A stretch of DNA of 64,000 bases, taken from the NCBI GenBank assembly GCA_963806495.1, contig CAWDYA010000001.1:180030-244029 (forward strand). The letters are read 5' to 3'. Position 1 is the first letter of the stretch. Each line of letters opens with the position of its first letter. Positions 1 through 64,000 of the stretch are shown here, in pieces. The position numbers were made by a program, and so were the translations under genes. The notes beneath the pieces were generated by a model. That model was given only the letters and a program-made list of their open reading frames with translations, was not told the origin of the DNA and searched no databases. This DNA is from an uncultured Acidobacteriota bacterium (GTDB lineage Bacteria; Acidobacteriota; Polarisedimenticolia; JACPZX01; DASXTC01).

Positions 1-472
1 CCGGCTCGGCATCCATCTGCTGGCAGAGGCTGATGTATCGCATTCTCCGCGGGATATCGTAGTACCGCTCCATCGCCTCGAAGATGCGTGCCTCGGGCGC
101 CAGCCATGACTCGACCCGGCAGCTCGACACGAACGCCAGCTCGTCGAGGGCGGGCAGGTTCTTCGGCTCCACCATCGCCACCTGCAGCACCCGACCCTTC
201 AGATTGAGGGGGATGGCCTTGTGCTTCTCGACCACGGAGGCGGGGATGGCCTCGATCACCTTCGGGTCGATGTTGTGGAAGAGGCCGGGGTGGGCATACC
301 GGACGCCGAGCAGATCGGCCAGCACGCGCCCGAGGAGATGCTCGTCGACGTAGCCGAGCTCGATCAGGCAGGTGCCGAGATGCCCCCCGCAGATCATCTG
401 CGTCTCGAGAGCCTGCTTGAGCTGCTTCTCGTCGATGATCCCCTTGGCGACCAGTGCATCACCGAGTCTCAC
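1..472 (-). CDS. MshEN / T2SSE_N domain protein, c-di-GMP-binding type (3' end runs off the window)
   Basis: Not in the ORF track; translated by hand from GTG at 472 with GGAGG at 487-483: MRLGDALVAKGIIDEKQLKQALETQMICGGHLGTCLIELGYVDEHLLGRVLADL...VVEKHKAIPL...LQVAMVEP. Tandem RLGxxLxxxG...LxxALxxQ motif followed by the GspE N-domain. Confidence 0.85.
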   Translation of the reverse strand, partial: MRLGDALVAKGIIDEKQLKQALETQMICGGHLGTCLIELGYVDEHLLGRVLADLLGVRYAHPGLFHNIDPKVIEAIPASVVEKHKAIPLNLKGRVLQVAMVEPKNLPALDELAFVSSCRVESWLAPEARIFEAMERYYDIPRRMRYISLCQQMDAEP

Positions 473-601
473 GACCGACACACCTCCCGATGGTTCCGCC
501 GCCGGACGGAGGTCCCGACACCGGCAGAAGATGGTCGGTCCCGAAGGCCCCGTCAACCGGAGCAACCGGCCGCAGGGGCGCGAAGCCTCTTTCCTCTCTT
601 G

Positions 602-614
602 TATCAATCACTTA
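602..614 (+). promoter_or_regulatory. IHF-binding-site-like motif in the divergent intergenic region
   Basis: TATCAATCACTTA is an exact match to WATCAANNNNTTR, in an AT-rich patch. Confidence 0.5.
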
Positions 615-649
615 CGGTACAATCAGCGGGAAGCCGTCCCTCCCCGGGC

Positions 650-675
650 GAACTTTCCCGGCGTTTCTGCGTCAT
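650..675 (+). promoter_or_regulatory. ECF-type promoter, probably autoregulatory
   Basis: GAAC-N16-CGTCAT about 70 bp upstream of an ECF sigma gene; fits the AAC...CGT pattern of ECF promoters. Confidence 0.6.
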
Positions 676-745
676 CCTGTCCAGACGACGCAAAAGCGGC
701 GGCCCGGCCGGCGGCTCTGGCCGCCCCGGCTGACGAAAGGCCTGC

Positions 746-1318
746 ATGGAACTTGCACAGCTGCTGGAGCTCTGCAGGAAAGGCGACGCTCTCGCCTGGG
801 AGGCCCTCGTGCGCCGCTTCCAGTCGCGTGTCTACGGTCTCGCCTTCCACTACGTCCGTGACAGGGAGGAGGCGCGGGACCTGGCGCAGGAGGTGTTCGT
901 GAGGATCTACCAGAGGCTGGGCACCTACCGGGAGGACGACTCGTTTCTGCCCTGGATGCTCCGCGTGGCGCGCAACGTCTGCATCGATCACCTGCGGCGG
1001 ATGAAGGTACGCACCCCGGCGCATGGCGTGCCGATGGAGGACGCGCCGGAGCCGGTCGATCCGGGCCCGACGCCGCAGGCGGCCTGGGAGGCGGACGCGC
1101 GCAAGCAGCTCGTCTACCGGGCGATGCAGCACCTGAGCGAGATCTCCCGGGAGATGATCCTCCTCAAGGAGATCGAAGGGCTGCGGCTCGACGAGATCGC
1201 CTCCATGCTGGATCTGCCGCTGGGCACGGTGAAGTCGCGGTCCAACCGGGCGCGGCTCGAGCTCGCGCGCGCCGTGCTGTCGCTCGAATCACCGGCCGGG
1301 GAAGGCCTGCCATGCTGA
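746..1318 (+). CDS. ECF RNA polymerase sigma factor
   Basis: Region 2: ARDLAQEVFVRIY...FLPWMLRVARNVCIDHLRR. Region 4: LDEIASMLDLPLGTVKSRSNRAR. Confidence 0.95.
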   Translation: MELAQLLELCRKGDALAWEALVRRFQSRVYGLAFHYVRDREEARDLAQEVFVRIYQRLGTYREDDSFLPWMLRVARNVCIDHLRRMKVRTPAHGVPMEDAPEPVDPGPTPQAAWEADARKQLVYRAMQHLSEISREMILLKEIEGLRLDEIASMLDLPLGTVKSRSNRARLELARAVLSLESPAGEGLPC

Positions 1319-1337
1319 AGACATCGGGGTGGAGATC

Positions 1338-2259
1338 ATGAGCTGCCGCTGGCTCGAGGACCGGCTCGAGGGATACATCGAAGAGACGCTGGGCGAGGCC
1401 GAGCGTGTCGCCGCCGCGGCCCATCTGGAAGGCTGCCCGCGCTGCCGCGAGCTGGTGTCGCTGGTGCGCGGCGAACTCGACCTCTCACTTCAGCCGCCCG
1501 GAGGCGACGCCGCCCTCACCGCGTCGATCCTCGAGAGCACCAGCGGGCGGGCCTGCGACACGGCGCTGGATCGCCTGTGCGATCGGATCGACGGGACGCT
1601 CGACGCGCGAAGCGACGAATCTGGTCGGGATGCACCTGCAGCACTGCACCGGCTGCCGGGAGATGGCCCGCACGCTGGCAATGCTTTCGCAGACGCTGCC
1701 GGAGATGGCGGAGATCAGGCCCGACCCGGGGTTCGTGGCCGACGTGGTGCGGGCGACCTCGCGCCCGGCCACGGGGCTCGCTGGCCTGCTGGCGAGGATG
1801 CGCGGACGAATCGCGGCGCTGCTGGCCCGCCCCCGCTTCCCGATGGAGGCGGCCTACGCGGGCATGGTCGTGGTCTGGCTGCTCGCGGGCACCTCGATCT
1901 CCCCGCTGCGCGGTCTGCCCGGACGGGCTCTGGAGCTGACGCGGGTGAATCCGGTGCAGGTCGTCGAGGACGTCGTGGAGCCGGCCTCGGTGGGGAAGAA
2001 GGTCTGGGACCGCACAGGCGAGCCGGTGCTGGCGAAGGCCCGTGCCTCCGAGCCGATCTGGAGGACGAGGCTTCGCGACGCCGCCGGCGCCTCGCGCACT
2101 CTCGGTACCGACTGCGTGGGCCTGCTCGGCGCGGCTGTGTCGGGCGATCTCGACTCGGGCGCCACGTATCTGAACCGTATGGGAACCGACATCAAATCGA
2201 TCTGGAAGGGGCTGACCCGCCCCGCGAACGAGGCCGGTGCGCCGGCCCAGGAGGCCTGA
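1338..2259 (+). CDS. Membrane-anchored anti-sigma factor with two zf-HC2 (ZAS) domains; +1 frameshift near 1618
   Basis: HLEGCPRC lies in the 1329 frame; HLQHCTGC plus a TM (YAGMVVVWLLAG) lies in the 1405 frame. Removing one A from GAATC at 1617-1621 joins them (DARSDDLVGMHL). Confidence 0.85.
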
Positions 2260-2838
2260 ATGGAACAGCAGCAGAGCATGGCATCACAGACACCACCGGC
2301 CGGCATGGCGACGCCGCCGCCGCACGCACCCGCGCGGGAGCCGTACCGGGACTCCTCGTACCGGTACGATCCGCGCAGCAAGTCGCCGTTGCTGGCGTTC
2401 CTGCTCTCGGCCATGCCGGGTCTCGGGCAGGTGTACGTCGGCTACTACCAGCGCGGGTTCATCCACATCCTCGTGGTGGGCAGCCTCATCGCCCTGCTCG
2501 CCGGGGAGGTGATCCCGGATTTGATTCCACTGATGGGGATCTTCCTGGCCTTCTTCTGGCTGTACAACTGCATCGACGCGGCTCGCCGGGCATCGCTGTA
2601 CAACCAGGCGCTGGCCGGTGCCAGCCCGATCCAGCCACCCGACGACATCATCACGAGCGGCGCGGCCGGCTCGGTGCTCGGCGGCGTGGTGCTGATCGCC
2701 GGCGGATTCCTGCTGCTCCTGCACACCCGCTTCGATCTGTCGCTCGCGTGGCTGAAGGACTGGTGGCCTGTGATCCCGATGCTGTTCGGCGTCTACCTGG
2801 TGCTCAAGAGCATTTACGCCCGTGCGGCGCGGGACTGA
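2260..2838 (+). CDS. Membrane protein with a TM2-like region and a LiaF/DUF5668-like C-terminal TM domain
   Basis: KSPLLAFLLSAMPGLGQVYVG and WLKDWWPVIPMLFGVYLV; abuts the anti-sigma stop. Confidence 0.75.
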   Translation: MEQQQSMASQTPPAGMATPPPHAPAREPYRDSSYRYDPRSKSPLLAFLLSAMPGLGQVYVGYYQRGFIHILVVGSLIALLAGEVIPDLIPLMGIFLAFFWLYNCIDAARRASLYNQALAGASPIQPPDDIITSGAAGSVLGGVVLIAGGFLLLLHTRFDLSLAWLKDWWPVIPMLFGVYLVLKSIYARAARD

Positions 2839-3388
2839 CCGGGGCGAGGATGCCGCGCGACCAGAGCATCGCGAAGAACACGCCCACCAGCGTGCCCGAG
2901 ATGTGGAAGAGGTTGGCCAGCACCAGCGCGGTCAGCGGATTCCCACGGTACCCGGACGCGTACACCAGGAGGGTCATCACGACCGGCACGACGACCCACA
3001 TGACGGTCAGGACCGCCGCGTCCCTGCCGGGCTGTTCCTCGCGGCGACGGCGCCGGGCGACGAACAGGATCGGCGCGTATGCCCAGATGACACCGGAAGC
3101 ACCGTGGCCGTCGACGGAAGGAACCAGGTGGGCGACGGCGTAGGCGCCCATGGCGCAGACGGTCACGAGGGTGAAGCGCGCCGGCCCGACCAGCCGCTCG
3201 ACGGGCGCCGCGCACACGGCCAGCAGCACGAGGCTGAACCCGAGGTGCACCGGGGCCGGCAGCCCCGGGAAGCCGTGCTGGAACGCGAGCGTGAGCCGCT
3301 GCCACGGCGAGGCGAGCGGCTTCAAGCCGCCGATCATCGAGTACAGCCCCGGCTCGAACATCGTCGCCACCGACACCACGACGCACAC
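2804..3388 (-). CDS. Rhomboid-family intramembrane serine protease
   Basis: WQRLTLAFQH, HLGFS, VERLVG, catalytic GASG and HISG. The start may lie further upstream (about 3430). Confidence 0.8.
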   Translation of the reverse strand: MCVVVSVATMFEPGLYSMIGGLKPLASPWQRLTLAFQHGFPGLPAPVHLGFSLVLLAVCAAPVERLVGPARFTLVTVCAMGAYAVAHLVPSVDGHGASGVIWAYAPILFVARRRRREEQPGRDAAVLTVMWVVVPVVMTLLVYASGYRGNPLTALVLANLFHISGTLVGVFFAMLWSRGILAPVSPAPHGRKCS

Positions 3389-3426
3389 CGCCGCGAAGAC
3401 CCACGTGACGACCGGCGCCCTCCCCG

Positions 3427-5412
3427 TCAGGGTTGATCCTCGGCCGTCTTCTCGCCGAGCAGATACCGCTCCAGGAAGAGACTGACCGCGGCCTGGTAGT
3501 AATCGCTGTTCGGCTTCTTGCGGAAGCCGTGCCCCTCGTCTTTCGCCAGCATGTACCAGACCAGACCGCCGTTGCTGCGGATCTCCTCCACCATCTGCTC
3601 GCTCTCGCCCACCGGCACGCGCGGGTCGTTGAGCCCCTGCGCGATGAACATCGGCTTCGTGATCTTCTCCGCGCTGTTGGCCGGCGAGATACGCTCGAGG
3701 TACGCCCTCATCTCGGCGTCCCGCTCATCGCCGTACTCGACGCGCCTCAGGTCCCGGCGGTAGTCCCTGGTGTTCTTCAGAAAGGACAGAAAATTGCTGA
3801 TCCCGACGATGTCCACGCCCGCCCGGAGCCGGTCGTTGTAATGCACCATCGACGCGAGCACCATGTACCCGCCGTACGAGCCGCCGTACACAGCCGTGCG
3901 ATCCTGGTCAAGCTCCGGCCGCGACGCCACCCAGTCCAGGAGGCTGCCGATGTCCTTCACCGAGTTCTCGCGGTCGAAGCCGTTGTCGAGCTTCAGATAG
4001 CTCTTGCCGTAGCCGCTCGAGCCGCGCACGTTGGGGGTGAGCACCGCGACGCCCAGCTCGTTGACCCAGTACTGGATGGTGGCGCTGAAGAACGGCCGCG
4101 CCTGCGACTCGGGACCACCGTGGATGCTCACGATGACCGGGAACGGGCCCTTGCCCTCCGGCCTGTAGTAGAAGGCCGGGATCTCGCGCGGCTTCCCGTC
4201 CACCGTGTCGAACGTCGGGTAGTGGATGAGCTCCGGCGTGACGAACGTGGAGGCGTCGAGCCCCCCCACCTCGCTTGCCGTCCATCGCGTCAGACGGCCC
4301 GACGCCACCTCCACCGAGTAGACATCCCCCGGTGTCTGCGGCGTGTTGAGGGTCATGCCGAGCCGGTCGCCGCTCGCGTCGAAGGCGAGGGTGGTGACCT
4401 CGCCCACAGGAAGGTCGGGCACGGGCAGCGCCCGCCGCGTGCGAAGCTCCATCAGATGCAGCTTCGCGATTCCGTCCTCGTTCACCACATAGACCAGACG
4501 CCGGCCGTCTCTCGACAGATCGAAGTCGCTCACGTCCCACGGGATGCTCGCGGTGAGAACGTCGGTCTTCTTCGTGGACAGGTCGTAGCGCTGCAGGCGA
4601 TGGAACTCGGAGCCCTGGTCCGATGTAAGCCAGATCCCCTTGCCGTCGCGCGAGAACTTCGCGGTGCCGTAGTCGATCTTCTCGTCGCCCGGATTGACCG
4701 GGGTGAGCGCCCCGGTCGTCGTGTCGGCGATCCAGAGATAGCTCTCGTTGGCCGACACCAGGTTCATCACCAGCAGCTTCGTGTCGTCGGGCGACCAGTC
4801 GAGCGGCACCCAGGCCCCCTCCTTCTCCAGAAGCGGCGTCGAGCGGCCCGGCTCGCGGATGTCGGCGACGTGGATGTCCCAGTCACGGCCGTTGCGCAGC
4901 GTCGTGTACCAGGCGTATCGGTGGCCGTCGTTGGCCCAGACCGCGGCGCCGTTTCTCGAGCGGCCGTCGGTGAGCATCCGGTCGCGCCCGGTCTTCAGAT
5001 CGTGGAAGAAGAGCTGGTAGTTCTCCCCACCGCCCACGTCCTTGGAGAAGATGAAGCCGTGAACCTCGGCGCTCGGGCTGGGCACGGCGCTGGACACCGG
5101 CTCGTCGAAGAACGTGATCTGGCTGCGGGCGCCACCGGGCTCCGCCACGTGATGGATCTGGCTCACGTCGGCGAACCGGGTGGCGATCAGCATCCCCGGT
5201 CCCTCGGGATCCCATCCCTGCAGCGACGCCGAGCGGATGTTCAGATAGGGCCGCATCCGCTCGGTGACCCGCTCGGGTAGCTCGGGTATCCCCTCGATGG
5301 CCAGGTTGCCGCGCTCCACCCGGACGACGGCCTCGGACGCGACGGCGGGAACGCACCACGCGCCTGCCGCCAGCAGAACCGCAACGAGAACAAGTATGGA
5401 TTTGACGCGCAT
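3427..5412 (-). CDS. S9 family (prolyl oligopeptidase/acylaminoacyl peptidase-like) secreted peptidase
   Basis: Signal peptide, beta-propeller repeats, IHGGPE, GGSYGG, NDPRVP, DEGHGF. Confidence 0.95.
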   Translation of the reverse strand: MRVKSILVLVAVLLAAGAWCVPAVASEAVVRVERGNLAIEGIPELPERVTERMRPYLNIRSASLQGWDPEGPGMLIATRFADVSQIHHVAEPGGARSQITFFDEPVSSAVPSPSAEVHGFIFSKDVGGGENYQLFFHDLKTGRDRMLTDGRSRNGAAVWANDGHRYAWYTTLRNGRDWDIHVADIREPGRSTPLLEKEGAWVPLDWSPDDTKLLVMNLVSANESYLWIADTTTGALTPVNPGDEKIDYGTAKFSRDGKGIWLTSDQGSEFHRLQRYDLSTKKTDVLTASIPWDVSDFDLSRDGRRLVYVVNEDGIAKLHLMELRTRRALPVPDLPVGEVTTLAFDASGDRLGMTLNTPQTPGDVYSVEVASGRLTRWTASEVGGLDASTFVTPELIHYPTFDTVDGKPREIPAFYYRPEGKGPFPVIVSIHGGPESQARPFFSATIQYWVNELGVAVLTPNVRGSSGYGKSYLKLDNGFDRENSVKDIGSLLDWVASRPELDQDRTAVYGGSYGGYMVLASMVHYNDRLRAGVDIVGISNFLSFLKNTRDYRRDLRRVEYGDERDAEMRAYLERISPANSAEKITKPMFIAQGLNDPRVPVGESEQMVEEIRSNGGLVWYMLAKDEGHGFRKKPNSDYYQAAVSLFLERYLLGEKTAEDQP

Positions 5413-5422
5413 GGCCGCCTCC

Positions 5423-8179
5423 TCACTTCGCGACGACCGGGTTGCCGTCGGCGTCGATCAGATGGATCGCACCCAGCCCCAGGTCGCGGATGCCCGCTTC
5501 GATCTTCTCTCGATCACCCACCACCACCCAGACCAGACGCCCCGGCTCGAGAACCTGCTTCGCCGCGGCCGCCACGGCGGCCTGATCGAGCGCCTTCACC
5601 GTGTCGGCGTAGCTCTGCCAGTAGTCGTCGGGCAGGCCGAACTGGACGATCTCCTCGATCGAGTTGACGATGGATCCCGATGTCTCCCACCGGCCGGGCA
5701 GCGTCAATGTGCTCTTGTCCTTGATCGTCGCCACCTCGTCCTCGGTGGGCGGCTCGCCGCCGATGATCCCCTCCAGCTCCTTCTGGATCTCGTGCATCGA
5801 CTCGCTGGTCTTGTCGGTCTGCACGGGGGCCCGCACGATGAACGGCCGCTGGCCGCGCGCGTCGACGATCAGGCTGCGCGCCCCGTACGACCAGTGCTTG
5901 TCCTCGCGCAGGTTCATGTTGATCCGCGCCGTGAAGCTGCCACCCAGCACGCCGTTCATCGCGTCGATCGCGATATCGTGCGGGTCGGACTTGGGCGGTA
6001 CCACCTCGCCGGCGACGATCATCGACTGGATCGAGCCGGGCCGGTCGATCAGGTACACCTGCGACGAGGCCTTCGGCTCGACGTGCGCCAGATTCTTCAC
6101 CGGCACGTCGCCCTTCTTCCAGCCTCCCAGCAGCCGCTCGAGCGCCGGCTGGATCTCCTGCAGCGTCGTGTCGCCCACGACGATCAGCGTGGCGTTGTTC
6201 GGCCTGAACCAGGCATTGTGGAACGCGGCGAGATCGTCACGTCCGATCCGCCCCACCGAGTCGAGCGTCCCCGAGCCGGTGAACGAGACACCATAGGCGT
6301 GTCCCTTGCCGTACAGCAGCTCGGGCATCACCCGCTGCACGATCTGGAACGGGCTCGACTTCTCCCGCTTGATCTCCGCGAGACGGTCCTTCTTGACACG
6401 CGCGAACTCCTTCTGTGCGAAGGATGGGTTCAGGATGACGTCGCTGTAGATGTCGAGCGACGGCCCGAGGTTCTCCTTCAGCGCGGTCATGCTGACGCTC
6501 GAGGTGTCGAGCGTGGAGTCGGTGTCCAGGCTGGCGCCGAGCCTTTCCAGCGCGTCGCTGATCTCCAGCGCGGAGCGCGTCGTCGTCCCCTCGTCGAGCA
6601 TGTCCAGGGTCAGGCTCGCGGTGCCGGGAATCCCCTTCTGGTCGGCGGCATAGCCGGCGTCCATCACCAGATCGAAATGCACCATCGGCACGGCGTGCCG
6701 CTCGGTCACGATCAGCTTGAGCCCGTTGGACAGCGTCGCCCGCTTCATCTGCGGGAAGGTCACCTCGGGCCAGGACTTCGGCTCGGGCAGCTTCGACCGA
6801 TCCACCGAGGTCTCGATCGTCTTGTAGTCAGGGAACGGATGCACCTCGAGCACGAACACGCCGTCGGACAGCCAGCGCGAGGCCGCGCCCTGAAGGTCCG
6901 TCGCCGTGGCCTTCGCCACCCGGTCCAGACGCGTCCTGTAATAGCCCGGGTCGCCCGCGTACACCTCGCCCTGGGCGAGGATGTCCGACGTGCCGCCGAA
7001 CCCGCCGATCCGCTCGATGCCGCGGATGAAGTCGGCGCGGTACTCCGTCTTGACCCGCTCCAGCTCGGCCGACGTCGGCCCGCCGGCGATGAACCGGGCC
7101 ATCTCCTCGTCGAGCGCCTTCTCCACGGTCGCGAGATCCTGGCCTGGCTGCGCCGTGGCGGAGACCACGAACAGACTGCCCAGCTCGCGCGAGTAGACGA
7201 ACGCCCGCGCGTCGGTGGCGATCTGGTCGTCATAGACGAGCCTCTTGTACAGACGCGAGGACTTGCCGCTCGTCAGAACGCTCGAGACGAGGTCCAGCAG
7301 CTCGTTGTCGGGCGAGGTCACCTCGGGGACGTTCCAGACCTTGTAGATCCGCGCCTGCGGCACCCGGTCCTCGAGCACCTCGCGATGCTCGCCCCTGCGC
7401 TTTGCGATCCAGACCTGCTGGCGGTTGACCGGCGGCCCCGAGGGGATGTCGCCGAAGTACTCCTCCACCTTCTTGTGAACGGTCTCGGTGTCGATGTCGC
7501 CCGCGATCGAGAGCACCGCGTTGGCGGCGCCGTAGTACGTCTTGAACCACTCGTGGACGTCCTCGAGGCTGGCCGCGTCGAGGTCCGCCATCGACCCGAT
7601 CACCGACCAGGAGTAGGGATGCCCGGCCGGGTAGGTCCCCTCGAAGATCAACCGGAACGCCTGCCCGTAGGGCTGGTTCTCCCCCTGCCGCTTCTCGTTC
7701 TGCACCACGCCGCGCTGCTCATCGAGCTTGGCCTGGTCGATCGCGCCGAGCAGGTGGCCCATCCGGTCCGACTCCATCCACAGCGCCGTGTCGAGCGCGG
7801 TGTTGGCGACGTTCTCGAAATAGTTGGTCCGGTCGAAGTTGGTGGTGCCGTTCATGTTCGTGGCGCCGATCCGGTCGAACGGCTTGAAGTAGTCGTCGTT
7901 GTAGTTCTCGCTGCCGTTGAACATCAGATGCTCGAACAGGTGGGCGAAGCCGGTCTTGCCGGGCTTTTCGTTCTTGGAGCCGACGTGGTACCAGACGTTC
8001 ACCGCGACGATGGGGGCCTTGTGGTCCTCATGGACGATCAGGGTCAGCCCGTTGTCCAGCACGAACTTCTTGTATGGGATGTCGATCGGCGCGGCCAGCA
8101 CCACGCCCAGCGTCATCGTCATGACGACGATCGCGGCGACCGGGACCCTCCTCATCGGCTTCATCATCCGTTCCCCCAT
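5423..8179 (-). CDS. M16 family zinc protease (pitrilysin/PqqL-like, fused two-half)
   Basis: GFAHLFEHLMF (HxxEH), NGTTNFDRTNY, second inactive half (NLREDKHWSYG). The start may be about 8167. Confidence 0.95.
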   Translation of the reverse strand: MGERMMKPMRRVPVAAIVVMTMTLGVVLAAPIDIPYKKFVLDNGLTLIVHEDHKAPIVAVNVWYHVGSKNEKPGKTGFAHLFEHLMFNGSENYNDDYFKPFDRIGATNMNGTTNFDRTNYFENVANTALDTALWMESDRMGHLLGAIDQAKLDEQRGVVQNEKRQGENQPYGQAFRLIFEGTYPAGHPYSWSVIGSMADLDAASLEDVHEWFKTYYGAANAVLSIAGDIDTETVHKKVEEYFGDIPSGPPVNRQQVWIAKRRGEHREVLEDRVPQARIYKVWNVPEVTSPDNELLDLVSSVLTSGKSSRLYKRLVYDDQIATDARAFVYSRELGSLFVVSATAQPGQDLATVEKALDEEMARFIAGGPTSAELERVKTEYRADFIRGIERIGGFGGTSDILAQGEVYAGDPGYYRTRLDRVAKATATDLQGAASRWLSDGVFVLEVHPFPDYKTIETSVDRSKLPEPKSWPEVTFPQMKRATLSNGLKLIVTERHAVPMVHFDLVMDAGYAADQKGIPGTASLTLDMLDEGTTTRSALEISDALERLGASLDTDSTLDTSSVSMTALKENLGPSLDIYSDVILNPSFAQKEFARVKKDRLAEIKREKSSPFQIVQRVMPELLYGKGHAYGVSFTGSGTLDSVGRIGRDDLAAFHNAWFRPNNATLIVVGDTTLQEIQPALERLLGGWKKGDVPVKNLAHVEPKASSQVYLIDRPGSIQSMIVAGEVVPPKSDPHDIAIDAMNGVLGGSFTARINMNLREDKHWSYGARSLIVDARGQRPFIVRAPVQTDKTSESMHEIQKELEGIIGGEPPTEDEVATIKDKSTLTLPGRWETSGSIVNSIEEIVQFGLPDDYWQSYADTVKALDQAAVAAAAKQVLEPGRLVWVVVGDREKIEAGIRDLGLGAIHLIDADGNPVVAK

Positions 8180-8359
8180 TCAAATGGGACCGCGGGCCGG
8201 ACGCCGGCCGGCGGTCGGGCCGCCCTGTGCATCGCGGGCGAGCCTCGCATTCATGATGTCGTTATGGCAGGATTTCGGTCCTGCGTGCCTGTCGGGATGT
8301 CTGGTGAGTTTAGCACCGTTCGGCCCGGCGGCTCCCCTTCGTCTCAGGAGATGGAAACC

Positions 8360-10819
8360 GTGCGTATGATGCCCCGTATCGTCGTCTCTCTCGCCCTCGC
8401 GGCCGCCACGCTCGCCGCCTCCCCCGTCACGCCGCTGCCCGCGATCGCGACGCTGACCGCCGGGATGACGCGTCACGACGGCCTGATACCGTTCTATCTC
8501 GATCGGCAGCACGGCCGGGTCTTCATCGAGGTGCCGGCACCACGCGACGCAGCCGAGGGGTGGCGTTTTCTGTACGTCGAGGGTCTGGCCGGCGGGCTCG
8601 GATCGAACGACGTGGGACTCGACCGGGGGCAGATCGGCCCGGCACGGCTGGTGACGCTGCGGCGCGTAGGCGGGCGGCTGCTCGTTGAGGAGATCAACAC
8701 ACGGTTCCGCGCCCTGACCGACAACCCCGACGAGCGGCGCGCCGTGCGCGAGTCGTTCGCCGGCTCGGTGCTGTGGGGCGGCGAGGTGGCGGCCGAGGAT
8801 CCGGATGGCCGCATCCTGGTCGACTTCACCTCGTTCATCGCGCGCGACGCACATGGCTCCGCCGCCACGCTGGAGGCGACGGGTCAGGGCTCGTTCAGCC
8901 TCGACGCGGACCGCAGCGCCGTCGACCCGGACCGCTGTCTGGCGTTTCGCGACAACGTCGAGTTCGAGGCGGTGCTGACGCTCACCAGCGGGAAGCCGGG
9001 CCGCGAGGTGCGCTCGACCGTGCCGTCGCCCGATGCCGTGACGCTCGTGCAGCACCATTCCCTCTTGCGGCTGCCGGATGACGGGTATCACACGCGCCGG
9101 TTCGACCCGCGCGCCGGGTCGTTCGCCGTCACCTTCAGCGACTACGCCGCTCCGCTGGGCGCGCCGATCGAGAAACGCTTCATCGTGCGTCACCGGCTGG
9201 AGAAGGTCAATCCGCGCGCCGCCCGATCGAAGGTGAAGGAACCGATCGTCTACTACGTCGACCGCGGGGCGCCCGAGCCGATCCGCTCGGCGCTGATGGA
9301 AGGGGCGGGCTGGTGGGCTCAGGCGTTCGACGCCGCGGGATTCGTGGACGCCTTCAGGGTCGAGCTGCTGCCCGAGGGGGCCGACCCGCTCGACGCCCGG
9401 TACAACATGATCCAGTGGGTGCACCGCTCGACCCGCGGCTGGTCGTACGGCGGCGGCGTGGTCGATCCGCGCACCGGAGAGATGATCAAGGGGCACGTCA
9501 GCCTCGGGTCGCTTCGCGTGCGGCAGGACCGGCTGCTGTTCGAGGGGCTGGCGGGCACCGACGCCACCGGCACCGGCCGCGCCGACGATCCGATCGAGCT
9601 GGCGCTCGCGCGCATCCGCCAGCTGGCGGCGCACGAGGTGGGCCACACCCTCGGTCTCGACCACAACTTCGCCGCCAGCACCTACGGACGCGCCTCGGTG
9701 ATGGACTACCCGGCGCCCCTGATCGGGATCACGCCCGACGGGAAGCTCGACTTCTCGTCGGCGTACGCCGTCGGGATGGGCGCGTGGGACATTCAGGCGA
9801 TCCGGTACGCCTATTCGGAGTTCCCTCCCGGCACCGACGAGGACGCGGCGCTGGACGCGATCGTGCGCGACGGGCTGTCCAAGGGGTTGCTGTTTCTCAC
9901 CGACGAGGACGCGCGCCCGGCCGGCGCGGCCAACCCGCTGGCCAGCCTCTGGGACAATGGCGCCGACCCGGTGGAGGCGCTCGCGCACACGATCGAGGTA
10001 CGCCGCATCGCGCTGGAGAACTTCGGCGAGCGGTGCATCCGCAAGGGCGAGCCGCTGGCGTTGCTGGAGGAAGCCCTGGTGCCGGTCTACCTGCATCACC
10101 GGTACGAGCTCGACGCGGCGGTGAAGGTGGTAGGCGGCCTCGACTACACCTACGCGGTGCGCGGCGACGGCCAGCCGGGGGCCCGGATGATCGAGCCGCA
10201 ACGGCAGCGCCACGCACTCGACGTGATCCTGGGGCTGCTCGAGCCGCGGCAGCTCGACCTGCCCGAGCCGGTGCTGAAGATGATCCTGCCTCGCCCTCAC
10301 GGCTACGCGCCGCACAGGGAGCTGTTCAACGGCGACGCCGGGATGGTGTTCGACCCGCTGGCGGCCGCCGCGACCGCGTCGTCGATGGTGGTGTCGGGGC
10401 TGCTCAATCCCGAGCGTGACGCGCGGCTGGTGGACTTTCATCGCCGCGACCCGTCACAGCCCGGTCTGACGGCGGTTCTCGACGCGCTGGTGGCGAAGAC
10501 GTTCGAGACGCCGGCGCCGTCGTCGCCCCGGCTGGCCGCGCTGGCCCGTGTGGCGCGTCGCGCCGCCGCGGACGGGATCGTCTCCCTGTCGGCTGACCCG
10601 TCGGCGCCCTCGCGCGTGCGGGCCCCCGCCGAGGCGGCACTGCGCCGCATCCTGGAGATCCTGGGCTCGGGCAAGGCGGCGGATGAGACCGACGCCGCCG
10701 ACCGGGCAGCGCTTTCCGCCGACATCCATCGCGCGCTGGAGCGGCCGGCGGCGCCCTCGCCCGGCCCGCCTGCCGCGCACGAGCCACCACCGGGCAGCCC
10801 GATCGGCGGGGGGTCGTAG
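8360..10819 (+). CDS. Secreted zinc metalloprotease (DUF5117 + DUF4953/EcxA-like metzincin)
   Basis: AGGAG RBS, signal peptide, HEVGHTLGLDHNF, Met-turn SVMDYP. It is only the 3' part of ORF 5264..10819. Confidence 0.9.
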   Translation: MRMMPRIVVSLALAAATLAASPVTPLPAIATLTAGMTRHDGLIPFYLDRQHGRVFIEVPAPRDAAEGWRFLYVEGLAGGLGSNDVGLDRGQIGPARLVTLRRVGGRLLVEEINTRFRALTDNPDERRAVRESFAGSVLWGGEVAAEDPDGRILVDFTSFIARDAHGSAATLEATGQGSFSLDADRSAVDPDRCLAFRDNVEFEAVLTLTSGKPGREVRSTVPSPDAVTLVQHHSLLRLPDDGYHTRRFDPRAGSFAVTFSDYAAPLGAPIEKRFIVRHRLEKVNPRAARSKVKEPIVYYVDRGAPEPIRSALMEGAGWWAQAFDAAGFVDAFRVELLPEGADPLDARYNMIQWVHRSTRGWSYGGGVVDPRTGEMIKGHVSLGSLRVRQDRLLFEGLAGTDATGTGRADDPIELALARIRQLAAHEVGHTLGLDHNFAASTYGRASVMDYPAPLIGITPDGKLDFSSAYAVGMGAWDIQAIRYAYSEFPPGTDEDAALDAIVRDGLSKGLLFLTDEDARPAGAANPLASLWDNGADPVEALAHTIEVRRIALENFGERCIRKGEPLALLEEALVPVYLHHRYELDAAVKVVGGLDYTYAVRGDGQPGARMIEPQRQRHALDVILGLLEPRQLDLPEPVLKMILPRPHGYAPHRELFNGDAGMVFDPLAAAATASSMVVSGLLNPERDARLVDFHRRDPSQPGLTAVLDALVAKTFETPAPSSPRLAALARVARRAAADGIVSLSADPSAPSRVRAPAEAALRRILEILGSGKAADETDAADRAALSADIHRALERPAAPSPGPPAAHEPPPGSPIGGGS

Positions 10820-10876
10820 GGCTTTCCTCGAGCGGGATTCGGGCGTATGATGGCTGTACCCCGCACGGGGGACATC

Positions 10877-12601
10877 ATGCGCCGGATCGCCATCCTGACC
10901 ACCGCGCTCGTGATGGGCTGGTGCCCGCTTCGGGCCGCTGCGTCCACCCGGTATGACGCCATCCCGCCGGTCATCCCGCACCTGGCCTGGATACCGACCT
11001 GGCCACCCGACGGTGTGTCGCTGCAGCCGCTCTCGTTCCCGCCGCTGATCCCACCGGGCTGCCCGAACAACCCGGCCATCGATGCGCCGGGAGTGTTGTG
11101 CGAGGACTTCGACACCGACAGAAACGGCGTGCCCGGGATCCAGTGGAGCCGTCTCCCCGTGGCCGTCGACCCGAACGACCCGCTTCGCGCGATCGGCGAC
11201 CCTGACGACGACATCCTCGGTTACACGCAGGGCACCGGCGCCGCCCCGACCGGCACCGGCGCGGTCACGTGCCCTGGGGACGCCGCGGGTGGATATGACA
11301 CGTGCGTCCCGGTGGCCGAGGAGAACGACTGGCACCTGCACTCGCCCAGCGAGGGGCCGGGCGGCGGCTATACGCCTCCGGGACGGCCCGTTGCGGGCGC
11401 TCCCGACGGGGGCAAGGCGCACGGCGGTCTCCGTTCCATGCATATGGGGAGGCATCTGGATCCCACCTACACCCTCGCCGATACGATCCGTTTCCGTCAG
11501 GTCTCGGCCTTCGTCCTCGATTCGCAGGGCGATCCGAATCTGCCGGGACTCGTGCCGGGGCCTGCGACCAGCCTGGAGTTCTGGCACATGATCACGATGC
11601 CGGATGACGAGGGGATCGGTCATGGCTTCATCCGCGACGGCGAGACGTTCGGAGGAGGACAGGTTCAGATCAGCCTGCTGGAGGCGGACGGACGGTTCGA
11701 CCGCTGGCGGCGCCTGACACCCGGGTTCAACGGCTACGACTCGACCGATCAGGTCGGGATCAGCCTCTGTGGCTTCGATCCGACCGACGATGCGGTGATC
11801 GCCGACGACCTGACGCTGTGCGACCACGGCCAGCTGTGGGCCGACCTGGGCGATGTCAGGGGAACCGACGCCACCTGCACCACCGACACCGACGCCAACG
11901 ATCCCCTGCACAAGGACTGCGGCGCCATCTCGAGCTGCACGGGCGGGCCCGGCTGCACGGAGAACGGCTCGCTCGGCGTGGGCGTGTGGGCGCGCTCGGC
12001 CTTCGACCTCTCACCGTTCGCCGGGCGCGTGGCGCGACTGCGCTGGATCGGGATGGTGGAAGGAGGCTGGTCGTTCGGCATCAGCCGGTCGTTCTTCGAG
12101 CCCCAACCGGGCGGCGTGGCCTACCAGTACTTCGAGGGGGACGACGGCTGGTGGATCGACGACATCGTGCTGACCGACCTGCGCGCCGCGGGGCTGCCCT
12201 GCACCGACGACACCGATGGCGACGGTGCGGCCAACTGCGCCGACTGTGCCACTGCGGATCCGGATCGGTGGGCCAGCCCGGGGGAGGTGCGCTACGTCGC
12301 CTTCCTCTCCGACGCCGCGACGCTGACATGGCAGCCTCCGCAGCTTCCCGGAGCCATCGCGCTGACGTACGACACGATCCGCTCTCGACACCCATCGGAT
12401 TTCTATGGCTACTGGCCCGGCGACACGACGTGCATCGAGTCGGACGACGGCTCCGACACGAGCGCGGTCGATACGGAGACACCAGCCGTCGGCGAGGCGT
12501 TCTACTATCTGACCCGGGCCGCCAATCCCTGCCCGCAGTCCGAAGGGCCGGTAGGGTTTTCCACCATCGGCGTGCCGCGCAAGGCGCGCCCCTGCCCGTA
12601 A
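10877..12601 (+). CDS. Secreted Cys/Asp-rich protein with a beta-sandwich domain, a TSP3-like DxDGDG repeat and a conserved-looking C-terminal domain
   Basis: Signal peptide MRRIAILTTALV; LEFWH...GGQVQIS...FDLSPFAGRVARLRW...DDGWWIDDI; DTDGDGAANCADC; FYYLTRAANPC...GVPRKARPCP. Confidence 0.75.
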   Translation: MRRIAILTTALVMGWCPLRAAASTRYDAIPPVIPHLAWIPTWPPDGVSLQPLSFPPLIPPGCPNNPAIDAPGVLCEDFDTDRNGVPGIQWSRLPVAVDPNDPLRAIGDPDDDILGYTQGTGAAPTGTGAVTCPGDAAGGYDTCVPVAEENDWHLHSPSEGPGGGYTPPGRPVAGAPDGGKAHGGLRSMHMGRHLDPTYTLADTIRFRQVSAFVLDSQGDPNLPGLVPGPATSLEFWHMITMPDDEGIGHGFIRDGETFGGGQVQISLLEADGRFDRWRRLTPGFNGYDSTDQVGISLCGFDPTDDAVIADDLTLCDHGQLWADLGDVRGTDATCTTDTDANDPLHKDCGAISSCTGGPGCTENGSLGVGVWARSAFDLSPFAGRVARLRWIGMVEGGWSFGISRSFFEPQPGGVAYQYFEGDDGWWIDDIVLTDLRAAGLPCTDDTDGDGAANCADCATADPDRWASPGEVRYVAFLSDAATLTWQPPQLPGAIALTYDTIRSRHPSDFYGYWPGDTTCIESDDGSDTSAVDTETPAVGEAFYYLTRAANPCPQSEGPVGFSTIGVPRKARPCP

Positions 12602-12628
12602 CCCGATACGACCGCCGGCGTCGTACCG

Positions 12629-12768
12629 ACCCGGTGAGATCACGCGCCCCGAGGGCGTCGCGGACCGAGCCGTCCGCCGCGCCGGGCGCGGCGGCGAGGG
12701 AGCGCGAGGGGGGTGCGCCGCACGGGCGGCGCGCAACCCCGACCCGAGGGGGCGTGAGCTCACCGGGT
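12629..12768. repeat. About 140 bp intergenic element with near-perfect 21 bp terminal inverted repeats and internal hairpins (MITE/REP-like or structured RNA)
   Basis: ACCCGGTGAGATCACGCGCCCC (12629-12650) pairs with GGGGGCGTGAGCTCACCGGGT (12748-12768). It shares 27 nt with 42555-42581. Confidence 0.6.
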
Positions 12769-12824
12769 GGGCGGCCGCATCTGCCATAATGGGGGCTCAC
12801 CGACGTGACGAGAAAGGAGCTCCC

Positions 12825-13838
12825 ATGAAGTACACCCGTCTGGGCGGGACCGGCCTGGAGGTCTCCCGCATCTGTCTCGGCTGCATGACCTACGGCGACA
12901 CCGCCTGGCGCCCCTGGGTCCTCGACGAATCCGAAGCCCGCGCGCACTTCAAGGCCGCGTTCGACGCCGGCATCAACTTCTTCGACACCGCCGATATGTA
13001 CTCGCGCGGCCGCAGCGAGGAGATCACGGGCTCGCTGCTGCGCGAGATGTCCCCACGCGAGGACTACGTCCTCGCCACCAAGGTGTACTTTCCCTGGGGC
13101 AAGGGCCCCAACAAGGGCGGCCTGTCCCGCAAGCACATCCTGGACGCCTGCAACGCATCGCTCAAACGCCTCGGTGTCGATTACATCGACCTGTACCAGA
13201 TCCACCGCTATGACTTCAACACGCCGATCGAGGAGACGCTCGAAGCGCTCGACTCGCTCGTGCGCGCCGGCAAGGTGCGGTACCTGGGCGCCTCCAGCAT
13301 GGCGGCGTGGCAGCTCGCCAAGGCGCTGTTCACCGCCGGCGCCCGCGGCTGGCACCGGTTCGTCTCGATGCAGAACCACTTCAACCTCGTGTACCGCGAG
13401 GAGGAGCGCGAGATGATCCCGCTGTGTCTCGACCAGAGTGTCGGCGTCATCCCCTGGAGCCCGCTCGCGCGCGGATTCCTGGGCGGCCGGCGCACCCGGC
13501 AGGAGCCGCGTCCCACCAAGCGCGCCAACGCCGACGAGTTCGCCGACCGGATGTACTACCAGGAGTCGGACTATCAGGTGCTCGACGCGCTGAGGAAAGT
13601 GGCCGAGGCCCGCGGGGTCAAGCCCGCCCAGGCGGCGCTCGCCTGGATCCTGTCGGTGCCCGGCGTGACCGCGCCGATCATCGGGGCCAGCAAGGTGGAG
13701 TACATCAACGATGCCGCCGAGGCGGTCGGGATCGCCCTGACCGCCGAGGAGATCGCCGCGCTGGAGAAGCCTTACGCGCCGCACGGGATCCTGGGCCACG
13801 ACCAGCCCGCCCCGCGGGGCCCTCTGCCCGTCAGATGA
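12825..13838 (+). CDS. Aldo/keto reductase
   Basis: AAAGGAG RBS; VSRICLGCMT, FFDTADMY, LATK, YIDLYQIHR, IPWSPLARG. Confidence 0.95.
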   Translation: MKYTRLGGTGLEVSRICLGCMTYGDTAWRPWVLDESEARAHFKAAFDAGINFFDTADMYSRGRSEEITGSLLREMSPREDYVLATKVYFPWGKGPNKGGLSRKHILDACNASLKRLGVDYIDLYQIHRYDFNTPIEETLEALDSLVRAGKVRYLGASSMAAWQLAKALFTAGARGWHRFVSMQNHFNLVYREEEREMIPLCLDQSVGVIPWSPLARGFLGGRRTRQEPRPTKRANADEFADRMYYQESDYQVLDALRKVAEARGVKPAQAALAWILSVPGVTAPIIGASKVEYINDAAEAVGIALTAEEIAALEKPYAPHGILGHDQPAPRGPLPVR

Positions 13839-13928
13839 GACGATGGCGCATCTCTGGTACCATGGCCGGGAGCGGGCGGCCCCCGCTTCCGGCCCTCACC
13901 ATCACATGAAGCCCAGGAGACGATCACG

Positions 13929-15614
13929 ATGCGCAGAATCCTTCCCGCAGCGCCCCTGCTCGCCGGCGCCGCCGCCCTCGCACTCATCGCCTGCCAGGCG
14001 CCCGAGCCCCCGGCCCAGGACCAGGCGGCCCCGGACATGAGCCAGCAAAGCGACATCAAGGACCGGCTCGCGGAGTACGCCCCCTTCACCCTCACAACCG
14101 ACATGAGCGCGCTCACCGAGAAGCAGCGGCAGATGATCCCGCTTCTGATCGACGCGGCGAAGGAGATGGACGCGCTGTACTGGAAGCAGGCGTACGGCGA
14201 CAAGGAGGCACTCCTCGCCAAGGCTGACGACCCCGACCTGCGGCGCTTCCTCGAGATCAACTACGGCCCCTGGGACCGGCTGTCGGACAACGAGCCGTTC
14301 ATGGAGGGCGTCGGCCCGAAGCCGAAAGGGGCCAATTTCTACCCGGTCGACATGACGCGCGAGGAGTTCGACGCCGCCTGCGCCGCCTCCGAGGAGAAGG
14401 CGAAGGCGCTCAAGGATCTGTACACGATCGTCCGGCGTGACGCGCAGGGCGGGCTCGAGGCGGTGCCCTACTCGAAGGCGTTCGCCGACGGGCTGACCCG
14501 TGCCGCCGGCAAGCTGCGCGAGGCGGCGAAGCTGGCCGAGGACCCGGGGCTGAAGAAGTATCTCGAGCTCCGGGCCGACGCGCTTCTATCGGACGACTAC
14601 CGGCCCAGCGATTTCGCCTGGATGGAGATGAAGGACAACGGCGTCGACATCGTCATCGGCCCGATCGAGACATACGAGGATCAGCTCTACGGCTACAAGG
14701 CATCGTTCGAGGCGTACGTCCTGGTGAAGGACAAGGAGTGGAGCGAGCGTCTGTCCCGCTACATCGCGATGCTGCCGGATCTCCAGAAGGGGCTGCCCGT
14801 GCCCGACGAGTACAAGAAGGAGACCCCCGGCACCGAGTCGGATCTCAACGCCTACGACGCGCTGTACTACGCGGGCGACTGCAACGCCGGCGCCAAGACG
14901 ATCGCGATCAACCTGCCCAACGACGAGGAGGTGCAACTCTCCAAGGGAACCCGGCGTCTGCAGCTCAAGAACGCCATGCGCGCCAAGTTCGACAAGATCA
15001 TGGTGCCGATCGCCGACCGGCTGATCGCCGAGGACCAGAGAAGCCACGTCACCTTCGACGCCTTCTTCGCCAACACGATGTTCCACGAGGTGGCGCACGG
15101 GCTGGGGATCAAGAACACGATCGACGGCAAGGGGACGGTGCGCGAGGCGCTGAAGGACCGTGCCGGCTCGCTGGAGGAAGGCAAGGCCGACGTGCTCGGC
15201 CTGTACATGGTCACACAGCTCATCAAGAAGCACGAGCTGGGCGATGCCGACGTGCGCGATAACTATGTCACCTTCCTGGCGGGGATCTTCCGCTCGGTGC
15301 GGTTCGGCGCGGCCGACGCCCACGGGCGCGCCAACATGGCCCGGTTCAACTTCTTCAAGCAGATGGGGGCCTTCAGCCGCGACGAGGCGACCGGCACGTA
15401 TCGCGTCGACTTCGACAGGATGGAGGCGGCCATGAACGCTCTGTCGGAGAAGATCCTCACCTTCCAGGGAAACGGCGACTACGAGGGTGTGGGCGCCTTC
15501 ATGGAGGAGATGGGGGTCATCGGGCCCGAGCTGCAGGCCGGCCTCGACAGCCTCTCCTCGGCCGGCATCCCCGTCGACATCGTCTTCGAGCAGGGCATGC
15601 AGGCGCTGCGCTAG
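13929..15614 (+). CDS. Dipeptidyl peptidase III-like (M49) zinc peptidase, lipoprotein
   Basis: Lipobox LALIAC; IGPIETYED, AINLPND, HEVAHGLG, EEGKAD. Confidence 0.85.
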   Translation: MRRILPAAPLLAGAAALALIACQAPEPPAQDQAAPDMSQQSDIKDRLAEYAPFTLTTDMSALTEKQRQMIPLLIDAAKEMDALYWKQAYGDKEALLAKADDPDLRRFLEINYGPWDRLSDNEPFMEGVGPKPKGANFYPVDMTREEFDAACAASEEKAKALKDLYTIVRRDAQGGLEAVPYSKAFADGLTRAAGKLREAAKLAEDPGLKKYLELRADALLSDDYRPSDFAWMEMKDNGVDIVIGPIETYEDQLYGYKASFEAYVLVKDKEWSERLSRYIAMLPDLQKGLPVPDEYKKETPGTESDLNAYDALYYAGDCNAGAKTIAINLPNDEEVQLSKGTRRLQLKNAMRAKFDKIMVPIADRLIAEDQRSHVTFDAFFANTMFHEVAHGLGIKNTIDGKGTVREALKDRAGSLEEGKADVLGLYMVTQLIKKHELGDADVRDNYVTFLAGIFRSVRFGAADAHGRANMARFNFFKQMGAFSRDEATGTYRVDFDRMEAAMNALSEKILTFQGNGDYEGVGAFMEEMGVIGPELQAGLDSLSSAGIPVDIVFEQGMQALR

Positions 15615-15626
15615 AATGGGCGACCT

Positions 15627-16352
15627 ATGAGCACCGAAGGCGGCAGGATGGAGGTCGACGTCCACGAGCGCAGCGTCGCTCGCAACGGCGTCAAGCAGGA
15701 GATCAACGAACGGCTGTTCATGCAGCTCCTCGTCTTCACGGGGGCCGCGGACGAGGCCAGCCTGACCCAGGCCGCCGAAGCGGCCGGCATGGATCTGGTG
15801 CTTTACCGCGATCTGTCCGACCCCCGTGGCGTGGGGCTGCTGGCGATGAGCGTCGACCCGGCGCACTTCGTCACGCGCGTGCGTGACTTCGTCAACAGCG
15901 GCTCGTTCGCCTCGCTGCGGCCCCGCACCGAGCTCACGATGACCGGCCGCAGCTACGCGATCGGGTACGAGCCCGACCTGAAGGACTGGCTGATCGAGAA
16001 GCCCCGCCGCACGGTGCTCAACCACGAGTGGCCTTGGGCGGTCTGGTACCCGCTGCGCCGCACCGGGTCGTTCGCCTCGCTGGGGCCGCAGGAGCAGCGC
16101 GGCATCCTCGCCGAGCACGCCCGGATCGGTATCGCCTACGGTGAGGCGGATCTCGCGCACGACATCCGACTCGCCTGTCACGGCATCGACGCAGCCGACA
16201 ACGAGTTCGTCATCGGCCTGGTGGGGAGCCATCTGCACCCGCTGTCGCACCTGGTGCAGACCATGCGCAAGACGCGGCAGACCTCGGAGTACATTCAGTC
16301 CATGGGGCCATTCTTCGTGGGGCATGCCCTGTGGCAGAGCCCCGCGGGCTGA
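15627..16352 (+). CDS. Chlorite dismutase-family heme protein, coproheme decarboxylase (ChdC/HemQ)-like
   Basis: WYPLRR...EQRGILAEH (proximal His)...HGID..DNEFVIG...LVQTMR...GPFFVG. Confidence 0.75.
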   Translation: MSTEGGRMEVDVHERSVARNGVKQEINERLFMQLLVFTGAADEASLTQAAEAAGMDLVLYRDLSDPRGVGLLAMSVDPAHFVTRVRDFVNSGSFASLRPRTELTMTGRSYAIGYEPDLKDWLIEKPRRTVLNHEWPWAVWYPLRRTGSFASLGPQEQRGILAEHARIGIAYGEADLAHDIRLACHGIDAADNEFVIGLVGSHLHPLSHLVQTMRKTRQTSEYIQSMGPFFVGHALWQSPAG

Positions 16353-18712
16353 TCCGAAGCCGTCTCGCCCTGATCCTGTTCTGCCTGGCGCCGGCCGCGC
16401 CGGCCGTCACATCCCATGCCCTCGCGGACGAGGCGGCCGCTACGCGGCCGCCCGTGGACATCCCCCGCGCTACCGGCCCGATCAAGGTCGACGGGGTGCT
16501 CGACGAGCCCGCATGGGCTTCGGCGCTCGAGCTGCACATCCCGTTCGAGGTCTCCCCGGCTGACAACATCCCCGCCCGCGTGCTCACCGACGTCCGTCTC
16601 ACCTACGATGACTCGGGCTTCTATCTGGCTTTTGTGGCCCACGACCCCGACCCGGATCGTATCCGGGCCCGGATCAGCGACCGCGACACAGCGTTCCAGG
16701 ACGACTTCGTGGGCGTTGCGCTCGATACCTTCAACGACGGCCGGAGGGGATTCGAGTTCTTCGTCAACCCGCTCGGCGTGCAGATGGACCTGACGATCGA
16801 CGACCTGGGAAACGGCGAGGACGAGTCGTGGGACGCTATCTGGGATTCGGCGGGGCGGCTGACGCCCGACGGTTACGTCGTCGAGATGTCGCTGCCGTAC
16901 ACCTCGCTTCGGTTCCAGCGGGGCGGGGGCAGCCAGATCTGGGGGCTGGATCTGGTGCGGGTGTATCCGCGGGATCGTCGCTACATCCTCGGGATGAACC
17001 GGCGCGACCCGAAGATCTCCTGCTATCTGTGCCAGATCGGCAAGGTGTCCGGCTTCGAGGGGGCCGAGCCCGGCCTGAACCTCGAGGTCACGCCGACGCT
17101 GACCGCGACGCGCACCGACACCACACCGACGGAACAGGACGCCGGTGTCGCCGTGGGCCCGGACTATGCCGGCGATCGGTATATCGGGGAGGGGCTCGTC
17201 CACGGCGATCCCGACTACGAGCTGGGGGTGACCGGGCGATGGGGCATGACGCCCAACCTGACGCTGTCCGGGACGATCAACCCCGACTTCTCGCAGGTCG
17301 AGGCCGATGCGGCGCAGCTCGACGTCAACGAGCAGTTCAACCTGTTCTACCCGGAGAAGCGGCCGTTCTTTCTCGAGGGCGCCGACTTCTTCACCACGCC
17401 GATCCAGGCGGTCTACACCCGCACCGTCTCCGACCCGTCGTGGGGGGTGAAGCTCACCGGCAAGGAAGGGCGAAACGCCATCGGGGCGTTCGTGTCGCGC
17501 GACGATCAGACCAACCTGATCTTCCCCGGCAGCCAGGGCTCGTCTTCCGGCTCGATCGCCGATCAGTCGACGGTGGGCGTCTTCCGGTACCGGCGCGACA
17601 TCGGGAAGAGCTCCGCGATCGGCGGCCTGGTCACCGTCCGCGAGGGGGACACCGACCGCGAAGGGGACGGCTATCACAACCGTGTCGCGGGAATCGACAC
17701 CCTGCTGCACCCTGCGAAACCGGACACGCTACGTTTCCAGGCGCTCGTCTCGCAGACGAGATATCCCGGGTCGATCGCGGAAGACCCCGACCTGGGACAG
17801 CCGTCCGGCGACTTCGCCGGCCACGCGATCGAGGCCAGCTACACCCACGAGATCCGCGAGTGGTCGGTCTGGACCAACTACGAGGACATCTCGGCCGACT
17901 TCCGCGCTGACCTCGGGTTCGTCCCGCAGGTCGACTACCGCAAGCCGCACGTCGGCTACGAGTACCGGTGGTGGGGCGATCCGAACGACTGGTACCTGCG
18001 CTTCGAAGCGGGCGGCAATTACGGGGAGACGCACGACCAGTCGGGCACGTTGATCGTCAAGGAGCTCGAGACCTGGTACACCTTCCGTGGCGCGGCACAG
18101 TCGTACGCGCGCCTCACCCTGGGGCGCGACGTCAGCGCATACCGGGCCGCCGTCTTCCAGCAGCCGTACTGGGACGTCCGCACCAACTTCCAGCCGGGTG
18201 ACGACGTGGAGGTCGGATTCACCTATGAGCGCGGCAACAAGGTCGACTACTCCTACGTCGACCCGAACCATGCGATGACAGCGCGCGAGGGACGCGGCAC
18301 CCGGATCACGCAGTATCTCGATTACCGCCCCGGGCGCCACGTGACGATGAACCTGAACACCGAGATCCGGAGGCTGGACGGGTCGGGGGGACGATTCTTC
18401 CGGGCGAGCCAGGCGGAGCTGCGGGTGGTCTACCAGATAAACGTCAGGACGTTCGTCCGCGCCATCCTGCAGTACCAGACGCTCAAACGCGACCTGACTC
18501 TCTATCCGGCCTGCGACCCGAACCAGCCGCCATGCGATCTCGCCGCCGAGTCGAACGACCTGTTCACGCAGCTTCTCTTCTCGTACAAGGTCAATCCGCA
18601 GACCGCCGTGTTCGTCGGCTACTCGGACGCCCGCGCCGGAGACATCGACACCCCTCTGACGCTTACCGATCGCACCTATTTCTTCAAGGTCGGCTACGCC
18701 TGGGTGCGTTGA
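16331..18712 (+). CDS. CBM9-like / DUF5916 outer-membrane protein
   Basis: IKVDGVLDEPAW, LDTFND...FFVNPLGVQ, TINPDFSQVEAD, LFYPEKRPFFLEG, C-terminal YFFKVGYAW. Confidence 0.85.
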   Translation: MAEPRGLIRSRLALILFCLAPAAPAVTSHALADEAAATRPPVDIPRATGPIKVDGVLDEPAWASALELHIPFEVSPADNIPARVLTDVRLTYDDSGFYLAFVAHDPDPDRIRARISDRDTAFQDDFVGVALDTFNDGRRGFEFFVNPLGVQMDLTIDDLGNGEDESWDAIWDSAGRLTPDGYVVEMSLPYTSLRFQRGGGSQIWGLDLVRVYPRDRRYILGMNRRDPKISCYLCQIGKVSGFEGAEPGLNLEVTPTLTATRTDTTPTEQDAGVAVGPDYAGDRYIGEGLVHGDPDYELGVTGRWGMTPNLTLSGTINPDFSQVEADAAQLDVNEQFNLFYPEKRPFFLEGADFFTTPIQAVYTRTVSDPSWGVKLTGKEGRNAIGAFVSRDDQTNLIFPGSQGSSSGSIADQSTVGVFRYRRDIGKSSAIGGLVTVREGDTDREGDGYHNRVAGIDTLLHPAKPDTLRFQALVSQTRYPGSIAEDPDLGQPSGDFAGHAIEASYTHEIREWSVWTNYEDISADFRADLGFVPQVDYRKPHVGYEYRWWGDPNDWYLRFEAGGNYGETHDQSGTLIVKELETWYTFRGAAQSYARLTLGRDVSAYRAAVFQQPYWDVRTNFQPGDDVEVGFTYERGNKVDYSYVDPNHAMTAREGRGTRITQYLDYRPGRHVTMNLNTEIRRLDGSGGRFFRASQAELRVVYQINVRTFVRAILQYQTLKRDLTLYPACDPNQPPCDLAAESNDLFTQLLFSYKVNPQTAVFVGYSDARAGDIDTPLTLTDRTYFFKVGYAWVR

Positions 18713-18724
18713 CCCGGGCCGAGC

Positions 18725-21142
18725 TCAGCGGGCGGGGTGCAGCGTCAGAGTGTGGACCGGCGGGCCGGGCAGGAACGGGGTCGGCGCGCCCTGCTCCCAG
18801 GCGGCGTGCCCGTCGCGGTAATGCGGCGACATCGGGTGGCCGCTCTGCCCGCACGGCATGTGGAACAGCCCCATCGCCTCGCGGCCGGGTGAGACCACCA
18901 TCCGCTCGGAGGCGCCGTCCGACGGTGCCTGGAAACGCGGCATATCGGAGTCACCCGGGAGCGGAACAGCCGGCATGTCCAGCCAGCTCGACAGCATCGG
19001 GACGCCGAGGCTGAGCGGATGCCGGATTCGCGTCGTGTTGCGCCGGCCCCAGGTCCGATCCTCCAGGGTGAAGCCGTCCCGTTCCATCGTGTCGATCGTC
19101 GTGTCGACGGCGGCCAGAAGCGCCGTGTCCCACGAGTCGAACTTCGGGTCGAGCAGATGCATCGGCCGCTCGGTCACCAGCCGCCACAACGGCCCTTCCT
19201 CCTGCGCGGTGATCAGATAGTCGAATCGTGGGTCGGCCTTCCTGCATGCCGCCGTGATCGCGTCGAAGGTCTGCCGTGCGAGAAAGTAACGAAACGCCCG
19301 CACCATCCTGTATCCGGCCGAGTCGATCGCGGCGCGCCCGCCCCACGTCTCGACGAGACGGCGCAGGCGGGCCCGCCGCGGGTCGGCGGCCACCGCCGCG
19401 TCGCTCAGCGTCTCGAGCAGCAGATCGTGCCAGCGCGTCAGGAACAGCGCGCGGTCGTCCAGCTGTATGTCCAGCATGTCCCCGGCCGCCGGGCGGTCGA
19501 GACCCCGCAGGTCGTCGCGGATCTGGCCCGCCCGCGCGCCGGACGGATACCCTCCGTCACCGATCGCGGCCAGCATCCAGCCGTCGGCGACCCGGGCGTT
19601 GGCCGTCCAGAGCAGGCCCCCGGGCGGATCCACCAGACGCGGGTATTCCTCCGGATCGAGCCAGCCGTCCCAGCGATGCACGCCGTCGGCCCACGACATC
19701 GGCAGCCGCTCGGCCAGCGGAGCGGGAAACCCCACGCGTCTCGGCATCGCCCCGGCGATCGTCCATCCGATCCGGCCCGTGTCGTCGGCCACCAGCATGT
19801 TCTGCGGCGGGAGCCCGCTCGTCTCCCCCACGGTCAGCGCCTCTTCGAGCGTTCCGGCCGTCGCCATCCGCGACAGCCCGGTGTCGACCGCGCCGTCGTC
19901 GTAGGCGATCCATCGCAGCGCGCGAGGGCGGCCCAGATAGTCCTGGTCGATGATCGGGCCCCAGATCGTGGTCACCACGTCGAGCGTCTCGTTGTCCCCG
20001 CCCGCCACCTGGATCGTCTCGGCGTGATGTTCGAAAGGCAGCGGCCCATCGGGGGCGAGATACCGGTTCGGATCGTCCGGGTCCCGCTCCACGATCACCA
20101 GGTCCACCCAGTCGCCGTAGCTGTTGGTGAACCCCCATGCGACGTGGGTGTTGCTTCCGACCACCACCACCGGAACGCCGGGCAGCGTGACTCCGGTGAC
20201 GGCGCCTATCCCGTCGTCGGTCGACAACGACGCCCGGTACCAGATGTTGGGAACACCCAGCGGCAGATGCATGTCGTTGGCGAGCAGCGCTCCGCCATCG
20301 GCCGTCAGCGCGCCTGCCACCGCCCAGTTGTTGCTGCCGGCCGCTTCCTCCCACCCCCCCTCGTCCCCCGCAGGCGCCGCCTCTGCCTGCACCGTTCCGG
20401 CCGGGACGCCGCTCGACCGCAGGTCGAACACGTCGGGGCCGGGCACCGGGGGCGTCTCGAACGCCTCCCCCACGATCGGCGCGTCCCATTCGGTTCCCGG
20501 CGGCACCAGGAACGCGAACAGCGGCCCGGGCAGCAGGTCGTGCATCAGCCCGACCGCCGAGTCGCGGCTGCCGTCGTTGTCGTCCAGCATCACGAACATC
20601 GACAGGATCGCCAGCACCGAGTCCTCGGCACTCCAGGCAACGGGCTCGGAGCGGATCACCTGGTACGCGAAGGGAGGCGCGCCGAGCGCGGCCAGCCCCG
20701 CGTTGACGCCGTCGGCGTACGCCTGCAACTCGCGCCGGTCATCCTCTGGAAGGCCGTCGAGGATCGCTTCCGCCCGCGCGCGGAACCGGTGCACCCGGTT
20801 GCGCCGGTCGGCGTTCACCAGCCCGGCGCCGAACAGCCCGGCCAGCTCGCCCGCCGCCTGGCGCCGCATCAGGTCCATCTGGAAGAACCGGTTCTGCGCG
20901 TGCAGGAACCCCACCGCCTGCGCCAGGTCGATCCGGTCCGCCGCATGAACCGACGGCACGCCCAGGTCGTCGAACCGGATCGTGACGTCGGCGCCGAGCC
21001 CGGAGACCTCGCGCTCGCCGTCGAGCTGCGGCAGGCTGGCCACGAGTCGGCTCCGTACCCAGAGCCCGCCGGCAAGAAGCAGGATCACCAGAACCCCCGC
21101 TCCGATCGCCAGCCATCTGAGGATACGCCTGACCCGCCCCAT
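18725..21142 (-). CDS. Penicillin acylase / acyl-homoserine-lactone acylase family (S45 Ntn hydrolase)
   Basis: N-terminal TM; GFLHAQNRFFQMDL; beta-chain start GSNNWAV; ANDMHL; PCGQSGHPMSPHY. Confidence 0.92.
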   Translation of the reverse strand: MGRVRRILRWLAIGAGVLVILLLAGGLWVRSRLVASLPQLDGEREVSGLGADVTIRFDDLGVPSVHAADRIDLAQAVGFLHAQNRFFQMDLMRRQAAGELAGLFGAGLVNADRRNRVHRFRARAEAILDGLPEDDRRELQAYADGVNAGLAALGAPPFAYQVIRSEPVAWSAEDSVLAILSMFVMLDDNDGSRDSAVGLMHDLLPGPLFAFLVPPGTEWDAPIVGEAFETPPVPGPDVFDLRSSGVPAGTVQAEAAPAGDEGGWEEAAGSNNWAVAGALTADGGALLANDMHLPLGVPNIWYRASLSTDDGIGAVTGVTLPGVPVVVVGSNTHVAWGFTNSYGDWVDLVIVERDPDDPNRYLAPDGPLPFEHHAETIQVAGGDNETLDVVTTIWGPIIDQDYLGRPRALRWIAYDDGAVDTGLSRMATAGTLEEALTVGETSGLPPQNMLVADDTGRIGWTIAGAMPRRVGFPAPLAERLPMSWADGVHRWDGWLDPEEYPRLVDPPGGLLWTANARVADGWMLAAIGDGGYPSGARAGQIRDDLRGLDRPAAGDMLDIQLDDRALFLTRWHDLLLETLSDAAVAADPRRARLRRLVETWGGRAAIDSAGYRMVRAFRYFLARQTFDAITAACRKADPRFDYLITAQEEGPLWRLVTERPMHLLDPKFDSWDTALLAAVDTTIDTMERDGFTLEDRTWGRRNTTRIRHPLSLGVPMLSSWLDMPAVPLPGDSDMPRFQAPSDGASERMVVSPGREAMGLFHMPCGQSGHPMSPHYRDGHAAWEQGAPTPFLPGPPVHTLTLHPAR

Positions 21143-21231
21143 GCCCCCTCCACCGTTGCGCGTCCTCTTGATACCCGATGCGCGGCGGGCGGTCAAGCGA
21201 TTCCCTCCTCCCGTGGGTTATCCTTCGCTTC

Positions 21232-23968
21232 ATGCTGGCTCATCGTCTCATCGCCCGGATACAGGAGCTCATCCTGAAACGGCCGGGACGCGTCGTCGCC
21301 GCCTCGTTGCTGCTCACCCTCGTGGCGCTCTGGCTCGGCACGAAGGTGGAATTCAGGACGTCGCGAAGCGACCTGGCTCCGCCCGACGACCCCGAGGAGA
21401 TCCGCTTCGACGCGCTGGTGAAGGAATTCGGCGGCTCGTCGGATTCTGATCGTCACGGTGGAAGCCGAACCGGGTGCAGAGATCCCCGCGGCGCGGCTGC
21501 GGGAGGCGGCCGATACGCTCGCGGCGCAGCTTGCGGCCGATCCGCTCGTCGCCCAGGTGTTCTACAAGGTCGACCTCGACTGGTTCCTCAAACGCGGTCT
21601 GTATCTCGCCCCGCCGTCGACGCTCGAGGGGATCGAACGGGCCGCGGACGAGGATATCGACGCACTCGGTTCGCTGTCGAAGGTCGAAGGGCTCACCGGT
21701 CTGGACGATCTCCTCGCCGCGCGTCTCGAAGCATCGTTCGCTGCCGGGACGGCGGCGCCGGAGGGGGCGGCGCAGGGGGTACGCGCCCTCGTCTCGCTGC
21801 TCGATTTCGAGCGGCGGTTCCTGGAAGACCCCGAAACCCTGCTGCGCTCGATCGGACTCGACGGGAGCAAGCCGCCTCTCCTGGTGCTCGCGGGCGACCG
21901 GCAACAGCTGGCCTCGCGGGGATATCTGTCCACCCGGGACGGGTCGGTGCTGTACATCCTGGTCTCTCCCGAGCGCAACGACGACAGCCTGCCCGCCCTT
22001 CGCGCGCTCATCGACGCCGCGCGGCGGTGCGCGTCGATCGTGACCGCCACCCATCCCGGTGTGCGTGTCTCCTACACCGGCGAGCCGGCCACCACCGTGG
22101 AAGAGATGAACATCGTGCGCCGCGACACCTGGTTCACCTCGGCGGTCGCGGCCACCGGCGTGACGCTGCTCACCCTGCTGGTGTTCCGCTGGAAGAGCCA
22201 TTCTCTCCTGGTGCTGTCGGCGCTGGCCATGGGGATCGCCTGGTCGTTCGGCGCCGTGTATCTCGAGCTGGGATACCTCAACCTGATCACGTCGTCGTTC
22301 ATCTCCACCCTGGTCGGTGTCGGCGTCGCGTACGGTATTCACCCCGTCTCCGAGTACGAGCTGGAAGGGGCCCACACCGGCGACCCGTTGGCCACGGTGC
22401 GTGAGTCGTACCATCGCACGGGCGCCGCGATCTCGACCGGCGCGGTCACCACGGCGGCGGCCTTTTTCGCAATCCTGCTGATGAACTTTCGCGGCTTCTC
22501 GGAGCTGGGGCTGGTGGCGGGCTTCGGGGTGCTGCTCTGCCTGATGGCCTCGCTGGTGACCCTGCCGGCACTCCTGGCCGTCTACGGGCGCTGGCGGCAC
22601 GGCCGCGATCGGGTGCCACGCACCGGCTCGGGCGCCGCGATGGTGGACCGGGTCTGGGGCGAGAAGCTGTCGAGGCTGGTCTGCGCCCGGCCGCGTACGG
22701 TGACCGCGATCGCGCTGCTCGCGACGGTGGGGGCCGCCGCCGGCGCGCGCGGCGTGCAGTTCGACCAGAACATCCTGGACATGCTTCCGCGCGACGCCGA
22801 GTCGGTGAAGCAGCAGCGGCGGATGATCATGGAGTCGAGCCTGTCGCCCGCGTTCACCATCGCGGTGGCCGGCAGCCTCGAGGAGCTGCGCGCGATGCGG
22901 CAGCGCGCCGGAGACGAGCCGACGATCGAGCGGTTCGAGTCGGTGCTGGATTTCCTGCCCGCTGATCCCGAAGCCGCCCGCGAGGCGGTGGCGCGCCTCG
23001 CTCCTCTGCTCGACCGGATCGCCCTGCCCGCCAGCACCGCCCCGGTGCGGCGGGCCGATCTCACCCGCGCCCTGACCCGGCTGGAGACCGCTCTGACCGA
23101 CGCGTCCGACGCCGCCTTCGGCGCGGGGCTGGCGGACCTGGCGGGGCCTCTGGAGGAGGCCCGCGCGGCTGCCGAGGCCGCGCGGCTCGCGGCAGGCAAA
23201 GCCCCCGCAGGGATGGAGAGCCGATGGGACGAGGGCCAGCGGCGCCTGCTCGCATTCGCCCACGAGGCGCTGTCGGCGCTGCGCGAGGCCGCCGCCACCC
23301 CTCCCCCGACGATCGAGACGCTGCCCGACGCCGTCCGCAAGCGGCTGATCACCCGCGACGGCCGGTTCCTGGCGTTCATGCACCCGCACGGCGACATGTT
23401 CGCCCCCGGCTTTCTGGGGCCGTACGTGGCGGCGTCGAAGCGTGTCTCGGACACCAGCACCGGGTTTCCGATCCTGTTTCACCTGATGACGAACCGGATC
23501 ACGTCGGGGTTCGTCCGTGCCGTGGCGGTCGGGTCGGTGCTTGTTTTCCTGATCCTGCTGGCGGACTACCGCAATCTGCGCGAGACTCTGATGGCGCTGG
23601 CCCCGCTCGTGATGGGCGTCATCTGGATGCTGGGAGCGATGAGACTGCTCGGGATCTCCTACAATTTCGCCAACCTGATCGCGGTGCCACTGATCATCGG
23701 CGTCGGGATCGACAACGGGGTCCACATCGTGCACCGGATGCGGTTCGAGGGACGCGACGGGATGTCGGTGGTGCTGCGTCACACGGGACGTGCGATCCTG
23801 ATCGCGGGGCTCACCACCATGATCGGGTTCGGCAGCCTGGCGCTCGCCTCCCACCGGGGGCTCGCCAGCCTCGGGATGGTGCTGCTGGTCGGAGTCGGCT
23901 CGTGCGTGACCACGGCGATGCTGGTCCTGCCCAACATGCTCGTGGCGTTCGGTCTGGCCCGGAGATGA
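21232..23968 (+). CDS. HpnN/MMPL-type RND lipid transporter (BstA-like); +1 frameshift near 21444
   Basis: N-terminal TM1 in the 21178 frame, remainder in the 21458 frame; removing one T from GATTC gives SSDLIVTVE. Two RND TM repeats: YTGEPA, GVGVAYGIH, GVGIDNGVH, TTMIGFGSL. Confidence 0.88.
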
Positions 23969-23978
23969 GAGGTTGAAG

Positions 23979-24836
23979 ATGAGAATCCGCATCCTGCTCC
24001 TGCTGCTCGCGCTGGCGACGGTCGCGCTGCCCGCCGCCACCGCCGTGACGCTGGTGGTCTGCTCTCCCGGGTCGCCGGGCAACACGGCACAGGCTCAGCC
24101 CACCATGGACGCGTTCGCCGCCGACGCCGCCGCGGCCGCCGGCTGGCCCGCCTCACGCCTCGGCGCCGTCTACTTCGAGGCAGAAAAGGCGGGGCTCGAC
24201 CGGCTGGCGCAGGACGATGCCGCACTGGCGATGGTGCCGCTGTCTTTCTACGTCGAGCACGGTGCGGCGCTGAAGCTGGATCCGATCCTGTCGGTGGTGC
24301 CCGAGGGCGGGGACGCGGGCGGCAAGGGCGAAGTCTGGTCGCTCGTCGCGCACAAGGGGGACGTGACCGGTCCCGGGTCCCTGGCCGGCTGGCAGATCAC
24401 CGGGGCGCCCGGTTACGCCGAGGCCTACGTCCGGCACGTGCTGCTCGCCGGGTTCGGCCCCCTGCCCGACGGCGTCACGATCACGTTCGCCCCGCGCGTG
24501 CTGAGCGCCCTGCGCAAGGCGGCCGCGGGCGAGAAGGTCGCGGCGCTGCTGGACCCCGCCGAGGTGAAAGCGCTCGGCTCGCTGCCGTTCGGATCCGACC
24601 TCGAGGTGGTGTTCCGATCCCGCCCGCTGCCGGCCGCCCTGCTGTGCGTCGTCGGCGGCAGGGTCGACCCGAAGGCCGCCGCGGCACTGGCGGACGGACT
24701 GCGAAAGATGAATGGCACCGAAGCGGGTCGGACGGCGCTCACCTCGATCCGCGTGGAGCGGTTCGCCCCGGTGGACGATGCGGCGCTCGAGGCCGTCCTC
24801 TCCGAGGTCCGCGCCGGGCAGGGCCCCGCCCGGTGA
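23979..24836 (+). CDS. Periplasmic phosphonate-type substrate-binding-fold protein (BstB-like)
   Basis: Signal peptide; LVVCSPGSPGNTAQAQPTMDAFA; PhnD-like C-terminus (GLRKMNGTEAGRTALTSIRVERF); no ABC permease or ATPase nearby. Confidence 0.7.
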   Translation: MRIRILLLLLALATVALPAATAVTLVVCSPGSPGNTAQAQPTMDAFAADAAAAAGWPASRLGAVYFEAEKAGLDRLAQDDAALAMVPLSFYVEHGAALKLDPILSVVPEGGDAGGKGEVWSLVAHKGDVTGPGSLAGWQITGAPGYAEAYVRHVLLAGFGPLPDGVTITFAPRVLSALRKAAAGEKVAALLDPAEVKALGSLPFGSDLEVVFRSRPLPAALLCVVGGRVDPKAAAALADGLRKMNGTEAGRTALTSIRVERFAPVDDAALEAVLSEVRAGQGPAR

Positions 24837-25648
24837 GGGCGGCCCTGACACTGGGTCTTGCGCTTTGTGCTCTCTGTGCCGGATGCGCCCGCGCCCTGCA
24901 CGAGCCGCCGCCGTTGTCGGATCTCGGGGGCGCCTCGCCTTCCGCCGGCGCCACACCCGCGGACGTCGACGGCCTGCTCGCACGCGCCGGCGATCTCTTC
25001 GCCCGCCGCGTGCCGGATGACGCGCGCCGGGCGGCGCAGGTGTATCTCCAGGCCGCACGCGCCGACGCGGCCCGCACCGATGGCCTCATCGGCGCCGTGC
25101 GCGTGTATGCGTGGCTCGTGGAGCACGAGACCGACGCCGCCGCGCGCGCCGACGACGCCACCACCGCGGTGCAGACGGCGCAGTGGTGCGAGCGGATCGA
25201 CCCCCTCAGCGCCGCGTGCGCCTACTGGCTCGGCGCCGCGCTGGGTCTTCAGGCGCGCGAGAAGCGATCTACCGGGCTGGACGCGCTGCCGCTCATCGAG
25301 AAGGCGTTCCAGCGGGCCGCGGCCGCCGACCCGGACCTCGAGCAGGGCGGCCCCGACCGCGCGCTGGCGCTGCTCTATCTGCGCGCCCCCGGTTGGCCGA
25401 GCGGTCCGGGCGATCCCGACCTGGGTCTGGACCACGCCCGCCGGGCGGTCGAGCGCGCTCCCGACTACCCGCCCAACCTGCTGGCGCTGGCCGAGGCGCT
25501 CGAGGCCACCGGTGACACGGCGCAGGCGCGCGAGACGCTGGGCCACGCCCTCGACGCGGCAGAGGGTCTGGCGGCAGCCGGGGATCCGGACGCCGGCGAG
25601 TGGGCAGAGGAGGCGCAAAACGCCCTGCACCGTCTTGGGGATCGATGA
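24833..25648 (+). CDS. TPR/TatT-like lipoprotein (BstC-like)
   Basis: GTGA overlap with the upstream stop; lipobox LCAGC; CAYWLGAALG, GGPDRALALLYLRAPGWP, PDYPPNLLALAEAL. Confidence 0.75.
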   Translation: MRAALTLGLALCALCAGCARALHEPPPLSDLGGASPSAGATPADVDGLLARAGDLFARRVPDDARRAAQVYLQAARADAARTDGLIGAVRVYAWLVEHETDAAARADDATTAVQTAQWCERIDPLSAACAYWLGAALGLQAREKRSTGLDALPLIEKAFQRAAAADPDLEQGGPDRALALLYLRAPGWPSGPGDPDLGLDHARRAVERAPDYPPNLLALAEALEATGDTAQARETLGHALDAAEGLAAAGDPDAGEWAEEAQNALHRLGDR

Positions 25649-25661
25649 GACTGGCCCGTTT

Positions 25662-26585
25662 CTATCCCGCCCTGTAGACGTCGGTGCCCATGTACTTCAG
25701 CCCCGAGTCGACCATCAGCGTCACGACCGTCGCGCCCGGGCCGAGACGCTGCGCCAGCCGGATCGCGGCGACGACGTTCGCTCCCGAGGATGTGCCGGCG
25801 AAGAGCGCCTCCTCGCGCGCGAGACGCCGCGCCATCGCCTTCGCGTCGCTCGTGCTCACCGGGATGATGTCGTCCACCAGCGCCGGGTCCCACAGCGGCG
25901 GCATGTAGCCGATCCCGACCCCTTCGATCTTGTGCGCTCCCGGCTGCCCGCCGGACAGAACGGCCGACTCGGCCGGCTCGACGACGGCGATCCTCACGCC
26001 CGGCTCGCGCCGCTTCAGCACGGTGGCCACACCGCGTGACGACGCCGCGGTGCCGACGCAGTGGACGAAGGCGTCGACCTCGCCGCCGGTCTGATCCCAG
26101 ATCTCCTCGCCGAGAGGATGATACCCGGCGACGCTGTCGAGGTTGTTGAGCTGGTCGGTCCAGTAGGTGCGCGGCTGCCGGCTGATGACGCGGGCGGCCT
26201 CGATCATGTCCAGGATCAGCTTCCTCGTGGTGAGGCCGCCTTCGCTGGGCACCAGGCTCAGCTCGGCGCCCAGCGCCCTCATCTGGTCCAGCTTGTCCCG
26301 GCTGAAGGCGTCCGAGGTGACGATCTTCAGCCCGTACCCCTTCGCGGCGCAGACGAGGGCCAGCGAGGCCCCGGTGCTGCCGCCGGTATATTCCACCACG
26401 GTGTCGCCCGGCTTCAGGCGGCCGTCCTGCTCCGGCCGCGTAATCACGGCCCGGGCCATCCGGTCCTTGACGCTGCCGGTCGGATTCTCCCACTCCAGCT
26501 TGACGAAGATGGCGGCGCAGCCGGCCGGCACGACCCTTCGGAGCTGCACCAGCGACGTATTGCCGATGGAATCGAGGATATTCAC
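25662..26585 (-). CDS. PLP-dependent cysteine synthase family protein
   Basis: GGAGGAGG RBS then GTG; IGNTSL, KLEWENPTGSVKDR (PLP Lys), HKIEGVG, GTSSGAN. Confidence 0.92.
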   Translation of the reverse strand: MNILDSIGNTSLVQLRRVVPAGCAAIFVKLEWENPTGSVKDRMARAVITRPEQDGRLKPGDTVVEYTGGSTGASLALVCAAKGYGLKIVTSDAFSRDKLDQMRALGAELSLVPSEGGLTTRKLILDMIEAARVISRQPRTYWTDQLNNLDSVAGYHPLGEEIWDQTGGEVDAFVHCVGTAASSRGVATVLKRREPGVRIAVVEPAESAVLSGGQPGAHKIEGVGIGYMPPLWDPALVDDIIPVSTSDAKAMARRLAREEALFAGTSSGANVVAAIRLAQRLGPGATVVTLMVDSGLKYMGTDVYRAG

Positions 26586-26787
26586 CGCGTGGGTCCTCCT
26601 CCAATCCGGCCGAGGTCCCCATTCTATCCCGCCCGCGGCCGCCCCTACACATCCCCGCCCCGGTCCTGTATCCTGAATCCGTCCGGGGCCGTGTCCAGGC
26701 CGTGCCGGGCTGACCTCGTCACCGCTGCCCCGGCACACCCGCGGCGACGCACCGTAACCTTCACCGATCGTCGGGAGACAGCCGCAC

Positions 26788-29023
26788 ATGAAGATCACCT
26801 GGATTCCCGTACTGATACTCTCTCTCGCCGCCGTCACCGCGGCCGGCGCCGATTCCGAGGTTCACAAGACCGCTCCCTCTCCGGCCCGCCAGGTCCGCAT
26901 CGCCGATGTGGATCTCACCAAGCCGCTTCCGCAGCGCCTGACCGACCCGGAGGGGACCACCCGCTGGGATCTGACCGGCGTGACCCTGAAGCCAGGCGCC
27001 GTGGAGACGGTCCGCGAGCAGGGGGGGCGTCTCGTCCTCGAGGACGGCTCCGCCTCGACCCTTTACAGCGACGATGCGGCCGCACCTTCGGCGGACAACG
27101 CCCGCCGGTGGCTCCTGCCCGATCGCTCCCGCGACCGGTTGCGGCCCGGGGCAAGTGACACCTTCGAGATCCTTCAGCAGAATGGAACACGCACCGACCG
27201 TCTCCGTATCGAGACCGAGATCGTGGGGATCGGCTGGGTGCACCTCCCCTCGGGCCCGCACGAGGCGGTGCTGCAGCGCGCGCTCGTATCGCGCAAGCCG
27301 GATGGCGCCCGGGACTCTGGTCCGGACGTCCTGATGCATCGCTGGATCGACCCGCGCGCCGGCGTCCTCGCCGAGATCGCGGGCCCCGCGGCACCGGACG
27401 GCCGCACCCGCCTTTCGGTGACCTCGGCCCGGGTGGTCCAGCAGGTGCTGCTGGGCGCGGCCACGCTCAAGATCTACGTCGACGAGCTGGACCTGCCGAC
27501 CTTCACGGCGGTGGCGTACGGGCGTGACAAGGGGGCCAACACGACGATCTCCTCCCTGGTGCCCGACCCGAACGTGTCGACGATGGGGGATCTGATCGCG
27601 CTGGACACCTGGGACTTCTCGGCCAACAACACCGGCGCCGAGATCGCCTCGACGAGCACCTTCGTCGACCCTAACGAGACCTGCAACGTGAACAGTTGCG
27701 GCTACAGCTTTCCGGGAGCCGAGCTGGATCGCGAGGACAAGAACTTCGACGCTCCCGACCCGAACAACCTGGTCAAAGTCAACACCGTGACCGAGCAGGA
27801 GGTGCGCGCATCCGACCTGACGATCTGGCTCAGGGCCGGCTCGCAGAACGAGGGGAAGGCCGGCGGCTTCGGCAACGCGGGCGGCGAGACCCGTTTCTGC
27901 TATGTCGCCGATCCGAACACTCCCCGCAACCAGGTGCCGCTGTGGCGCTTCCCCAACCAGGACGCCGGCGGCTGGTACATGCAGGCGGGCGACCCGGTTT
28001 GGGCCGGGGGGCCGGGCGCGACCTGCCAGCAGACCCTGTTCAACGAGGTCTGCGGCGGAGGCGGGCTGATTCCGAAGCTCTACGCCAAGGCCTGCGGCAA
28101 CCACACCGGCACCCAGTTCGGCGAGGTCGTCAAGGGAGGCGTGGTGATCCTGCCCTCCGGTCACACCTTCAACGCGCTGCTGGTGCGTTACACCGCCGAC
28201 TTCTGCGTCTACATCGCCTCCGGGTGCGCCGACTTCTTCAAGCAGGCGGAGGTGCGCCAGGTCAACTACCTGTGGCAGGTGCCTTACCTCGGAACCGTGA
28301 CCCGGCTGGAGTCGGCCCAGCTCGTGCCTGATCTCACGTCATACACGACGCTGGCCGACACCGACATCAAGTTCGGGCTCTTCCCGCCGCGCACCATCAG
28401 CGTGACCGGATCGACCGACAATTCGGTCAGCATCTCCTGGGACCCGGGTCTGGACACACATCGCATCAACGACTACCACGTCTACTGGGATACCGATACG
28501 GGCGGCGGCTCGAGCTATGCATTCGACGACTTCTGCAACACGGGCAGCGTAACCTGCTCGGGGACCACGGCCACCATTTCGGGGCTGAGCCCATCGACCA
28601 CCTACTACATTACGGTTACCTCCGTGTCCGACTACACCGATCCCTCGACCGGCGTCACGACTCGGTACGAGAGCCTGTTGTACCCGACGCAGGTGTCGGG
28701 CGATCCGTCATTCGTATACCCGATCGAGGTGCAGGCGACGACAACCGGTGGCGCCTGCATCCCGACCGCCGAGGTGACCGGTGTGGATATCACCGACGCC
28801 GGTGGCGGAGACATTCAGAATCTGCTGGGACACCGTGAGCGATCCCTGCCTGACCGGCTACGAGGTGCTCGGCTCGACGACGCCCGACTCCGATGCGGGG
28901 TTCTCGCCGGTGGCCGACGTCGGGCTGACGAGCTGCTGGACCGGGAGCACGACGGACGGATATTTCCTGGTCACGGCACGAGGCACCGGCGGCAACGGGC
29001 CCTGGGGACACTTCGGTCATTGA
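26788..29023 (+). CDS. Secreted protein with a duplicated beta-domain, an FN3 domain and a C-terminal domain; +1 frameshift near 28819
   Basis: Signal peptide; FN3 (SVSISWD...YHVYW...ATISGLSPSTTYYITVTS); removing one A from GAATC joins to ICWDTVSDPC...YFLVTARG. Confidence 0.75.
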
Positions 29024-29039
29024 CCCGGAGACACGTGCG

Positions 29040-32003
29040 GTGAGATCGCCGAGGATCCGACGAGCGCTGGCATTCTGCGGGCTGTTCGCCGTGCTGGCCC
29101 TCGCCACCGCGCGTCCCGCCGCTGCCCAGTCCACCACCGCGTCGCTCGCCGGCACGGTGCGCGACGCCGGCGGCCATCCGATTCCGGGCGCCCGCGTCGA
29201 GGCGGTCTCCGAAGCCACGGGGGTAATCCGCACCGGGGTGACCGACGCGCAGGGGCGGTACCGGATCGATTCGCTGCCACCCGGCGTCTGGACGGTGGTG
29301 GCACGGCCGGCCGGGGCCTCGGAGGCCAGGCTGGCCGAGGCGCGCACCCTGCTCCTGCGTCTGCAGCAGACCGCGGTCGCCGACTTCACGGCGGGTGCGG
29401 TGCACACCGAGAGGGTCGAGGTGAACGCCCAGGCCTCCCTGATCGACACCTCGCGCATCGGCGGCGAGCTGCGGATCGACGGAGGCCAGGTCGAGGATCT
29501 CCCCCTCGCGGGCAGACAGTTCACCGACCTCGCGCTCCTCGACTCTTCCGTCTATGCTGCGCCGGCAGGCGACTTCTACGGCGAGCACGGGTCGGTCTTC
29601 GTCGTGAACGGCCAGTCGGGACGCTCCAATTCGTTCCTGCTCGACGGTCTGGACAACAACGATCTGTCGAGCAATACCGCCCCGAACTCGTTCGTCACGG
29701 CGCAGGCGATCCGCGAGTTCACGGTCCTGACCAACCAGTACGCACCCGAGTTCGGTCGCGCCAGCGGCGGCATCCTCAACATCGTCACGGAGCGCGGCAG
29801 CAACGAGACCACGACCGGCGGGTTCCTGCAGGGGGCGATCGGCGCCCTCAACCCCGCGGGAGAGTTCGTCTCCTCGCTGCCCGGCAGCAATGGAGAGGAC
29901 GACACCAGCGACCGGCTCGAGGCCGGCTTCAAGATTGGCGGTCCGCTGCGCAAGGACAAGGCGACCTACTTTCTCGCCTACGAGCACCAGCAATCCGATC
30001 TGGTCACTCCCTACACCGGCGTGGGGCGCAACGGCGTCGCCGGAGGATGGGTCATGGCTCCGGGCCGCGACGACAACGTCTTCCTGAGGACCGATTTCAA
30101 CCTCGGGTCGGGACAGTTCCTGATGGCGCGCCTCTCCGCGGACGATTCCACCACGCACGATGTCAACGTCGGCGGCAACATCACGCCCGAGTCCGGCTTC
30201 CTGCTCAACCAGCGGGATATCTCGGCCGCCGCCACCCTCACCTCGGTGCTCTCCCCGACGGTGGTCAACGAGGCCCGGCTGCTCGTGGCGCGGTCCTCGT
30301 TCGACCAGACGGCCAACTCGGATCGGCCCGGAGTGGAGCGGCCCTCGGGAACCTTCGGGGGGAACAACCTCAACCTGCAGAACAGGGAGGAGGACCGCTT
30401 CCAGCTCGTCGAGAACATCACCTGGCAGAGCGGGCTGCATACGCTGAAAGCCGGCGTCGACCTCCTGCACTCGCGCACGCGGGTTTCCACCCGATTCAAT
30501 CCCAACGGCAACTTCCTGTACGGGACCGACGCGCCGTTCGAGCCGGGCGACTGCGGCAACTATGTCACGGACCCCAACTCCACGCTCGACCCGATGTGCA
30601 TCGGGATCCCTGGCGTGGACGACGACGGCGACGGCGTCATCGACGAGGTGGGTCAGATCGACACCTTCCCCACCGTGTTCCAGCTCATCGAGGGGTATCC
30701 GCACGCCTCGATCGACGACACCCGCGCCTCGGTCTTCGTGCAGGACACCTGGCAATCCACCCCGGGCTTCCAGCTCAACTACGGCCTGCGGTACGACGTC
30801 AGCACCTTCACGCTGCCGGCCGACACCAGCGTCCCCTCGTTCATCCCGAACGGTGGCGCCGGGCGCGACACCAACAACATCGCCCCGCGGTTCGGCTTCA
30901 CCTGGGATCCGCGGCGTGACGGCCGGTACGTGGTGCGCGGCGGCGCGGGTCTGTTCTACGACAAGATCGCACTCGGGTTTCCCGCCGTGGCGGCGATCAC
31001 CTCGGGAACACAGATCGGGCTGATCTTCCCGCAGGGACAGGGCCTCGAGATCACCGAGGACGTGGTCGAGCAGTACGGCATCGACGCCATCAAGGTGGGT
31101 CTCGTGTTCCCCCCGGAGCTGACCCTGCGCTTCTCCACCGGCACGCGTCTCGACACTCCGTTCACCGAGCAGTACAGCCTCGGGATGGAGCACGCCGCCG
31201 GCAAGCACGGCGTCTGGAGCGCCACCGCCACGCGGGCGCTCGGGCACAATCTGGTGCTGCTGCGCGACCTCAATCCGGTCGTGGCCACCGACTCGTCCGG
31301 CGTTCCGATCCACCGCGACGACACGGTCGGCTCGATCGCTGCGATCGTGACCGAGGGGCGGAGCTGGTACAGCGGCCTGGCCCTGGATTGGAAGTGGCGC
31401 TCCGGCGATGTGTGGTACTCGGCCTCCTACACCTGGTCGAAAGCGATCGACATGGGGCCCGACCCGCTCAAGGGCGGCATCTCGCTGCCCGACAACTCGG
31501 ACGATCTGAGCGAAGAGCGGGGCCGCTCCGACTCGGACCGACGGCATCGGTTCGTCTTCTCGGGGTCGGCACCGCTGCCCGGCCTGGGGCTGCGTGCCTC
31601 GGGCGTGATCCACCTCGCCTCAGGGATCCCATTCAACGTCACCACCGGAAGCGACGAGAACCTCGACGGGATCACCACGGACCGGCCGAAAGGTGTGGGG
31701 CGCAACACCGGCGCCGCGACCAGCCTCAGGCCGGTGAACGAGCTGCGGCAGGCCGCCGGGCTCAAGCCGGTGCACTCCCTGAGCGAGCCGACCTATTTCC
31801 AGGTCGACGTGCGGCTCTCGCGGCCGTTCGCCTTCCACGGCGAGAAGGGAGGCGGCGAGATCTTCCTGCAGGTGTTCAACATCCTCGATCGGTTCAACGC
31901 TGGGCTGATCGAGGGCGTCGCCACGTCGAGCCGGTTCGGCGAGCCGGTGAGCCAGGCGGGCCCGCCCCGCACGCTGGAGCTGGGGCTCAAGCTGGCGTTC
32001 TGA
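29040..32003 (+). CDS. TonB-dependent receptor (Oar-like, with carboxypeptidase-regulatory-like N-domain)
   Basis: LAGTVRDAGGHPIPGARV, LPLAGRQFTDL, YAPEFGRASGG, NNIAPRFGFTWD, C-terminal PRTLELGLKLAF. Confidence 0.93.
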   Translation: MRSPRIRRALAFCGLFAVLALATARPAAAQSTTASLAGTVRDAGGHPIPGARVEAVSEATGVIRTGVTDAQGRYRIDSLPPGVWTVVARPAGASEARLAEARTLLLRLQQTAVADFTAGAVHTERVEVNAQASLIDTSRIGGELRIDGGQVEDLPLAGRQFTDLALLDSSVYAAPAGDFYGEHGSVFVVNGQSGRSNSFLLDGLDNNDLSSNTAPNSFVTAQAIREFTVLTNQYAPEFGRASGGILNIVTERGSNETTTGGFLQGAIGALNPAGEFVSSLPGSNGEDDTSDRLEAGFKIGGPLRKDKATYFLAYEHQQSDLVTPYTGVGRNGVAGGWVMAPGRDDNVFLRTDFNLGSGQFLMARLSADDSTTHDVNVGGNITPESGFLLNQRDISAAATLTSVLSPTVVNEARLLVARSSFDQTANSDRPGVERPSGTFGGNNLNLQNREEDRFQLVENITWQSGLHTLKAGVDLLHSRTRVSTRFNPNGNFLYGTDAPFEPGDCGNYVTDPNSTLDPMCIGIPGVDDDGDGVIDEVGQIDTFPTVFQLIEGYPHASIDDTRASVFVQDTWQSTPGFQLNYGLRYDVSTFTLPADTSVPSFIPNGGAGRDTNNIAPRFGFTWDPRRDGRYVVRGGAGLFYDKIALGFPAVAAITSGTQIGLIFPQGQGLEITEDVVEQYGIDAIKVGLVFPPELTLRFSTGTRLDTPFTEQYSLGMEHAAGKHGVWSATATRALGHNLVLLRDLNPVVATDSSGVPIHRDDTVGSIAAIVTEGRSWYSGLALDWKWRSGDVWYSASYTWSKAIDMGPDPLKGGISLPDNSDDLSEERGRSDSDRRHRFVFSGSAPLPGLGLRASGVIHLASGIPFNVTTGSDENLDGITTDRPKGVGRNTGAATSLRPVNELRQAAGLKPVHSLSEPTYFQVDVRLSRPFAFHGEKGGGEIFLQVFNILDRFNAGLIEGVATSSRFGEPVSQAGPPRTLELGLKLAF

Positions 32004-32008
32004 CCCTC

Positions 32009-33488
32009 ATGCCGACCGGCTGGCTCACCCGCCTGCACGAGTGGTGGGTGAGGCTGCGGCTGCGAGCGGGCGGGCCGATGCGCCTGCCTCCGATCGAGCG
32101 CGCCCGCTGGCTGCTGCGACTCGGGCGGATCCTGCGCGAATCCGAACGCTACCCGGAGGCCGAGGCCGCCTGCCAGGAGGCCCTGGGCATCCTGGATGGC
32201 CTGGCTGCGCCCCGACCACAGCATGATCGCGGCGGCGCTCGTCGAGCACTGGCGGCTTTACGCCGCATCGGAGGATGCGCGGCGACTCGTCCCGGTCCTG
32301 GAACGCCTGGTCGCGATCCAGGAAGAGGTGTGGGGTCCGGGTCACCGGACGACACGGGATGCCCTCTTGCACCTCAGCCATAGCTACTACCGGCTCGCAG
32401 ACTACGAGAGAGCCGAGCCCTGCTATCGGCGCTTGATTGAGAGGCTCGATCAGGCGGACGAGATGAACTTCGAGACGCTGGCGGAGGCGTGCCGTTGGCT
32501 TGCAGAAATCCTCATCATTCGCGAGCGCTATGAGGAGGCCAGATCGTTCCTTCGGCGGAGCCTGAGGGCTCATGAGACGGCGGAAGGGCCGTTCTGCCGA
32601 TGGGGTGCGAAGCTCGCTCCACAGCCTTGCCTCGCTCTGCGCGTTCAAGCTGGAAGACCTCCCGGACGCCGAGAGGTTCCTGAGACGTCTCCGCGCTCTG
32701 GAGAGACACCGGTTCGGCCGCGTGCATCCCGAGCGGGTCGGCACGCTCCAGTTCCTCGGATGGGCGCGACTCAAGTTGGGTCGATACGATCTCGGGGAGG
32801 ATTCGCTGCTGAAAGCACTCGGAATCCTCCGACAGTCCTCTGAGCCCAATGTCGACTCCATAGCCGGGACTCTCAGCCTGCTCAGCGGATTTCTACGAGA
32901 CTCGCCACGACCTCGAAAACGCGGAGTCACGCTGCAGCGAGGCCATCGAATTGCTCCGCGTGCCGGGTGCCCCCCCGGACTCCGGCCTGACGTACGAACA
33001 GCTGAGGCTGACACGCCTGCATCGGAAACAAGCGAGGCCAGATTGAAGTGCTCCAATCCCTTGAACCGCTACTTGAGCTGAGCCGTCAAGGGCTCCTCGA
33101 CGAGGATCGCGATGACATGATCGAAGAGCTCGACGCCTGCGCCGCGATGCTGGACGAGATGGGCCGCCCGGCGGAAGCGGAGAATATCCGCCGCGAGATG
33201 GAGAAGCTGAGGGCTGACCCGGCGGACGACCTGAGCGACGCGGCCGGACCGCCGGGCGTCACTCCTCGGCCGGTGACGGAAGCGGTGGCTCCTCTTCCCG
33301 TGCGATCCACTCCTCCTCGCGCGGCGCCGAATCGGCGGACAGCCGGTCCTCGAGGTTCGAGGCGCCGTTGTAAAGACGCTTGCCGAGCCAGAGGTCGGTT
33401 CGCGATTCCAGGGTTCGCCGGATCACCTCGATGCGCCGGTCCGCGGGAGGATGCGTGGCCAGATAGCGGGAGAGCGCATCGGGGATGA
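32009..33488 (+). CDS. Tetratricopeptide-repeat protein (kinesin-light-chain-like repeats) split by four +1 frameshifts; sequencing error or pseudogene; 3' end uncertain
   Basis: TPR segments in successive frames: RYPEAEAACQEALGI / WGPGHRTT...YERAEPCYRR / FGRVHPERVGTL...GRYDLGEDSLLKAL / EMGRPAEAE. Shifts near 32196, 32595, 32888 and 33044. Confidence 0.6.
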
Positions 33489-34231
33489 TGGCACCCGCCT
33501 CCACGACGGGGTTGCGCGTGGGACGGCGCACCTCCGCCTGTTCGCGGGGCAGCAGCTTCCCGAACAGGGCCTCGGCCGCCCAGGGATCGTATCCGGCGAT
33601 CGCGGCCAGGCGCGCTCCGGCGGCATCGGCCGCGAGCTCCTGCTCCTCGGAGTAGCCTCGCAGCATCAGCTCGTAACCGAGGCTCGCCAGGACGTCGAGC
33701 CCGGGGGCGACCCTGCCCGCCGCCTGCTCCACCTGAAGCCTCTCCACGCAATGACCGAGATCGACGTGACTGATCTCGTGTCCGATGACCGCCACGAGCT
33801 CCGCCTCCGTGTCGACGAAATCGAACATGCCCGTCGTGAGGTACATGTGCCCACCAGCCACCGCGAAGGCGTTGACGTCCTTGTTTTCGACGACCGCGGC
33901 GCTGTATCTGATTCCCTTCCGGCTCACGCCGCGGCTGGCCCGTCGCACCAGATCGCCCATATAGACCGCGAGCGCCGGGTCCGCGACGACACTCATGTGA
34001 CCGCGGACCTCCATGTCAATCGCGTCCCCGAGCTTGATCTCGTCGGCCTCGGAGATCCGCGTCAGGTCGATTGCGGGTCTGATCGCATCGTGGACCGCGT
34101 CGCCCCCTACGGTCACCAGCGCATCGACGTTCCGCTGCCCCTCTCCCGGCGCCATCGAAGCGATCCAGGCGCCGGCGACAACGGCCGTCCCGATCAGCAG
34201 CACCAGGGCGAAACGCAGGAGGGGACCTCAC
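33259..34231 (-). CDS. M48 family zinc metallopeptidase (BepA/YfgC-like catalytic domain)
   Basis: VNAFAVAGG, ELVAVIGHEISH, YSEEQELAAD, YLATHP. The likely GTGA-coupled start at 34231 needs one C removed from a CCCC run; otherwise the start is 34203. Confidence 0.88.
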
Positions 34232-37136
34232 GATGCTTTCCTGAACCAGTCGCGAAACCGTGTGTAGCCGAACGATACGATCAGGAGGACGACGCCGAGC
34301 ACCGTAAAGGAGATGATCCTGCCGATGGTGTCGAAGGTGGTGAAGGCCCGGACCAGCGTCAGCACGAGCGCGACTCCCAGAAGCGCGAGTCCCGAGATCC
34401 GCAAGGAGAACGTCCTGAGCGCGAATCCAGCGGCCGAAACGACGAGACCCTCGACCGCCCAGGTGACGATCAGCATCGAGCCCGACTGCGTGCGGAAGAG
34501 ATAGATGGCCGTCATCACCACGCCGGCGACCCACATGATGTCGACGCCATACTCCGCGATCCGTCGCTCCAGCTCGACCGATCGCCGGTCCTCCTTCCCT
34601 GCGTCCTGACGGGAGCGCAGGAAGAACCCCGCGGCCACGTAGGCCGCGACGCAGATCAATACCACGGCGACCGGCCCGCTGACGCCGAGCACAGGGCTGG
34701 CGAGACGGAAGTCGATGCCGCAGGCACGCACGAAGACCGCCGCCGCCAGGGCGTAGGCCTGAAGCCGCAGATCGGCGTCACGCAGCACGTGCCCCAGGTA
34801 GAGGAGAACCAGCATCGCCAGCGACCACCGCATCGCCGCGCCGTCGAGACCGAACTGGAACCGGAAGTACAGTCCGGCAAACCCGCCGGCGACATACCGA
34901 GAGCAGTCGGCCGAAACCCTCGTCCGCTGCGTCCCCGGCCGCCGCCGCGTCCGTGGGCAGCTCCCGCAGCCTCCACCAGAGATAGTAGTTCGCGGTTATG
35001 GCAGGCACGAGGGTGGCCGTGCGCACGGTGAGGCCGAACACTTCCGCCGTCTCCATGACGTTGGACGCCAGCAAGGAAAAATCGGCGCCGATCAGCATGG
35101 CGAATCCCGGGCGGCGCAGCTGCGGCTCCCTCAGGCTCAGCCCCGCCTCGACCAGCAGCAGTGCAAGGACCATCCACAAAGGGCCGACCAGCGTGGGGCG
35201 GGCATCCAGCCAGACGGCCGCCGCGGCCAGTGCCACACCGATCCACGGCAGGGCCGGCCGCAGCTTCGCGTCCTCCGGAAGGACCTGAGCGCCGTCGCGC
35301 ATCCTGAGGAACACGGCGACGCACGCGAGGGCAACGAGCCCGAGCGCGGTCGACCGCGCGTGCCACGGGCCGGTAATCGCCGTGGACGGCGCGCTGAGGA
35401 AGACCGCCGCCAGCGTCGCGAGCAGCGCGGCTCCCCAGCACTGCGCACGCACCTCGACCAGCCGGGCGCGCGCGGACACCTCGAAGAGGAGGACGAAGAG
35501 GAACGCCAGCGCGGGCGCCACCCATACCACGGGAAGCTGCACCCAGATGGAGACCACGATGATCGCGAAGGCGCCGTGATGGAACGCGCGGCGGACATTC
35601 TCCTCCTCGAGGCCCTTCAGACACGCGTAGGTGAAGTAGAAACAGGCACACGCCGCCGCCGACAGCGACAGTCGCTGCAGATTCAGGATGCCGTCGTCCT
35701 GCGTCACGCGAAACCCGATCTGATCCACCAGCACCGAGAGCATCGGCAGGAGAAACAGCACCGATCCGAGCCGACGATGGAACAGGTCCTTCAGTGCCAG
35801 CCCGATCAGCACCACGGCCTGTGCCTCGATCAGCCAGACCCAGATGGCCGACTCGAAGCGAAGACCCAGCCCGGCCGCCAGGGCGAGCAGGACCGCGGCG
35901 GCCAGAGAGTGAATCGGATGCGTGACCCTGCGGCCGAGACGCCGCAGAACGCCGGAGGTCACGACGTAGATCGAGCCGAGGATCACCGGTGGCAGCCATG
36001 CCGTGTCCGGCGAAGTGCGCTGCCACGCCACGTAGGCCAGAGCGCTCGCGAGAAAAGCATTGGTCACGCTGAGGGCACGGCTGTTGTTCCCGGCGGTCGC
36101 GCCGCCGGGTCTGTGTACGAAGTCGGCGGCCAGGAAGACGGCCCACTGGATAGCCAGCGCGGTCATGCCCAGCTTCAGCGTCACCATCGTGAGCGGCTTC
36201 TGTTCCGTGTACCAGAGGAACAGGCTTCCATAGGTGGCGACCATGCCCCCCAGGGCAATCCCGTACCACTGCCGGCGGATCAGATGGAGGATCGTGCCAA
36301 GACCCAGCAGCGTCGCCGCAGCCAGCGTGTAGGGGCTGATGCTGTGCAGCACGATCGCGGCGTAGGCCAGACCGTAGGCAAGAGTCGTGAGCCCCTGGTT
36401 CGCGTACCGAAGCGAGTGGAGGATCATCCCGACGCCGACAAGAATCAGCAGGAAGAATCCCACGGTCCCGCTCTGGACGATCCGCGTGGCCTCGAGCCCG
36501 TGGACTGCGTACGCGGTCGCATAGAGGGCCGCCCATCCTCCACCGATCAGCCCGCGGGCGTAATGGGCGTACCCCTCGCGTGTCTCGAGAATCACCCCGC
36601 CGGTGATCATGCCGAGCGAGATGATCGACGCCACCATCGATTTGCCCATCGGTCCGAGCTGCGTGAGGGTGTAACCGAGCGCGAAGGTGATCCCCAGGAC
36701 CAGCATCGCCACCCCAATCCGGCTCAGCCAGGAACCACCGAACCTGGCTTCCCATGTCTCGATGGCGCCTTCGTCGGTCGTCACCGGCGGCGCCGTCTCC
36801 AGGAGCCGGCATGGCGGGTGCCGCCGGCTCGGGCAATCTCTCCGGCTCCGCGGTCTCCAGCGGAGGCACGGTGGGGGCGGGCTCGACGCGGGTCGGCGGG
36901 GGCGCGGCCGGCCGTGGCTTCGGTGGGGGTGGGGCGGGGGGTGGTGGAACCGGTTTCACCTCGGCCCGGGCGGACTGCTCCTGGGTCCGGGTGAGAATCC
37001 TCTCATCGAGGTCCAGTCTGTACGTCAGGTCGTTGAGCTCGCGCTTGAGCGCGCGCGTACGCAGCACCGCGTATAGCGAAAGGACCAGGGGGGAGATCAG
37101 GACCACGACGACGAGCAGGACGAGCAATCCTTCCAC
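34228..37136 (-). CDS. DUF2339-type large polytopic membrane protein; two +1 frameshifts (near 36802 and 34897)
   Basis: TM + coiled coil + Pro-rich linker, then WEARFGGSWLSRIG, GGGWAALY, and C-terminal RIISFTVLGVVLLIVSFGY across three frames. Confidence 0.8.
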
Positions 37137-37194
37137 GCCGACCCCTTGTCACGGGAGAACAGGCGTTGTCCCGCGTCCCTTCGACGAGATCTCC

Positions 37195-37223
37195 TTGGTA
37201 CACGATCGTGCAGGAAAGGTCAA
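37195..37223 (-). promoter_or_regulatory. Sigma70-type promoter for the DUF2339-M48 genes
   Basis: TTGACC-N17-TACCAA, with palindrome CACGATCGTG (37201-37210) in the spacer. Confidence 0.5.
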
Positions 37224-37259
37224 TACCCCCGGTCGGCGGGAGAAGAGCGGGGTCCGATG

Positions 37260-37742
37260 CTATTCCGGGGGAGGCGGCGGTGGAGGCTGCGGAGGAAGCC
37301 CGGAATCAGGCCCGGGCCGGCGGCGCGGCCCGTGGGGCTCGCCGCCGAGGAGGAACCGGTCGACGCGCCGGCCGCCCTGCCGGTGGCGCAGCTCCGTCAG
37401 ACGGTTGCGCTGCTCGGGGGTGAGCACCTCGTCGATGCGCCGCTTCGTCTCGTCCATCAGGCTCTCCAGCCGCGGGCGCACGTCATGCCGGATCTCCTCG
37501 CTCTTCTTCCGGCTGTCGTCCAGGATGTCGGAGATCCGCAGCACCTGGTCGGGGGTGAGCTCGAGCCAATCCTCGAGCCGCTCCAGCGAGAAGAAGCCGG
37601 GCGGGCCTCCTCCCATCGGCCGGCCGCGTTGGGGGCCGTCGACACGGGGCCGCTCGGCGATCAGGTGCGTGGCCAGAGCGCCCACAGCGATCCCCGAGAG
37701 GAACAGGGCCAGCACCGCGACGACTGCGACCCAGCGGTTCAT
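37260..37742 (-). CDS. Membrane-anchored periplasmic LTxxQ (Spy/CpxP/ZraP/CnrX-like) protein, putative sensor
   Basis: N-terminal TM, LELTPDQ and VLTPEQ motifs, ATGA-coupled to the anti-sigma gene. Confidence 0.7.
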   Translation of the reverse strand: MNRWVAVVAVLALFLSGIAVGALATHLIAERPRVDGPQRGRPMGGGPPGFFSLERLEDWLELTPDQVLRISDILDDSRKKSEEIRHDVRPRLESLMDETKRRIDEVLTPEQRNRLTELRHRQGGRRVDRFLLGGEPHGPRRRPGPDSGLPPQPPPPPPPE

Positions 37743-38047
37743 CGCACGCCTCCCGGGTCCTCGAGCAGCCATGTCAGCACGTCGTCGGTGGTCCCGTTGT
37801 CGGCCGAGGCGACCTGCGTGGTCGCGGCCGGGCGCAGCGAGAACCAGGCCAGCACCAGCACGAGGGCCAGTGTCGCCGGCAGCAGTCGCAGGGCCGCCCA
37901 GCCGAGCAGATCCGCCGTACGCGGCTCCAGACGCGCCACCACGCGCCCGGCGAACGCGGCATCCGGCTCGACTCCGGCATGATGGTCGCGGAAGTAGCCG
38001 CGAGCCGTCTCGAGCCGCCGCTCAATCTCTCTGTCGCGATCGTTCAT
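37739..38047 (-). CDS. Small single-TM putative anti-sigma factor
   Basis: ATGA-coupled to the ECF gene; PDAAFAGRVVARL followed by one TM. Confidence 0.65.
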   Translation of the reverse strand: MNDRDREIERRLETARGYFRDHHAGVEPDAAFAGRVVARLEPRTADLLGWAALRLLPATLALVLVLAWFSLRPAATTQVASADNGTTDDVLTWLLEDPGGVR

Positions 38048-38604
38048 GGCTTCTCCAGCAGCGCGCGCAGCCTGCGTCGCGCCCGATGCGCCCGCACCTT
38101 CACGTTGACACGGCTCCAGCCCAGCCTCTCGGCGATCTCCGCCGTCGTCCATCCCTCGCCGTCGAGAAGCAGCAGGATGAACCGGTCACGCGGATCGAGC
38201 GGCCGCAGGAGCTTCTGCACCTCCAGCGCCGCATCCGGATCACGGCTCGGGCCGGCCGGGTTGCGGTCCCCGATCGATTCCTCGGGAGGCCGGCTGCGAC
38301 GCAGCCTCGCATAGCAGCAGTTCAGGCACAGCCGCGTGAGCCAGTGCTCGAACGGCGCCCGCGCCTCGTAGGTGGCCAGCTTGCGCCAGGCGATCAGGAA
38401 CGTCTCCTGGGCCACCTCCTCGACGTCCTCGCGGCGGCGGAAGAACCGCCCCGCGAGCCGGAAGATCCGGTGCTGGTGCAGTCGCACCAGATCGCCGAAC
38501 GCGTCGCCGTCGCCCGAGCGGCTCGCGGCGATCAGTCTCGCCTCGACCTCAGCGGCGGCCGGCGCGATCCCTGCGTCCACGGCCCTGGTCCAGATCAGCT
38601 CCAT
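38044..38604 (-). CDS. ECF RNA polymerase sigma factor
   Basis: VEEVAQETFLIAW...FEHWLTRLCLNCCY...TAEIAERLGWSRVNVKVRAHRAR. Confidence 0.93.
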   Translation of the reverse strand: MELIWTRAVDAGIAPAAAEVEARLIAASRSGDGDAFGDLVRLHQHRIFRLAGRFFRRREDVEEVAQETFLIAWRKLATYEARAPFEHWLTRLCLNCCYARLRRSRPPEESIGDRNPAGPSRDPDAALEVQKLLRPLDPRDRFILLLLDGEGWTTAEIAERLGWSRVNVKVRAHRARRRLRALLEKP

Positions 38605-38641
38605 CCGGAAGCGTCTCCACGGGGTGATTGTGTCATACAGT

Positions 38642-38671
38642 GAGATGCGGGGCACCCGCCCGCCGGTTACA
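38642..38671 (-). promoter_or_regulatory. ECF promoter driving the sigma operon
   Basis: TGTAACCGG-N14-GCATCTC on the minus strand; an identical motif faces the Spy gene. Confidence 0.8.
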
Positions 38672-38729
38672 CGGGCGGGCTCCCGTCCGCACCCGCTGGA
38701 ATCCCCCTGCCCCGCGGCCGCTATCCGGA

Positions 38730-38759
38730 TGTAACCGGAAGGTGCCGCGCCGGCATCTC
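38730..38759 (+). promoter_or_regulatory. ECF promoter driving the Spy/CpxP gene
   Basis: TGTAACCGG-N14-GCATCTC on the plus strand. Confidence 0.8.
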
Positions 38760-38821
38760 CTTCTTTGAACGACATACCCCCCCCGGGCCGCCCCGCGGCC
38801 CATGATGACAGGAGGAACGAC

Positions 38822-39331
38822 ATGAAAGTGAAGACAGCCCTTCCCATGGCGCTTGCGCTGGCCGTGATGCTCGCGCCGGCGGCTCTGGCGCAGCCGTCCG
38901 GCCGGTCGATGGGCCCCGGCCCGGGTCACGGGCCCGGGAGAGGACCGAACCTCGAGAGGATGACGAGGCATCTCGACCTGACGGATCAGCAGCGCGATCA
39001 GATCCGGCAGATCCTGGACAATCGCCGCGACGGCGCGGCACAGCTCGACACCGAGCTGCGCGACGCGCGCGACCGGCTGCACGCCGCGATCCACGCCGAC
39101 GTGTTCGACGAGACGGGTATCCGTGACGCCTCCGCCGCCGTCGCCCTTCTCGAGGCGGATCGGGCCGTCGACATGGCCCGGACGCTGCAGGAGGTCCGCC
39201 AGGTGCTGACCCCGGAACAGCGGGAGAAGATGGGCGAGATGCAGCAGAGACGCCGTGAGCACAGGCAGGACCGGATGCACGACCGTATGATGGGAGGCCC
39301 GCCGGCCGGCCCGCCCGGCGGCAACCGCTGA
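38822..39331 (+). CDS. Spy/CpxP family periplasmic chaperone
   Basis: AGGAGG RBS, signal peptide ending ALA-Q, LDLTDQQ and VLTPEQR. Confidence 0.88.
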   Translation: MKVKTALPMALALAVMLAPAALAQPSGRSMGPGPGHGPGRGPNLERMTRHLDLTDQQRDQIRQILDNRRDGAAQLDTELRDARDRLHAAIHADVFDETGIRDASAAVALLEADRAVDMARTLQEVRQVLTPEQREKMGEMQQRRREHRQDRMHDRMMGGPPAGPPGGNR

Positions 39332-39345
39332 TAGCGACGATCACC

Positions 39346-39375
39346 CCCGGGGCCTGACGGCCCCGGGCCCCTTCC
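39346..39375 (+). terminator. Hairpin after the Spy gene
   Basis: CCCGGGGCC-TGAC-GGCCCCGGG 9 bp stem; only a weak U tract. Confidence 0.45.
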
Positions 39376-39409
39376 TCAGGGCCTCGTCCGGGCATGATAG
39401 ATTTCCGGG

Positions 39410-40568
39410 GTGATGGCCAACCCGATCCTCCAGACCGCGGCGCTGATCGGCGCCGGCACGGTAGGAGCGATGGCCGCGCGTTCCATCAGGCTTCCGGCCG
39501 CCGCCGGATCCCTGATCGCCGCCGCGGCGTTCGTGTGGGGGCGGCATCTCGTGTCGCCCGACGCGGGCCGGCCCGACCTGACCTTCCTGCTGCTGATGCT
39601 GCTCGCCTTCATGGGACTCCTGGCGGGAGCCTGCGTCGACCTGAATCACCTTGTGCGGAACCACCGCGGGATCGTGACCGGATTCGTCTCGCGTGCCGTG
39701 CTGGTCTTCGGGACGGTCTGGCTGACCGGGATCGGTCTAGGGCTCGACTCGCGGTCGGCGGCCATCCTGGGTGCCGCGGCGACCGCGCTCTCGCCCGCCG
39801 CCGTGATCGCCGTCACCACGCAGGTCCGCTCGCGCGGTGATCTGACGCAGGATCTCCTGGCGACGGCTCCCTCGAGCCTGATGCTCGCGCTCCTGTCGGT
39901 GCTGCTCCTCGCCGCTCCGTCGCGGGCGCCGATCCTGCTGGGCGGGATCCTGATCGCAGGTGTCCTCGCCGGCCTGGTGATCGTCGTGCCACTGTCACGG
40001 ATGGCGCGGCGCGGCTCGATCCTGGCGGCCTCGGGTGGAGCCGCGGCGCTGCTCGCCGGCGTGTCGACGCATCTCGGCGCCTCGACCGGCTCGGTGATGC
40101 TGGCCTCGGCGCTGGCCGGCTTCATGGCCGGCAATCTGATACCCAATCGCGCGATCGTTCGTGATGCCTTGAGCGACGCCGGCACGCCGGCGGCAATCGT
40201 CCTGTTCGCGTTGGGCGCCTCAATCGTCGCGGTGCCCGAGCCCGCCACGTTGATCACGGCGTCGGTCCTGGTGGTGGGTGCACGGCTGGCGGGATTGCTG
40301 CTGCCGGGAATCCTGACAGGGCGCGGCGCTGCCGGGGTCGCGAGCGCGGCCGCGCGTCTGCCGATGCCGGGCATGCTGGCCGCATCCGCTCTGGCGATCG
40401 CTTCCGCCGGCTCGCGGTCCCCCCGATCCCCGGCTGCCCGCCGTCCTCCTCCTCGCGGGCCTCATCTCGGAGGCCGCCGGCATGGCCATGACCCGCCGGG
40501 CCCTCGTCACGTCGGGTGAGGCCGCGGTCCGGGACGACCCGGACGCCTGGCGCGCCTCGATGAGGTGA
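39410..40568 (+). CDS. Degenerate cation:proton antiporter (CPA)-like membrane protein; +1 frameshift near 40422
   Basis: IRLPAAAGSLI, ATALSPAAVIAVTTQVRSRGDLT, AGFMAGN, IVLFALGASI. The shifted frame ends LISEAAGMAMTRRALVTSGE. Confidence 0.6.
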
Positions 40569-40575
40569 CCCGGCG

Positions 40576-41679
40576 ATGACCGCGCTCCCCGTCACAGCCC
40601 TGGTCCTGACGGCGGCCGGCCTGTTGCTGTGCCGTCCCTGGCTCGAGGCCGACCGTTCCGTCGGGAGCATCCCGCTCGGTCTGGGGATCGCGATCGGCCT
40701 GTTCGCCGGGAGAGCACCCGGCGGCGAGGAGATCGCCGCCCTGCTCGACCCGCTGTTCGCCCTCTCGGCGGGATGGCTGGTGCTGGCCGCCGCCGAGTCG
40801 TGGGATCTGACCGGCCTGCGGTCGGGACGGCCCGGCCGCCTGGCGCTGGCGGCGTGCGTGCCCGCCATCGCCGCGCCGCTGGCCGCGCTGGCCGTGGGAC
40901 GCGTCGTCGCGGCCGCTCCTTTCATGCTTCTCACCTGCGCGGCACTGGCTCTCGACCCGCAGGCGGCGCGTGAGATGCTGGGCGCCTCCCGCCGTCCGGG
41001 ATCCGGGCTCCGATCGGCCCCTGCGCGGGCGGCGCTGCTGCTCGGCACGGCGATGCTGGCCTCCTCGGCCGCAGCGGGACTCGCCCACGCCGGCGCCGAC
41101 CTGTCGGTGCACCCGGCCGGGATCCTGGCCCTCCATGTCACCGGCTCGCTCGCTCTCGGCCTGGCCCTCGGTGTCGGGGCATGCGCCGCGACACGTCTCG
41201 CGGGCAACAGGGCGCTCATCACGTCCCTGCTGATCGTGGTGGCGCTGGGCGGATGGGGCATCTCGCGCGGCCTCGGGCTCTCGCCACCGGCGGTGCTCTT
41301 CGCGGCGGGTATCGTGCTGGCCAGCGACGGCTCGAAGCGCGATTTGGTCTTCACGTCGTTGCGCGAGATGGACCGTCCTTTCACGCTCGCGCTGATGGTC
41401 ATCGCGGGCATGCGTCTGTCGGGCACCATGACGGGCAGAGGGATCGGGGCCTTCTGGCTGCCGGCCGTGGTCTACGCCCTCGTCCTCCTGGCGGGGTGGC
41501 GGCTGGTCCCGGTGTCCGGCAGCGGCGGCCTGAGGAGGCTGCCACTGTCGCCTCTGGTGCTTCCGCTCGCCTTCCTCGGGATCGCCCCGGCCTGGCTCGG
41601 CGCCGCCGTCCTCGCGGCGTTCGTCCTCGGCGAGGCGGCCGCCTGGACGGCCGCCCGAAGTCACGGAGCGGACACGTGA
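40576..41679 (+). CDS. Second CPA-like polytopic membrane protein
   Basis: About 11-12 hydrophobic segments; LGLSPPAVLFAAGIVLAS, LREMDRPFTLALMVIAG, VLAAFVLGEA. Confidence 0.55.
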   Translation: MTALPVTALVLTAAGLLLCRPWLEADRSVGSIPLGLGIAIGLFAGRAPGGEEIAALLDPLFALSAGWLVLAAAESWDLTGLRSGRPGRLALAACVPAIAAPLAALAVGRVVAAAPFMLLTCAALALDPQAAREMLGASRRPGSGLRSAPARAALLLGTAMLASSAAAGLAHAGADLSVHPAGILALHVTGSLALGLALGVGACAATRLAGNRALITSLLIVVALGGWGISRGLGLSPPAVLFAAGIVLASDGSKRDLVFTSLREMDRPFTLALMVIAGMRLSGTMTGRGIGAFWLPAVVYALVLLAGWRLVPVSGSGGLRRLPLSPLVLPLAFLGIAPAWLGAAVLAAFVLGEAAAWTAARSHGADT

Positions 41680-42548
41680 CGGCGACACGCAGGAAACCCG
41701 GCGTCCTGCGGGAGCTCGTCGACCTCATCTTCACGACGCGGCTCACGGGCCTGGCCGCCGAGGTCACCTACTACGCCATGCTCAGCCTGTTCCCCGCACT
41801 GCTGATCGTGGCGGGCATGCTCGGCATGCTGGATGTTCTGATCGGTCGCGATCTCGCCGCGCAGTCCGAGCACGCGATCCTGGGATTTCTCCATCGCGCG
41901 CTGACCGACCGGGCGTCCAACGTCACCGACGCGGTCAGCGGGCTGTTCGGGGAAAGCAGTGGAGGTCTCGTCACCACGGCGGCGCTGATCGGCCTGTGGA
42001 CCCTGTCGAGCGGCTACGCCGCCGTGATCGAGGCGCTCGGGATCATCTACCGTGTCGAGGAGAAGCGCTCATGGATACGGATCCGCATCATTGCCGTCCT
42101 TCTGTCGCTGGCCGGTCTGATCAGCCTCGCGGTGCTGCTCATCACGATGGTGCTCGGGCCGCTGCTCGGAATAGGAAGCTGGGTGGTCGCCCGGGCGGGC
42201 CTCGCTTCCGTGTCGGCGTTCATGTGGAGATATCTTCGCGCGCCCTCAGCCTTCGCCCTTCTGGTGGCCTGGGCCACGACCGTGTATCACTTCTCACCGG
42301 TTCGCCGGACTCCCTGGCGGGACGACCTGCCCGGCGGTGTGCTCGCCGCGACGCTATGGCTGATCGTCTCGTGGGGGCTGGGCCTCTACCTTCGCGTCGG
42401 AATGACGGGCAACCAGGTCCTCGGGCTGCTCGGCGGTGGGCTGATCCTCATGCTGTGGCTCTACATGATCTGCTTCGTGCTGCTGCTCGGCGGCGCGCTC
42501 AATGCCGTCCTGCTCCGCAGAAGATCGTCTCGCCGCAACGCCGGCTGA
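41676..42548 (+). CDS. YihY/virulence factor BrkB family membrane protein
   Basis: AAEVTYYAMLSLFPALL, LWTLSSG, LPGGVLAATLW, LMLWLY...LLGGALNA. Confidence 0.92.
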   Translation: MTATRRKPGVLRELVDLIFTTRLTGLAAEVTYYAMLSLFPALLIVAGMLGMLDVLIGRDLAAQSEHAILGFLHRALTDRASNVTDAVSGLFGESSGGLVTTAALIGLWTLSSGYAAVIEALGIIYRVEEKRSWIRIRIIAVLLSLAGLISLAVLLITMVLGPLLGIGSWVVARAGLASVSAFMWRYLRAPSAFALLVAWATTVYHFSPVRRTPWRDDLPGGVLAATLWLIVSWGLGLYLRVGMTGNQVLGLLGGGLILMLWLYMICFVLLLGGALNAVLLRRRSSRRNAG

Positions 42549-42606
42549 CGCCCGGGGCGGCGCGCAACGCCGACCCGAGGGAGGGTCGCGTTCGACGGGC
42601 CGTCAG
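42545..42606. repeat. Stem-loop between convergent genes, sharing a 27 nt core with the element at 12.7 kb
   Basis: Outer stem CTGACGCCCG / CGGGCCGTCAG, inner stem CGACCC / GGGTCG; core GGGCGGCGCGCAACsCCGACCCGAGGG. Confidence 0.55.
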
Positions 42607-42620
42607 GGGTGTGAAGCGGC

Positions 42621-43085
42621 TCAGTGCCGGGGGTGATTTTCGCCGCGCATGATGGCGAGCGCCTCGCCCGGATCCTTCGCCGCGCGGATAGCGTCGACCA
42701 CACCCGGCGTCTTCACCAGGTAGGCGATCCTCGCGAGCAGGTCGACGTGCTGCCGGGTGGAGTCGGGCGGGCCGAGCAGCAGGAACACCAGGTAGACCGG
42801 CTTGGCGTCGATCGACTTGAAGTCGACCCCCTCGTCGACGCGCCCCATGGCCACGACCATCTTCCGGCACTTCTCGGTCTTGGCATGGGGGACCGCGACA
42901 CCGCCTCCCATGCCGGTCGACATGGTGCGCTCCCGTTCGAGCAGACGCTTGAGGGCATCATCGGGATCGGCGATCGCCCCCTTGGCCGCGGCCAGGTCGA
43001 CCATGGTCTTGAGGCAATCCTGCAGGTCCCTCGGGTGGAGGTCGAGGAAAACAAGGTCTTCGCGGAGATGATCCAGCAGTGTCAT
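42621..43085 (-). CDS. Stand-alone PTS enzyme IIA (Ntr/fructose-type)
   Basis: LLERERTMSTGMGGGVAVPHAK (phospho-His), GVDFKSIDAKPV, HVDLLARIA. Confidence 0.9.
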   Translation of the reverse strand: MTLLDHLREDLVFLDLHPRDLQDCLKTMVDLAAAKGAIADPDDALKRLLERERTMSTGMGGGVAVPHAKTEKCRKMVVAMGRVDEGVDFKSIDAKPVYLVFLLLGPPDSTRQHVDLLARIAYLVKTPGVVDAIRAAKDPGEALAIMRGENHPRH

Positions 43086-43108
43086 GGGGCCTTCCCGGGA
43101 AAGGGCGA

Positions 43109-44596
43109 TTATAGCAGGAGATCCCGCACGAACTCCATGATCCTGCCCGGGAACACACCCAGGTAGAAGACCCCGATGAGGCTCACCGCGATCCCGAGTC
43201 CGAGCGGGACCGGAGTCCGCACCGCGGGGGGTTCGGAGACCGGCTCCTTCATATAGATCGTCAGGACAACATTGAGGTAATAGGCCGCTGCCAGGGCGCT
43301 GTTGAGCAGTCCCACGATGGCCAGCCCGTACAGGCTCGAATCCATCGCCGCCTTGAAGATGAAGAACTTGCCCAGGAACCCGCCGGTGAGCGGCACGCCG
43401 GTCAGCGACAGCATGAAGACGGCCATCGAGGCCGCCAGGACCGGGTGGCGCCGTCCGAGCCCGGCGTAGGAGGCGATCATGTCTCCCCCGCCCCCGCCGC
43501 CGCGCGCACGGTCGATGGCCACGACCACGGCGAAGGCGCCGAGGTTCATGAACATGTACGCCACGAGATAGAAGACGATGCTCGACAGCCCGTCGTCCAA
43601 TCGGGCCACCAGCGCGATCATCAGGTAGCCGGCGTGGGCGATCGCCGAGTAGGCGAGCATGCGCTTGATGTTGGACTGCACGAGCGCCACGGTGTTGCCG
43701 GCCGTCATGGTGAGCGCGGCGATCACGGTCAGCAGCTTCACCCAGTCGCCCGTGAAAGGCCCATCCCAGAACAGCGGGGCGGTGACGACCCGGAGCATCG
43801 CCGCGAAGGCCGCCGCCTTGGTGCCCGCGATCATGAACGCGGTGACCGTCGTGGGAGCCCCCTGGTAGACATCGGGCAGCCAGTAGTGGAACGGGAAGGC
43901 GGCGATCTTGAACAGGAAGCCGATGATCGTCAGGCCGAAGCCGAGAAGCAGCGTCACCGAGCCGTGCGGGCCCACCGAGGGCGCCAGCCCCGCCATCCGC
44001 GACAGATCCAGCGTGCCGGTGGAGGCGTACATCAGCGCCATCCCGTAGATGATGAACCCGGTGGAGAAGGCGCCCAGCAGGAAGTACTTCATGGAGGCCT
44101 CGAGCGGCCGGTCCTGCCACCGGGCAAACCCGGACAGGATGTAAAGCGGCAGCGAGAGAATCTCGAGCCCGAGAAAGATCATCAGCAGGTTGCTCGAGGA
44201 TGCCATCAGCATCATGCCGAGGGTGGCGAACAGGACGAGGCACGAGTACTCGCCGTCCTCGCTCTTCCTCTCCCGCCAGTCGTCCTCCATCATCGGCAGC
44301 GCCAGCAGCAACGCGAGCGCGGCGGTGGCCAGGAAGATCATCTGGAAGCAGAGGGTGAAATGATCCACCGTCACCATTCCGCCGAGCGCACGGGTCGATG
44401 ACCCTGCGACGTCCCACAGCCTCGTGACGGCGATGGCCGGCGGCACCAGCACGGCGAGAGCGGCGTACCCGGTGAGCCGGCGCACCACGGCCGGTCCGAC
44501 CGCCATCAGCGTCACCAGGATGCCGCCGCACGCCAGCAGGACGAACGGCGCGATCAGGTTCCACTCGATCGGGGGCATGGTGATGGTCGGCATCAT
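43109..44596 (-). CDS. nuoN: NADH:quinone oxidoreductase subunit N
   Basis: FLGLEILSLPLY, EASMKYFLLG, FKIAAFPFHYWLPDVYQGAP, KRMLAYSAIAHAGY. Confidence 0.95.
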   Translation of the reverse strand: MMPTITMPPIEWNLIAPFVLLACGGILVTLMAVGPAVVRRLTGYAALAVLVPPAIAVTRLWDVAGSSTRALGGMVTVDHFTLCFQMIFLATAALALLLALPMMEDDWRERKSEDGEYSCLVLFATLGMMLMASSSNLLMIFLGLEILSLPLYILSGFARWQDRPLEASMKYFLLGAFSTGFIIYGMALMYASTGTLDLSRMAGLAPSVGPHGSVTLLLGFGLTIIGFLFKIAAFPFHYWLPDVYQGAPTTVTAFMIAGTKAAAFAAMLRVVTAPLFWDGPFTGDWVKLLTVIAALTMTAGNTVALVQSNIKRMLAYSAIAHAGYLMIALVARLDDGLSSIVFYLVAYMFMNLGAFAVVVAIDRARGGGGGGDMIASYAGLGRRHPVLAASMAVFMLSLTGVPLTGGFLGKFFIFKAAMDSSLYGLAIVGLLNSALAAAYYLNVVLTIYMKEPVSEPPAVRTPVPLGLGIAVSLIGVFYLGVFPGRIMEFVRDLLL

Positions 44597-46509
44597 CCCA
44601 CCAGGTACCAGATGACGCACGCCGCACCCACCAGATAGAACAGCGCGTAGCTGCGCACGAAACCGGAGTGGAAAAGCTTGAGAACGTGGCCCGAGGTTTC
44701 CATCACGGTCGCCACGCCGTTGACGGTGCCGTCCACCGCTCCCGCGTCGAAGCGCGAGGAGAGGCGGCAGAGCCGGTAGTACGGCTGGAGGATCACGTGG
44801 TCGTAGAACTCGTCGACGTACAGCTTGCCCTTGACGAACCGGTACAGACCCGCGAAGCCGGCGGCCATCCTGTCGGGCAGGTCGGGCTTCGTGACCCAGA
44901 GGTAGTAGCCGGTCCCGATGCCGCCCAGCGCGACCAGCGACGAGACCGCCATCAGGATCCACTCCAGCCCGAGCGAGCCGGCGCCCCCTTCGTGGCCGAG
45001 ACCCATCACCGACTCCGGCGCCTCGAAGACGGGCGCCAGCCAGTGGGCGAACGGCCCCGGCCCGCCCATGGCGGCCGGAAGCCCCATGAAACCACCCACC
45101 AGCGAGAGCACGGCCAGGACGACCAGCGCCACCATCATGGTCGCAGGCGCCTCGTGGATGTGATGCGCCTTGTCCGCGTCGACGCGCGACTTGCCGAAGA
45201 AGGTGAGGGCCATCAGCCGCGTCATGTAGATGGCCGTCATCACCGCCCCGATGATCCCGGCGAGCCACAGCCCCGGGTTGTGAAGGTACGTGGAGTACAG
45301 GATCTCGTCCTTGCTGAAGAACCCGGCCGTCAGAGGCACGCCCGAGATCGCGACCCAGCCCGCGGCGAAGCAGAGGAAGGTGCGCGGCAGGCGCCGGCGC
45401 AGTCCGCCCATCTTCTGCATGTCCTGCTCGCCGTGCAGCGCGTGTATCACCGCGCCCGACCCGAGGAACAGCAGGGCCTTGAAGAACGCGTGCGTGGTCA
45501 GGTGGAAGATCGCCGAGCCGAACGCCCCCACGCCCGCGCCGAGGAACATGTAGCCGAGCTGCGAGATGGTGGAGTAGGCGAGCACCTTCTTGATGTCGTC
45601 CTGCGCCATGGCGATCACCGCGGCCAGAAGCGCCGTGGCGGCGCCGATCACCGCCACCACCGCCAGCGCGTCGGGCGCCAGCACGTACAGCGGGGACATG
45701 CGGCAGACCATGTAGACGCCGGCGGTGACCATGGTGGCGGCGTGGATGAGGGCGGAGACCGGCGTCGGCCCCGCCATCGCGTCGGGCAGCCAGATGTAAA
45801 GCGGGATCTGCGCCGATTTGCCGCACGCGCCGCCGAACAGCAGCAGCGCGATGGCGGTCACGGTCATCGGCGAGGCGGCGGCCACCCCGGGGGCGCGCTC
45901 CAGGATCGTCGCGATGTCGAAGGTGCCGCCGAAGGTCATCCAGGCCAGCAGCATCCCCAGGATGAACGAGGCGTCGCCGATCCGGTTCACGATGAACGCC
46001 TTGCGGCCCGCGTCCGCGCAGTCGACCTTGGTGTAGAAGAAGCCGATCAGCAGGTAGGAGCAGAGCCCCACTCCCTCCCATCCCACGAACAGCATCGGCA
46101 GCGAGGAGCCGAGGACCAGCGTCAGCATCATCGCCATGAACAGGTTGAGATAGCAGAAGTAGCGCCAGTATCCCGGGTCGTCCCACATGTAGCCGATCGA
46201 GTAGATGTGGATGAGCAGGCCGACGCCGGTCACCACCAGGATCATCACGGCGGAGAGCGGGTCGAGCAGGAACGACCAGCTCAGCCCCAGCGGGGCGATC
46301 CAGGTGGCCACCACGTTCAGGTAGGCGCGGTGGTGCTCGGGCATCGCCGCGAGCTGGTTGAAGCAGGCCAGCGACAGCAGGAACGACAGCGCCACCGTGC
46401 CGCAGCCGATGAGCGAGACGACGCCCCTGGGCAGGCGCGCGCCGAGCAGGCCGTTGAGCACAAAGCCGGCCAGCGGCAGCAGGGGAATGAGCCACAGCAG
46501 ATCGAGCAT
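44593..46509 (-). CDS. nuoL: NADH:quinone oxidoreductase subunit L
   Basis: GWEGVGLCSYLLIGF, GKSAQIPL..WLPDAMAGPTPVSALIHAATMVTAG, HAFFKALLFL, C-terminal HL helix. Confidence 0.97.
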   Translation of the reverse strand: MLDLLWLIPLLPLAGFVLNGLLGARLPRGVVSLIGCGTVALSFLLSLACFNQLAAMPEHHRAYLNVVATWIAPLGLSWSFLLDPLSAVMILVVTGVGLLIHIYSIGYMWDDPGYWRYFCYLNLFMAMMLTLVLGSSLPMLFVGWEGVGLCSYLLIGFFYTKVDCADAGRKAFIVNRIGDASFILGMLLAWMTFGGTFDIATILERAPGVAAASPMTVTAIALLLFGGACGKSAQIPLYIWLPDAMAGPTPVSALIHAATMVTAGVYMVCRMSPLYVLAPDALAVVAVIGAATALLAAVIAMAQDDIKKVLAYSTISQLGYMFLGAGVGAFGSAIFHLTTHAFFKALLFLGSGAVIHALHGEQDMQKMGGLRRRLPRTFLCFAAGWVAISGVPLTAGFFSKDEILYSTYLHNPGLWLAGIIGAVMTAIYMTRLMALTFFGKSRVDADKAHHIHEAPATMMVALVVLAVLSLVGGFMGLPAAMGGPGPFAHWLAPVFEAPESVMGLGHEGGAGSLGLEWILMAVSSLVALGGIGTGYYLWVTKPDLPDRMAAGFAGLYRFVKGKLYVDEFYDHVILQPYYRLCRLSSRFDAGAVDGTVNGVATVMETSGHVLKLFHSGFVRSYALFYLVGAACVIWYLVG

Positions 46510-46525
46510 CAGGTCGACTCCATCC

Positions 46526-46824
46526 CTACCATTTCATGATGCTGGCCTGATCCACGTCGGTCGTGCGGCGCCGGCGGAACAGGGCGATGATGATCGCGAG
46601 ACCCACCGCGGCCTCGGAGGCGGCCACGGTCATGACGAAGAAGGCGAACACCTGGCCGTCCATCGAGCCGAGACTGCGGGCCGCGCCGACGAATGCCAGA
46701 TTGGCCGCGTTGAGCATCAGCTCGATGCTCATGAAGATCACGAGCGCGCTGCGACGGATCAGGACCCCGATGATGCCCATCACGAAAAGGACCGCGCTGA
46801 CGATGAGGACGCTTCCGATCGGTA

Positions 46825-46828
<4 letters not shown>
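46526..46828 (-). CDS. nuoK: NADH:quinone oxidoreductase subunit K
   Basis: [35 protein letters not shown]. Confidence 0.97.
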
Positions 46829-47327
<499 letters not shown>

Positions 47328-47331
<4 letters not shown>

Positions 47332-48374
47332 AGCCATCCCCACAGGACCAGCGCCGCGGTCCACACCACGTTCAACAGCGCCAGCGGCAGCATCACCTTC
47401 CACCCCAGGCTCATGAGCTGGTCGTACCGGAAGCGCGGCAGCGTCCAGCGCACCCAGATGTAGAAGAACAGGAAGAACGACAGCTTGGCGAAGAAGATCC
47501 CCAGATGGATGAGCCCCGCCACGGCAGCCCCCGTCGAGGCGATCCACCCCTCGACGAACGGCAGGTGCCATCCCCCGAAGAACAGCAGCACCATCAGGCT
47601 GCTCGCCAGGATGATGTGGGCGTACTCGGCCATGTAGAACATGAGGAACTTCATCGAGGAGTACTCGGTGTGATATCCGGCCACCAGCTCCGGCTCGGCC
47701 TCCGGCAGGTCGAACGGCAGCCGGTTGGTCTCGGCGAAGGCGGCGGTCATGAACACCAGAAAGCCGATCGGCTGGCTGATGACGTTCCAGACCGAGCCGG
47801 CCTGGGCGTTGACGATGTCCGCCAGGCGGACCGAGCCCGCCGCCATCAGGACGCCGACCACGCTGAGCGTCATCGCCAGCTCGTAGGAGATCATCTGCGC
47901 CGAGGAGCGCAACCCTCCCATCAGCGAGTACTTGTTGGCTGACGACCAGCCGGCGAGGACGACCCCGTACACGCCCAGCGAGGAGACGGCGAACACCCAC
48001 AGCAGGCCGATGTCCAGGTCCGCGATGATCGGCTTGACGACGTGACCCGAAATGTCGAGTTGGCCCGCGAACGGGATGACCGCGAAGGTCGTGAGCGCCG
48101 CGGTGAACGACACGGCCGGCGCGAGGATGAACAACGGCATGTACGCCTCGGCCGGGACGATCTCCTCCTTGAAGATGAACTTGATCCCGTCGGCCACCGG
48201 CTGCAGCAGCCCCCACGGGCCGGCCCGGTTGGGCCCGACCCGGTCCTGGATCCAGCCGGCCACCTTTCGCTCGCCCAGCACCATCGCGCTCACCAGCGTC
48301 ATCACGACACCGAGGATGACGGCGATCTTGACCAGCGTGCCGACGATGCCCGGACCCAGCAGCATCTCGATCAT
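47328..48374 (-). CDS. nuoH: NADH:quinone oxidoreductase subunit H
   Basis: ERKVAGWIQDRVGPNRAGPWGLLQPVADGIK, AETNRLPFDLPEAE, PRFRYDQL. Confidence 0.97.
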
Positions 48375-49939
48375 ACGGGTACACCCTGTCTGGACAGCCG
48401 TCTCGGCGTGACGTCGTTCATCCGCGGCACGGTCGAGGCGACCTCCTTCAGCACATCTTCCCAGGAGCCGTACGATGTCTGGTGTCCCATCAGCCGCATC
48501 AGCTCCGCGGCGGCACGCCACCCCTCGAGCGCCACGCCCGGCGGCGTGAGCGCGCGCCGCACCCGCTGGGCCCGCCCCTGGAAGTTCACCCAGGTGCCGT
48601 CCACCTCGCCATAGGCGGCGGACGGCAGCACCAGGTCCGCGATGCGCGCGATGCCGTCCGTGAACGGGGTGAACGCGGCGATGAACGCGCTCTCGCGCGC
48701 GGCGGTGAGCGTCTCGAGGTGCTGCGCCGCCAGACCCGCACCGAACAGCAGGATGACGTCGACCTTGCCGGCCCGCGCCCGGTCGAGCATCGCTGTGAGG
48801 CGCCGGTTGCCTTCGTCGACCTCCAGTCCGAGGAGCCGCGCCCCCTCGGCGTTGGGGGTCTTGTCGGCCCGTATCAGGATCGCGTCGTCCTCGCCGCGCC
48901 GGCTCTCCGGCACGATGATCTCGCCGCCGCCGATCGCCTCGGCGAACAGGCGCTTGATGACGTGCAGATCCTCGACGGTCCGCGAGGCCGAGGCGACAGC
49001 CACGGTGGCATCGGCGCGTGCCTCCTTCAGCTTGCCGGCCAGAAGCGCCAGCGCCTCGGGCCAGTCGATCGCCTCCGTCCCGCCGTCCTTCCGCACGAGA
49101 GCCCCGTGCAGCCGCGGCCGCTCGTACAGCTCCTGGTAGGACAGCCGCCCCTCGTCGCACATCCACCATTTGTTCACGTCGAGGTTCTCCCGCGGCGTCA
49201 GGCGCCATATGCGGTTCTCGGCGGTGCCGAGGTGCACGTTGCAGCCGCGCGCGCACGAACCGCACACCGAGTCGACGTCCTTCAGCGCCCAGACCCGCTT
49301 GCGGAAGCGGAACTCCTTGAGCGTGAGCGCGCCCACGGGGCAGATGTCCACCGTGTTGCCCGAGTAGGCGTTGTCGAGCTGCCCGCCGGGAAACGCGCTG
49401 ATGTAGGAGCGCACCCCGCGCTGGAACACGCCCAGCTCGCCCGTGCCGGTCACCTCGTTGCAGAACCGGACGCAGCGCGTGCAGACGATGCACCGCTCGG
49501 TATCGAGCATCACGTGCGGCCCGATCGGCTCGTGCTTGAACCCCTTCACCCGCTCTTCTTCGAAGCGCTGCGCGCCCTGGCCGTGCTGGAAGGAGTATTC
49601 CTGGAGCCGGCACTCCCCCGCCTGGTCGCAGATCGGGCAGTCGAGCGGATGGTTCGCCAGCAGGAACTCCATCACGGCCCGGCGCCCGTCGAGGACCTTC
49701 TCGCTGCCGGTGGAGACAACCATGCCGTCCGCCGCCAGCGTCGTGCAGGATGTGGTCAGCTTGGGGAACTTCTCGATGTCGACCACGCAGATGCGGCAGT
49801 TGCCCGCGATCGTCAGCCCCGGGTGATAGCAGTACCGCGGGATGTCGATGCCGAGGCGCTCGGCCGCCTGCAGGACGGACGTCCCCTTCGGCACCTCGAT
49901 CTCCCTGCCGTCGATGGTCAGCTTGACGGTTTCGCTCAT
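48371..49939 (-). CDS. nuoG: NADH:quinone oxidoreductase subunit G (short, 522 aa)
   Basis: CYHPGL...NCRICVV, HPLDCPICDQAGEC, CIVCTRC, DICPVGAL, CGSCARGC...MCDEGR. Confidence 0.93.
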   Translation of the reverse strand: MSETVKLTIDGREIEVPKGTSVLQAAERLGIDIPRYCYHPGLTIAGNCRICVVDIEKFPKLTTSCTTLAADGMVVSTGSEKVLDGRRAVMEFLLANHPLDCPICDQAGECRLQEYSFQHGQGAQRFEEERVKGFKHEPIGPHVMLDTERCIVCTRCVRFCNEVTGTGELGVFQRGVRSYISAFPGGQLDNAYSGNTVDICPVGALTLKEFRFRKRVWALKDVDSVCGSCARGCNVHLGTAENRIWRLTPRENLDVNKWWMCDEGRLSYQELYERPRLHGALVRKDGGTEAIDWPEALALLAGKLKEARADATVAVASASRTVEDLHVIKRLFAEAIGGGEIIVPESRRGEDDAILIRADKTPNAEGARLLGLEVDEGNRRLTAMLDRARAGKVDVILLFGAGLAAQHLETLTAARESAFIAAFTPFTDGIARIADLVLPSAAYGEVDGTWVNFQGRAQRVRRALTPPGVALEGWRAAAELMRLMGHQTSYGSWEDVLKEVASTVPRMNDVTPRRLSRQGVPV

Positions 49940-51229
49940 GCCTGTGCGGACCTCTTCATGGGGCACGCCTTCATGCTGATGTGATCGTTGAACTCGTGGC
50001 GGAATTTCTGCACGAACGACTTGGCGGGCAGCGCGGCCGCGTCGGCAAAGACGCAGATCGTCTTTCCCACCATGCCGTCGCACACCGACACGAGCACCTC
50101 GAGATCCTTCGGAGTCCCGCCGCCCGCCTCGATCCTCTCGACGATCCTGTAGATCCAGTCGGCGCCGATGCGGCAGGGGGTGCACTGGCCGCACGACTCG
50201 TGCGCGTAGAACTTGAGCACCCGCTCGAGCGCCCGCACCATGCAGACCGAGTCGTCCATGATCATCACCCCGGCCGAGCCGAGCAGGCTCCCCTTGGCCG
50301 CGATGGCGTCGAAATCCATCAGCAGCCCGTCGCACTCGTCGGGCGTCAGCACGGGCGCCGACGATCCGCCCGGGATGACCGCCTTGAGCTTGCGCTTCGG
50401 GTCGAGAAGGCCGCCGCCGAACTCGGAGTACAGCTTCTCGAAGGGCACGCCGAGCTCCGCCTCGTACACGCCCGGCCGCGCCACGTGGCCCGACAGGCAG
50501 TAAAGCTTCGGCCCGGTGTTCTTCTCGCGGCCGATGCCGGTGAACCAGTCGGCGCCCCGCTCGATGATCGAGGGGATGACCGAAAGCGTCTCCACGTTGT
50601 TGATAGTGGTGGGGTTGCCATACACGCCGTGGCTGGCGGGAAACGGCGGCTTGAGCCTCGGGTAGCCGCGTTTGCCCTCGAGGCTCTCCATCAGCGCGGT
50701 CTCCTCGCCGCAGATGTAGGCGCCCGCGCCGCGGTGCAGGATCACGTCGATGTCCCAACCCGACCCGAGCACGTTGCGGCCGATGTACCCCTTCGCGCGC
50801 GCCGCCGCGATCGCCCTGTCGAGCGTCTTCCAGCCCTGGACGAACTCTCCGCGGATATAGATGAAGGCGATGCTGGCCCTGATGGCGTAGGCGCTGATCA
50901 GCACGCCCTCGAGACACAGGTGCGGGTCCTTCTCCATGATGAGCCTGTCCTTGAAGGTGCCCGGCTCCGACTCGTCGGCGTTGACCACCAGGTAGCGCGG
51001 CCTGGTGGTCTCCTTCGGCATGAAGGTCCACTTGAGCCCGGTCGGGAAGCCCGCTCCACCGCGCCCCCGCAGACCGGACTTCTTGACCTCGTCGGTGACG
51101 GCGGCCGGATCCATTCTCGAGCGCCTTCGCCAGGGCGGTGTAGGCGCCGCGCCCGATCGCCGCGTCGATGTCGATCTGATCCGGGTGCCCGGCGTTGCGC
51201 GTGAGTATCTTCTCGGTCAGTGCCGCCAT
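49936..51229 (-). CDS. nuoF: NADH:quinone oxidoreductase subunit F; +1 frameshift near 51115
   Basis: GLRGRGGAGFPTG, NADESEPGTFKDR, GAGAYICGEETAL, HESCGQCTPCR. The N-terminal 38 aa are in the adjacent frame. Confidence 0.95.
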
Positions 51230-51244
51230 GCCGTGTTCCCGTCC

Positions 51245-51757
51245 TTATTTCAGGCCATCGAGGATGGCGTCGATTCTGCTGAAGTCCAGGTTCTCGTGAT
51301 AGTCGTCGCCGATCTGGCACATCGGCGCGGTGCCGCACGAGCCGAGGCACTCCACGGTGCGCAGGGTGAACCGGCCGTCGGCGGTGGTCTCCCCCACCCT
51401 GATCCCCAGCTTCTTCTCCAGATGCGTCACGAGATCGTCGCTGCCGCGCAGCCAGCACGACAGCGTCGTGCAGACGTCGACCACGTGCCGGCCCACGGGC
51501 TGCGTGTGATACATGGTGTAGAACGACACCACCCCGGCAACGAACGCCGGGCTGACGCCGATTCTGCCGGCGATCTGCTCCTGCGCCTCCAGGCTGCAGA
51601 ACCCCTGCTCCTGCTGGGCCAGCCACAGCGCCGGCAGCACGGCCGACTGCTTGACCGGGTAGCGGGCGATCACCTCGTCGATCTTCTTCAGTGTCTCCTC
51701 GCTGAGGTGCTTGCCGGCCGACGCGAACTTGATCCCGACCCTCATCTCGCCGTGCAC
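51245..51757 (-). CDS. nuoE: NADH:quinone oxidoreductase subunit E
   Basis: VVSFYTMY, VCTTLSC, ECLGSCGTAP. The start is uncertain (possibly 51773 with another +1 slip). Confidence 0.95.
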   Translation of the reverse strand: MHGEMRVGIKFASAGKHLSEETLKKIDEVIARYPVKQSAVLPALWLAQQEQGFCSLEAQEQIAGRIGVSPAFVAGVVSFYTMYHTQPVGRHVVDVCTTLSCWLRGSDDLVTHLEKKLGIRVGETTADGRFTLRTVECLGSCGTAPMCQIGDDYHENLDFSRIDAILDGLK

Positions 51758-51769
51758 GGGCCGCCCCGC

Positions 51770-52966
51770 TCATCGGTCCACCTCGCCCATCACCGGATCG
51801 AGGCTCGCGATGATCGCCACGACGTCGGAGATCAGCGAGCCGACGCACAGACCCGGAAGCGCCTGCAGCGTGATGAAGGACGGGGAGCGGATCTTCATCC
51901 GGTACGGCGACGGCCCGCCCTCGCTGAGGATGTGGAAACCGAGCTCTCCCTTCGGCGCCTCGGTCGCCTGGTACACCTCGCCCACGGGTGCCTCGAACCC
52001 CTCGGTGACGATGATGAACTGGTGAATCAGCTCCTCCATCTTCGTCAGCACGTTGGTCTTGGGAGGCAGCACCAGCTTCGGGTCGTCCACGTTGATCGGC
52101 CCGCCCGGCATCCCCTTGACCGCCTGCCGGCAGATCTTCACCGACTGGCGCATCTCCTCGATGCGCACCAGGTAGCGGTCGTAGACGTCGCCGTTGGTGC
52201 CGATCGGGATCTCGAAGTCGTAGGTCTCGTAGCCGAGATACGGGCGCGCCTTGCGCAGGTCGTACTCGACGCCGCTGGCACGCAGGTTCGGCCCGGTCAC
52301 CCCGAGCTCGATCGCATCCTCGGCGCTCAGCACGCCCACCCCCTGCGTCCGCTCCGTCCAGATCGTGTTCTTCGTCAGGAGCCGCTCGTACTCGTCGAGC
52401 TCTTTCGGGAAGCGGTCGAGCCACCGCCCCACCTCCTCGAGGAACCCCGAGGGCAGGTCGCGCGTCAGCCCGCCCACGCGGGCGTAGGACGTGGTCAGCC
52501 GCGTGCCGGTCAGCGCCTCGAAGAAGTCGTAAAGGACCTCGCGCTCGCGGAAGGTGTACATGAACACGGTGATGGCGCCCAGATCCACCGCGTGCGTGCC
52601 GAGCCACAGCAGGTGCGCCGAGATGCGCGACATCTCGGAGATCAACATGCGGATGGCCGCGCAGCGTGGCGGGACCTTCGCTCCGACCAGCTTCTCCACC
52701 GCCAGCGCGAAGCCGACGTTGTTGGACAGCGGGGCGAGATAGTCGAGCCGGTCTGTGTACGGGATGAACTGCGTGTAGGTCTTGTTCTCCGAGATCTTCT
52801 CCATCCCGCGGTGCAGGTAGCCGACCACCGGCACGGCCTTGACCACCCGCTCGCCGTCCAGAGTCAGGATGAGCCGCAGCACGCCATGGGTGGCCGGGTG
52901 CGACGGCCCCATGTTGACCGTCAGCAGCTCTGTTCCCGGCTCGATCGTCTCGGTCTTGAATGGCAT
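51770..52966 (-). CDS. nuoD: NADH:quinone oxidoreductase subunit D
   Basis: NMGPSHPATHGVLRL, GYLHRG, DRLDY, EAPKGELG, DPVMGEVDR; no NiFe-binding CxxC. Confidence 0.97.
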   Translation of the reverse strand: MPFKTETIEPGTELLTVNMGPSHPATHGVLRLILTLDGERVVKAVPVVGYLHRGMEKISENKTYTQFIPYTDRLDYLAPLSNNVGFALAVEKLVGAKVPPRCAAIRMLISEMSRISAHLLWLGTHAVDLGAITVFMYTFREREVLYDFFEALTGTRLTTSYARVGGLTRDLPSGFLEEVGRWLDRFPKELDEYERLLTKNTIWTERTQGVGVLSAEDAIELGVTGPNLRASGVEYDLRKARPYLGYETYDFEIPIGTNGDVYDRYLVRIEEMRQSVKICRQAVKGMPGGPINVDDPKLVLPPKTNVLTKMEELIHQFIIVTEGFEAPVGEVYQATEAPKGELGFHILSEGGPSPYRMKIRSPSFITLQALPGLCVGSLISDVVAIIASLDPVMGEVDR

Positions 52967-52975
52967 CTCAGCGCC

Positions 52976-53494
52976 TCAGGCCCCGATCCCTTCCATGGGA
53001 TAGTCCTTTCGCAGCGGGTGTCCTTCCCAGTCCTCGGGCAGCAGGATCCGCTTCAGATTGGGATGGCCCACAAAAACGACCCCGACCTTGTCCCACTCCT
53101 CACGCTCGTGCCAGTCGGCGGTCTTCCACACGCCCGTGACGGTCGGGACCTCGCCCGGGCCCATGTCGCCGCCGGCGCGGACGGTGAGCCGGAGTATCGA
53201 GTTGTGCTTGAACGAATAGAGCAGGTACGAGACCTCGTACTCCCAGGGCTTCTCCAGCCAGTGGCTCGCCATGACGTCGGTGAGGAAGATGTAGGCCAGC
53301 TTCGGGTCCTGCTTGAGGAACGCGCCGATCTCCACGAGACGGGCCGCCTCGATCAGGATGCTTTCTTCGTCGCGAAACGACACGTGGCCAAGAATCGCCT
53401 CCGGCCAGCGGGCGCGCACCGCCTCGATCGCTTCCAGCGCGGTCTTGTGGCCGTGCTCGACGTCGGGGATGCTTGCGGGCAGATCGAGCGCCAC
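52976..53494 (-). CDS. nuoC: NADH:quinone oxidoreductase subunit C
   Basis: [22 protein letters not shown]...[11 protein letters not shown]. Confidence 0.95.
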
Positions 53495-53498
53495 CGGC

Positions 53499-53855
53499 TC
53501 ACTCCCACCTGAAGGCGCCGCGGCGCCAGATGTAGGCGTATCCCACCACCAGCACGAAGATGAACACCATCATCTCGGCGAACCCCGCAATGCCCAGCCC
53601 ACGGAAGGTGACGGCCCAGGGATACAGGTACGCCGCCTCGATGTCGAACAGGATGAACATCATCGCGATCAGGTAGAACTTGATGGAGATCCGCTTGCGC
53701 CCCTTGTCGATGAGCACGCTGCCGCATTCGTACGGAGATCGCCGGGTGCGTGACGAGGTCACCCGGCCGACGAGATGCGACAGGATGATCACGCCTGCCG
53801 CGGCGGTCAGGGCGACGCCCAGCAGGATGAACGCGTTCGCGTACTGGTCGAACAC
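53499..53855 (-). CDS. nuoA: NADH:quinone oxidoreductase subunit A
   Basis: [30 protein letters not shown]. Confidence 0.96.
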
Positions 53856-53949
53856 AACGTCACCCTTCGTGGTTGAAGGAAATCCAGCAACTTCTTCGGG
53901 GTACGTCCGACGGACGGTGCGGATCCATCATCCAGCTTCAGGAGAGGGC

Positions 53950-53979
53950 AGGCTATCACACGCACGGCCGGCAGGTCAA
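53950..53979 (-). promoter_or_regulatory. Sigma70-type promoter of the nuo operon
   Basis: TTGACC-N18-TAGCCT with an extended TGn, about 95 bp upstream of nuoA. Confidence 0.55.
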
Positions 53980-54048
53980 ACGGGGATGAACATCTAAACT
54001 ATTGCAATAACGACGTTTAGCTTGCCTCGGGCGGCTGCCGGCCCGTTC

Positions 54049-54429
54049 TCAGGGTGCCGGCCGGTGACTTGGCCAGAACGGGGTGATGTCGAAACAGACC
54101 GACAGCTCCTCGCCATTGGTGTCGCGTATGCGCAAGGTGTCCCAGACATGCGATGGGCCGCCGATCAATGACGTTGTGAGACTCCCTCCGAGGTCCTCGT
54201 AGCCGGGGTAGTTCTCCGAGAGCCAGGCCTGCTCCTCCCGCACCGCGTCCGGCGAGCTGCAGTCGCCGCTGACACGCTCGACGTGGAGGCATGGATCGCC
54301 ATCCACCTTCCTGGTGGCCGTGTAACAGGGATCGGGATCGGTGATGCCGCCGGGAGAGCTCTGCACCGCGTGGACGCTGCACCCGGTGGCCACGAGAACG
54401 AGCCCCAGCGCCAGAATGACAGCCATCAT
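54049..54429 (-). CDS. Small hypothetical lipoprotein
   Basis: Lipobox VATGC; four further Cys; EQAWLSENYPG...WDTLRI...VCFDITPFW. Confidence 0.7.
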   Translation of the reverse strand: MMAVILALGLVLVATGCSVHAVQSSPGGITDPDPCYTATRKVDGDPCLHVERVSGDCSSPDAVREEQAWLSENYPGYEDLGGSLTTSLIGGPSHVWDTLRIRDTNGEELSVCFDITPFWPSHRPAP

Positions 54430-54546
54430 GCTCTTATGGACACCGAGGACATTGCCCTGGATGTGGGAATCGCTCGTTGATCCCGAGTCGTGCTCGATGA
54501 CATCATCCGGGCGGGGACGACCCCGGGGCGCGGGCGGTGATGCGCC

Positions 54547-54791
54547 GGAGAACGGCGACGCGGGGCGGAGCTAGATGACGAGGCGGATCGGTAGAGGTGA
54601 GGAGCGCGCCGGGGAATGAGTGAGTCTGCGCTCCCTGTCCCACTGTTTTACGTCACAGCGGACGACAGAGGTGTGGTCCAGGAGGACCTTTGAGGAGGGT
54701 TCCGGGCCAGGGAGCGCAGATGCCTTTTCGAATCTCCTGAAGCTGACCGATCGTTACTGAAAGGTCGGTTTTTATGCTGTAGCGGCAATTC
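54547..54791. ncRNA. Candidate structured small RNA (family and orientation unresolved)
   Basis: Perfect 13 bp stem 54625-54637 / 54708-54720 enclosing sub-hairpins; GGA (CCUCC on the minus strand) enrichment; hairpin + T-run at 54745-54773; minus-strand promoter at 54798-54826. Confidence 0.45.
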
Positions 54792-54797
54792 ATCAGA

Positions 54798-54826
54798 AAC
54801 ATACTCCGGCTTCCGGTCGGAGTCAA
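54798..54826 (-). promoter_or_regulatory. Near-consensus sigma70 promoter
   Basis: TTGACT-N17-TATGTT with an A-rich upstream tract; the nearest minus-strand CDS is about 360 bp away. Confidence 0.65.
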
Positions 54827-54944
54827 GGGCTTATTTTTCGCTTTCATGAGATGGATCACCGGCTGCGCGGACCGGCACCCCGGCCGGGGTGCTGCTAGAA
54901 TCAGATTCCAGCCCCGCCTCCCGGCCCGATGAGAGGTGCGCACG

Positions 54945-57299
54945 ATGCCCCCCGAGAGCAGAAAGCCCGGACCCCGCAACGGCAAACGCCGCAAGGCGAA
55001 GCGCAGCCCTGCACGGCTTCTCCTCGCGGCGGCCGTCCCCGCCTCGGTGATGGCCGCGGTGGCGCTGCTGATCCTTGCGGTGGCGTCGTGGCGGGTGGGC
55101 GCCCGGTTCGAGGCACGCGAGCACGAATCCCCCACCCGGATCTACGGCCGGGCGGTCCGGCTCGCCGACGGGGCGCTGATGGGACAGGAGGATCTCCTCG
55201 AGCGGCTCAAGCGCCTCGGCTACCGGCGCAGCCGGTCGGACCGGCTCGCCCCCGGCGAATACCGGCTCGACCGCGGACTGACGATCGCCTTGCGCTCGTT
55301 CGAGGGGCCCGGCGGAGAGGTGGCAGCGAGCACGGTGAGCCTGCGCTGCCGGGACGGCCGGATCGGCGATCTGACCGACGCGACCACGGGGCGGGACCTG
55401 GATCGGGCGTTCCTCGAACCGGAGGTGCTGACGACGCTGTACGGGCCGATGCAGGAGGACCGCATCGTCCTGGAGCTGCCGGCCTTTCCCCCATCGCTCG
55501 TCGACGCGATCGTCGTCACCGAGGACCGCAACTTCTACCACCATTTCGGCCTCGACCCGACGGGGATGGCGCGCGCCACGCTGACCAACGTGCGAGCCGG
55601 CGAGATTCGCCAGGGGGGAAGCACGCTGACGCAGCAGCTCGCAAAGAACCTGTTCTTCGACCAGGACCGAACCTGGAGCCGCAAGATCGGCGAGGCGGTG
55701 GTGGCCCTGATCCTCGAGGCGCGCTACAGCAAGGACCGGATCCTGGCCGCCTATCTCAACGAGGTCTATCTCGGCCAGCGCGGCGCCGTGTCGATCCGCG
55801 GTTTCGCCGAGGCGGCGCGGTTCTACTTCGGCAAGGACGTGCGCGACCTCGATCTCGCCGAGTCGGCGACCCTGGCCGGTCTCATCCGCGCTCCCGGCAT
55901 CTACAACCCCTTCCTGCATGCCGACCGGGCGGTGGAGCGGCGCAACCAGGTGCTCGCCGCGATGGAGGAGGCGGGCAGGATCACCGCGGCCGAGCAAACG
56001 GCCGCCCAGGCCAGACCGCTCAGGCTGCGGAAGGACCGCGACGGCGGCGCGCCCTCGCGCGGGCTCGCCTATCTGGCCGACCTGGTGCGGGGGATGATCT
56101 CCGATGAGACCAGCGTCGACTTCACCCGGGCCGGCATGCGGGTGTTCACCACCGTGGACCCCACCTACCAGCGCGTGGCCGAGACGTCGCTCGAGCGCGG
56201 GCTGCAGTCGCTGGAGCGCGACTATCGCGGGCTGCGGCGCGGCAGCGGCCCCGACAAGCTCCAGGGCGCCATGGTGGTGCTCGATCCGGCCGACGGCTCG
56301 ATCCTCGCGATGGTGGGCGGGCGCGACTACGCCGTCAGCCAGTTCAACCGGATCACGCAGGCGCACCGCCAGCCCGGCTCGCTGTTCAAGCCGTTCGTCT
56401 ATCTGGCCGGGTACATGAAGGCCGACCCTGCCTTCACGCCCGCCACGCGGCTCGAGGACGAGCCGCTGGAGATGAAGGTGGGCGACAAGCTGTGGGCGCC
56501 CGCCAACTACGACAACACGTTCCGCGGTGTGGTGACGGCTCAGATGGCGCTCGAGCAGTCGCTCAATGTCCCGACCGTGCGGGCGGCGCGGGCGATCGGG
56601 CTCGACGCGGTGGTCGACACCGCGAGGAAGGCCGGCATCGACTCCCCGCTCAAGCCGTATCCGTCGCTGGCGCTGGGAGCGCAGGAGGTCACACCGCTGG
56701 AGATCGCCACGGCCTACGCGACCCTTGCGGGGGAGGGACTCCGGCACCGTCCCGTGCTGGTGGATGCGATCGTGGACGGCACCGGCAACACGATATACAC
56801 GGGACACCGCGAGGCGAACCGGGTGCTGCCCGCGGCGCCGACCTATCTGGTCACGGTCGGTCTGCAGGGGGCGATTGACCGGGGCACCGCCGCCTCATCC
56901 CGCTCGATGGGCTTCACCGGCACCGCCGCCGGCAAGACCGGCACCACCGACGACTACCGCGACGCCTGGTTCTCGGGATACACCCCCGACCTTCTGGCGC
57001 TCGTCTGGGTCGGCTTCGACAACGGCGACACGCTGCGCCTGCCCGGGTCACGCGCCGCGCTGCCGATCTGGGTCGACTTCATGAAGCGCAGCGGCGCCGA
57101 GACCGACGAGACCTTCAGCGAGCCGGAAGGGATCGTCTGGGAGAAGATCGACCCCGCGACCGGCGGCCGCGCCCGCTGGTCCTGTCCCGAGACCGAGTGG
57201 ATGGCGTTTCTCGAGGGGGCCGAGCCCGAGGACCGCTGCCCCGCCCACGGCTGGTTCACCCGCTGGTGGGCGCGCGACAGGGAGCCGTCGGTGGAGTGA
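54945..57299 (+). CDS. mrcB: Bifunctional penicillin-binding protein 1B-like (UB2H + GT51 + transpeptidase)
   Basis: TM, UB2H-like LKRLGYR...PGEY, EDRNFYHH, GGSTLTQQLAKN, catalytic SLFK, SLN, KTGT. Confidence 0.9.
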   Translation: MPPESRKPGPRNGKRRKAKRSPARLLLAAAVPASVMAAVALLILAVASWRVGARFEAREHESPTRIYGRAVRLADGALMGQEDLLERLKRLGYRRSRSDRLAPGEYRLDRGLTIALRSFEGPGGEVAASTVSLRCRDGRIGDLTDATTGRDLDRAFLEPEVLTTLYGPMQEDRIVLELPAFPPSLVDAIVVTEDRNFYHHFGLDPTGMARATLTNVRAGEIRQGGSTLTQQLAKNLFFDQDRTWSRKIGEAVVALILEARYSKDRILAAYLNEVYLGQRGAVSIRGFAEAARFYFGKDVRDLDLAESATLAGLIRAPGIYNPFLHADRAVERRNQVLAAMEEAGRITAAEQTAAQARPLRLRKDRDGGAPSRGLAYLADLVRGMISDETSVDFTRAGMRVFTTVDPTYQRVAETSLERGLQSLERDYRGLRRGSGPDKLQGAMVVLDPADGSILAMVGGRDYAVSQFNRITQAHRQPGSLFKPFVYLAGYMKADPAFTPATRLEDEPLEMKVGDKLWAPANYDNTFRGVVTAQMALEQSLNVPTVRAARAIGLDAVVDTARKAGIDSPLKPYPSLALGAQEVTPLEIATAYATLAGEGLRHRPVLVDAIVDGTGNTIYTGHREANRVLPAAPTYLVTVGLQGAIDRGTAASSRSMGFTGTAAGKTGTTDDYRDAWFSGYTPDLLALVWVGFDNGDTLRLPGSRAALPIWVDFMKRSGAETDETFSEPEGIVWEKIDPATGGRARWSCPETEWMAFLEGAEPEDRCPAHGWFTRWWARDREPSVE

Positions 57300-57336
57300 G
57301 GGCGGTCGGGTGCGGGCTCGCGCCCGACGCCCCGCC
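57300..57336. terminator. Hairpin between convergent genes
   Basis: GTCGGGTGCG-GGCT-CGCGCCCGAC with outer GGGCGG / CCGCCC. Confidence 0.45.
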
Positions 57337-58554
57337 CTATTCGTAGCGCAGCGCGTCGATCGGGTCGAGACCGGCGGCGCGCACGGCGGGGTAGACGCCG
57401 AACACCACGCCGACGAAGGCTGAAACGGAGAAGCCGGCCACGACCGCCCACATCGGGACATGGGCGCCCGGCATGTTGGGGATGAGCGAGGCGACGATAT
57501 AGCCAAGACTGATGCCGAGGGCAATGCCGATCCCTCCCCCCAGCACCGTCAGGATGGTGGCCTCGATCAGGAACTGCAGCAGGATGTTGGCGCGCCGCGC
57601 GCCCACCGCCTTGCGGATGCCGATCTCGCGCGTCCGCTCGGTGACCGACACCAGCATGATGTTCATGATGCCGATGCCGCCCACGAACAGCGCCACACCG
57701 GCGATGCCGCCGGCCACACCCGTGGCGTACTTCGAAATGGTGCCGAGCACCGAGGTGAACTGCTCCTGGGTGAAGAGGCGGAAGTCGTCCGGCTCGTCGG
57801 GGCCCAGCTTTCGCCGACGCCGCATGGCGTCGATGATCTGGGTCTTCGCCAGCTCCATCTTGTCGGGGTCGGAGATGGCCACCTCCCAGAAGGTGTTGAA
57901 CACCTGCTCCTCCCCGAACAGGCTGCGGGCGGTCGAATACGGCACGAAGATGTAGTCGTCGAGGTTCAGCCCGATCAGCTCGCCGCGCGACTCCATCACG
58001 CCCACGATGGTGAAGCTGTCCGGCCCGATCTGGATCACCTTGCCGATCACCGGCTCGTCGAGGTCCAGCTTCTCGATGATCTTGACACCGATGGCGCACA
58101 CCTTCCGCCGCGCCCGGTCGTCGATGTCGGTGAAGAAGCGCCCGCGGTCGACGTAGAAGCTGACCACGTCCATGTAGCCCGGCACCGTGCCCAGGATGTC
58201 CGTGCGCGCCTGCCGGTCGCCGTACTTGATCCGCCGGCCGCCGAAGTAGATCCCCGGTGCGATGTCCTGCACCAGCGATGCGTGGTTCAGCAGATACTCG
58301 GCGTCATCGCGGTACAGCGGCTTGACGATCATGTTCTCGTACTCGGCGCCCTCCGGTCTCTGGGCCAGCACGCGCACCCATCCGGAGCCGAGATCCTTGA
58401 ACAGATCGTTGATCGCGAAGAAGAACCCCTGGACGATCGAGACCACGGCGATGACCGCCGCGACACCGATGACCACGCCCAGCGTGGTCAGCAGGGAGCG
58501 CATCTTGTTGGCCCAGAGGGCCTGGAAGGCTATGGCGAGATTCTCGCCGAACAT
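57337..58554 (-). CDS. MacB/YknZ-like ABC permease
   Basis: RSLLTTLGVVIGVAAV, VGGIGIMNIMLVSVTERTREIGIRKAVGA, PIDALRYE. Confidence 0.95.
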   Translation of the reverse strand: MFGENLAIAFQALWANKMRSLLTTLGVVIGVAAVIAVVSIVQGFFFAINDLFKDLGSGWVRVLAQRPEGAEYENMIVKPLYRDDAEYLLNHASLVQDIAPGIYFGGRRIKYGDRQARTDILGTVPGYMDVVSFYVDRGRFFTDIDDRARRKVCAIGVKIIEKLDLDEPVIGKVIQIGPDSFTIVGVMESRGELIGLNLDDYIFVPYSTARSLFGEEQVFNTFWEVAISDPDKMELAKTQIIDAMRRRRKLGPDEPDDFRLFTQEQFTSVLGTISKYATGVAGGIAGVALFVGGIGIMNIMLVSVTERTREIGIRKAVGARRANILLQFLIEATILTVLGGGIGIALGISLGYIVASLIPNMPGAHVPMWAVVAGFSVSAFVGVVFGVYPAVRAAGLDPIDALRYE

Positions 58555-58567
58555 GGGCCGGGCCTCT

Positions 58568-59269
58568 TCATTGGCCGACGCGGACCGCCACCGGCTCGTC
58601 GAAGACTATCTTTCCGTCCATCAGCTTCACGATCCGCGCGGCGTGATGCGCGATGTCGTCCTCGTGCGTGACCAGAACGATCGTGTTGCCCCGCTTGTTG
58701 AGATCGCCGAACAGCGCCATCAGCTCCGCGCCGGTCTTCGAGTCGAGATTGCCGGTCGGCTCGTCCGCCAGCAGCAGCGACGGCTTGTTCACCAGCGCGC
58801 GGGCGACGGCCACGCGCTGCCGCTGCCCGCCGGACAGCTCGTTGGGACGGTGCGTCATACGGTCGCCCAGCCCCACCGCCTCGAGCGCCTCCCTCGCCAG
58901 CTTCTGGCGCTCGTGCCGGGGCGTGCCGGCATAGATGAGGGGCAGCTCCACGTTGCCCAGAGCGGTCGTCCGCGCGAGCAGATTGAACGTCTGGAAGATG
59001 AAGCCGATCTCCTTGTTGCGGATCGCCGCCAGCTCGTTGTCGTCCAGCTTCGAGACCTCCCGCTCGTTCAGGATGTAAGTGCCCCCGCTGGGGCTGTCGA
59101 GGCAGCCGATCAGGTTCATCAGCGTGGATTTGCCGGAGCCGGAGGGTCCCATGATGGCGACGTACTCGCCGCGGGCGATGCTCAGCGAGACCCCCGCCAG
59201 CGCGTGGACCGTCTCCGTGCCCATCACGTACGTCTTCACCAGATCCTTCACTTCGATCAGCGCTTCCAC
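58568..59269 (-). CDS. MacB/YknY-like ABC ATP-binding protein
   Basis: [30 protein letters not shown]. Confidence 0.96.
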
Positions 59270-59270
59270 G

Positions 59271-60641
59271 CTACGTCTGCTCCTTGAGATCCTCGTCCTT
59301 TTCCACCGGGACGACCGCATCGCCGTGCTTGAGTTTCTTCAGCGTCCTGTACGGGCCCACGACGACCTTGTCGCCCGCCTGGATCGGCGCGTCGACGAGC
59401 TCGACGTCGAACTCGTCGGACATCCCCGTCTTGACCGGGATCATCACCGCCTTGCCGTCGCGGTCCACGAAGATGACGTCCACGTTCTGGTCGCCCAGCT
59501 CCTGCTCCTTCATCGTGGAGGGCTCGGTTCGCGCCGGCTCCGCCGCAATCGACCCCTCGCCCTCTCCCGCGGCATTGCCCGCTTCCTTGCCCGACAGCGC
59601 CTCGTCGACGTCCTTGCGCTTGCGCTGTATGACCGCCTGGATCGGCACGACGATCGGGCCTTCCTTCCTGGCCACCTCGATCGCGGCGTGGGCCGACATC
59701 CCCGGCCGCAGAGCGGCCAGCCCCGTCCGCCGGCCCGTCTTCACGGGCACCGGCAGCTCCTGCGCGCCGGGCGGGCTGCCGGCCGGCGGCGTCGGCGCCA
59801 GCGACACCTTGACCGCGAAGCGCGAGACGTCGTTCTCCTTCATCGCCGTGTGGGCGATCTCGGTGACCGTCCCGTCGAACTGCTCGTCTTCCAGCGCGTC
59901 CACCGTGACGACCGCCTCCTGCCCGGGCCGGACCAGCGTGACCTCGGTCTCGTCCACCCGCACCTCGGCGAGCAGCTCGCTCATGTCCGACAGCACGAGA
60001 ATGACCGTCCCCGGGTTGTTCATCGTGCCGATGATCACCTGCTCGCCGAGCTTGGCGTTCACCTTGGTGACCAGTCCGTCCATCGGCGCGCGGATGGTGG
60101 TCTTGGCCAGCTCGTCACGCGACTTCTCGAGATCCGCCTCCGCCTGCCGGATCTGCTCCTCGTATGCCTGCACCTGTACGCGGCTCGTCTCGGCCTGCAG
60201 CCTCACCTGCTCGAGGGCGTCCTCGGAGACGATCTTCTCCTTCGCGAGCGCCTCCTGACGCCTCAGCGTGCTCTCGTACGTCGCCAGCGAAATCTTCTCC
60301 CGCTCCAGATTGATGCGGGCGAGCCTCAGGTTCGCCTCGAGCCGGTTGACGGAGGACTGATACTGGTCCGGGTCGAGCTGCAGGAGGATGTCTCCCTTGT
60401 GCACGCGGTCGCCCTCTTTGACCCGCAGGTCGACGATCTCTCCGGGCACCTGCGAGGAGATGTTGACGTACACCTTCGGCTCGATCTCACCGGAGGCCTT
60501 CACGGTCGAGACGAGGGTATCGACCTTCTTCGCCTCCTCCTCGTAGACCTTGGTCCCCTTGCGGGCGACCTGCTTGGCGCTCACGACGACGAGGACCGCG
60601 AGCACGGCGACGATCCCCGTGATTATCAGAACCTTCTTCAT
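59271..60641 (-). CDS. Membrane fusion protein (MacA/YknX-like)
   Basis: [40 protein letters not shown]. Confidence 0.93.
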
Positions 60642-60656
60642 GGCCGGAAGAGCCCT

Positions 60657-61607
60657 CTATCCGAATACGGCGGCCCAGGCGATCTTGATGAGCACCCAGA
60701 GGCCCCAGGGGAGAAAAGTCAGCGACGCGCTTACGCCCGTGGTCAGGCGGGTCACCACCCGATAGCCGATCGTGAGCACGATGAGCGTCCAGATGGTGAA
60801 GAGATCCAGCGACTCGAGCAGCTTCTGCAGGGCCGGGATGCCCGTGGAGACGAGCGCGCCGACGTTCGAGCGCACGATCGTCTCGGCCGGCGTGACGATC
60901 GGAGCGGGCGTGGCGATCGAGATCGCCAGCAGCGCCAGGGCGCCCACCGTCCATATCGCCGACACGTGCGTGCTGATCGAGAGCATCTTCCTGAACTCGG
61001 GGTCGGAGCGGGCGAACCGGTTCAGCAGCCAGCCCCAGGCGAACACCATCAGCACCGCGGCAACGGCGTTGAGCATCAGCGCATTGGACGGCTCCTCCCG
61101 GAACATGAAGGTGCCGGCCGAGTTGATCACGATGTAGACGATGTACAACAGCACGCAGAGCAGAAAGTAGAGCCACGCCCGACCCAGTCTGAGATCCTTC
61201 AGCGCCCCCATCAGGACGAACAGGGTGGAATAGATGAGAGTCATCAGATGGAAGATCAGCAGAAAGGCCGAGCCCCACTGCACGATCCCCTGGATCGTGA
61301 TCTGGGCGGTCGTCAGCTTCCTGAAAGTGTCGGTCGCCTGCTTGATCGCCTGCTCCTGGGCCTGCTCGGGCGCCATCTTCAGCAGAGGGAAGTTGGAGAC
61401 CTGATCGGTCACGATGGTGACCCAGTCCGCCTTGGATGCATAGAACCCGAATGCCACGACGAACACGCAGAAATAGATCACGAGCGGGAACAACCAGGCA
61501 GGCCGCTGCTCGATGTCCTTGAAGGTCTCCTGCGGCGAGACGATCACACCGATGAATCGCGAAACGGGGCTCAGGGGGGCCGGTGTTTCCCGAAGCTGTT
61601 CGCTCAT
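60657..61607 (-). CDS. Yip1-domain membrane protein (YknW-like)
   Basis: IGVIVSPQETFKDIEQRPAWLFPL, LDLFTIWTLIVLTIGY; 7 TMs. Confidence 0.75.
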   Translation of the reverse strand: MSEQLRETPAPLSPVSRFIGVIVSPQETFKDIEQRPAWLFPLVIYFCVFVVAFGFYASKADWVTIVTDQVSNFPLLKMAPEQAQEQAIKQATDTFRKLTTAQITIQGIVQWGSAFLLIFHLMTLIYSTLFVLMGALKDLRLGRAWLYFLLCVLLYIVYIVINSAGTFMFREEPSNALMLNAVAAVLMVFAWGWLLNRFARSDPEFRKMLSISTHVSAIWTVGALALLAISIATPAPIVTPAETIVRSNVGALVSTGIPALQKLLESLDLFTIWTLIVLTIGYRVVTRLTTGVSASLTFLPWGLWVLIKIAWAAVFG

Positions 61608-61628
61608 CGTCACCCTCCGGTGAACGGG

Positions 61629-63188
61629 TTATTGTTCCTGGACCTGCAGGTAGTCGGCGAGCGTGCCCTTGGCGCGCTCGAGCGCCGTGATCGACTTGCG
61701 ATAGTCGACCAGCGCGCGGTTACGCTGACCGAGTGCGGTGGTCAGGTCGCTCTGATAGGTGAGCACCTGGAACGAGGTCGACATGCCGTTCTCGAATTTC
61801 TTCTGCTCCGCCTCGACCTTCTTACGCTGCAACTCGACGTTCTTCTCGGCCGCGTCAATCCTCTTCTTGTTGGTCACGATGGCGCGCGCCGCGGTCCTGA
61901 TGTCCACCTCGGCGTTCAGCTCGGCGCTCTGGTAACGGATCGTGGACTGCTCCTTGTTGAGACGCGATGAGACGTACCTCGATTCGGCCGCGTGGTTGCC
62001 GATCGGAATCCCGAGGAACAGACCCGCGCTCCACGACGGGAAGTCGAAGTTACGCATCTGGGTGAACGCTTCATCGAACGTCTGGTCGAGGTAGATAGGG
62101 TTGTTGGGATCCGAGATGTCGAAACCCTCGGCTCCCTGACCCGCCACGGTGTAGGTGCCGCGGAAGTTCAGATCCCACTTCGTCTGCTTGCGGTCGTAGG
62201 CAAGCTGTGCATCCGTGTTCATCGTGTCGAGGCGCGCCTGCTCCAGGTCGGGCCTGTGGGTCTTGGCCGTCTCCATCGCGCGCGGCACGTCCGTATCGTG
62301 GTCGACGTAGTCGGGAGCGTCGGTGGGATCGATGGGCCTGTCCCAGCTCCCCGCGTCCTTCGGCTGGTTCATGACACGACGCAGGTTGTCCTCCGCGTCG
62401 CTCACGGCGTTCTCGGCGACAATCACTCCCTGCTCGCGGTTGGCCACCTCGGCCTCCGCCTGCGTGATCTCGATCGGCGGAAGCGTGCCCACCTGCACCT
62501 TGATCCGGTTGAGCTTGAGCAGCTCCTCGGCGAGGCGCAGCGACTCGCGGTTCACCTCGAGATCCCTGCGGGCGAACACCAGCTCCCAGTAGGCGTCCTC
62601 GGTCGCCTTGAGCGTGTCGAGCATCTGCTGGCGGAACTGGCTCTCGCTGATCGCCAGGTTGTTGCGGGCGATGACGATCTGCGTCTCGTTCACGCCCTTG
62701 CCCCAGTACCGCAACAGCGACTGGTTGTAGACGAACCGCAGCGACGACGTGTAGGTGGTCGGGAAGGTGGCGCGCGGGTCGTTGGATGAGTAGTTCTGCA
62801 TGTTGAGCGTCGCCGAATAGTCGGCGCCGTAGCGCAGGCGGTCGGCGAAGGTGGCGTTGTACGTCTGCAGGTTGTAGTCGGTGACGAAGAACCGGTTCTG
62901 CGTCGGCTGCGAGACGTCGTCATACTGCGCGCTGAACGCGAGGTTGGGATCGAAGCTCGCCTGCTGGAAGATGACATCCTGCTGGCGGATCTCCGGCGTC
63001 TTGCTGGCGAGCCTGATGTCGAGGTTGTTCTCGAGGCTCATCTTCACCGCATCGGCCAGCGACATCTCGACCGCGGGTGGGCCCTCGTCCGCCTGACCGG
63101 CCCCCTCCTGCGCCACGGCCACGTTCGGTATGCCCCAGACCAGAAGGCCCGCGGCCAACACCAGCGCGCACTTGCTCACCCTCATCAT
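61629..63188 (-). CDS. TolC family outer-membrane efflux protein
   Basis: MSLADAVKMSLENNLDI, TEDAYWEL, AEQKKFENGMSTSFQVL. Confidence 0.93.
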   Translation of the reverse strand: MMRVSKCALVLAAGLLVWGIPNVAVAQEGAGQADEGPPAVEMSLADAVKMSLENNLDIRLASKTPEIRQQDVIFQQASFDPNLAFSAQYDDVSQPTQNRFFVTDYNLQTYNATFADRLRYGADYSATLNMQNYSSNDPRATFPTTYTSSLRFVYNQSLLRYWGKGVNETQIVIARNNLAISESQFRQQMLDTLKATEDAYWELVFARRDLEVNRESLRLAEELLKLNRIKVQVGTLPPIEITQAEAEVANREQGVIVAENAVSDAEDNLRRVMNQPKDAGSWDRPIDPTDAPDYVDHDTDVPRAMETAKTHRPDLEQARLDTMNTDAQLAYDRKQTKWDLNFRGTYTVAGQGAEGFDISDPNNPIYLDQTFDEAFTQMRNFDFPSWSAGLFLGIPIGNHAAESRYVSSRLNKEQSTIRYQSAELNAEVDIRTAARAIVTNKKRIDAAEKNVELQRKKVEAEQKKFENGMSTSFQVLTYQSDLTTALGQRNRALVDYRKSITALERAKGTLADYLQVQEQ

Positions 63189-63284
63189 CACACCTCGCTC
63201 CGCTTGAGTGTCACCCGGAAACTGCCTGCCCGCTCGCCCGCCTCCGCACGCGCGGGCGGATACCGAAAGGGATACGCGCATAAA

Positions 63285-63311
63285 TACGCATCGATAGAGA
63301 CAAGAGTTTCC
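63285..63311 (-). promoter_or_regulatory. ECF-type promoter upstream of the tolC-yip1-mfp-abc operon
   Basis: GGAAAC-N17-CGTA in an AT-rich patch about 100 bp upstream of tolC. Confidence 0.5.
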
Positions 63312-63405
63312 ACCGAGGCGCGCGGAATAGCAGATGCTCTCAGACTCGGCGGTTCGAGTCAAGCGGCGGCCGGGCCTCGGCGAGCCGGACGAATCCGGCT
63401 AAACC

Positions 63406-64000
63406 TCAGTCGGCCGGGAGGTTGGCCTTGCCCGGCACGAGATGGCACGAGGCCAGGTGGCCCCCGCCGATGTCCACGAGCGGCGGCTCCACGCTCCGGC
63501 ACCTGTCGATCACCACGGGGCATCGTGTGTGGAACCGGCATCCGGGCGGCGGATCGGCCGGGCTGGGCACGTCACCCGGCACCACCAGGCGGCTGCGCCG
63601 GCTCTCCGGGTCGATCGAGGGGATGGCCGCGAGCAGAGCCTGCGTGTAGGGATGACGCGGCTGCGCGAAAAGCTCCGCTGTCGGGGCGTATTCGACGATC
63701 TGGCCCAGATACATCACCGCCGTGCGGTCGGTGACGTGCTCGACCACGCGCAGGTCGTGGGCGATGAACAGGTAGGCGATGCCGAACTTCTCCTGAAGCT
63801 CCACCAGCAGGTTCAGAATCTGCGCCTGGATCGAGACATCCAGCGCGGAGATCGGCTCGTCGGCGACGATCAGCCGTGGCCTGAGGGCCAGCGCGCGCGC
63901 GATGCCGATCCTCTGGCGCTGGCCTCCCGAGAACTCGTGGGGATATTTCTTCATGGCCGAGGCGTCGAGCCCCACCGTCTCGAGCAGCCCGGCCACGGCC
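63406..64000 (-). CDS. Oligopeptide/dipeptide ABC ATPase (OppF/DppF-like), 5' partial
   Basis: [39 protein letters not shown]. Confidence 0.93.

Follow-up and report, generated by a model that had tools for sequence, protein, structure and literature searches.

A distant BstABC-like gene trio in a probable acidobacterium: a candidate envelope system for a hydrophobic cargo other than a self-made sterol

Which molecule is moved by a set of bacterial genes that resembles sterol carriers? The question is raised by three genes in a stretch of 64,000 nucleotides, here called the window, which encode an RND pump (positions 21232-23968), a periplasmic binding protein (gene 2, 23979-24836) and a lipoprotein (gene 3, 24833-25648). 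The genes are co-directional on the + strand. The stop codon TGA of the RND gene (23966-23968) and the ATG of gene 2 at 23979 are separated by 10 bp, and the GTG of gene 3 at 24833 overlaps the stop codon of gene 2 (24834-24836) in a GTGA overlap. The first-pass annotation had described three tightly coupled genes with this gap and this overlap, and its coordinates are borne out; the RND gene as a single open frame is not, owing to a frame break at 21445. The extent of 21232-25648 that it gave holds for the trio but not for the full unit, since homologs of an fn3 protein and of a barrel lie directly after gene 3 in many relatives. The families that it named (RND of the HpnN type, PhnD fold, TPR lipoprotein) agree with the Pfam, NCBIfam and PDB matches. 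The organism is probably an acidobacterium, as proposed there, and its named relatives carry the labels Candidatus Polarisedimenticolia or Acidobacteriota.

The RND gene is read in two parts. The 5' part (21232-21444, + strand, codons 1-71 read from the ATG at 21232) is HpnN/BstA-like. Once translated, it matches the BstA model at positions 3-68 (E 1.9e-7) and aligns with residues 46-113 and 4-71 of intact homologs. The main part (21446-23968, + strand, about 840 codons including the stop) lies in the neighboring frame. By its matches, the protein belongs to the HAE3/MMPL superfamily as a type 1 RND. The top NCBIfam score is obtained with HpnN TIGR03480 (398 bits, cut-off 752), followed by BstA NF045600 (360 bits, cut-off 1400) and HpnN NF052374 (229 bits, cut-off 1100). 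The Pfam MMPL domain is matched with E 1.8e-30, and the best PDB match is HpnN (5khn, E 1.1e-39).

Gene 2 (+ strand) encodes a BstB-like periplasmic binding protein of 285 aa with a Sec signal peptide and a PhnD fold, identified by NCBIfam, PDB and Foldseek. The NCBIfam BstB model is matched with E 5.2e-20 and 71.8 bits (cut-off 350). The PDB sequence search gives three matches at E <= 10, and 7t1m (E 4.1e-11) is the sole one with E <= 0.01. The predicted model (pLDDT 91.8) also finds 7t1m first in Foldseek (E 1.2e-18, TMq 0.77, rmsd 2.9), and the ArrX, AioX, PtxB and PhnD structures follow at TMq 0.57-0.69 and rmsd 4.0-6.1. In both searches the protein groups with BstB and not with the true phosphonate, phosphite or arsenate binders. 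The ligand sites of both carriers were compared by reading HMMER alignments to BstB and BstC against the residue lists in the available text of PMC10942540. At the places of BstB residues Glu118, Tyr120 and Phe150, the gene 2 protein has E, W and Y.

Gene 3 (+ strand) encodes a BstC-like TPR lipoprotein of 271 aa with a lipobox ending at Cys18, assigned by NCBIfam and PDB. It matches the NCBIfam BstC model with E 1.3e-26 and 93.6 bits (cut-off 350), and the expected alignment with BstC is obtained in the PDB search, with 7t1s at the top (E 8e-20). The second-best PDB entry is 8g52, a TPR_REGION domain-containing protein (E 4.7e-7), and the TPR matches are weak. Of 26 aligned homologs, at least 90% keep the lipobox cysteine, and the motif GGP.R...APGWP.GPGD is conserved as well. 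The BstC pocket comprises 15 residues, seven of them identical in the gene 3 protein (G128, R132, L139, L142, L171, A175, P176). Another four keep a hydrophobic or basic character (L145I, M170L, K174R, F208L) and the last four are altered (V131A, M135R, A138G, L167A). Structure prediction weakly suggests a complex between the two carriers. The B-C pair scores 0.42, with 0.00 for the best of three controls, in a range (<= 0.60) where 7/80 solved complexes pass together with both passing mismatches; overall, the mark is reached by 58/80 solved complexes and 2/110 mismatched pairs. Across the runs the contacts agree by at least 93%, and the pLDDT of the partner is at least 90.

The trio thus consists of BstA, BstB and BstC homologs, and its synteny is kept in many genomes. 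The three genes are distantly related to the only sterol-carrying proteins known from bacteria, the BstA-BstB-BstC set of Methylococcus capsulatus (available text of PMC10942540; PDB 7T1M, 7T1S; NCBIfam NF045600, NF045601, NF045602), and genes 2 and 3 have no characterised close relatives other than BstB and BstC. Both sets combine an RND pump, a PhnD-fold binding protein lacking an ABC partner and a TatT-like TPR lipoprotein, and there is partial residue conservation around the proposed ligand sites. On the other hand, all three proteins lie far under the equivalog cut-offs, 4- to 5-fold, so that a cargo shared with BstABC cannot be assumed. The gene 2 protein is about 21% identical to BstB, and osc, smo and sdmAB are absent from the vicinity of the trio. 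HpnN (PDB 5KHN/5KHS, 6WU0; TIGR03480, NF052374) is the best solved relative of the pump, although the latter scores below both HpnN cut-offs and its genome lacks shc. For HpnN in Proteobacteria, the proposed periplasmic partners are the MlaC-like HpnM, the MlaA-like HpnS and the lipocalin-like HpnT; as far as the available part of the preprint describes them, these are not BstB- or BstC-like (bioRxiv 10.1101/2025.07.29.667474). The TatT/TRAP systems (Treponema pallidum Tp0956/Tp0957, Enhygromyxa salina TatT) also pair a TPR lipoprotein with a periplasmic binding protein and have a hydrophobic ligand site, and BstC is described in the available text of PMC11713862 as a distant TatT homolog. However, TRAP membrane genes are absent near the trio, the gene 2 protein has the PhnD fold and not the DctP type, and the gene 3 protein matches BstC 13 orders of magnitude more strongly than 8g52. 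The scan of 10 flanking ORFs (10820-34227) found no ABC or TRAP membrane component, in agreement with the earlier statement that the binding protein has no ABC partners, and no lipid-synthesis gene adjoining the trio in the window.

Sequence comparison among relatives shows the B-C pair to be the mark of a broad family without earlier description, with 806 clusters at 50% identity (E <= 0.001). By comparison, the available text of PMC10942540 gives 16 BstB and 13 BstC sequences, a far smaller set. Among 80 species-level loci, C follows B in 71 and an RND gene adjoins the pair in 65, which answers the question of whether the trio is syntenic elsewhere. In 9 of these 65 the RND is of type 1 like that of the window and co-directional; in the other 56 it is a second, HAE3-type RND, divergent in 54, a pairing that sets the family apart from BstABC. 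All 20 loci of the organism's class contain C, which in 19 of them is adjacent and points the same way; an RND gene is found in 13 of the 20, and 7/20 have no RND of either type nearby. Of the 27 class genomes that carry B, about 12 lack a close ortholog of the window RND. These counts imply that the B-C pair does not require the pump. Among Anaeromyxobacter-type genomes, it lies within hopanoid and isoprenoid gene clusters, where B, C and an RND stand beside shc and hopanoid tailoring genes, as would suit an HpnN-like system. These shc-adjacent RNDs are of type 2 (HAE3-like), however, and not orthologs of the window RND. A squalene-hopene cyclase occurs within 10 kb of B in 5/80 loci, and two of these cyclases (L067 and L077) were classified above the TIGR01507 cut-off. 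The order in L077 is shc, Caroten_synth, a YdjC+GT21 fusion, RND, B, C. In L110, dxs and a polyprenyl synthetase lie immediately upstream of B; in L118, an epimerase (3beta-HSD-like), a cyclase and an FMN_dh protein follow C.

Downstream of gene 3, a cysteine-synthase-like PLP enzyme is encoded on the - strand (25662-26837; Pfam PALP E 2.3e-66; NCBIfam cysKM 278 bits, below the cut-off). This gene interrupts the module between its two halves and does not belong to it; the relatives' loci have no homolog of it between C and fn3. It is followed by a secreted fn3 protein of about 745 aa (26788-29023, + strand; Pfam fn3 E 6.8e-11), a probable accessory part. Only its fn3 domain (residues 529-657) matched known folds, and no fold match was found for the beta-rich N-terminal part of about 500 aa. 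The next gene encodes an outer-membrane barrel of 987 aa resembling TonB-dependent receptors (29040-32003, + strand), also a probable accessory part, which Pfam matches with PF25183 (OMP_b-brl_4, E 4.1e-74), CarboxypepD_reg (E 5e-16) and, weakly, Plug (E 1.9e-4). An fn3 homolog follows C in 12/20 class loci and 17/80 wider loci, and a barrel homolog follows the fn3 gene in 9/20 and 14/80, respectively. The gene orders seen are RND1>B>C>fn3>OMP, RND1>fn3>OMP>B>C (L047), OMP<fn3<RND2<B>C (L062) and RND2<B>C>fn3>OMP. Within the organism's class, genes for a secreted fn3 protein and for an Oar-like barrel of the TonB-dependent type accompany the B-C pair, a further difference from BstABC, and the literature searched gave no described precedent for a link of such a barrel to a lipid-carrier pair. 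The barrel is likened to Oar, a TonB-dependent transporter of Myxococcus xanthus that we take to have the same build (CarboxypepD_reg domain, plug and large barrel). Oar serves the secretion of the protease PopC, whereas no search gave a match of the fn3 protein to a PopC-like protease.

The organism's own genome (95.96% complete, 4.32 Mb, 11 contigs) has the squalene synthesis genes hpnCDE, with hpnC at 327 bits (cut-off 250), hpnE at 424 (cut-off 283) and hpnD in two pieces. In this same assembly there are zero matches to the cyclase domains PF13243 and PF13249, no match to the squalene epoxidase domain PF08491 and no HpnH above the cut-off. Without cyclase or epoxidase, sterol transport is not supported, and the missing cyclase gene argues that the cargo is not a self-made sterol or hopanoid. 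The relatives' cyclases that were classified are all of the squalene-hopene type (5/5) and none is an oxidosqualene cyclase, which favors a different cargo. The first-pass annotation had suggested sterols or another polycyclic lipid, with a different cargo as the alternative; the sterol part finds no support and the alternative is favored. The system probably moves some other hydrophobic molecule across the cell envelope. Squalene from hpnCDE is one candidate, although co-occurrence does not support it: in 41 class genomes (G003 included) B and hpnD are both present in 15, B alone in 12, hpnD alone in 10 and neither in 4, so that the presence of B does not track hpnD.

From these observations, we consider it rather probable that the trio performs proton-driven lipid trafficking in the envelope, of the BstABC/HpnN kind, with a cargo that is not a self-made sterol or hopanoid and with a pump frame break that is an artefact. 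The inner-membrane RND pump would pull a hydrophobic lipid out of the membrane. The soluble BstB-like protein would then ferry it through the periplasm and hand it over to the BstC-like lipoprotein at the outer membrane, a direction of transport from inner to outer membrane. In the class, the B-C pair may also work with the secreted fn3 protein and the Oar-like outer-membrane barrel encoded just downstream.

Other explanations have to be weighed against this one. That gene 2 encodes an ordinary phosphonate, phosphite or oxyanion binder, beside the pump incidentally, is highly unlikely. Pfam does match the Phosphonate-bd domain (31.3 bits, cut-off 27, residues 178-269) and oxyanion binders are among the fold matches, but the best match is BstB by sequence and by fold, the PDB sequence search contains no phosphonate or oxyanion binder even at E <= 10, the flanking-ORF scan found no ABC transporter genes, and the linkage of B, C and RND is kept across phyla. 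It is also very unlikely that the system traffics a self-made sterol or hopanoid whose cyclase gene lies in an unassembled part of the genome. Such a cargo would agree with the sterols or hopanoids carried by the closest characterised relatives of the three proteins, with hpnCDE, with the incomplete assembly and with the B-C pairs beside shc in some relatives. The 11 contigs, however, hold no candidate for either cyclase domain, no squalene epoxidase and no HpnH above the cut-off, and a strong cyclase match (E <= 1e-50) is absent from 21 of the 27 B-bearing class genomes (20/26 without G003). At E <= 1e-30, no cyclase match is found in 31 of the 45 genomes of the wider set that carry B, and oxidosqualene cyclases are missing among the five cyclases classified.

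Rather unlikely, though less so, is uptake of an external hydrophobic molecule, such as an environmental sterol, a hopanoid, a fatty acid or another lipid. The barrel, helped by the fn3 protein, would import it, C and B would carry it through the periplasm, and its insertion into the inner membrane would fall to the RND. Barrels of the TonB-dependent type usually import, so the linkage of B-C to barrel and fn3 protein in several gene orders fits uptake better than export, and the own genome lacks cyclic triterpenoid synthesis. On the other hand, all characterised bacterial HAE3/MMPL RND proteins export, to our knowledge, and the fn3 and barrel genes are found in too few of the wider loci to be the core of the system. 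TatT-family relatives of BstC bind long-chain fatty acids as part of uptake systems (available text of PMC11713862), but one Oar-type barrel, Oar of M. xanthus itself, is needed for the secretion of PopC and not for import (available text of PMC6434023). A last possibility is decay of the module: both the RND break and the fn3 break would be real mutations, and the system would be non-functional in this organism; if the break at 21445 were real, the pump would be inactive. As assembled, +1 frame changes affect 2/5 module genes, the RND gene and the fn3 gene (near 28810-28820), and a close ortholog of the RND is lost or absent in the class genomes mentioned above. Nevertheless, decay is quite unlikely, and the break at 21445 is probably an assembly or base-calling error, to judge from its sequence context. 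It is a single extra base on the + strand, the T inside TCGGATTC, located by homolog alignment. Intact homologs span this position with no loss of residues (113 to 114 in L029, 71 to 72 in L027), which means exactly one extra base. Unrelated genes are frame-changed as well: the change is seen in 4 of the 28 own-genome loci that have a homolog at 40% identity or more and, outside the module, in hpnD and 2/23 other loci examined. The RND and hpnD breaks are both the T of this common 8-mer, and 3 of the 5 breaks found have a GANTC motif no more than 6 nt away (as do 4.8% of random positions), each yielding GATC when one base is deleted. The shared 8-mer and the GANTC/GATC pattern look like a systematic base-calling error. 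Apart from the extra base, the RND frames are open, with a third-position G+C of 0.89, and the protein is 57-60% identical to its orthologs over 840 residues.

The three plus-strand genes that fill the interval 21232-25648 are a genuine, conserved module similar to BstABC, the sterol transporter of Methylococcus capsulatus. Since spurious open reading frames abound in the window (G+C about 68%), the genes were chosen by their third-position G+C. The first gene encodes an RND pump and is split between two frames as assembled: codons 1-71 (21232-21444) are in the first frame and the remainder (21446-23968) is one frame over. The second gene (BstB-like, hereafter B; 23979-24836) starts with an ATG at 23979, 10 bp past the pump stop codon (23966-23968), and the third one (BstC-like, hereafter C; 24833-25648) starts with a GTG at 24833 that overlaps the stop of B as GTGA. 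The gap of 10 bp and the GTGA overlap were borne out, as were the three families assigned in the first-pass annotation (RND pump, PhnD-fold protein and TatT-like TPR lipoprotein). As in M. capsulatus, the genes of the RND protein, the PhnD-fold binding protein and the TatT-like TPR lipoprotein are adjacent. A scan of 20900-27000 yielded no usable promoter or terminator call: it gave a single promoter-like site on the antisense strand and, within the B gene, three terminator-like sites that overlap one another.

The pump of the window, for which the first 70 residues were left out of the scoring owing to the frame break, matches Pfam MMPL (E 1.8e-30), and its best solved relative is HpnN (5khn, E 1.1e-39). 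In the NCBIfam comparison the protein is below the cut-offs of HpnN TIGR03480 (398 bits, cut-off 751.85), of HpnN NF052374 (229.4 bits, cut-off 1100) and of BstA NF045600 (360.3 bits, cut-off 1400). It therefore differs from HpnN in falling under the cut-offs of both HpnN models. The intact ortholog at L049, a locus of a relative, scores 414.7 bits with TIGR03480, 230.2 with NF052374 and 402.5 with BstA NF045600; the first and the last of these values place the pump at an equal distance from HpnN and BstA.

The B protein has the PhnD (type II periplasmic binding protein) fold and matches Pfam PF12974 with 31.3 bits (cut-off 27). Its sole meaningful NCBIfam match is BstB NF045601, below the cut-off (E 5.2e-20, 71.8 bits, cut-off 350). 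In the PDB sequence search, BstB 7t1m (E 4.1e-11) was the only match at E ≤ 0.01, and the three matches at E ≤ 10 included no PhnD-type chain. The structural model, built from 25 homologs, has a pLDDT of 91.8; Foldseek placed 7t1m first (E 1.2e-18, TMq 0.77, TMt 0.85, rmsd 2.9), followed by the oxyanion and phosphonate binders PhnD, PtxB and ArrX (TMq 0.57-0.69). The likeness to BstB that had been proposed for this protein was thus upheld in both searches, with 7t1m ahead of the phosphonate/oxyanion binders. In an alignment read by hand, the BstB residues Glu118, Tyr120 and Phe150, as named in PMC10942540, correspond to E, W and Y. No ABC permease or ATPase gene was found among the 10 flanking ORFs scanned (10820-34227), and the homologs of B in other genomes are flanked by RND genes and not by ABC genes, unlike the PhnD-type binding proteins of ABC systems.

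The C lipoprotein aligns with BstC, as had been anticipated: BstC is its best match in the PDB (7t1s, E 8e-20) and in NCBIfam (NF045602, E 1.3e-26, 93.6 bits, below the cut-off of 350). Among 26 homologs of C, conservation covers the lipobox cysteine, two other cysteines and the motif GGP.R...APGWP.GPGD. Compared by a hand-read alignment with the pocket residues of BstC listed in PMC10942540, 7 of the 15 positions are identical, another 4 differ but retain a hydrophobic or basic nature, and the last 4 are changed. According to PMC11713862, about one quarter of the TatT homologs have non-TRAP partners, BstC being an example. In the window, the flanks of the three genes contain no gene for a DctP-type binding protein or for DctQ/M, which distinguishes the module from the TatT/TPAT systems, where the DctP-type binding protein and the DctQ/M membrane genes stand beside the lipoprotein gene.

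The flanking genes are unrelated to the module. Upstream, a penicillin-amidase family acylase (18725-21196, minus strand, probable start near 21142; Pfam E 7.1e-148, weak PvdQ-like match) diverges from the pump gene, and no homolog at ≥80 bits was found by tblastn in 20 loci of the class or in 80 wider loci. The window also encodes a 793-aa protein with CBM9-like and DUF5916 domains (16331-18712, plus strand), which has a homolog of 27% identity at locus L060, some 4 kb upstream from B. Downstream, a cysteine-synthase-like PLP enzyme gene (25662-26837, minus strand) is placed between C and the gene of a protein with an fn3 domain. A similar gene adjoins the module in the gammaproteobacterial locus L097 (6644-7678, minus strand), and a 36% identical one is found about 7 kb downstream at L049; this repeated neighbour may be due to chance.

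The three-gene arrangement is syntenic in other genomes. At the 20 loci of the class, C accompanies B in all 20 and is adjacent and co-directional in 19; at the remaining one, L022, C is 3.5 kb from B and on the other strand. Upstream of B, these 20 loci have an RND pump like that of the window (type 1) in seven cases, a divergent pump of a second, HAE3-type kind (type 2) in six and no RND gene in seven. The type 2 pumps share 21-32% identity with the pump of the window over only the last 105-190 residues, have the HAE3 subfamily as best NCBIfam model (123-154 bits) and are absent from the own genome. A wider scan with the B alignment, using one genome per species, gave 403 pattern matches, of which 275 were confirmed and the best 80 kept. 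Among these best 80 of 275 loci are Acidobacteriota labelled Polarisedimenticolia, Thermoanaerobaculia, Vicinamibacterales and Holophagae, Myxococcota (including Anaeromyxobacteraceae), Gammaproteobacteria (including Steroidobacteraceae), Methylomirabilota and others. C was counted in 71 of them, the type 1 pump in 9, the type 2 pump in 56, the fn3 protein in 17 and the barrel described below in 14, by bit-score thresholds that drop genes cut by contig ends. An RND gene stands beside the B-C family in 65 of the 80, and the commonest order, a divergent type 2 RND gene followed by B and then C, is seen in 41. The class and wider sets share genomes (identical B rows), so that their counts are not additive. 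A profile search of 1.84 billion representatives retrieved 806 B-like clusters at E ≤ 0.001, 563 at ≤ 1e-10 and 160 at ≤ 1e-30. One 871-residue protein, P0207, carries a BstB-like domain at 604-864 behind some 600 further residues, and is possibly a fused form of the carrier.

Sterol trafficking, the function suggested by the first-pass annotation, was not supported. The own genome (4.32 Mb, 11 contigs, 95.96% complete) has no match to PF13243 and PF13249, the squalene/oxidosqualene cyclase domains, for which a first look also gave zero candidates, nor to squalene epoxidase (PF08491). For HpnH, a hopanoid side-chain enzyme, only weak radical-SAM matches were found in this genome, none above the cut-off. 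The module thus differs from BstABC, whose genes stand beside or co-occur with those of sterol synthesis (osc, smo, sdmA/sdmB), in the genome-wide lack of a cyclase or epoxidase match and in its flanks, an acylase and a cysteine-synthase-like gene, and from HpnN in the lack of the squalene-hopene cyclase usually clustered with it. On the other hand, the genes of squalene synthesis are present as an hpnC-hpnD-hpnE cluster on contig 6 (about 252100-255500; 8101-11465 of the extracted locus L120), with hpnC at 327 bits (cut-off 250), hpnE at 424 bits (cut-off 283) and hpnD in two pieces. Consequently, the organism should make squalene, yet it cannot cyclise it by any known enzyme. A carotenoid route from squalene found no support, as no CrtI-family desaturase above the cut-off is present in the own genome. 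The module is without a sterol link.

The class set comprises 41 genomes, the own genome and the unpublished G003 included, and a B homolog occurs in 27 of them (26 of 40 without G003). Among these 27, a match to the pump of the window at E ≤ 1e-150 is present in 14 (37-60% identity), and in a further genome the match is partial and lies at the end of a contig. PF13243 is matched at E ≤ 0.001 in 18 of the 41 genomes, over the Pfam cut-off in 16 and strongly (E ≤ 1e-50) in 7; we infer that the remaining matches, partial and of about 20-60 bits, belong to other repeat proteins of that fold. A strong cyclase is found in 6 of the 27 B-bearing genomes and absent in 21, with 15 of the 27 lacking any match above the cut-off. 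Squalene as the cargo is unsupported by co-occurrence, because B does not track hpnD in the class: both are present in 15 of the 41 genomes, B only in 12, hpnD only in 10 and neither in 4. HpnD itself occurs in 25 of the 41 genomes and a strong cyclase in only 7, and squalene without a known downstream enzyme seems to be common in the class.

In the wider set, a cyclase (E ≤ 1e-30) was found in 14 of 45 B-bearing genomes and was absent in 31, the completeness of these genomes not being given. At 5 of the best 80 of 275 loci, all of Anaeromyxobacter type, a cyclase is no more than 10 kb from B. The five cyclases that were classified (three of the class, two beside B) all pass the squalene-hopene cyclase equivalog cut-off (627-691 versus 431 bits) and are far under that of oxidosqualene cyclase; a sixth ORF put through the same classification is an HpnH. 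At L077 the order is cyclase, Caroten_synth protein, YdjC and GT21 fusion, RND, B and C. The fusion frame (891 aa, L077 4955-7627, plus strand), which adjoins the squalene-hopene cyclase, looks like a union of two types of hopanoid tailoring enzyme, YdjC and GT21 being the domain types of the hopanoid enzymes HpnK and HpnI. At L118, C is followed by an epimerase (3beta-HSD-like) protein, a cyclase and an FMN_dh protein; Dxs and a polyprenyl synthetase are directly upstream of B at L110, and Dxs is nearby at L097. Taken with the cyclase counts, these neighbours indicate that the B-C pair belongs to hopanoid/isoprenoid clusters in some lineages and not in most. The Anaeromyxobacter locus L110 also contains, upstream of B-C and between the type 2 RND gene and dxs/ispA, a PAP2 phosphatase-like and a weak Omp85-like gene (4513-6868), which may encode additional envelope components of the system in that form.

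Two genes downstream of the module are probable accessory parts. The first (26788-29023, plus strand) encodes a secreted protein with one fn3 domain, and the second (29040-32003, plus strand) a putative barrel that resembles, by its domains, the Oar-like TonB-dependent transporters: an N-terminal CarboxypepD_reg domain (E 5e-16), a weakly matched plug (E 1.9e-4) and a PF25183 barrel (E 4.1e-74). An fn3 homolog follows C in 12 of the 20 class loci and a barrel homolog is present in 9. The five genes remain linked through four different gene orders, which argues for a common function. In a quick tree built from 101 B rows, 13 changes of the fn3/barrel label are needed, against a mean of 26.1 after shuffling, and the association is thus clustered and not of single origin. 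The fn3 protein has no NCBIfam family, and its Atlas matches are hypothetical acidobacterial clusters only. Foldseek and VIA-align, applied to its 674-residue model, matched the fn3 domain (529-657) and gave a weak YmcC-like similarity (TMt 0.41-0.44); for the N-terminal 500 residues, neither these searches nor NCBIfam and Atlas gave a family or fold match.

If the system works like BstABC and HpnN, a lipid would be extracted from the inner membrane by the RND pump at the expense of the proton gradient, ferried across the periplasm by B and taken over at the outer membrane by the C lipoprotein. In this scheme the direction of transport, the cargo and the part played by the barrel are inferred, and import via the TonB-dependent-type barrel is its main rival. 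The predicted B-C complex scored 0.42 (best of three controls, 0.00), a value in the range (≤0.60) that holds only 7 of 80 solved complexes passing the mark as well as both passing mismatches. Over all scores, 58 of these 80 complexes reach the mark, as do 2 of the 110 mismatched pairs. The B-C runs share ≥93% of their contacts, with a partner pLDDT ≥90, and these predictions hint at an association of the two proteins. An extended reading, which we consider rather unlikely, is that in Polarisedimenticolia-type Acidobacteriota the RND, BstB-like, BstC-like and fn3 proteins and the Oar-like barrel form one trans-envelope conduit that takes a non-cyclised lipid to the surface or outside. If the five-protein conduit is true, it would be a new lipid export route across the outer membrane, and the BstB/BstC family would be a general lipid shuttle older than sterol use.

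To our knowledge, BstB and BstC are the sole bacterial sterol-binding folds with solved structures so far. PMC10942540 describes them as isolated clusters, with 16 sequences for BstB and 13 for BstC, that invariably adjoin sterol genes in methanotrophs. The family to which they belong is far wider: it extends over Acidobacteriota, Myxococcota, Gammaproteobacteria and other phyla and is also present in many genomes unable to cyclise squalene. HpnM, HpnS and HpnT have been proposed as partners of HpnN in 10.1101/2025.07.29.667474, the text of which contains neither "Bst" nor "PhnD" in a term search. In the literature covered, supplements apart, no paper was found that deals with pairs like BstB/BstC in organisms other than sterol producers, or that connects such pairs with pumps of the HpnN type or with TonB-dependent barrels; homologs of this kind may be listed in the supplementary tables of PMC10942540 and 10.1101/2025.07.29.667474. 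Three questions become testable: what the B-C carriers bind where neither sterol nor hopanoid exists, whether hopanoid transport outside Proteobacteria has in them its missing partners in the periplasm, and whether a TonB-dependent-type barrel takes part in lipid traffic. As homologs occur in culturable Anaeromyxobacter species, one of them being recorded under the name A. diazotrophicus, such experiments are feasible.

The frame break of the pump gene, at 21445, is probably an assembly error, to judge from indirect evidence. Intact homologs span it without a residue lost, which corresponds to exactly one extra base. A +1 break is also present in the fn3 gene, near 28810-28820, and the own-genome hpnD is split likewise. 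Altogether, five +1-type breaks were located in otherwise conserved genes, these two of the window and three at C6:253776, C8:68847 and C8:298308 of the own genome. In a survey of 118 ORFs from the loci of relatives, those whose best own-genome match was ≥40% identical defined 28 distinct own-genome loci, and a frame change was seen in 4 of them, two in module genes and two in unrelated ones. The five breaks suggest systematic indel errors in the assembly, which, if true, would touch every gene call in this genome. The pump and hpnD breaks each fall on a T of one 8-mer, TCGGATTC. Three of the five breaks are ≤6 nt from a GANTC motif, versus 4.8% of random genome positions; in each of the three, the removal of one base turns GANTC into GATC, a pattern that would be consistent with systematic miscalling of bases where the DNA is modified.
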